Source: Gonapodya sp. JEL0774 (Eukaryota). Taken from it: a stretch of 32,540 nucleotides of DNA. The notes under the pieces are model-generated. The model was given only the letters and a program-made list of their open reading frames with translations. It had not been told where the DNA came from and searched no databases. Both the position numbers and the translations under genes were made by a program. The stretch spans positions 1 through 32,540 of the forward strand of contig JADIIX010000193.1 in assembly GCA_027604505.1 (NCBI GenBank), read 5' to 3'. Shown piece by piece: positions 1-32,540 of the stretch (within the stretch, counting starts at the first letter, position 1; each line of letters opens with the position of its first letter).

Positions 1-127
1 CCCCCCCTGCAACGCCCCCGGCCCCCATAACCCCAAAACCCCCGCGGGGCCTGGCAACCCGAGCGGCTTTTGTGGCTGCGACCTTTCCCGCGCGCCCCCC
101 CCCCCCCCCCCCCGCCTTTTCGAGAGG

Positions 128-769
128 GTGTTCTTCAAACCAAAGAACACCCTCCCACTGACATCTGCCAGATTCAACGAGCGCAGGGCACGCCTGAGAA
201 TGCTGGTAGCGTTGATGGGGATCGCAAAGGAGGTATCGGGGGCCACCCTGATTCCTGGGGGTGTGGTGATGGTGGTGGTCCCGTCTGTCGATGAGGACAA
301 GGTGCGCACTGCTGTCACCACCAAGGGGTTCACTCTCGTGTCTGAACGAGATGTAGACCCATTTGCTCGACCGGCCCACTCACGGAACGTGGAGGCAAAG
401 GATACTGAGATCACCGCAGGATGACTGGCTGACATTTGTCGGTTCTCTTGGTCACGGGAGTACCACGAGACGGTGATGAGAGGGGCACCGGAGTCTATCT
501 GTGCAGCCACCCTTGTGGAGTACCGGAAACTCCTGCAGAACCCACATGCACTGCTGGGACACGCAGGGCGGCACTACCACTGGGTGGCATCTGACAAGGA
601 GGGAGATGCAGTAATGGGCACTAGCACCACTGCACCTGGGGCTGTGGCACCAGCAGTGAGTGGAGCAGGGAGGTCCCCCAGTGGGGTGATGGGGCGGAGC
701 ATTGAAGCAGGCGTCAGCGCCAGCTTGGGAGCAGGGGAGACCACCATGCCGGCATTAAGCCACGCATGA
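128..769 (+). pseudogene. LINE ORF1 remnant
   Basis: ORFs 128..424 and 473..769 are in the same frame, separated by one TGA at 422-424 (probably CGA>TGA). The stop TGA 767-769 overlaps the ORF2 ATG 766-768. Confidence 0.6.
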
Positions 770-3700
770 GGGTTTTTATGCCAAACGTAAACAGCGTCTC
801 TGGCAAAGCTGATCTCATCAAATCGCTTTGCCAAGATGACCATATGGACGTCTCGCTGCTATGCGAGACGTGGCTGTCACCTAGTGCCAGCCTGCCCTTT
901 GGGACACCAATCACCAATGTGATCAACCACGATGATTCATACAGAGTGGGGGGGAAGTGGAGTGGGGGGGAAGCGGAGCGGTGGGGGGATACTCGTCAAC
1001 ACATGGTCACCGGCATATGCAGCAGTGTGCAAGCAGACACACACAGCCCTGACATCAGCGAAAAAGGGGGACAGGGCAACAGTCCTCCTACTCAATTGGT
1101 ATACAGTCATCTTTGCGTACATCCCACCCAGCAAGGAGGAGGACCATCTGCTCCTTGAACTCTTGGAGTTGGGGCAGAAGATGGCAGATGCAGGGAATGA
1201 GGTTGTGATCTGTGGGGACCTGAATGCACACTCAGAGCTTCTGTCTGGTGATCACAAGACCGACTGTCAGGGCCACCTGTTGGATGACTGGATGATGGAA
1301 GCCCATCGTTTCCGAATCCAGACACCAACCCGTGGGAAATGGACATCACTTGCCAATGGGGGACAAGGGATACCAGACGTTGTCATCTCCACATTCCAGG
1401 TGGAACACTACATTGTACATGAAGGGGTGGCGATTGGTGGATCAGACCACTGCCCACTCACATTTACCATCCCAGACAACCGACCCCCGTATGTCGAAGT
1501 GAAACGGTAGAATGTGCGTAAGCTTGTCACACCTACTGTGCTCGAGGTGTACGCAAAGCTCCTCGGAGATGATCTGATGGTGAAGGGGTTGGAGAAGGAG
1601 TGTGGGGAAACTGAGAAGAGGATCCTTTCTGCCAGGTGGTCTGGGAACGTGCAAGCAGAGGTGGATCAAGTGATGACACAGCTGTATGAGGCCATCGGCC
1701 GGGCTGCAGAGCCCACTGTTGGCTATCTGAAGTGGAGCTCATATGTGGACCGTGAGCTCCTGACAGACAACCTCTCGCAGGAGTTGGCAGACCTGCAAGA
1801 GGCCACAAGGGCGGCAAGGGCAGCCGCGTCAGCAGAGGCACCCAGGGAGGAAGTGCGCAACCTGACGGCGACAGCCACTGAGGGTGCGCGGATCTATCGC
1901 ACAGGGGTGGACGAGCGAAGGCGAACACAATTCCGCTCCCACTTCGACCAACTAGCACGTGAAAAAACGTCTGCGGCTTTTCTTCGGGCAATCAAGGGAA
2001 TCAAGAAAAGGAGGGCAAAGACAGGATGTGGACTTGACCCTGCAAAGATGAGTGATCACCTGAACTACTTCTGGACCACATGGGGAGGTGCGCCAACCGG
2101 TACAACCCCAGAGGAGCTGCCGGACCAACCCATCTTGCCACCAGATCCAGATGTTGATGAGCCGATCGAGCCATATACTGTGGCAAAGCGGTTGATGGAG
2201 CTGCCAACAGGGAAGGCATGGGGAGCCGACAAAGTACCAGCAGAGTTCTATCAGGCAGCACATAATGTCCTGATTAAACCGCTCACTGCGCTGCTTCACC
2301 TAATTGCATCGACAGCCTGCATCCCAACAATCTGGCGACGTGCACTTGTGGTGCCAGTGTGGAAGAAGAAGGGGAGTGCAGAAGATATTGCAGACCATCG
2401 GCCAATCTCGCTCACGTGCACCATCCGGCAATTGTACGAGCGCCTGCTGATTCCAGAGGTAGAAGCATTCCAGGGATGTTTGGCAGATGAGCAGGGGGGT
2501 TTCCGCCCCCACCGTGGAGTGATGCAACAGGTCGTGGTTCTGCACGAGTCCTGCAAGGACAACCCACAGATGACAACGGCGCTCCTGGACTTGAAGGCAG
2601 AGTACGACATGGTGGACAGGCGCCGTCTTTGGTGGCTGTTGGAGTATCGATATCACTTCCCTCCAGCAACAGTCTGTCGGTTGAACGATCTCTTTGACTT
2701 CAATGCAAGTCAGCTATTGGTGGGGGGGAGCACATCTGATCTCTTGAAGAACCTGCGTGGGCTGTTCCAGGGATCTTCGCTCTCCCCGATCCTGTTCAAT
2801 TTCTTCATCAACAATCTTGCTTTAGCACTGTCCGATCTGAAGGAGGAGACGGGAGTACGAGTGGCAAACAAGTTCATCAATGCTCTACTGTTTGCAGACG
2901 ATACGGCTCTCGTGGCATTCGATCACCAGCGCATGGCGAGGTTGCTGGGAGTATGCCAGACATGGAGTGTGAATGCTGGAATGCGGTTCGCACCAATCAA
3001 GTGCATTCTATTTGCACCGCAACCTGCTCAACGGGAAGTCCCCCTTCAGCTCTATGGGGAGGATCTTCCATCGAAAGAGGAGCATGACTACCTGGGATTC
3101 CCCTTCACTCGTGGAGGGGTGAACTGGAGGAAGTTGTGCTTGGATCAGTGCAAGAAAGCAGATGGCGTGACAGCAATGTTGAAGTCAGTGGGGTTCAACA
3201 TTACTGGATGGGCACCACGATCAGCAGTCCACGCATATACCACCTTCATTCGCCCAGTTATGGAATTTGGAGTTGAGCTGATGCTCCCTTCAGCACCACC
3301 GCTGCAGATCTACCAGAAGTGTCAGGAGCGTGCTCTTCGCGCCATCTGGAATGCCCCTCGCCACACCAGTCGTGATGCCATGCAGAGGGTGCTTGGAGTG
3401 CAGCCCTTTGAGCTTCATGCGAGGGAGTTGCACTTGCTATCATCTGGACGCCACCATTCTTGGAGTGGGAGTGTGGCGACGCAGACTTCGATCCACGCCC
3501 CCGGCAGGATCAATTCCATATGCAGCAATGATTGGACAGGTGCACCACAGGTGGAACCCACTAGTAGTTGCACTCCGCAACCGCTTCTGGGTGCACTCCA
3601 ACATTGCCAACCCCCTTCAGCGAGCCTCCCCCCCGCCTCACCCACCACCGCCAATTGCGCTGTGGGCAGAGAGGATAACCTGGAGACAGGCGCAGATGGA

Positions 3701-4145
3701 GTCTCTATTGGGAGAGAACTTTGAGACGAAGGCAAACGAGACAGTGGTGTCTGCAATTCGAGTTAGACCAAACGCACGACCTCACCAGTACTTGGAGACG
3801 CGTTCAACAATTAAGCGTGAGGATCGGGTGACCATCTCGCCCTGGCAAATGGGATTTGTCTCATCCCATGAGGACTGCATCAATTGTGATGATGGAGTCT
3901 GACTGTTGAGGGATCATGTGATAGAGTGTTCTGGAGTTGGACCGGCAGTGGAGAGGTGCCTGCAGTCAATCTACCCCCTGCCGCACGTTCTATATGGTAC
4001 CAATGTCATGGATCACCTGATCAACTGTGCAGTGTTAGATATGGGTCCAGTAGTGGTCAAGACCTTGGTGGATGCTATCAACAGGATGGAGTGGTGCTGC
4101 CGTGGACGTGCCAGGATGGAGTCGGGGTTCTTTCAGGTGCCCTAA
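766..4145 (+). pseudogene. LINE ORF2 (endonuclease/reverse transcriptase), disrupted
   Basis: Frameshift in G-runs near 950-990, TAG at 1508-1510, frameshift near 3450 and TGA at 3900-3902. The pieces join into one APE-RT-zinc knuckle polyprotein. Confidence 0.9.
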
Positions 4146-6992
4146 TCCCCGAGTAAGCTTTTGTGTGACTTCTGTTTTTGTGACTGAGGGTGGTCATTGT
4201 GTACTTAAGGGACTTAACTCCCTTCATACTGTAGTAGTATTGGCATTCTACTCTATAGAGGCGCCTGACATAGGAGATGACAACTTCCTTTAATAGATCC
4301 TTGATAAACTTACCACTAGGTTGGAGGTTAGATAGATGAGGTTTGAGGGTTTAAGGGTTGTGGCGTAGCAGCCACCAGATGATAGTGTAGGCACAGCGTA
4401 GATTCTTTCTTAGGTTTGACAGATAGCACTGCTTGTCTAGGTAAGACAGCAGTGTGTTGTATTGGGTTCTTTATATTCACATTGCGTCTCTTGCTGTCAT
4501 AGTTCAAGTGGTGACTTCAAGGTGGGTCACAATTTTAGTTCAAGAGTACAAAGACCTTCAATATATTATATCCTTATACAAACCATTTCAAGTCATGCCT
4601 ACACATCAGGGCATTGCAGAACTTAAACACAAAAAAAGATCAGAAAACACTCACCTTTGAGCTTGCAGGTGGCAGTGGAGGGAAAGTAAGAATGCCAAAC
4701 TCAGAAGGAGGGGATGTTGGAGTCAGGGGACAGGGGTTCTTGTTTGTGGAGAAGATTGTGGAGCATTGGCCATCTGAAGAGTAAGTTGCCAAAGTGGCAA
4801 GTGAACTAAGAAAATAACTTATGATGACCCAGCAAACTGACTCGTTCACAGTGTGCATTGAGTGACTTGCCCATTATTGTACATACCTGGTAAACCTCGT
4901 GATCCTAGTTCCATGTCCAAGTGTATTAGACAGGATCCACCCTGGAATGACATCTGACTAGGCAATCAGAAGATTTTGCACGACGGTGATGGAATAGACA
5001 GAGAGTGGGGTTTGAGGAAAACATATGGCAGAAGCACAAAATGCAATTTGACAGGCAGAGCAGGAAGAGAAGTCACTCACACACTCAGTTTATGTCTCAA
5101 CTAGGTCCATATTCATTGCCAAGAAAAAAAACGGGCCCAATAAGGGCAGATATCTTCCACTGCAGGTGCTGAGGAAAATGGGAAGACAGACAAATGAGAG
5201 GAGAGAGGAGGTGTTGGGGACAGACATACGCTTATTGTTCACTGTTCCATACTTGCTGAGTGCAATAGACCTGAGGAAGTGGGTGTGGAACTTTGAATAC
5301 ATTGACCTTGAAGAATCACGAAAATTTCCACAATGTTCCAATTTACTCAGGTGCACCATGGCAACCTCTGCATGACATTCAAAACAAAAGCGGATCTCCC
5401 TTCACCAACAAATTTAGATTGTCTATGACTCCACAAGGACAAATTGCTTGCTTTTATTGCTTTGGGACTCTTTTGTGGTGCCTTTGGCTTCAATTCTATT
5501 CAGTCTGTTGCACTGGCCTCACTCCTGTTCCTGCATCTTTGTCATGAAACCCTACAGAAACTAGACTTAAGACAATTTGACCATCACCAAAGAAAATGAC
5601 GTCGGTAGGCACCTATCATCATCTGCCTGCCTGCAACAAGCAGAGCTCAAATATGGTCGACAGACTGGACATGAGGGCACGGAGATGAGAAGAGTCTCAA
5701 ACTTATTTTTGTTCTCTCCTTTGTTAAGAGACTGCATAATTTGTTGTGTAGACCTGAATATGCCCAATCAGCACTTATATGTATTTGAAGGAGTTCTGAG
5801 GAGTTTGAATACAGTTCACGATGGTCAATAACATTCTACTGCAAATGGTGTAGTCAACTGTCAATGAACAATCAGGAGTTTGTTCAACTGCAGTCTATTT
5901 GTATACAAGTGCTTGACTATAGTGTACTTACAGATGACTGTTCAACTGTGGTGAACCTGACCCCAAGGTGGTCTACCTGTGTTCAACTTGCAGTTTACTC
6001 AAAATAGGTTTTCTCAACTGTAAGGTACTGCAGTATATCAAAATTTGCGGTGGAGTGTGGTTGAATGGTTTTGCTGTTTTCCTGATGAGCATGGATGCTT
6101 TTTTTTTGAATGATCCTTGTGAGCAAACACCCCAGCATGCTCTGACTTGGACACTTTTTGAAAATGGGGATAAGATGTATTTGAAAGATCTGCGCAAATT
6201 TCTTGCCTTGCTGCCTGTGGCTAACACCAAAACAGTAGTACAGCCACACATTTGTAAAATACCATAACTTCAATTCCTGATTTCTTGCCCCCCATGGTGC
6301 AATCATTTCAATTCAAAAGGAATTACAATTTGAACTATGCAAGCCCCTGTAATCTGATGGGTTCTGCCATTGGAAAAGACCAATTCCTAAATTACAACAC
6401 AAGCACCAGTTTTATTCAAGCTCTACAAAAGGTCTACAAAAGGGGGATACTGAGAATTGGTCACATTCACCCATTTCTTACTACAGATCTAGTTTAGCTA
6501 CTCAGGTGATGAATGAAATGAATTTATTGTTCCCTCAATGTGCCAGCATTCTTGAGTGGGGGTTCCAGAGCCCTACCTTAAAGAGTGTTTACTGTTATCC
6601 TGTCCTAAGTGTGCAGATTGTGTTTTTGCAGTTAACTTTCTGGGTAGTGTGGCCAGTCTAACATTAGCAGTTGGTCTGAGAGGAATAGTGTGGTATCTAA
6701 AATTTGCTATCATCATCCATTTCACACAAGTTGACCACAGACATTGTCCCAAATGTGACCCCTTGGGATGTCAATTCCACAACAGCAAGGTCTAATACAA
6801 GGAGTGAATGGATACTCTTGCTGTATATAAATAATGCCTCATATCTCTCTCATTTTACAATTTTCATATCTCTTAGGACTCATCTCTTTCCCTCACCAGA
6901 AAATGGTCACAAACCCGTGAACAGTAATTTGCACTTCAGTTTCAATTACAATAAATTGATGAGGTACTCCTTATCTTGTAATGAATCACATG

Positions 6993-9900
6993 TTATACCT
7001 TCTGCACATAAGTTTTGGGGAAGACCCCCTTTTTGCTTCCAAGTTTCCCTTCCCACCAATCATCTGTATCATTGGCAGATGTGACAGAAATAATGTCATT
7101 TTCCTTGAATGAAAGCTCATCAGGACTGGGAAACAGCAATCCCAAATCTCAATTCAAATCATTCTAGGCGCATAAAATCTGAAGACTTACTCTGCTGCTT
7201 CATAGTCATACAATGCTTTCACTGACAGCAACAAAGTTTGTTAATTCAAAGAAACTGAAAAGTTGTAGGCAAAATGTATACCTTTTCGTTGAGTAAAAGT
7301 AGAAGGCTTTGGTGTTAATGGTTCAATTGCTCTCTGAAAGTTTTGAATGTTAACCAAAAAAGAACTATCTTAAAGAAATGGAACAATGAAACTTACCCTC
7401 AAAGTCCCTGGGGATTCTTGCACTTCTTCTACATACACATTAGGAAATTGACCAACTTTCCCATTAGGTGCTCAAAAATGGACCAATTATCAGAGGATTG
7501 TGTTTATAGAAAAATAGAGTTGCCCTACCTTTTCCCTCCCACCATGCATCTGAGCCAGTTGCCTTGCTGGTAACAACAATAATGTCACCAGCTTTTGATG
7601 ATTGAAATTGTTGAAGATTCATTAAATGAAAACATCTGCCAGAGGCTCACCTTTCATGCTAAGCTCCCCATCACATGTTGCAGTGTAGTCAAATTTGGCA
7701 CGAACTTATGAAGTAAACCATCATGAAATATTAGTGAGTAAATTCATGGAAAGGAGAGACAACAATACAGTACCTGTAGCCTTTTTAGGAGTTATACTGT
7801 TGGTGCTGACAATACTTGCTGATCTGGTGTGTCGCGCCATTGCTGGTGGTACCATAGTGTCCCATCCTTGCGTGAATATGATAGGAAACTGTCCAACTTG
7901 CCCTGTCCTTAGGTGCTTCCCTTCCCACCATTGAAGGTTTTGATCTCCTTCGTTGGGCTTTTCCGTGACCTCAATAATATCTCCAGCTACGAAGGATAAT
8001 TCTGTGTCATCAGATGCCACATGATCGTAGACTGCTTTCACACAATTTGCACCAAGTTCTGAGAATGTTGTTGAGGCACTGTCACTCCCAGTAGCATTAG
8101 TGTGAACATCAACCTTCACATAGTTTGCAGGCACAAGTCCCACTTGAGAACCCTTCTGAGCCTTTAAAACAGTCAAGCAGGGTTCATTCAATAATTATTC
8201 CAATTCTTATTACCTTCAAAGTATTGCAAACATACCTTTACCCAGCCATCCTTCTCCCCTTCAAGCAAAATGAGTCGGTCATTCTCATGGATACTGAGTT
8301 CACCCTCAATCTTGCTGGCATAATCAAACAAGGCTATGGCTGAAGAGGAACCTATAGATTTTGACTGAGCAACTGGAGTCACAAGTTTTGGGAGCTCAAC
8401 TGTCATTGGAGCAGAAGTTTTCAGGGAATATAATGGCAATGTTACTAGGGTATCTCACCTTTTTTCTCAATCAATAGATTCATTAATGTCTCCAGCCGCA
8501 ACTTCTCATTGGTCAGTACATGTAACTGATACTCCAAATCTGCTTTCTCCTAAATTGTCCAGTAAGAGTGAAATGTGGTTTATAAAAGTGAAAAACTTAA
8601 CACATACATCTGAAGCACTGTTTGCATTTCCAAATTCAGGTGTTTTGCTGTAAGCATTCACCATTTGAGATAATCCAGCAATAGCTTTCTCAACCCTCTG
8701 TAATTGGACAAGGACTTCTTGGTTTCTTTGATGATATTGCCTGCTCAAGGACAAGCATGAGGAGAGCAGTGAAGCTCAATATCTCAGTTGCTCCACTCAC
8801 CCAAGTTTTTGTGACAGCACAATTTTGGAAAATTCATCAACAGTAATATCTGTGATCTAAACAGGGGGCCAGAATATGTAAAGAAACAAGTTTAATCAGA
8901 TGCACATAGAAACTGAGAAACCTTATCTGCTCCTGTGTTTCCAAACACAAAAGGTTCTGGTTCTCTAAACGCATCAGCATTTTGTGTCACAAAAAGTCTG
9001 GAGTCTGATTCTCTCTCCACATGAGAAAGAGTTGTTTGAAGAGTTTCCATGCTGGTCTTCAACAAAGCAGAGTATTCTGTCTCCACAGCACCATATTTTG
9101 AGAGCAAATCCACAAGCAATGAGTAGTATCTTCCATCTATACGCTTCATCAATGATGGTAAGTCCACTGGGAAAAGAAAGAAAGCATAACATTGAGGGAG
9201 TAACTTTCAACAACAAAAGACTTTCTCACAACTATAATATTGCTCTTGTTGCATGTTTGTTGATTGCAATGCCAGTAAATAGTCATTTCTGGCATCCTTT
9301 TCTCAGAGAGTATGCTGATTATAGTATATTTGGCAGAAGGATCTGATGATCAGACTCTCACCTGCAATGATCTATAGGCAGCTTTAAGCTTTTGCTTTAA
9401 CTGTCGGAATTTGATGTAAGAATCCTCATGGACACCAATTTTCCTTCGAAACATGCCTTTGCAACAATTTGGTCTTGGTCAGTCTCTATAAGTAATTTGA
9501 TCAATGGAATGGCAGTTTGAGTGAGTACCAAAAGTCTGATTGGCAAACTGAAATAAATACACACGCTTAACCATGTTCCTCAACGCTGTAAAAGCAGTGG
9601 TACCCCTGTTGGATTCCAAGTCATACTTGGCCTGGGCAGCATCTGCATCCTTGGATGCTTGCTCATACTTCAATTTTACCTTAATTGGATTGATGTCAGA
9701 TTTCAGAATGTTTGAAATCATCCTAATCATCATTTTCTCCTGGCCAACAATACCTGCTCCAAATCTGTATAGCTCTTTGTGAGTTCTATTTGAAGCCTTT
9801 GCTATAAAGGAACAAACAATAATGTAAATTGTGTTACTTTGGTGAAACAGGATGTTGTATGATTACTTACACCATACTCTAATTGCTGTGTAAAAGACAT

Positions 9901-10701
9901 TTAACAACCGAAACAGAGGCACTTTCATCACAAGAGTGACGCCAGATCACTTCACCTTTTTGGAAACAATAGTTCGTTCCTTGTTGTACTCCTTAATGAC
10001 ATCGACTATTTCACTGTTGAGCTTATCAGCAAGTCTTCCGCGGAACTGGGCTTGTTTCTCAGATTCAGAGAGAAATATCGAGAAAGCATGCTGTGGTAAT
10101 CTAACGATATGAGAAGGGCAGGTGGGAAGCCGAACTTGAAATGCGAAGGAGGGTATGTTTGCTCACCTCACACCCTCTTTCGCCCCGTCCTTCGATTGAA
10201 CTTCAGCGCCACCTCCCTCACTCGCCGAACCAGAGCTCAAAGAACCAGACGCGCTTCTGGGCACTAGCGCTGACAAAACCCGCCTCTTAGATGCGAAGGA
10301 TTTGCTGAGACGCTCAAGTTTGGCCTGATAGTCCTGTTCAATCTCCGCCCTCCGCCTCATATAGTCACGAATGTTGTCGAGTGTTGCGATGTCTTCATCA
10401 GACTTTGCGCCGATTCTTTGCCACTGATGATCGCCATGGTTGGCATCAGCAAAATTCAAAGAGTTCGTGGAAACAGGTGTCGGTTGAGAGAAAGCTTTGT
10501 GTGATCGAGCAATCCAACAATCCCTCACTTGCTGTTGCTGATTCGACCTGAGAGCTTTGGTGAATTGATGAAACTCTTTGGCATTCATTTTTGCCGCGTG
10601 GGCTGAAGCTTGTCCTGTTAAATTATGTTGAATTCACAAGGGTCGATTGGCTTTGGGTTGCGGCAGTATCCACAGTAATATACACCTGAACCCATGTCCA
10701 T
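6993..10701 (-). CDS. F-BAR + HR1-like coiled coil + four SH3 domain protein (Bzz1/FCHSD/NOSTRIN-like), about 20 exons; start at 10701 (via intron 10685-10615) or at 10588
   Basis: Spliced translation gives F-BAR motifs (RRRAEIEQDYQAKLERLSK; DARNDYLLAL...YYSLDLPSLMK), an HR1-like segment (GLSQMVNAYSKTPEFGN) and four SH3 domains: ALFDY..GELS..GWVK..GLVPANYV; AVYDH..TELSF..WWEG..GQFP; AKFDY..GELSM..WWEG..GQFPNVYV; ALYDY..DELSF..WWEG..GVFPKTYVQKV*. Stop TAA at 6995-6993. Exon phases are consistent. Confidence 0.9.
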
Positions 10702-11743
10702 CTTTGCAAAAGACGGATGGGTCTCAAGGGCTCTGGAGCGAGCATCTAAGAAGCTTAGACGCGAGGTGGAGCTCAAAATGAGTCGACGCAAACCTACCGA
10801 TTGGTTCTGACGGCCCTTCTCGGCGCATGAATCACATCCATGGCCTCGATTCAACGTTCAAACGCTTGGCTAATTCTTTTAGATCGATAAGAATCCGGTA
10901 TTCCCATTCACCCCAAATCAGCAGGAGAGCGGTAATGAAGCAATGAACAGGTCTTAGGCAAATGCGGGTTGACGAATCGCATTTGCACCTTCACGAAATA
11001 GCTCTCGAACTACGAATAAAACACAATGAGCTCCACTGGTGTATCAGCGGTGTTATTGCGTCCGTAGGCGTAATCGTAATTTTCGTTGCAAGGGGTATGG
11101 TCACGCACGTGAGTAGCAATGTTGTCAAGAGAGAGAGCGTGGCCAGGTAGATTTTACAATGGTATCTTGCATGAATGTGCTAGCAATACTTCCTATTGCC
11201 ACTTCTCGTTTTGATTGTCAGCGGGCTTGGCGTCTACAACTACAAGGTTCATTGTGTTCTGCTGCCGTTCCATGTCGTGAACTCTCACCGAATGTTTACA
11301 TAAGGACACACGAATTTTGAGGCTATACCCACATCATTGTGTTTATACCTTCTCTCGAAATTCAACCAGTTCTGTTCAAGGCGACTATTACAACATTTAC
11401 ATCCGCATCCGCCGAGATGTGAAATCTGGTGTGGCTCAATTTTTCGGTTTCTTTGGACTTAAACGAACATGTCACTGACGGGGAGCTGACAGGACTGCAC
11501 CAAAAATATTTTCTGGTCCTGAACGGATTCCAAATTGACGCTTACCGACTTTGTGGATCAACTTCGAACCTTTCAGTAAGTATTTCGTCGATTTCAGTGT
11601 GTAGAAATCCGCTCACATGAACGTAGGAGCTTCGGCAAGTTGGACAAGAGCTTGCGCGCAACCTAGACTTAAATTTTTGGGATGTGGCAAATGCATCTTC
11701 TCATCATCATATTCGCCATGTACCAGGGGAATCTGATGGGTGA
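10694..11743 (+). CDS. TMEM249: TMEM249-like (CatSper auxiliary subunit family) two-TM protein, 7 exons, about 204 aa
   Basis: Exons 10694-10765, 10883-10931, 11002-11108, 11184-11246, 11305-11428, 11493-11575 and 11627-11743, all GT-AG and in phase. Protein: ...IDKNPVFPF...two hydrophobic segments...YNIYIRI...YFLVLNGF...LRQVGQELARNLDLNFWD...HHIRH. The family was recognised from memory of TMEM249 motifs. The first and last exons are less certain. Confidence 0.72.
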
Positions 11744-11898
11744 GGAACGAAAATGTTGCGGTTTTAGTCGAACATTCTAGTTCGTGCGGGAAAAAATAGA
11801 ATGTGGTACCCCGTTGAGGTGTTCGAGGCCAGAAAAGATGAAGAATCGATTACCTTTATCACTGATCTGTTCACCTTTTGTTTGATACACATTGAAAC

Positions 11899-14800
11899 AT
11901 GTTGAAGAGCAAGTCCTTCGCAAAAAGGGATCGCAAGGGCAACGTGGTGACCGTTGTTCGAGAGCATTGTAGGTCTTCGGGAAGCTGATACCACAATGAT
12001 GTGCGAGTGTTCACCAATCACACAGACCTCCGGGACGATATTTGGTGCTCTATCCAAGGATGCCGAAAATGCCAGCATACTGATCCCGTGCTCGCAAACC
12101 CTCCATCTATGAGAAGCCCGTTGGTTCCAGGACCTCATTACTTGGTAGCAGACACCAACGTACTCTATCACCAGGTGAAGTACCACTTATCGAATGAATT
12201 TGCAGACTGTTGCTCGAGAACCAATCACTGTCGGTAATAGATTGACGTCGTTGAGCACACTGCCTTCAGGGATTTGATTATTCCGCAGACTGTTCTGCAG
12301 GAGCTTCGACATCGGAGTGTGCCTATTTATAACCGCCTTCGTTCTCTCATGAACGATCCTGGTCGACGGATGTATTTGTTTTCGAATGAGCACCACAGGT
12401 TTGTTTCTATTGATTGCTCAGTTCACCGTGTCTTGTCCGCACTGGAACCAGTGTGCACCGTCAGGGAGACGTACGTGGACAGGGAAAAGGATGAGTCTGA
12501 AAATGACAGAAACGACCGTGGTGAGCCGGAACTTCTGATTTGGAACGTTTACTTGGTCTCAACCATCGTGCTGCTTCAAGCGATTCGGGGAGTCACAGCT
12601 TGGTATCAATCACATATTCGATTGATCCAGCCATCCGGGCAGTCTTTGAGGGTCGCTCTGCTCACTAATGACGTCGCAAACAAAACGAAAGCAGCTCAGG
12701 AAGGTCTCACCGCTTTCTCTGGTTGGTTTCTGCTCGATTTCTGAATGGATAAGCGCGCCAGAGATCTAACGTTCCAAAAGTCTCGGAGTACGTGGAGTCA
12801 TTGACAGATTTTCCAGATTTGGTGGACATGGTGGCAAATGCTGTTGATGATTCAGAAGCAACCGATCGGACAGCCTTTGAGGATGTGAGTTGAATGAAGC
12901 TAAATTAAGAAATCGTCACTACAATTGGTTGATGTGGCTAATCTTTTGGCTCACTGTCTACCTTTCAGCATCTGACTCCTTTGCAAATATCTGCAGGTCT
13001 CAAGGATGGGTCACTATTGCAGGGTGTTGTGCGCACGCTGTCTCACAACAATCTCGAGGCGACAATATTTGCGGTCGTTGATGGTAAGGAGACAACTGTC
13101 GTGCTCGGAGGCCGGAAGTCCTTGAACAGGGCTTTCGACGGTGACGTCGTTGCTGTGCGCCTCCTTCCGCGGAGTGATTGGAGAGCGACAGTGTCAGAAG
13201 TTGCTATTGATGATAACGACGGTAAGGGATGCCACTGACCGCTCCAGAGAACTCTATTCAGATACTCGGCGTTCTACGACAGATGACGAAACTCTACTGG
13301 AGGAGGACGAATCTAGTATGGTCGTCGACAAGGTCAAAGATGAAGCTACGGCTGCAACCACACCAACAGGAAAAGTGGTGGGGATAATTAAGCGAAACTG
13401 GCGTCCATACTGTGGATCCATAGACCCGGCGACAATAAATCAAATGGCATCAACTACCTCAGCGCAAACACTGTTACTCCACCCAATGGACCGACGAATT
13501 CCTCGAATTCGATTTCGCACGCGACAAGCGAGTTTCCTCGTTCGAAAACGAATAGTAGTTGTTGTGGATTCTTGGAACAAGAATTCACGATATCCTTCGG
13601 GACATTTCGTGAAGGTCCTGGGCGACGTTGGCGACAGGGAAACGGAAACTGATATGCTGTTACTCGAACATGAAGTTCCCTTCACGCCGTTTACACCCCA
13701 AGTACTGAAGTGCCTTCCTCTGGAGGGCGAGGATTACAAAATTCAAGACAGCGAGATTGCGAAGAGACGGGACTTCCGGTCCCTAGACATCTGCAGTATA
13801 GATCCACCAGGTGCGCGATATCCGGGAGGTGGCTGTTGACACGTCAGATCTCCTTAGTCTTCTTCACTAGGGTGCACGGATATCGACGATGCCTTGCACT
13901 GCTTGCAGTTACCGAATGGGAATCTCAGCGTCGGTGTCCGTGAGTGATCGCATTGCGCGAATGATGAATAACTCTTAAAGAACTGTCTTTCAGATATCGC
14001 CGATGTCTCCCATTTTGTGATGGAGGGTAACGCAATGGACACGGAAGCTGCATTGCGAGGTCAGTAGTCAAAATGAGTTCCTTCTGACACCCTGCTTGCA
14101 ATAACCATGATTATCACTCTAGGTACGACAGTCTATCTGGTTGACAAGAGAATTGACATGTTGCCTGCGTTATTGGGAACCAGTGAGTGATAGGAGGCAT
14201 AGTTGCACAGAGGGCTCATAATTTGACTGGGTCACGCCCGAAGACTTGTGCTCTTTGCGCTCAAATGTCGATCGACTCGCATTTTCGTGCATCTGGGTGA
14301 GTTTTTACGATATGTTGTGACTCCTAACTCCCGTAACTTGCCGTTCGCAATTTTGGCCAGGAAATGACCCACGACGCCGAAATTGTGGGCGTTGAGTTTG
14401 CAAAGAGTGTTATACGCTCAAAGGCGTCCTTGACGTATGAAGAAGCTCAGGCACGGATGGACGATAGGTGAGGCGCACTTATCTGAAGGTGGGGCGCAAG
14501 TTCATTGCCGATGTTTCCCCAAAGCCTGCAGACCGATCCTATTACCACTGGCATCCGCAATCTGAACAAGTTGGCCAAAGTACTCCGGTCACGCCGTATT
14601 GAAGGTGGTGCTCTGACACTTGCTTCACCCGAAGTTCGGTTCCGCTTGGAAAGGGATACGAACGACCCAGTGGACGTTGGTGAGGGCCATTGCATCAATT
14701 ACGTACCTGTCTTTTTTGTGGCTGACACGTCATTGGCACTCGGCAGAAATGAAGGAGCTCAAGGAAACAAATGCTCTGGTGGAAGAGTTTATGCTCTTAG

Positions 14801-15912
14801 CCAATATTTCAGTCGCAAAGAAGATTTTTCAACATTTTCCTGACTCCGCGATGCTGCGGTGAGAATTTTCTAAGAACGCAATCCAATTTTTGGCGGTGCT
14901 GTTGAAACGCATATTGTGCACTGCGATGCAGGCGTCACCCCGCCCCTCCATCCTCTAATTTTGATTCACTAAAGAATGCTATCTCAGAATCCTTTGGGTT
15001 TGATCTGGATGCATCTTCTTCTTCATCTTTGGCCCGTTCTTTGGACAGAGCCGTGGTGAGTAATTTATCACCCCATGAATCCACCTATCGTGGAAACCTG
15101 CCGGTAATAGCCACCGCTTAAATCAAGGTTTCTGGAGACCCTTACTTGAATACTCTGCTCCGCGTCCTCACAACCCGATGTATGATGCAAGCTGTCTACT
15201 TTTGCTCTGGCACTATCGCCGAACCGGAGTTCTGGCACTATGGCCTTGCTGCACCCATTTATACCCACTTCACTTCACCTATCCGACGCTACGCTGATGT
15301 CATTGTGCATCGTGAGTTATCCGCTGCTATTGGGTACGGCACATCGGCGGTCGCGACGACTGTATCACAGGCCCTGACAGACAAGTCTCGTATGCGGGAC
15401 CTTTGCGAGAATCTTAATCACCGACATAGGATGGCGCAATTGGCGGGTCGGGGGTCGGTCGAGCTATACACGCAGTTGTTTTTCAAGGGCAAGAGTTTTG
15501 AGGAAGTGGCCTATGTAACGAGAATCCTCAAGAACGGATTCATTGCACTGGTGCCGAGGTGGGTCTTCGTAGAACTCTCGCCATCTACTGCTTATCAAAT
15601 ACTTACTCTTGGGATGAATGAAGCTACGGTATCGAAGGTATCGTATATATCTCCGCTCCAAACTCCACCTCTGCCCTTCTTCGCTACGACGAGCAGGCAA
15701 ATTCGCTCACTTCGCCAGACCTCAATATCACGCTGCGTCTCTTCTCCCGCGTTAAAGTTCGAATTACAGTCGAGGAGAAGGGTGTGGCTGGGCTACGGTC
15801 CAAGCTCACCATGACACTTGTGGAGCCTCATGTGCCGGGATTGGCTCCAGATTATGTGAAGGGAAAGGGTGTGGCGGACAATCAGAGAGGTGTTAAGAGA
15901 AAAACACGTTGA
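11899..15912 (+). CDS. DIS3: Exosome catalytic subunit DIS3/RRP44 (PIN endonuclease + RNB exonuclease + S1), multi-exon
   Basis: N-terminus [39 protein letters not shown] (CR3). PIN motifs [25 protein letters not shown] motifs [15 protein letters not shown] and [21 protein letters not shown]. Stop TGA at 15910-15912. Confidence 0.97.
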
Positions 15913-16329
15913 AAATAGTTTCCACGGCCCTGTGAGCCACTGATTGGGCTGTTTTATGGGAAGCTCAACAATGCATTGATCTGACATTTGCGTTATGGCA
16001 GAATTGTACAGAACATGAGAGAAAAATTATGGCTCTCCAAATGGGATCACATGGCGTCACCGGCAATCACCAGACCGTATTGCGAAGAGACTGTGGTGTC
16101 CGGTACATATTGTAGACCGAGTGAATCCGTCCTCAGAACGAATTAGGACAAAACACACACGGTTGCTCAGACGTCACAAAAAGAGGGCAGATACCAGGTG
16201 GAGCTGCTATTGTAAGCTGTCTCACCCTGCACAAGCACATGGAGGGTTTCTACATCTGAACCCTCCTGAACAGATTCACATTCCATTCTACCATCCGCCC
16301 TCCGTCTGCTTCCTCGCTCTGATCCCTCG

Positions 16330-18205
16330 CTATGTCCATGAGCAACACGAGTTGGTCTTTTTCGCTGTTGTGTAGAACAGTTTGCTCTGTTGCGACAGCA
16401 TGTCGGACCGCGCGACCAGGTCATCGAGCTTTTCACCACGTTGGAGGAGAGATTCCATGGTTTTGTGCTAGGAGAGACGGTGCATGTTGTTTCGGCATGC
16501 TGGAAACTTTGAAACACGTCTCAAGTACAACTCACAAGCACGATTTTGGTCTCGTCGAGTTCTTTTTGAACGCGAAGGAAGGGATCTGTGAAGTTTGCAT
16601 GAGTGAGGACGAAGTTAACGGCATTGTCATGGTCATTGAGACGATGACAACAGTATGGCAAGAATCCCGAGCACGAAGGGTTCAAATCCTACGACCATGG
16701 ATAACCGCAAGCCACAACAAGAGAAAGCAATGACAGTGATATGGCCATCGCAATAGACGGGCTAAAATTCTTCTGCAATGTCCACGCCAACTCTTGCACA
16801 TTTTGGCACACCTCAACCGAACCACCAAGTCCATCGTGTGCTCCACTCTCCGTGTTAACCATCGTGCTAAATTCCTTAAACTTTTCATTCTCTGGATGCG
16901 GGCTTTTAAGTTTGCGCACAATGGTCCAGCATTCTACAGGTACCCGTCAATCCAACACAGCGTCGCGGCCTCACTAACTCCACTACCGATACTCCCTCGC
17001 TTTCAAATGCTCCAGAATAGAAATTTCGTCAAGCAGAACTTGTATTCGAGAAGAACAGAACTTGCCCTCGAGAAGAACGTAAACCAACTCCACGTGTTGT
17101 CGTCCCCCAAAACACACCTGCTGCATGCGGATCCTGAAACTTCTGCACATATCCCTTGAGTTCCGGCCACACCTGCGGTGTCTTACTGGGCTCCAAGGTT
17201 TTCCACTGGCTTTGAGCAAATTTTGCAAGAAACTCGTCCAGCACTTTGCTCAAGATGGAGAACGCGGCACGAAGGGGGTATTCTAGGTCGGTAATGAGAA
17301 TGCCAGTAACACCTTCTGGGCGGGCATGGACGAATGCAACGACTTTCTGGTCTGGGGGAAGAGGGATCCAATAGGGGTGAGCTCATAAACGAAGTCCTCA
17401 TATCGTGGAGGCCGGCTCAGGCACGAAGAGTTCAAGTAAAAACAAGGATGATCCCATTATTCAAAACAGCTCGGGGTGTTGTGGCCTTCCCACAGGCGGA
17501 TGAGAGGCCGGCGCGAGGACGGGTTACAACCCAAACACGATTTCGACCCCTCTTTCTCATTCCATTCTGGTGGAATACTCTGTTTCTGGCGCACCACAAG
17601 AGCATTTTGAGGTGAGGGAGACTTGCTCCTCCCACTCCCCCCTCGAAGCTTGAGAGGAAACTGAATGAGCCGTCCCCTCGGCGCTCCCGCAAAGAGCCAG
17701 TCAGCATTGCCTCACTGATCCAGCCACTCCAACGATCGCCCTCACACCGAACAGACACAACGACGTGTCCAACCCACTCGACAGTTCGAGCTCTCGGGTA
17801 CTCGCGAGCCTATTATGTTGATATGCACTGATGGTCTCCTCCAGACGTTCCTTGCAACTCATACTTGCCCTCATAGGGAACTGTCTGCTGTCCTGGACCA
17901 GAGAAGATCGTTCCCTTGAACTGTACTCGCCTTGTTGCTCAACCTTCTGCCTCTCCCCGGACGCAACACGTTCAGCGAGCGTTCGGGACGTGAATAGAAG
18001 AAATTCCTGAACTCTGAGAGGGCACAGAAAGGTGAACGCCGAGAAGGGATGGGTCATTTCATATCCCACCCGTGCAATGAGTGGTGAAGATTCCAGAAAC
18101 ATACGTTCCGCGCTCAAAGAAGCCAAACGAGGAGAGGTCGAAATCCGAGAGCAAAATATTCGCGGGAGTGCCTTGCTGAACGATTGCAACACCGAGGATC
18201 TTCAT
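16330..18205 (-). CDS. YKT6: Longin R-SNARE Ykt6, 5 exons, 201 aa
   Basis: Exons 18205-18105, 18013-17931, 17351-17118, 16585-16536 and 16467-16330 total 606 nt. Protein: MKILG...[19 protein letters not shown]...[12 protein letters not shown]...[41 protein letters not shown]...[11 protein letters not shown]. Confidence 0.95.
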
Positions 18206-19701
18206 TTGGAGTGTACGATTTGTGAGAAAACGATGCCTATCGACATTTTGCCGCTTCGTGCCCGTCCACGGCGAGCAGACGCAAACTTGACACAAGTCCG
18301 TGTCTTCAGCTTCACTCTATAACAGGCATGGGGAACTGTAGTTTTAAAATCGTGCTTGAACTCTTGCGATCGTCCTATTTGTAACCTGTTTCAAGCAGCA
18401 AGTAAAAGAGTGGACACTGGTATCAATCAAGTAATAAGTAGCTAGCTCATGAAGGGAACAGTAAAATTAAGTGAGGGGTTCAGATCCACGGAGAGCGGGA
18501 GAACAGAAAGATCTATTTGCGGTTAGTTGTCATGCCCTCGTGTGGGAGAGCGTGGCACTGCAACCACAGCAAGTCGGAGTGTGGTTGGAGAATCCGATTG
18601 CCAACAGACCCAAATCATTTCCCAACATATCCCAAGCTATTCTCGAATCTCGTGACATTTCGCTTAAATTGCTCCTCGTTGGCGAAACACCACATGGTAC
18701 GGCCCTGCCATCAACGGCTCCAACCTCTCTCTGATGGTCCTCACACTTCATTAAAAGGCCGGTACTCCCACTATCCGAGCGCGTAATGCTCAACATCAAT
18801 CTCTCGCAAAGAAAGGAAAGGCTCCTTCTGCAGTAGAAGCTAAAAGGGAATCGAGAATCCCTGTTGGACCTTGGACGCTCGCGCTCTTCCTTTTCATTGT
18901 GGTTGGAGGGTAAGGATCTCTGCGTCTGCACGCTCTCCATCAAACACTTCAAGGGTGACCCCATTTTGAGTGTTACTTGAGCAGAGAGAATACGATGGCA
19001 GATTGCCAAGCGGTGTGTAATCGGCGGTGGAACACAAGTGTCGAAGTAAGCTCTAATAGCTTGGTGTGGATTGCTTTGGACTTGCACCATCTTTCATCTT
19101 GGATGGCACGAGTGATGACCGTCTGATGAAGATCTCAAACGCATCAAGAACGAGTTGAATCATCCACGCCCCCTGCCCCCCACCAATACATTCCGCTTTC
19201 CTCACTTGCTCTAATACATTTCGCTCTCCTCGCTTGCTCTTCAGTGTACTCTTTGAAATGGTTTCACGACTCTACAAGATTGCTTGAAGTCCTCCATCTC
19301 CGTCCAATATTTAGCTATCTTCTCTCTGTCTCTCTTTCCTTCCTTCAACTGTCTGCGAGGTATTGAGGGCCCATATCGGATCCGTGACAGATTGGTGCCT
19401 GCGATGAGTACAGCATTTATAGAGTGCCCGCGGAACGCGGAACTACGACAACTTGCACTTTTGTACGGCATAGAACACTAATCGGATTCTGTGGACGTCG
19501 AAAGAAAAGAGGGAAATGTTGTACGACAGGATAACTTGTAAACCCGCTGTTTAACGGGGCGATGAAGGAATGCACGCTTTCCATTTGTGTATTACCATTG
19601 AGATTATTGGATCGTGCTGTGTGTAACAGCCGGTGATATGACACCTGCCCCCACTCATCAAGCATCCCCCCTGACCCCACATCACAATCACGCACAATCA
19701 A

Positions 19702-20504
19702 ATGCCCACTGCCCCTCCCGTCAAGATCGATGTTGTGTACTGGTCTGTTGCCGACCGTCAAGATTGCCGTTCCCCTCGAGATCGTTTGCCTCAGACAAGC
19801 TGACCCAGTTTGCACCGTTACTTCATAACTGTCACCCCTCGTCCACTCTCATATCTTGCAAACTCCGTTGATTGTCGTAGTGGTGCCTGAGGGTATGTAC
19901 AACTCTTGCAACCTCATTCCCTTGGGAACCAAAGGACTTACTGTGTCGTTGCCCGATTCGCCTGCCGGTTGCCATCACATTCACTTCCACTTGCCAATCT
20001 CGAACGTTAAGCTACGGGAAACGGTACGTCCGCACTGCTATAGCCTGACCTGTTCAGAACTCTTGAACTCGCACCCTTCACATCCCAAATGTGTACAACC
20101 TTCATGAAACACGATCAGCTATGCTCAATTTGCACGTGAGCTGAAAGCCCAATTTGGCGACCAAGTCCTCATTGTGGGTATCACAGCCGGAGCTTGCGTT
20201 TCACTGCGAGTCTACAACACTGCTTGCCGATGAAATCCCAAATGTGCTCCTGACTCCTCATTGACACAGGTCGGGACAGCTACCTCCAACGTCTCAGGAA
20301 AGTTTGAAGTCCAAGTGAATGGAATGATGGTGCATACTAAGGTTGGAGGAGGGGGTTTTGTCGATGGTGAGTGTAAACTGTTGGGAGAGGCAGTTGTCGC
20401 CAGAGATTACTGAACACACGTCACCACTTCTGGATCTGGCAGATGAAGCCAAGTTTGAAAGGATTGTCAATGCCATTAATGCTGTGCTGGGGACTACCAA
20501 CTGA
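19702..20504 (+). CDS. SELENOW: Selenoprotein W (SELENOW/Rdx family, CxxU), in-frame TGA at 19888-19890 read as Sec; 6 exons, 92 aa
   Basis: Exons 19702-19742, 19881-19892, 20012-20023, 20119-20173, 20270-20366 and 20443-20504 (279 nt, all GT-AG, in phase) give MPTAPPVKIDVVYCGAUGYGKRYAQFARELKAQFGDQVLIVGTATSNVSGKFEVQVNGMMVHTKVGGGGFVDDEAKFERIVNAINAVLGTTN*. This aligns by eye along its whole length with animal SelW (VVYCGAUGY...G.FEV.V.G...H.K..G.G.VD...KF...V.AI.A.L). Confidence 0.92.
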
Positions 20505-20562
20505 AGCACAGCTGTCGTTCAGGACTCCATGTGTCTTGTCCAGCACACCCCCACTCTTCTTT

Positions 20563-20699
20563 CTCAAGTCCAATGCATGAAGACATCAATCAGGAAAATT
20601 ATGCTGTTTTTTTGTGAGCTCTCCCTACTTCTTTGTAGGGTGCCTGCAAACAACCAGCCTGGTATGATGGTTCTGATAGTAAACAATGGAGACTCTGAG
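20563..20699 (+). promoter_or_regulatory. Candidate SECIS element in the SELENOW 3' UTR
   Basis: ATGAA at 20577-81; helix II GACATCAATCAGG (20582-94) pairs with CCTGGT(A)TGATG(GT)TC (20658-73); unpaired AAAA at 20595-98; TGAT at 20674-77; helix I CTCAAGTC (20563-70) pairs with GACT(C)TGAG (20691-99). Paired by eye. Confidence 0.65.
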
Positions 20700-20827
20700 T
20701 AGATCATAAAGTGGGGCAGAGCATGGATTTGAGATATAATGAATGCATAATTATCCTTGCAAGAGTTTTGTGGCTCAAGAACTCTCAAAGTCTCAATTCT
20801 AGGGACAAATATCTGTATTCAGTTTCC

Positions 20828-21006
20828 TGCTATGACAGCTCATCTGGGCGTGGTCGGGCAGAGGTTCTGTGATGGGATGGGTCGGAACAGATGGGAATCG
20901 GTGCCGGGAGTCCAAGATGTAATCTCCTTGATGAGTGGTGTGCCGATCAAGTAACCACCGTACAAATATATATCTACACTAAATCCGTAGCGCTCGTCAT
21001 ACAACA
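20828..21006 (-). repeat. 3' LTR of the Gypsy element (about 179 bp)
   Basis: On the minus strand, polypurine tract GAAGAAGAGGGGGGAG (21022-21007) is followed directly by TGTTGTATGAC. The other end reads GTCATAGCA, giving TG...CA ends with short imperfect inverted termini. Confidence 0.65.
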
Positions 21007-23120
21007 CTCCCCCCTCTTCTTCAAGAGCGAGTCCCACTCAAGCAAAGTGGAACTACATATGAAATAGTGCGCAGCGTCACTCCAGCAGGCCTTGCGCTTG
21101 CAAAAGTTTGTGGTGCTTCTCAAATGCCTTCTTCTGGGCACGGCGGGTGAGAACCTTGCCGTTAGGTGCTGGGTGCTTCTGTTTGCATGTGTCAATGAGC
21201 TCATCTGCAGAGATGAGACTTTCGGGCTGCCACTCAGGGGTTGTGTACCCTCAAAACTTGATTCGGTGTCAGGTTCCACCATCTTGTCAAGGATAGCCTT
21301 GACAACATAGGTTGGCTGGAAGTCTGGTCCCAGCTCTTCTTGGGTAATATCACTCTGTGCAATCTCAGGTGAAACAGGTTGGGCCAACTCAGCTGTAGTG
21401 TGAGGAGGCAATGCAGCCGTCCTTTTAGGATTAGGCACGTAATGGGTGATCCATGGCTGGTAATGGCACATTTGACTCATTTGTGTTCTAATCATGTGCT
21501 CAGTGCTGATATGGCTGAGCTGGAAGATGTTCTCACTCTCCTTCTCAGTCATGTGATAGGGCCCAATCCACTTAGATATGAGCTTAGTGCCCTCCCCTGT
21601 GGGACGGGACTCTTTGTAGCACAACATCACCAGCTGGTTCACATCAAATGGGGTGGTCACAGCTGCAAGAGCACCGAGCTTAACAGATGTCACAGGGTGG
21701 GGCTTTAAGACAACTGTGCCTGTCCAGCGACAACAGGTGACAATATCCTGGGCAGCACACATGGCACCATGAAAGCCTTCTATTGTAATATCCTTGTTGA
21801 GGACAAGATCAATGTTGTGGCAGTGTGTGTTGCCAGTTTCAATATGCACAGAGGTCTTAGTGCCAAGCTTGCCGTCATCAGCTTTGAAGGCAATCCATCC
21901 TTCATCGTAGTCAATTACGGCATGCCAGATTCGAAGGAAGTCCACACCCAAGAGGATTGGATAGGGAATGTTTTTGATAACCACGAGGCAAAGTGCGTGT
22001 TGAACACTGGCAAGAGTGATGGGTAATAAGACTTGCCCAAGTGGAGCGGTGATAGCACTGTTTCCTACAGTGATTGGCTGCAGATTCCAGGGCTCAAGTG
22101 GCATCATGGAGAAGTATTGACGGTAAAAATTACCACTGACTGCTGACAGGGCAGCACCAGAGTCTTGGATGATGTCCATCTGTGGAAGTGTACCCACCGT
22201 ACCTTTAATAGTTGCAGCTATCCTGATATTAGCATAATCAGGAGGATTTCCATTACCATGAAGTTCGACAAGCATGCAATTAATTTCTTGGTGTGATTGA
22301 GAGTAATCAACACGCTGCTTCCTGGGGGGAGGAAGGGCACTTCGGGGGACTGTGTTGCTAGTGACAATATTAACCTCTGGTGGTGATGGAGCTTGTTGTA
22401 TGACCACTGAGTCGACATGTGGGACGTAGTGTAGTGTAGATATATTTTTGTATGACACGTTCACATAGCAGTCCGACAGGACTGGACACACAGAATACAT
22501 ATACACTCGGGACCTGATTCTCGTCCCACACCCCCGTCATTCCATAGGCTGAGAAAGGGGTCGCAACAGAAAGCTTGCTGTGGAAGGGACCACATTGGAA
22601 AAGCGACCCTTGCAGCCACGGTCCAGTGAAGGGTTTGCTGCACCCTTCACCAGGCAGTGAGTGCCTCGAGGCAATCCCACAACAACATGTGCGCTGATGT
22701 TGAGCCCAGGCCGTGAACCACTTAACAGTTGTACAGCAGAAAACTGCTGCATAACCTAAGGGTTACTCTGACCACTAAACCTCTCGAACAAGTTGCTGGT
22801 CTACGCCATGCAGTACTTGGTGGGTGAGCATTGCCGCCAGGGCCATGTTAGTGGATATTCTGGAATGGAGTATAAGGCCAGATCTGGTGTGCATCATTCT
22901 GCAAGGCCTAATATCAGCTCAAATGTCAAATGTTTTCCCTCCTTGAATGCCACTCATTTAATTGATTTGGACACAATGTCTGCAAGTCTTCCTTAGAGTC
23001 TGGGTTTGTGGATGTGCAGATCAGTGCCTCCACCAATATCCACAAGTTCCTGGGCAAAAGGCCAACAACTTTTTTGCATTCATGCATCCTTCCTGTACTA
23101 TAAGTAATCTGACTCTGCCT
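20828..23120 (-). mobile_element. Ty3/Gypsy (chromovirus-like) LTR retrotransposon remnant, internally deleted; 5' boundary approximate
   Basis: ORF 20974..22506 has an aspartic protease (IQDSGAALSAV...ILLGVDFL) and a GPY/F motif (KLISKWIGPY). A frameshifted chromodomain follows (YVVKAILD...IKF*GYTTPEWQPESL), then the PPT and LTR. No RT, RNase H or integrase core is present. Confidence 0.85.
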
Positions 23121-23274
23121 CAAGTATGTTGAGTTGCAAGAGTAAATTACAAAAAAAGAATAGCGACAGCTAGTTTGGATCTACCGACTTCCGGGTTATG
23201 ACACACTGTGTGGTCAGGTGAGCAAGAGCTCATTTGAAAAAGGAAAACATATAGCAACGGGTAGTTTCACTCTA

Positions 23275-24469
23275 CACGGCGGCGGATTTTATGTGCATTC
23301 CGAACAGAGAAGTTTGGATTGCTCAGAATCTGAGCAGAATATGACCAGAATATGAACAGTATTATTCAGATTTTCTTATCAGAATCTGATCAGAGTGCTC
23401 TTAACAGAATCTGACCAGATTGTCATGGTCAGGTTTTGGGGACCACAAGAATCCGAAGTTCTCTGTTCAGAAAGGGGTGGTTTCCTCCAGAGACGGTTCA
23501 TGATTTCATGAACCCACGTTGAAGAAGCGCTCGCACGCTGAAGAAGCGGAACGACGCAGGACGGTATCTCAATGGACTTTCCTTTTGTACTCAAAGATTG
23601 TGGAACTGTGTGTGTTGTGTGTGACTCCCGCTGCTGCACCTTGCGCCGGCAGACCGCCAAAAGCATCAGCAATTCCTCCAGAACAGTGAGCTGGACAGTG
23701 TCCATACTGTGCTCGGTGATGAAAAAGTGGGTGGAGAGACGCTGCTGGACGCGCAATCGGAACCTGACCCAGTGGTGCACGCGGAAGCACACGTGTTGCT
23801 TGACAATCTCTCCAAATTTTGAGCGGGAGCTGGACCGTTTTTGGGTGCAAGCCATCACCAAGAAATTGATCAGCCTGAACTTTTTGGCTGGGATTTTGGG
23901 CAGGATGGCTTCGAATTGGGGGACGCTGTCGAACTGGCTCGGTCTGCACCAGCAGGGCACAAACAATTCCCAATCATCGAGGCCTTATGGGACTCTGCTG
24001 AAAACAATGAAGTAGTCCAGAAGCGCAGAAAGCACCGGGCTGGTGCCAGGGATCCCAGGAAACCATATCTCTCGGGACTCGATCTTCTGCTCACCCTCTT
24101 TCAAGCATCCACTGCCCATCCACCCTCTCGCAACCTGTTCTACTTTGTATGTTTTCTTGCAAAGTATTGTCAAGAACATCTGCATGACACTATGCCTTCC
24201 CCAGACCACGTTTGGAGTCGCGTTGACTTGCGAATCCCTCCGGATATCATGCCTGGCCTCTCACAAGCAGTTGTCCAAACAAAGTGAGGACGTAAAACCA
24301 TCCATTCCATCTCCCTTGTGTCAATGGCTAAGCTGGTCGTTGGTGATCCCAGCCTTGCTCTGGCGCTTGGCTTTCTCCCTGAAATCAACACCTCTGGGGG
24401 CATCAAAAACATCCAACAAGCAGTGGCTTGGCACACAGATTCCTCGTGTCAACTTATGAATGTTCGGCA
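23275..24469 (+). mobile_element. Truncated CACTA/CMC-like DNA transposon (left end plus 5' part of transposase pseudogene)
   Basis: Begins CACGG and carries subterminal 11-mer repeats CAGAAT(C/A)TGAN (about 23324-23415). A long + frame (about 23625-24469, TGA stops near 23820 and 24285) ends GDPSLALALGFLPEINTSGGIKNIQQAVAW, resembling the NP...L.FYPE...Q...W motif I recall from fungal CACTA/Plavaka-like transposases. No right TIR. Confidence 0.5.
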
Positions 24470-24901
24470 GACTTCTGGATTATGAGACACTGCTTGTTGA
24501 GAGAGCAAGAACTCAGTGAAACAGTCAAAAAATATAGCGGCAGGTAGTTTCGATCTACTGACTTCCGGGTTATGATACACTGCTTGTTGAGAGGGCAAGA
24601 ACTCAGTGAAAAAGTAAAAAAAACATAGCAACAGGTAGTTTTGATCTACCGACTTCCAGGTTTTGAGACACTGCTTGTGGAGAGAGCAAGAACTCAGTGA
24701 AACAGTGAAAAAATATAGCGACAGGTAGTTTTGATCTACCGACTTCCGGGTTATAATGCACTGCTTGTTGAGAGAGCAAGAACTCCTGAAAAAGTAAAAA
24801 AATAGCAACGGGTAGTTTCGATCTACCGACTTCCGGGTTATGATGTACTCTGTGGTCAGGTGAGCAAGAGCTCATTTGAAAATGGAAAAACTGCAGTGAC
24901 A

Positions 24902-25041
24902 TGTTGTGTACCCGTGACATCTGGCCCCCTGGGTGGCCACAGACTAGTATAAATACCCACATGTACTAGAGACACTAGCAATATACATACGAGTACTCGA
25001 GACTACGTCCGGACCCACGGAACCGTCACGGTTACACCACA
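24902..25041 (+). mobile_element. 140-bp solo LTR (or MITE) inserted in the satellite
   Basis: TG...CA ends. The 5' end TGTTGTGTACCCGTGAC matches the reverse complement of the 3' end, TGTGGTGTAACCGTGAC (15/17). TATAAATA at about 24948. Flanks GACA/TACA are an imperfect 4-bp TSD, and the satellite unit resumes in register. Confidence 0.75.
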
Positions 25042-26372
25042 TACAGGTTGTTTTGATCTACTGCCTTCTGAGTTATGATGCACTGCTTGTTGAGAGAGCA
25101 AGAGTTCATTTGAAAAAGTGAAATAGTATAGCGACAGGTAGTTTCGATCTACCAACTTCCGGGTTGTGACACACTGCTTGTTGAGAGAGCAAGAACTCAG
25201 TGAAACAGTGAAAATATATAGCGACGGGTAGTTTCGATCTACCGACTTCCGGGTTATGAGACACTCTGTGGTCAAGTCAACAAGATCCTTTGAAAAAGGA
25301 AAAAGTATAGCGACGGGTAGTTTCGATCTACCGACTTCCGGGTTCTGATGCACTCTGTGGTCAAGTCAGCAAGATCCATTTGAAATGGAAAAAAATATAG
25401 CGACAGGTAGTTTCGATCTACCGACTTCAGGGTTATGATGCACTCTGTCGTCAGGTGAGCAAGAACTCATTTGAAAAAAGGAAAAAAATTAGCGACGGGT
25501 AGTTTCGATCTACCGACTTCCGGGTTATGATGCACTCTGTCGTCAGGTGAGCAAGAACTCATTTGAAAAAGGGAAAAAAACTAGCGACAGGTAGTTTCAA
25601 TCTACCGACTTCCGGGTTAATGGTTATGAGACACTGCTTGTTGAGAGATCAAGGACTCAGTGAAAAAGTAAAAAAAACATAGCGACAGGTAGTTTCGATC
25701 TACCGACTTCCGGGTTATGAGACACTGCTTGTTGAGAGAGCAAGAACTCAGTGAAAAAGTGAGAAAAACATAGCGACAGGTAGTTTCGATCTACTGACTC
25801 CCAGGTTATGAGACACTGCTTGTTGAGAGAGCAAGAACTCAAGTGAAAAAGTAAAACAAAAGTAAAAATTTATAGCGACAGGTAGCTTCGATCTACCGAC
25901 TTCCGGGTTATGATACACTGCTCGTTGAGAGAGCAAGAACTCAGTGAAAAAGTGAAAAAATATAGCGACGGGTAGCTTTGATCTACCGACTTCCGGGTTA
26001 TGATACACTGCTTGTTGAGAGAGCAAGAACTCAGTGAAAAAGTAAAAAGCAAGTAAAAAGTTATAGCGACGGGTAGTTTCGATCTACCGACTTCCAGGTT
26101 ATAAGACACTTCTTGTTGAGAGAGCAAGAACTCATTTGAAAGAAGGAAAAATATTAGCGACGGGTAGTTTCGATCTACTGACTTCCGGGTTATGATACAC
26201 TGCTTGTTGAGGGAAGCAAGAGCTCATTTGAAAAAGTAAAACAAAAGTAAAAAATTATAGCGACGGGTAGCTTCGATCTACCGACTTCCGGGTTATGAGA
26301 CACTGCTTGTTGAGGGAAGCAAGAGCTCATTTGAAAAAGGGAAAAAATCTAGCGACGGGTAGTTTCGATCTA

Positions 26373-28801
26373 CACTCGGCTCTGCCTAATTTGACTCAAC
26401 TTGGTCGACACAAAAGGGGGTCAAATAAGGCAGAGAATCAACTTAGTCAGAGGGCATAAATTTTCGTGAATTGCAGGCCTTTAAAAATACCAGTATACCT
26501 ATACAATATTTTAGAGCCTCAAGGGAGTCTTTTCACGCTCAAAAATGTTGTCAAGTTTGTCTGCCGATTGGCTGACAAAATGTGGTGGTTGGTATCCCTC
26601 TCCAACCGACCAAGAAAAAAATCCAGCCGCCTGGCATCAGCCCCTCCCTCAAGCACCAAATACTCTCTGAGCAGCTTTGCTGCATTCAAGACGTCTCTAC
26701 CGGATGGACGCGACTCAATTTCCTTGCCATGGAGCTCCTCCTCATCAATGGTCTCTTCTTCGGCCATCACAGAGGTGAAGATCTCCTCAGGGGTTTCCAC
26801 AGCCGAGAACGTGCCATCCTTGCTGTCTGGGTTCAGGAGAAAGTCCAGACTCATCTGGTTTCTTGGGTGCAGGACGTTTTGCTGAACCAATGCATCGAGT
26901 GTGGCTTTGATTTCGACCCCGGCACTCATAAGTTCGGCGTTTTGGTCCCTTATGACCAACACGGTTAGCTTTGAAATCGAAACATCAAGGAAAGAGACCT
27001 CCTACCCAATGTGTTCTGGTGTGGGAATGATTTTGGTACTTGCCCAACAGTTCTTCACGGTTTCCGGTGAAAGCCCCTCCCATGCTCTCTCAACCATCTG
27101 GATAGCCTGCAGAATGTTTAAGTTGTAGATCTCCGTGATGGCAACATTGTCGTTGTATCTTTTCGAGGCGTAAGTGCATTGTTCACGCCGATAGTGGGCT
27201 TTCAAAGTGCGGATCACACCAGCATCAAGCGGTTGGATGTAAGTGGTCATGTTAGGCTTGAAGAGCTCGACACCAATGTTGGTGACTCCCTCTGGCATTT
27301 GGTGACCAGCAAAGTTGTCGACAAGTAAGAGAATTTTGCGGCCTGCAGATTGAAGATCACTGTCCCATTTTAGAAGGTACTCCTGGAAGAGCTCTAATGT
27401 CATCCATGCTGTTTTGTTGTACCTCCAGTAAATTCCAAGCTGACTCCCTGCTTTCCATTGAAAGGGCCGTGGTTTTGCAGCGTGACCAATGAAGAACAGA
27501 GGTCGCTTCTCTGAACCATCTGCATTAACACAGAGAGCGACTGTGAAGCGTCTTTTATCCACTTTATTCCCACTAACTCTTTTTGCTTTCAGTCCCCTGT
27601 CGGGCTCCATACTCCAGAATAAGCCAGTTTCATCGAGATTGAAAGTGTCTTGCAGAGCAAACATAGCAGGTAGAGGTTTCAAACATTCCTGCTCCCGCGC
27701 AACCTCTTCTTCGTCTGTGGATCCTGCCTCTCCATGAGCAACGTGTTGTTTTAGCATATTTTTTGCTTTCAGTGACGTCAACCAACCGTCACTGAAGTCC
27801 ACTTGTTTTGCTCCATCATTCTCGCAAAAGTTACATATTGCGCTCTGATCATCGCTCCAGCTATGAGCAACTTTTTGTTGATAGCCTGCTGTATCCATTT
27901 GTCCATCATTTCTGTGAGTTGTGGATGTTTCCCCTCCCCAACGCAATTAACTGTCGTGCTGCCCACTGCAGCATCATTCGTGTAGATTTCTTCCTTCCTC
28001 TTCTTTCAGTTGCTTAGAGAAGAAGCGCTAATGTTGAGTCCAAGTTTCTTATTCCATTTTTCGCATAAGGCCTCCCGTTTTAGTGTTGGGTTCGTATCCA
28101 GACAATCTCTTAGAATTGTCTCATGCTCTACTATGGTAGGTTCCCGTCCCTGACGCTTCTTCTTTCTGCTTTCTGCGCTCTCGTCATTCTGAGCAGGCAA
28201 ATCACACTTTTTGGAAGGGGCGTTGGTGTTGAAGGCAGTTGCCCATGTCGTTATTGTCGATTGCAATGTAGCTGAAGGCGTTTGGCCCTCTAATATAGCA
28301 TCAGTAGGGTATTGCTTGCCCATGCGACTCTTGTTTCACTCACCAGTGGTTCCGTTCACAGAAATCAATCTTCCGATTGCCTGTTGTTGTTCCTCACCCA
28401 TCCTTGAGATTTCATCTGGCAGATCCCGCGGGAGCACGTTTGCAAGCTGTTCTAGAACAAGAATCTAATCCACGAGATTCAATGGCCCGTCAAGCTCATC
28501 CAGTTCCGAAGCAGTGGCAATGCCATCTTCTTGCTTCCCCTCAATTTCCCTCCGCCTGGCATCACTCCACGTCTTTAGAGACTTGAGTCCTTTTGAAAGA
28601 GAATTGTGGGTGATTTTGGACGTATCCATGGTGTTCTAAACAAGAACGGGGATGGTTTTGGTGCCCAGGCACGCTCTTTACAATTTGACTTTTGGTCAAA
28701 TTACAGTCAATATCACTATGTCTTTTTGTGGTCAACAGGTTCTGGCGTCAAATAAGGAAGAGAATCAAATTGCACAGAGTCAAAATAGGGAGAGTCGACT
28801 G
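26373..28801 (-). mobile_element. Full-length pogo/Tigger-type (Tc1/mariner superfamily) DNA transposon, 2429 bp
   Basis: 25-bp TIRs CACTCGGCTCTGCCTAATTTGACTC and CAGTCGACTCTCCCTATTTTGACTC (21/25). TA duplications at 26371-72 and 28802-03. The satellite unit continues on both sides. Confidence 0.93.
26519..28629 (-). pseudogene. pogo transposase (CENP-B-type HTH + DDE_1), frameshifted
   Basis: HPQLTEMMDKWI (CENP-B HTH), FSDGWL, FNLDETGLFW, LLVDNFAGH and QPLDAGVIRTLKAHYR are spread over several frames. The start is approximate. Confidence 0.9.
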
Positions 28802-30266
28802 TACCAACTTCCAGGTTATAATGCACTGCTTGTTGAGAGAGCAAGAGCTCATTTGCAAAAGGAAAATGTATAGCGACGGGCTGCTGACTTCCGGGTTATG
28901 AGCCACTGCTTGTTGAGAGAGCAAGAACTCAGTTGAAAAAGTAAAAAAAATAGCGACAGTAGTTTTGATCTGCTGACTTCCAGGTTATGACACACTGCTT
29001 GTTGAGAGAGCAAGAACTAATTTGCAAAAGGAAAAGATATAGCGACGGGTAGTTTCGATCTACCGACTTCCGGGTTATGATGCACTGCTTGTTGAGAGAG
29101 CAAGAGTTCATTTGAAAAAAGGAAAATATAGTGACGGGTAGTTTTGATCTACTGACTTCTGGGTAATGATGCTCTGCTCGTTGAGAGAGCAAGAGCTCAT
29201 TTGAAAAAGGGAAAAATTATAGCGACGGGTAGCTTCGATCTACCGACTTCCGGGTTATGATGCACTGCTTGTTGAGCGAGCAAGAACTCAGTTGAAAAAG
29301 TAAAAAAATATATCGACTGGTAGCTTTGATCTACTGACTTCCAGATTATGATGCACAGCTTGTTGAGAGAGCAAGAATTCAGTTGAAAAATATAGCAACG
29401 GGTAGTTTTGATCTACCGACTTCTGGGTTATGACACGGTGCTTGTTGAGAGAGCAAGAACTCAGTTGAAAAGGTAAAAATATAGCGACGGGTAGTTTTGA
29501 TCTACCGACTTCCGGGTTATGACACGCTGCTTTTTGAGAGAGCAAGAACTCAGTTGAAAAGGTAAAAATATAGCGACGGGTAGTTTTGATCTACCGACTT
29601 CCGGGTTATGATGCACTGGGACTGTCTATAACCCATGGAGTACTGAGGTAATGACCTCTATCGATGTGACCCACAGTCAAATACAGTCTCTTACATTCTC
29701 TGCTTCAAAATTGTCCCCAGGAACGACCCCCGCTGTAATCCCTCGTTTTTGAATCATGTCATTTCGCGCAGATGCCCTCCGGGTCCCCGAGCAGTCTTTT
29801 AGTTTGTAGCTCACTTCATGTTGCTCTCTTGCTCAGATTTTTCAATTATCTGGATAAAATGGATATATCAAGTCTCTATCAAGAGTTGAACTATTGTCTC
29901 CCTGCTTCTGTGTCTGTCTCCTGCCCTCTTGACTTGGTACTACCTCCCCAATCAGTACATCATCTTGATACTACCTATTTCAAAGTCCCTTAATCATCAC
30001 AAGATCACGCTACGCAAATGAAATATCACTAGACTATGATGTTTGGTGCGTTATCTTTGACCGTACCTCTTTTGTGGACTTTCACCGGCTCTGTTCAGGG
30101 TATGTTCCAGGTTAACACAAATGAAATCACTCTTTTCCACGATCCAGGACGTTTCAAGAGTGTCAACGACACTTCATTTGCTGCAAAGGAGTGTGAGGAT
30201 AATGAAAGACAACAGAAAACTCTATTCTGAAAAGACGGTGCTCGGCTCCATTAGCTACCTCAACTA

Positions 30267-32540
30267 CTACTTGCTACTTTGTTCTTTGATAAGCTCCTTC
30301 TGAAGTTTGTCCAAGGACCATTTCTCATCCAGCCAACAAGTCTCAAGAGCTTGTACTGCCCTCTCCACACCTCCATCCTTCTCCTTCAGGTCCCCAATGG
30401 CCTTGTACAACGCCTTCCACCGACGGGCAAATTGTGAATCTCCAACTTGCCACTGTGCTCCAAAGCGCTTCTCCAGCTCCTTCACTGGTGGGCCACCTGC
30501 GTATCCATCGATGTACTCGGACCAGCCATCGGGAACTGTCTTGATTGAACGATTGAACTTGTACTTGGGCATTTCACCACCTCTGCGCCAACAACACCCA
30601 GAAGTGGCCCTCTCAGGCTCTCCCTCCTCCTCCTCCTCGTTTGCAGCATCAGCACAATTTGGGTCTGGACCACTCCCAATCTGTTCCTGATCATGCCCAT
30701 GTTGACCCGCTTCACTTAAGTGGTTTTGCAGCTGATTGGCCCTGTGTTCGTAGCTCATGGCTTCCTCTGCTACTCTGACCCCCACTCCCTGCCAAAGAAG
30801 ATGCATCAATTGCCATCAGCATCTCCGTAAATGAACAAATTCTATTTCCTAGTGCCTTCAGCATTGTATTGTTCACTCGAACAAGAGACGAAACCTGATG
30901 ATTCAAAGAGTCAACAGTTTCTATCAAAGGCTGGACTGTGCGCTGAACTGAGGAGACTGTGTCACGTTGATGCACAGCCATTGCATCCATGAGGTCTGGA
31001 ACAGCTGTTTGAAGATCTGTCATGACTGGCATTTGAACACCAGGTGCTTCCATGGCTGCCTTCAACCTGTCCCAGAAGTTATGAAACTGTGGAGAGTGAA
31101 AGAGAGGGGTCTGAAATAAGTGATGGGATTTGTAGGCAGGGTTGCTCATCAAAACTGCCCCATCTTGGAGGATAACAATGCGAAGCCATCGCAGTAGATC
31201 TAAGAAACCGATGGCTGTGAGATCCTGAGTCACTCCTGTCCTACTTGTCACTTCCGCAAATAAATCGTCGATCCCGGGAAATATCAGTGACTGCAGATCT
31301 TCATCGGGAAGCGCAACATTGCGAGGTAAGAAGTATGTTTTCTGAACTGGGGAGAATCCCGCCAAGCCTAAAATGACCACAGGGGATGTTGCTCATGTAA
31401 GAGCCTTCCATGCGTTTGCCGTTCCAGTGCCGAAGTCTTCTAACCTGGTTGTCATCAATGTTGGGCAGTTGCTCAATCTGACGGACAGGGCCATGGCGCC
31501 GTGCATGAGTTTTACTCAGGGAGTTTATGTGAACTGTCTTCATCATTTCGGTGATTGCTTTGAGCTGAGCGTGGTATGCTACTCTCTCATACCGATTATG
31601 CCCATCTTTGCCACTTTTTGCGAGCACAATGTCATACCATGAACCCCGGCTGCTGAGATCTGGGAAGTCCTCTTTCTCAATGTGAAATCGATGATAGATC
31701 GATGGTAGAACCCCAACGCACCGACAGGGCAACACTGGAAAGCGAAAGAGTTAGCCAGCACCATTCCATTGTAATTTCTCTATAAACAGATCTCATTCTT
31801 GATGAGACTTGAGCAATGAATACTCACTTGCTCATTAATGTGACGAATGCATCCACCTGTTTCCAGCCGGCCAACTTGATTTGTCTTGCCACGGCACACA
31901 GTCGCCACAAGCACAAAGCAAGGGTGAGGACCCTGGTTTTTCCACTCTATCCTAGAGAGATCTGCAAGATCTGCTTCTCGGACAGATTCACTTCTAAGGA
32001 CCATGTGGTGAGAAACAAGGAAGTCCATCTGGTCCCTCAATCCAGTACCATTGTCACGGTCCCAATAGTACTTTGCAGCTTTGGGCAGGTCCCCTTCTGT
32101 GTACCCATCCAGATGCGTTCCAGCACCACAATCCTCATATGCCTGACGTTTGCGCTCACTTTCCCCCAATGTCAATGCGTGCATCTTGTCCTTCAGGGCA
32201 CCACCTCGGATCTTCTCATTCCTTGATGCCCTCCCAAAAGCAGCCTGTTGATTATGTAGGTCAAGAATTGCCTTAACTACATTTTCCAAAGTGTTTTTGG
32301 AGAGTGGAACAGGGTCTCAAGTGTGTGATGCAACGAACTCGGGGCGCTGCGTAAAGTCCACTGCAACCTGCCCAGAATGAGAGTTCACTGCCCTCTTCCG
32401 TTTTGAAGAGCTAGGGCTCCCTCTGTTTTGGCGGAGTGTCAATTCATCCTCCTGTTGTATCTCGTCCTCAGAGTCCATTTCAATCACCTGATCGGCATGC
32501 TGTGACTGTCCTTCAGCAGTGGTGGGAGTTTCTCCATTCC
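30267..32540 (-). mobile_element. Crypton (tyrosine recombinase/NDC10-like domain + C-terminal GCR1_C), frameshifted; continues past the window end
   Basis: HMVLRSESVR (Arg), GKTNQVGR (Lys), CPVGALGFY, KTHARR (HxxR) and LRHWNGKRMEGSY (W/Y). The C-terminal YKFNRSIKTVPDGWSEY...GGPPVKELEKRFGAQW is GCR1_C-like. Confidence 0.9.

What the first reader, a model, noticed from the sequence alone, without database searches (positions are those of the whole stretch)
19702..20504. Hidden selenoprotein W gene in a fungal-type genome, with the Sec UGA in a 12-nt micro-exon
Seen: six GT-AG exons join in phase into a 92-aa protein beginning VVYCGA-TGA-GY. The TGA sits exactly at the U of the SelW CxxU motif, and SelW similarity continues downstream to the true stop. 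Exons 2 (TGGTGCCTGAGG) and 3 (CTACGGGAAACG) are 12 nt each, so ORF finders and standard annotators miss the gene. Established: most fungi lack selenocysteine, and Sec use has been reported only in a few early-branching lineages (Mariotti et al. 2019, Nat Microbiol). Inference: this organism recodes UGA as Sec and should carry the Sec machinery elsewhere in its genome.
Basis: partly seen in the sequence, partly recalled or inferred. Interest (0 to 1): 0.93.

Follow-up and report, generated by a model that had tools for sequence, protein, structure and literature searches.

The report
Overlooked selenoprotein W gene in Gonapodya
A water fungus of the genus Gonapodya, which is already known to use the amino acid selenocysteine, carries an intact six-exon gene of the selenoprotein W family whose in-frame UGA likely encodes selenocysteine in a tiny 12-base exon, a family that I did not find in the published fungal lists I could read.

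Summary
Six GT-AG exons join in frame into 92 codons, with one TGA at the CxxU site inside a 12-nt exon. This splice model ranks first of 9,270 against a profile built only from other organisms. All 27 related loci covering the site also have TGA there (27 of 31). The protein lines up without gaps with mouse SelW.

The contig is Gonapodya, and G. prolifera is a published selenocysteine user, so Sec use itself is not new. The likely new point is the family: SelenoW is not among the seven fungal families in the Mariotti preprint. The final Nature Microbiology version could not be read.

No canonical SECIS lies downstream, by a scan that finds one in 9 of 9 control loci. The preprint reports the same gap for 11 of 16 fungal selenoprotein genes. 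A retroelement remnant starts about 310 nt after the stop. Splicing, expression and Sec machinery in this assembly could not be tested.

Verdict: a real, probably functional selenoprotein W gene; new member of a known kind; interest 0.5.

The parts
19702..19742 (+). Exon 1 (41 nt coding), ATG to the first two bases of the Cys codon of CxxU; phase-2 intron follows
   Evidence: mammalian SelW exon 1 also ends just before CxxU (PMC3316567)
19881..19892 (+). Micro-exon 2 (12 nt, phase 2/2) holding the predicted Sec codon TGA at 19888-19890
20012..20023 (+). Micro-exon 3 (12 nt, phase 2/2), holding the conserved Tyr after the motif
20119..20173 (+). Exon 4 (55 nt); phase-0 intron follows
   Evidence: the same intron position is seen in locus L001
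20270..20366 (+). Exon 5 (97 nt) with the Rdx GxFEV signature and the SelW-type VH(S/T)K...GxG(F/Y)VD stretch
   Evidence: Pfam Rdx E=0.005; TIGR02174 E=7.8e-6; PDB 2NPB SelW E=0.0018
20443..20504 (+). Exon 6 (62 nt), ending in the true stop TGA at 20502-20504
   Evidence: by-eye match to the 2NPB C-terminal part printed
20505..20813 (+). Presumed 3' UTR; no canonical SECIS; best AA-bearing core starts at 20664 with a weak helix (score 6.5; controls 8-12)
20832..20887 (+). AA-less SECIS-like hairpin candidate, at background frequency and probably inside a putative LTR; not accepted
20814..22536 (-). Degenerate Ty3/Gypsy-like remnant facing the gene's 3' end: weak aspartyl-protease and Tf2 SH3 hits, purine tract about 21004-21021, putative LTR 20814-21003
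   Evidence: Pfam hits E about 0.09-0.2 only; short terminal inverted ends; element identity and LTR limits are inferred

Best explanation
This is an intact six-exon selenoprotein W (Rdx family) gene of a Gonapodya fungus, whose in-frame UGA in micro-exon 2 is likely decoded as selenocysteine to give a predicted 92-residue CxxU thiol oxidoreductase. Shown: the exon-intron anatomy, the open frame, TGA at the conserved Sec site, family identity, and TGA acting as a normal stop elsewhere on the contig. Inferred: (1) both 12-nt exons are spliced in; (2) the genus's eukaryotic Sec machinery (tRNA-Sec, EFSec, SBP2, PSTK, SecS, SPS) recodes the UGA through a divergent, non-consensus 3' UTR signal, as proposed for most fungal selenoprotein genes; (3) the product folds like SelW and cycles a Cys14-Sec17 selenenylsulfide in the cytosol to reduce partner-protein cysteines, with 14-3-3 proteins the known mammalian partners; (4) the gene was inherited vertically from the common ancestor of fungi and animals and lost in most fungi.
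For: The splice model ranks 1 of 9,270, 7.9 bits above the best TGA-free chain. TGA sits at the same site in 27 of 27 related loci that cover it (31 fetched, many near-duplicates), with no Cys form. Exon 5's best PDB hit is mouse SelW 2NPB (E 0.0018), ahead of MIEN1 2LJK (E 0.033). By eye the spliced protein matches 2NPB residues 5-84 with no gap and 36 of 80 identities. The tree places it with the SelW-type rows that include the intron-bearing loci, apart from the intronless bacterial-like loci and the MIEN1-like row (92/94, unstarred). The contig is Gonapodya: Dis3 is 99% identical to a protein labelled Gonapodya sp. and 84% to G. prolifera. G. prolifera has Sec machinery, and 11 of 16 fungal selenoprotein candidates lacked a detectable SECIS. 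Intron 1 matches the mammalian exon-1 end at residue level; intron 4 matches locus L001. All ten splice dinucleotides and the family motifs are intact.
Against: No canonical SECIS: a scan that found one in 9 of 9 control loci found none on the + strand between the stop and position 31022. No stem-loop above shuffles around the UGA in the spliced mRNA (z +0.2 to +1.0). A retroelement remnant begins about 310 nt after the stop and could have cut the 3' UTR. The gene's own stop is also UGA. The intron-1 donor (GTCTGT) differs from the commonest Dis3 donor pattern, and the introns are longer (76-138 nt) than Dis3's 13 introns (54-84 nt). The end branch is longer than the median (0.8 vs 0.35). Mariotti et al. 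searched G. prolifera for all known families and did not report SelenoW.
Confidence: 0.82

Rival explanations
1. A recently disabled selenoprotein W: the TGA is an ancestral Sec codon, but this strain can no longer recode it, because the retroelement insertion removed the SECIS or the lineage lost Sec machinery. The mRNA would stop at codon 17 and be degraded.
For: No canonical SECIS; putative LTR about 310 nt after the stop; machinery unverified in this assembly; Sec loss is frequent in fungi, at least 10 events.
Against: No sign of decay in the frame, splice sites or motifs. SECIS absence is the rule in fungal selenoprotein genes (11 of 16). Control SECIS cores start 58-216 nt after the stop, within the stretch left before the putative LTR.
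Confidence: 0.1
2. The gene is spliced so that the TGA is never read: exon 2 is skipped (in frame, since it is 12 nt, phase 2/2) or a cryptic exon at 19935-19967 is used, giving a Sec-free Rdx-like protein.
For: Skipping exon 2, or exons 2 and 3, leaves an open frame. 2,803 of 9,270 chains have no TGA. A hairpin can pair exon 2 and its donor with intron 2 (z -2.1 on a 69-nt window picked after the fact).
Against: The best TGA-free chain scores 7.9 bits lower. Exon 2 has a strong donor (GTATGT) and restores the family motif exactly, which chance gives about 0.0008 times in that interval. The hairpin falls to z -0.4 on 101 nt.
Confidence: 0.05
3. The TGA is a strain-specific nonsense change of a Cys codon, a sequencing error, a genome-wide TGA reassignment, or the stretch is foreign DNA.
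For: Single assembly; no reads were listed to check it.
Against: Relatives have TGA, not Cys, in 27 of 27 cases. TGA ends Dis3. The neighbouring Dis3 gene is fungal and labelled Gonapodya, and intron-bearing RAMP4 and Longin-domain genes lie beside it.
Confidence: 0.03

Closest known systems
Vertebrate SELENOW / SelW1 (mouse structure PDB 2NPB; Pfam PF10262 Rdx; TIGR02174)
   Same: CxxU motif near the N-terminus, GxFEV signature, about 90 residues, gapless match over 80 positions with 36 identities; first intron just at the CxxU Cys.
   Different: Six coding exons, two of them 12 nt, against five coding exons plus a SECIS-bearing UTR exon in mammals; no canonical SECIS; Val where mouse has Cys37, the glutathione-binding residue (role recalled).
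Fungal selenoproteins of Mariotti et al. (bioRxiv 10.1101/314781; Nat Microbiol 2019): SPS, AhpC, MsrA, DI-like, TR, SelenoU, SelenoH
   Same: Same genus as G. prolifera; TGA aligned to a known Sec site; SECIS undetectable, as for 11 of 16 of their candidates.
   Different: SelenoW is not among the seven families in the preprint. The preprint mentions a G. prolifera fragment similar to the SelenoH C-terminal domain, which might be the orthologue of this gene (speculation). The final paper's list was not seen.
Algal and protist SelenoW (unnamed loci L001-L025; Bigelowiella protein P0127; PMC7539508)
   Same: TGA at the same site; 24-50% identity; database entries P0125-P0127 lack the N-terminal motif, as expected if annotation starts after the UGA.
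   Different: The nine tested have canonical SECIS-like hairpins; 11 of 27 loci have UxxU instead of CxxU; their introns are fewer and mostly elsewhere.
SELENOW2/MIEN1 (PDB 2LJK) and SELENOH
   Same: Same Rdx family and motif position.
   Different: Weaker match to MIEN1. No RKRK nuclear motif and not the 14-kDa size of SelenoH (PMC10650576). No SelenoH sequence was compared directly.

Membership tests
Rdx (SelT/SelW/SelH) family | N-terminal CxxU/CxxC motif | tested here: met
   C14-G-A-TGA17; aligned with TGA in 27 of 27 covering loci
Rdx (SelT/SelW/SelH) family | C-terminal tGxFEI(V) consensus (PMC10650576) | tested here: met
   Present in exon 5
Rdx (SelT/SelW/SelH) family | Whole-protein score above the curated cut-off of PF10262 or TIGR02174 | tested here: inconclusive
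   Only exon 5 (32 aa) was scanned: 17.5 vs 22.6 bits and 26.1 vs 34.2. The whole spliced protein scores 77.2 bits on a profile of related loci, two of which pass the TIGR02174 cut-off.
Rdx (SelT/SelW/SelH) family | Thioredoxin-like fold | not tested
   No model made; inferred from the gapless match to 2NPB
SELENOW (SelW1-like) subfamily | Closer to SelW than to MIEN1/SelW2 or bacterial SelW-like proteins; small size | tested here: met
   2NPB is the best PDB hit; tree split 92/94, below the starred threshold; 92 aa
SELENOH | About 14 kDa with an N-terminal RKRK nuclear motif | tested here: not met
   92 aa, no such motif
Eukaryotic selenoprotein gene | In-frame TGA aligned with a known Sec position while TGA is otherwise a stop | tested here: met
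Eukaryotic selenoprotein gene (canonical recoding) | Consensus SECIS in the 3' UTR | tested here: not met
   None by a custom scan that detects 9 of 9 controls. The Rfam negative is uninformative, as Rfam also found none in 10 control loci. So it is not filed as a canonical SECIS-bearing gene.
Eukaryotic selenoprotein gene | Sec machinery (tRNA-Sec, EFSec, SBP2, PSTK, SecS, SPS) in the same genome | not testable with these tools
   No genome held; no tRNA in the window; present in the congener G. prolifera
Eukaryotic selenoprotein gene | Expression, splicing and selenium incorporation | not testable with these tools
   No sequencing run was listed

The most novel reading that the evidence does not exclude
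This is the first fungal SelenoW, kept from the fungus-animal ancestor with shared introns and recoded without a consensus SECIS, and its symmetric 12-nt Sec exon is a regulated switch: skipping it under selenium shortage removes the UGA in frame, so the cell makes a Sec-free isoform instead of a truncated, degraded message. The first clause alone (first fungal SelenoW) I put near 0.6; the switch has no direct evidence.
Probability: 0.07. Interest if true: 0.85.

Novelty: new member of a known kind. Interest (0 to 1): 0.5.

Why it matters
Fungi were long thought to lack selenoproteins, and only nine species and a handful of families are on record. A SelenoW hidden by two 12-nt exons suggests the fungal selenoproteome is undercounted for a technical reason. 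It would also place SelenoW in the fungus-animal ancestor. How fungi recode UGA without a consensus SECIS is an open question that the preprint said needs more genomes. A second Gonapodya species with a short, bounded 3' UTR makes a direct comparative and reporter test possible.

Tried and rejected
Whole-genome search for Sec machinery: no genome is held. Sequencing runs: none was listed, so no junction test; this is no evidence either way.

Fungal orthologues: no hit labelled fungal in three searches (0 candidates, 6 hits, 10 of 48 candidates). Most hits are unnamed and sensitivity is low, so this does not show absence. Three of the 6 hits were long repeat proteins and were dropped as spurious. 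The ESM Atlas gave only sub-0.9 Rdx leads.

SECIS: the Rfam scan was negative but also missed all 10 control loci. The candidate at 20832-20887 was rejected: it has no apical AA, such cores occur at 0.65 per kb in the window, it is not the minimum-energy fold (z +1.2), and it probably lies in an LTR. The candidate at 20664 was rejected for a weak helix. No covariance model was built, because the control alignments were poor. The custom scan's threshold was set after seeing the controls, which were 9 of 31 loci chosen as eukaryote-like, non-redundant and with 3' sequence.

Other structure tests: no stem-loop around the UGA. The exon-2/intron-2 hairpin was not robust to window choice. The 65-codon open frame after the stop has no Pfam match, nor do the short pieces from exons 1, 4 and 6 or the cryptic exon; exon 6 alone has no meaningful PDB hit. 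A genome-wide TGA reassignment was rejected.

Earlier findings: nothing on this genome or sequence.

Full report
Observation. The window was read directly and the exon model rebuilt by coordinates. Exons 19702-19742, 19881-19892, 20012-20023, 20119-20173, 20270-20366 and 20443-20504 are each separated by a GT...AG intron (138, 119, 95, 96 and 76 nt). They give 279 nt: 92 codons and a TGA stop, with one internal TGA at codon 17 (19888-19890), three codons after Cys14. Exons 2 and 3 are 12 nt and phase 2 on both sides.

Chance. The exon-2-type pattern is expected 0.14 times in the whole window on both strands (2 seen) and the exon-3-type pattern 3.5 times (3 seen). In the 375 nt where they must lie, that scales to about 0.0008 and 0.02 (my arithmetic). 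I enumerated every GT-AG chain from the ATG to the end of exon 4, with exons 5-6 fixed and no TAA/TAG: 9,270 chains, 2,803 without TGA. The next three also keep the TGA exon, and the best TGA-free chain scored 69.3 (which corrects one mis-framed reference row; the top rank was the same in both).

Organism. The Dis3 gene 4 kb upstream is 99% identical to a protein labelled Gonapodya sp., on a contig of the window's length, and 84% to G. prolifera. That protein maps exactly onto the window with 13 introns of 54-84 nt and ends in TGA. So TGA is a normal stop here and the contig is a monoblepharid fungus. No whole genome is held, no sequencing run was listed, and the window has no tRNA gene.

Family. 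Exon 5 alone hits Pfam Rdx (E 0.005), TIGR02174 (E 7.8e-6) and, in the PDB, mouse SelW 2NPB (E 0.0018) ahead of MIEN1 2LJK (E 0.033). Both profile scores are below the curated whole-protein cut-offs, as expected for 32 residues. Comparing by eye the spliced protein with 2NPB residues 5-84 as printed gives no gap and 36 of 80 identities; 2NPB shows Ser and Cys at the two motif sites (that these are engineered is recalled). A metagenome scan gave 31 related loci. In 27 the site is covered and all 27 have TGA there, 11 as UxxU; four are not covered. Many loci are near-duplicates, about 15 distinct by my grouping. In a 23-row tree the protein falls with the SelW-type rows that include the intron-bearing loci, apart from six intronless bacterial-like loci and a MIEN1-like row. 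Support is 92/94, not starred; it has no supported sister, and its end branch is 0.8 against a median of 0.35. It lacks the size and RKRK motif of SelenoH (PMC10650576 passages), but no SelenoH sequence was compared. No window-encoded or fungal-labelled protein appeared in three searches, consistent with the gene being unannotated.

Gene structure. Mammalian SelW takes 9 residues from exon 1, ending just before CxxU (PMC3316567 passages), the same residue position as intron 1 here. Intron 4 lies at the same phase-0 position as an intron in the unnamed eukaryotic locus L001. From recall only, vertebrate SELENOW also has an intron at that place; two searches gave no text to confirm it. Intron 2 lies one base from an intron in L008, which I do not count as shared. 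Together these favour vertical descent, but weakly.

Recoding signal. Rfam found nothing but also nothing in 10 control loci. A custom scan (RUGA core, helix II, AA 9-16 nt on) found a hairpin in 9 of 9 chosen control loci, 58-216 nt after the stop, and none on the window's + strand between the stop and 31022; the background is 0.14 per kb. Its threshold was set after seeing the controls. An AA-less candidate at 20832-20887 recalls the AA-less G. prolifera AhpC elements. However, such cores occur at 0.65 per kb, it is not the preferred fold, and it probably lies in a putative LTR at 20814-21003 of a degenerate Gypsy-like remnant (weak Pfam hits; ends inferred). No stem-loop above shuffles flanks the UGA in the spliced mRNA. 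This is the main evidence against my reading. It is softened by the preprint, where only 5 of 16 fungal candidates had a SECIS.

Mechanism. Most likely (0.82) both micro-exons are included, and the genus's Sec machinery recodes the UGA through a divergent signal. The product would be a small cytosolic thioredoxin-like protein with a Cys14/Sec17 redox pair, acting like SELENOW on protein thiols; mammalian SELENOW binds glutathione and 14-3-3. Splicing, recoding, fold and activity are inferred, not shown. Rivals: a recently disabled gene (0.10), TGA-free splicing (0.05), and error, nonsense mutation or foreign DNA (0.03). Exon 2 can be skipped in frame, which is the basis of the speculative switch. 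The hairpin over it is not robust (z -2.1 on 69 nt, -0.4 on 101 nt). A regulated fungal micro-exon has a precedent in Trichoderma Xlr2 (PMC11121469, search listing only).

What is known. I read the whole text of the Mariotti preprint (10.1101/314781), without figures or supplements. It reports Sec machinery in G. prolifera and seven fungal families (SPS, AhpC, MsrA, DI-like, TR, SelenoU, SelenoH); SelenoW is not among them, and it mentions a SelenoH-like C-terminal fragment in G. prolifera. The final Nature Microbiology paper (nine species) is not held; its figure and supplements may list more and bear directly on novelty. Passages of citing or related papers named no fungal SelenoW: PMC11378755, 10.1101/2021.02.26.433065, PMC7435645, PMC12611240, PMC10386755, PMC13373617, PMC7539508, PMC8559351, PMC13134290 and PMC10778597. 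PMC4911915 passages gave nothing relevant. Seven literature searches listed no such report. The library lacks most subscription papers, so this is not proof of absence.

Verdict. A real, intact SelenoW-family gene with a well-placed Sec codon, in a genus already known to use Sec. It is probably a family new to the fungal selenoproteome, hidden by micro-exons, with an unexplained recoding signal. New member of a known kind; interest 0.5.

Noticed in passing
window 24466-26362 and 28802-29586: Arrays of a roughly 90-nt repeat (24 copies in all) flank a DDE_1 transposase ORF (27002-27946, minus strand) in the same orientation on both sides, not inverted.
   Followed up: no
window 30267-32316, minus strand: Frameshifted ORFs with NDC10_II and GCR1_C domains, resembling a Crypton-type tyrosine-recombinase transposon (name recalled).
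   Followed up: no
window 706-3724, plus strand: LINE-like element: endonuclease and reverse-transcriptase ORFs broken by stops and frameshifts.
   Followed up: no
window 18773-19286, plus strand: Small intron-bearing RAMP4/SERP1 gene about 420 nt upstream of the SelW start; its first exon was not located.
   Followed up: partly
window 7721-17382: Conserved neighbours useful for synteny: F-BAR/SH3 gene (minus), Dis3/Rrp44 (plus) and a Longin-domain SNARE gene (minus).
   Followed up: partly
window 20505-20702: The frame stays open for 65 codons after the gene's terminal TGA; no Pfam match. Probably chance (a few percent), but notable in an mRNA that recodes UGA.
   Followed up: partly
window 20961-20981 and 22432-22452: A 21-nt inverted repeat, with a shared 11-nt start nearby, suggests two related LTR-like ends in opposite orientation.
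   Followed up: partly
L003-L007, L018-L021, L023, L025: Eleven loci encode UxxU-type SelenoW with two TGA codons; one such case is described for Ostreococcus in PMC7539508. L023 and L025 are AT-rich and form a separate branch.
   Followed up: partly
L024:235-500: Divergent Rdx protein with TGA at the Sec site but no Cys three residues before it, and a SECIS-like hairpin downstream.
   Followed up: no
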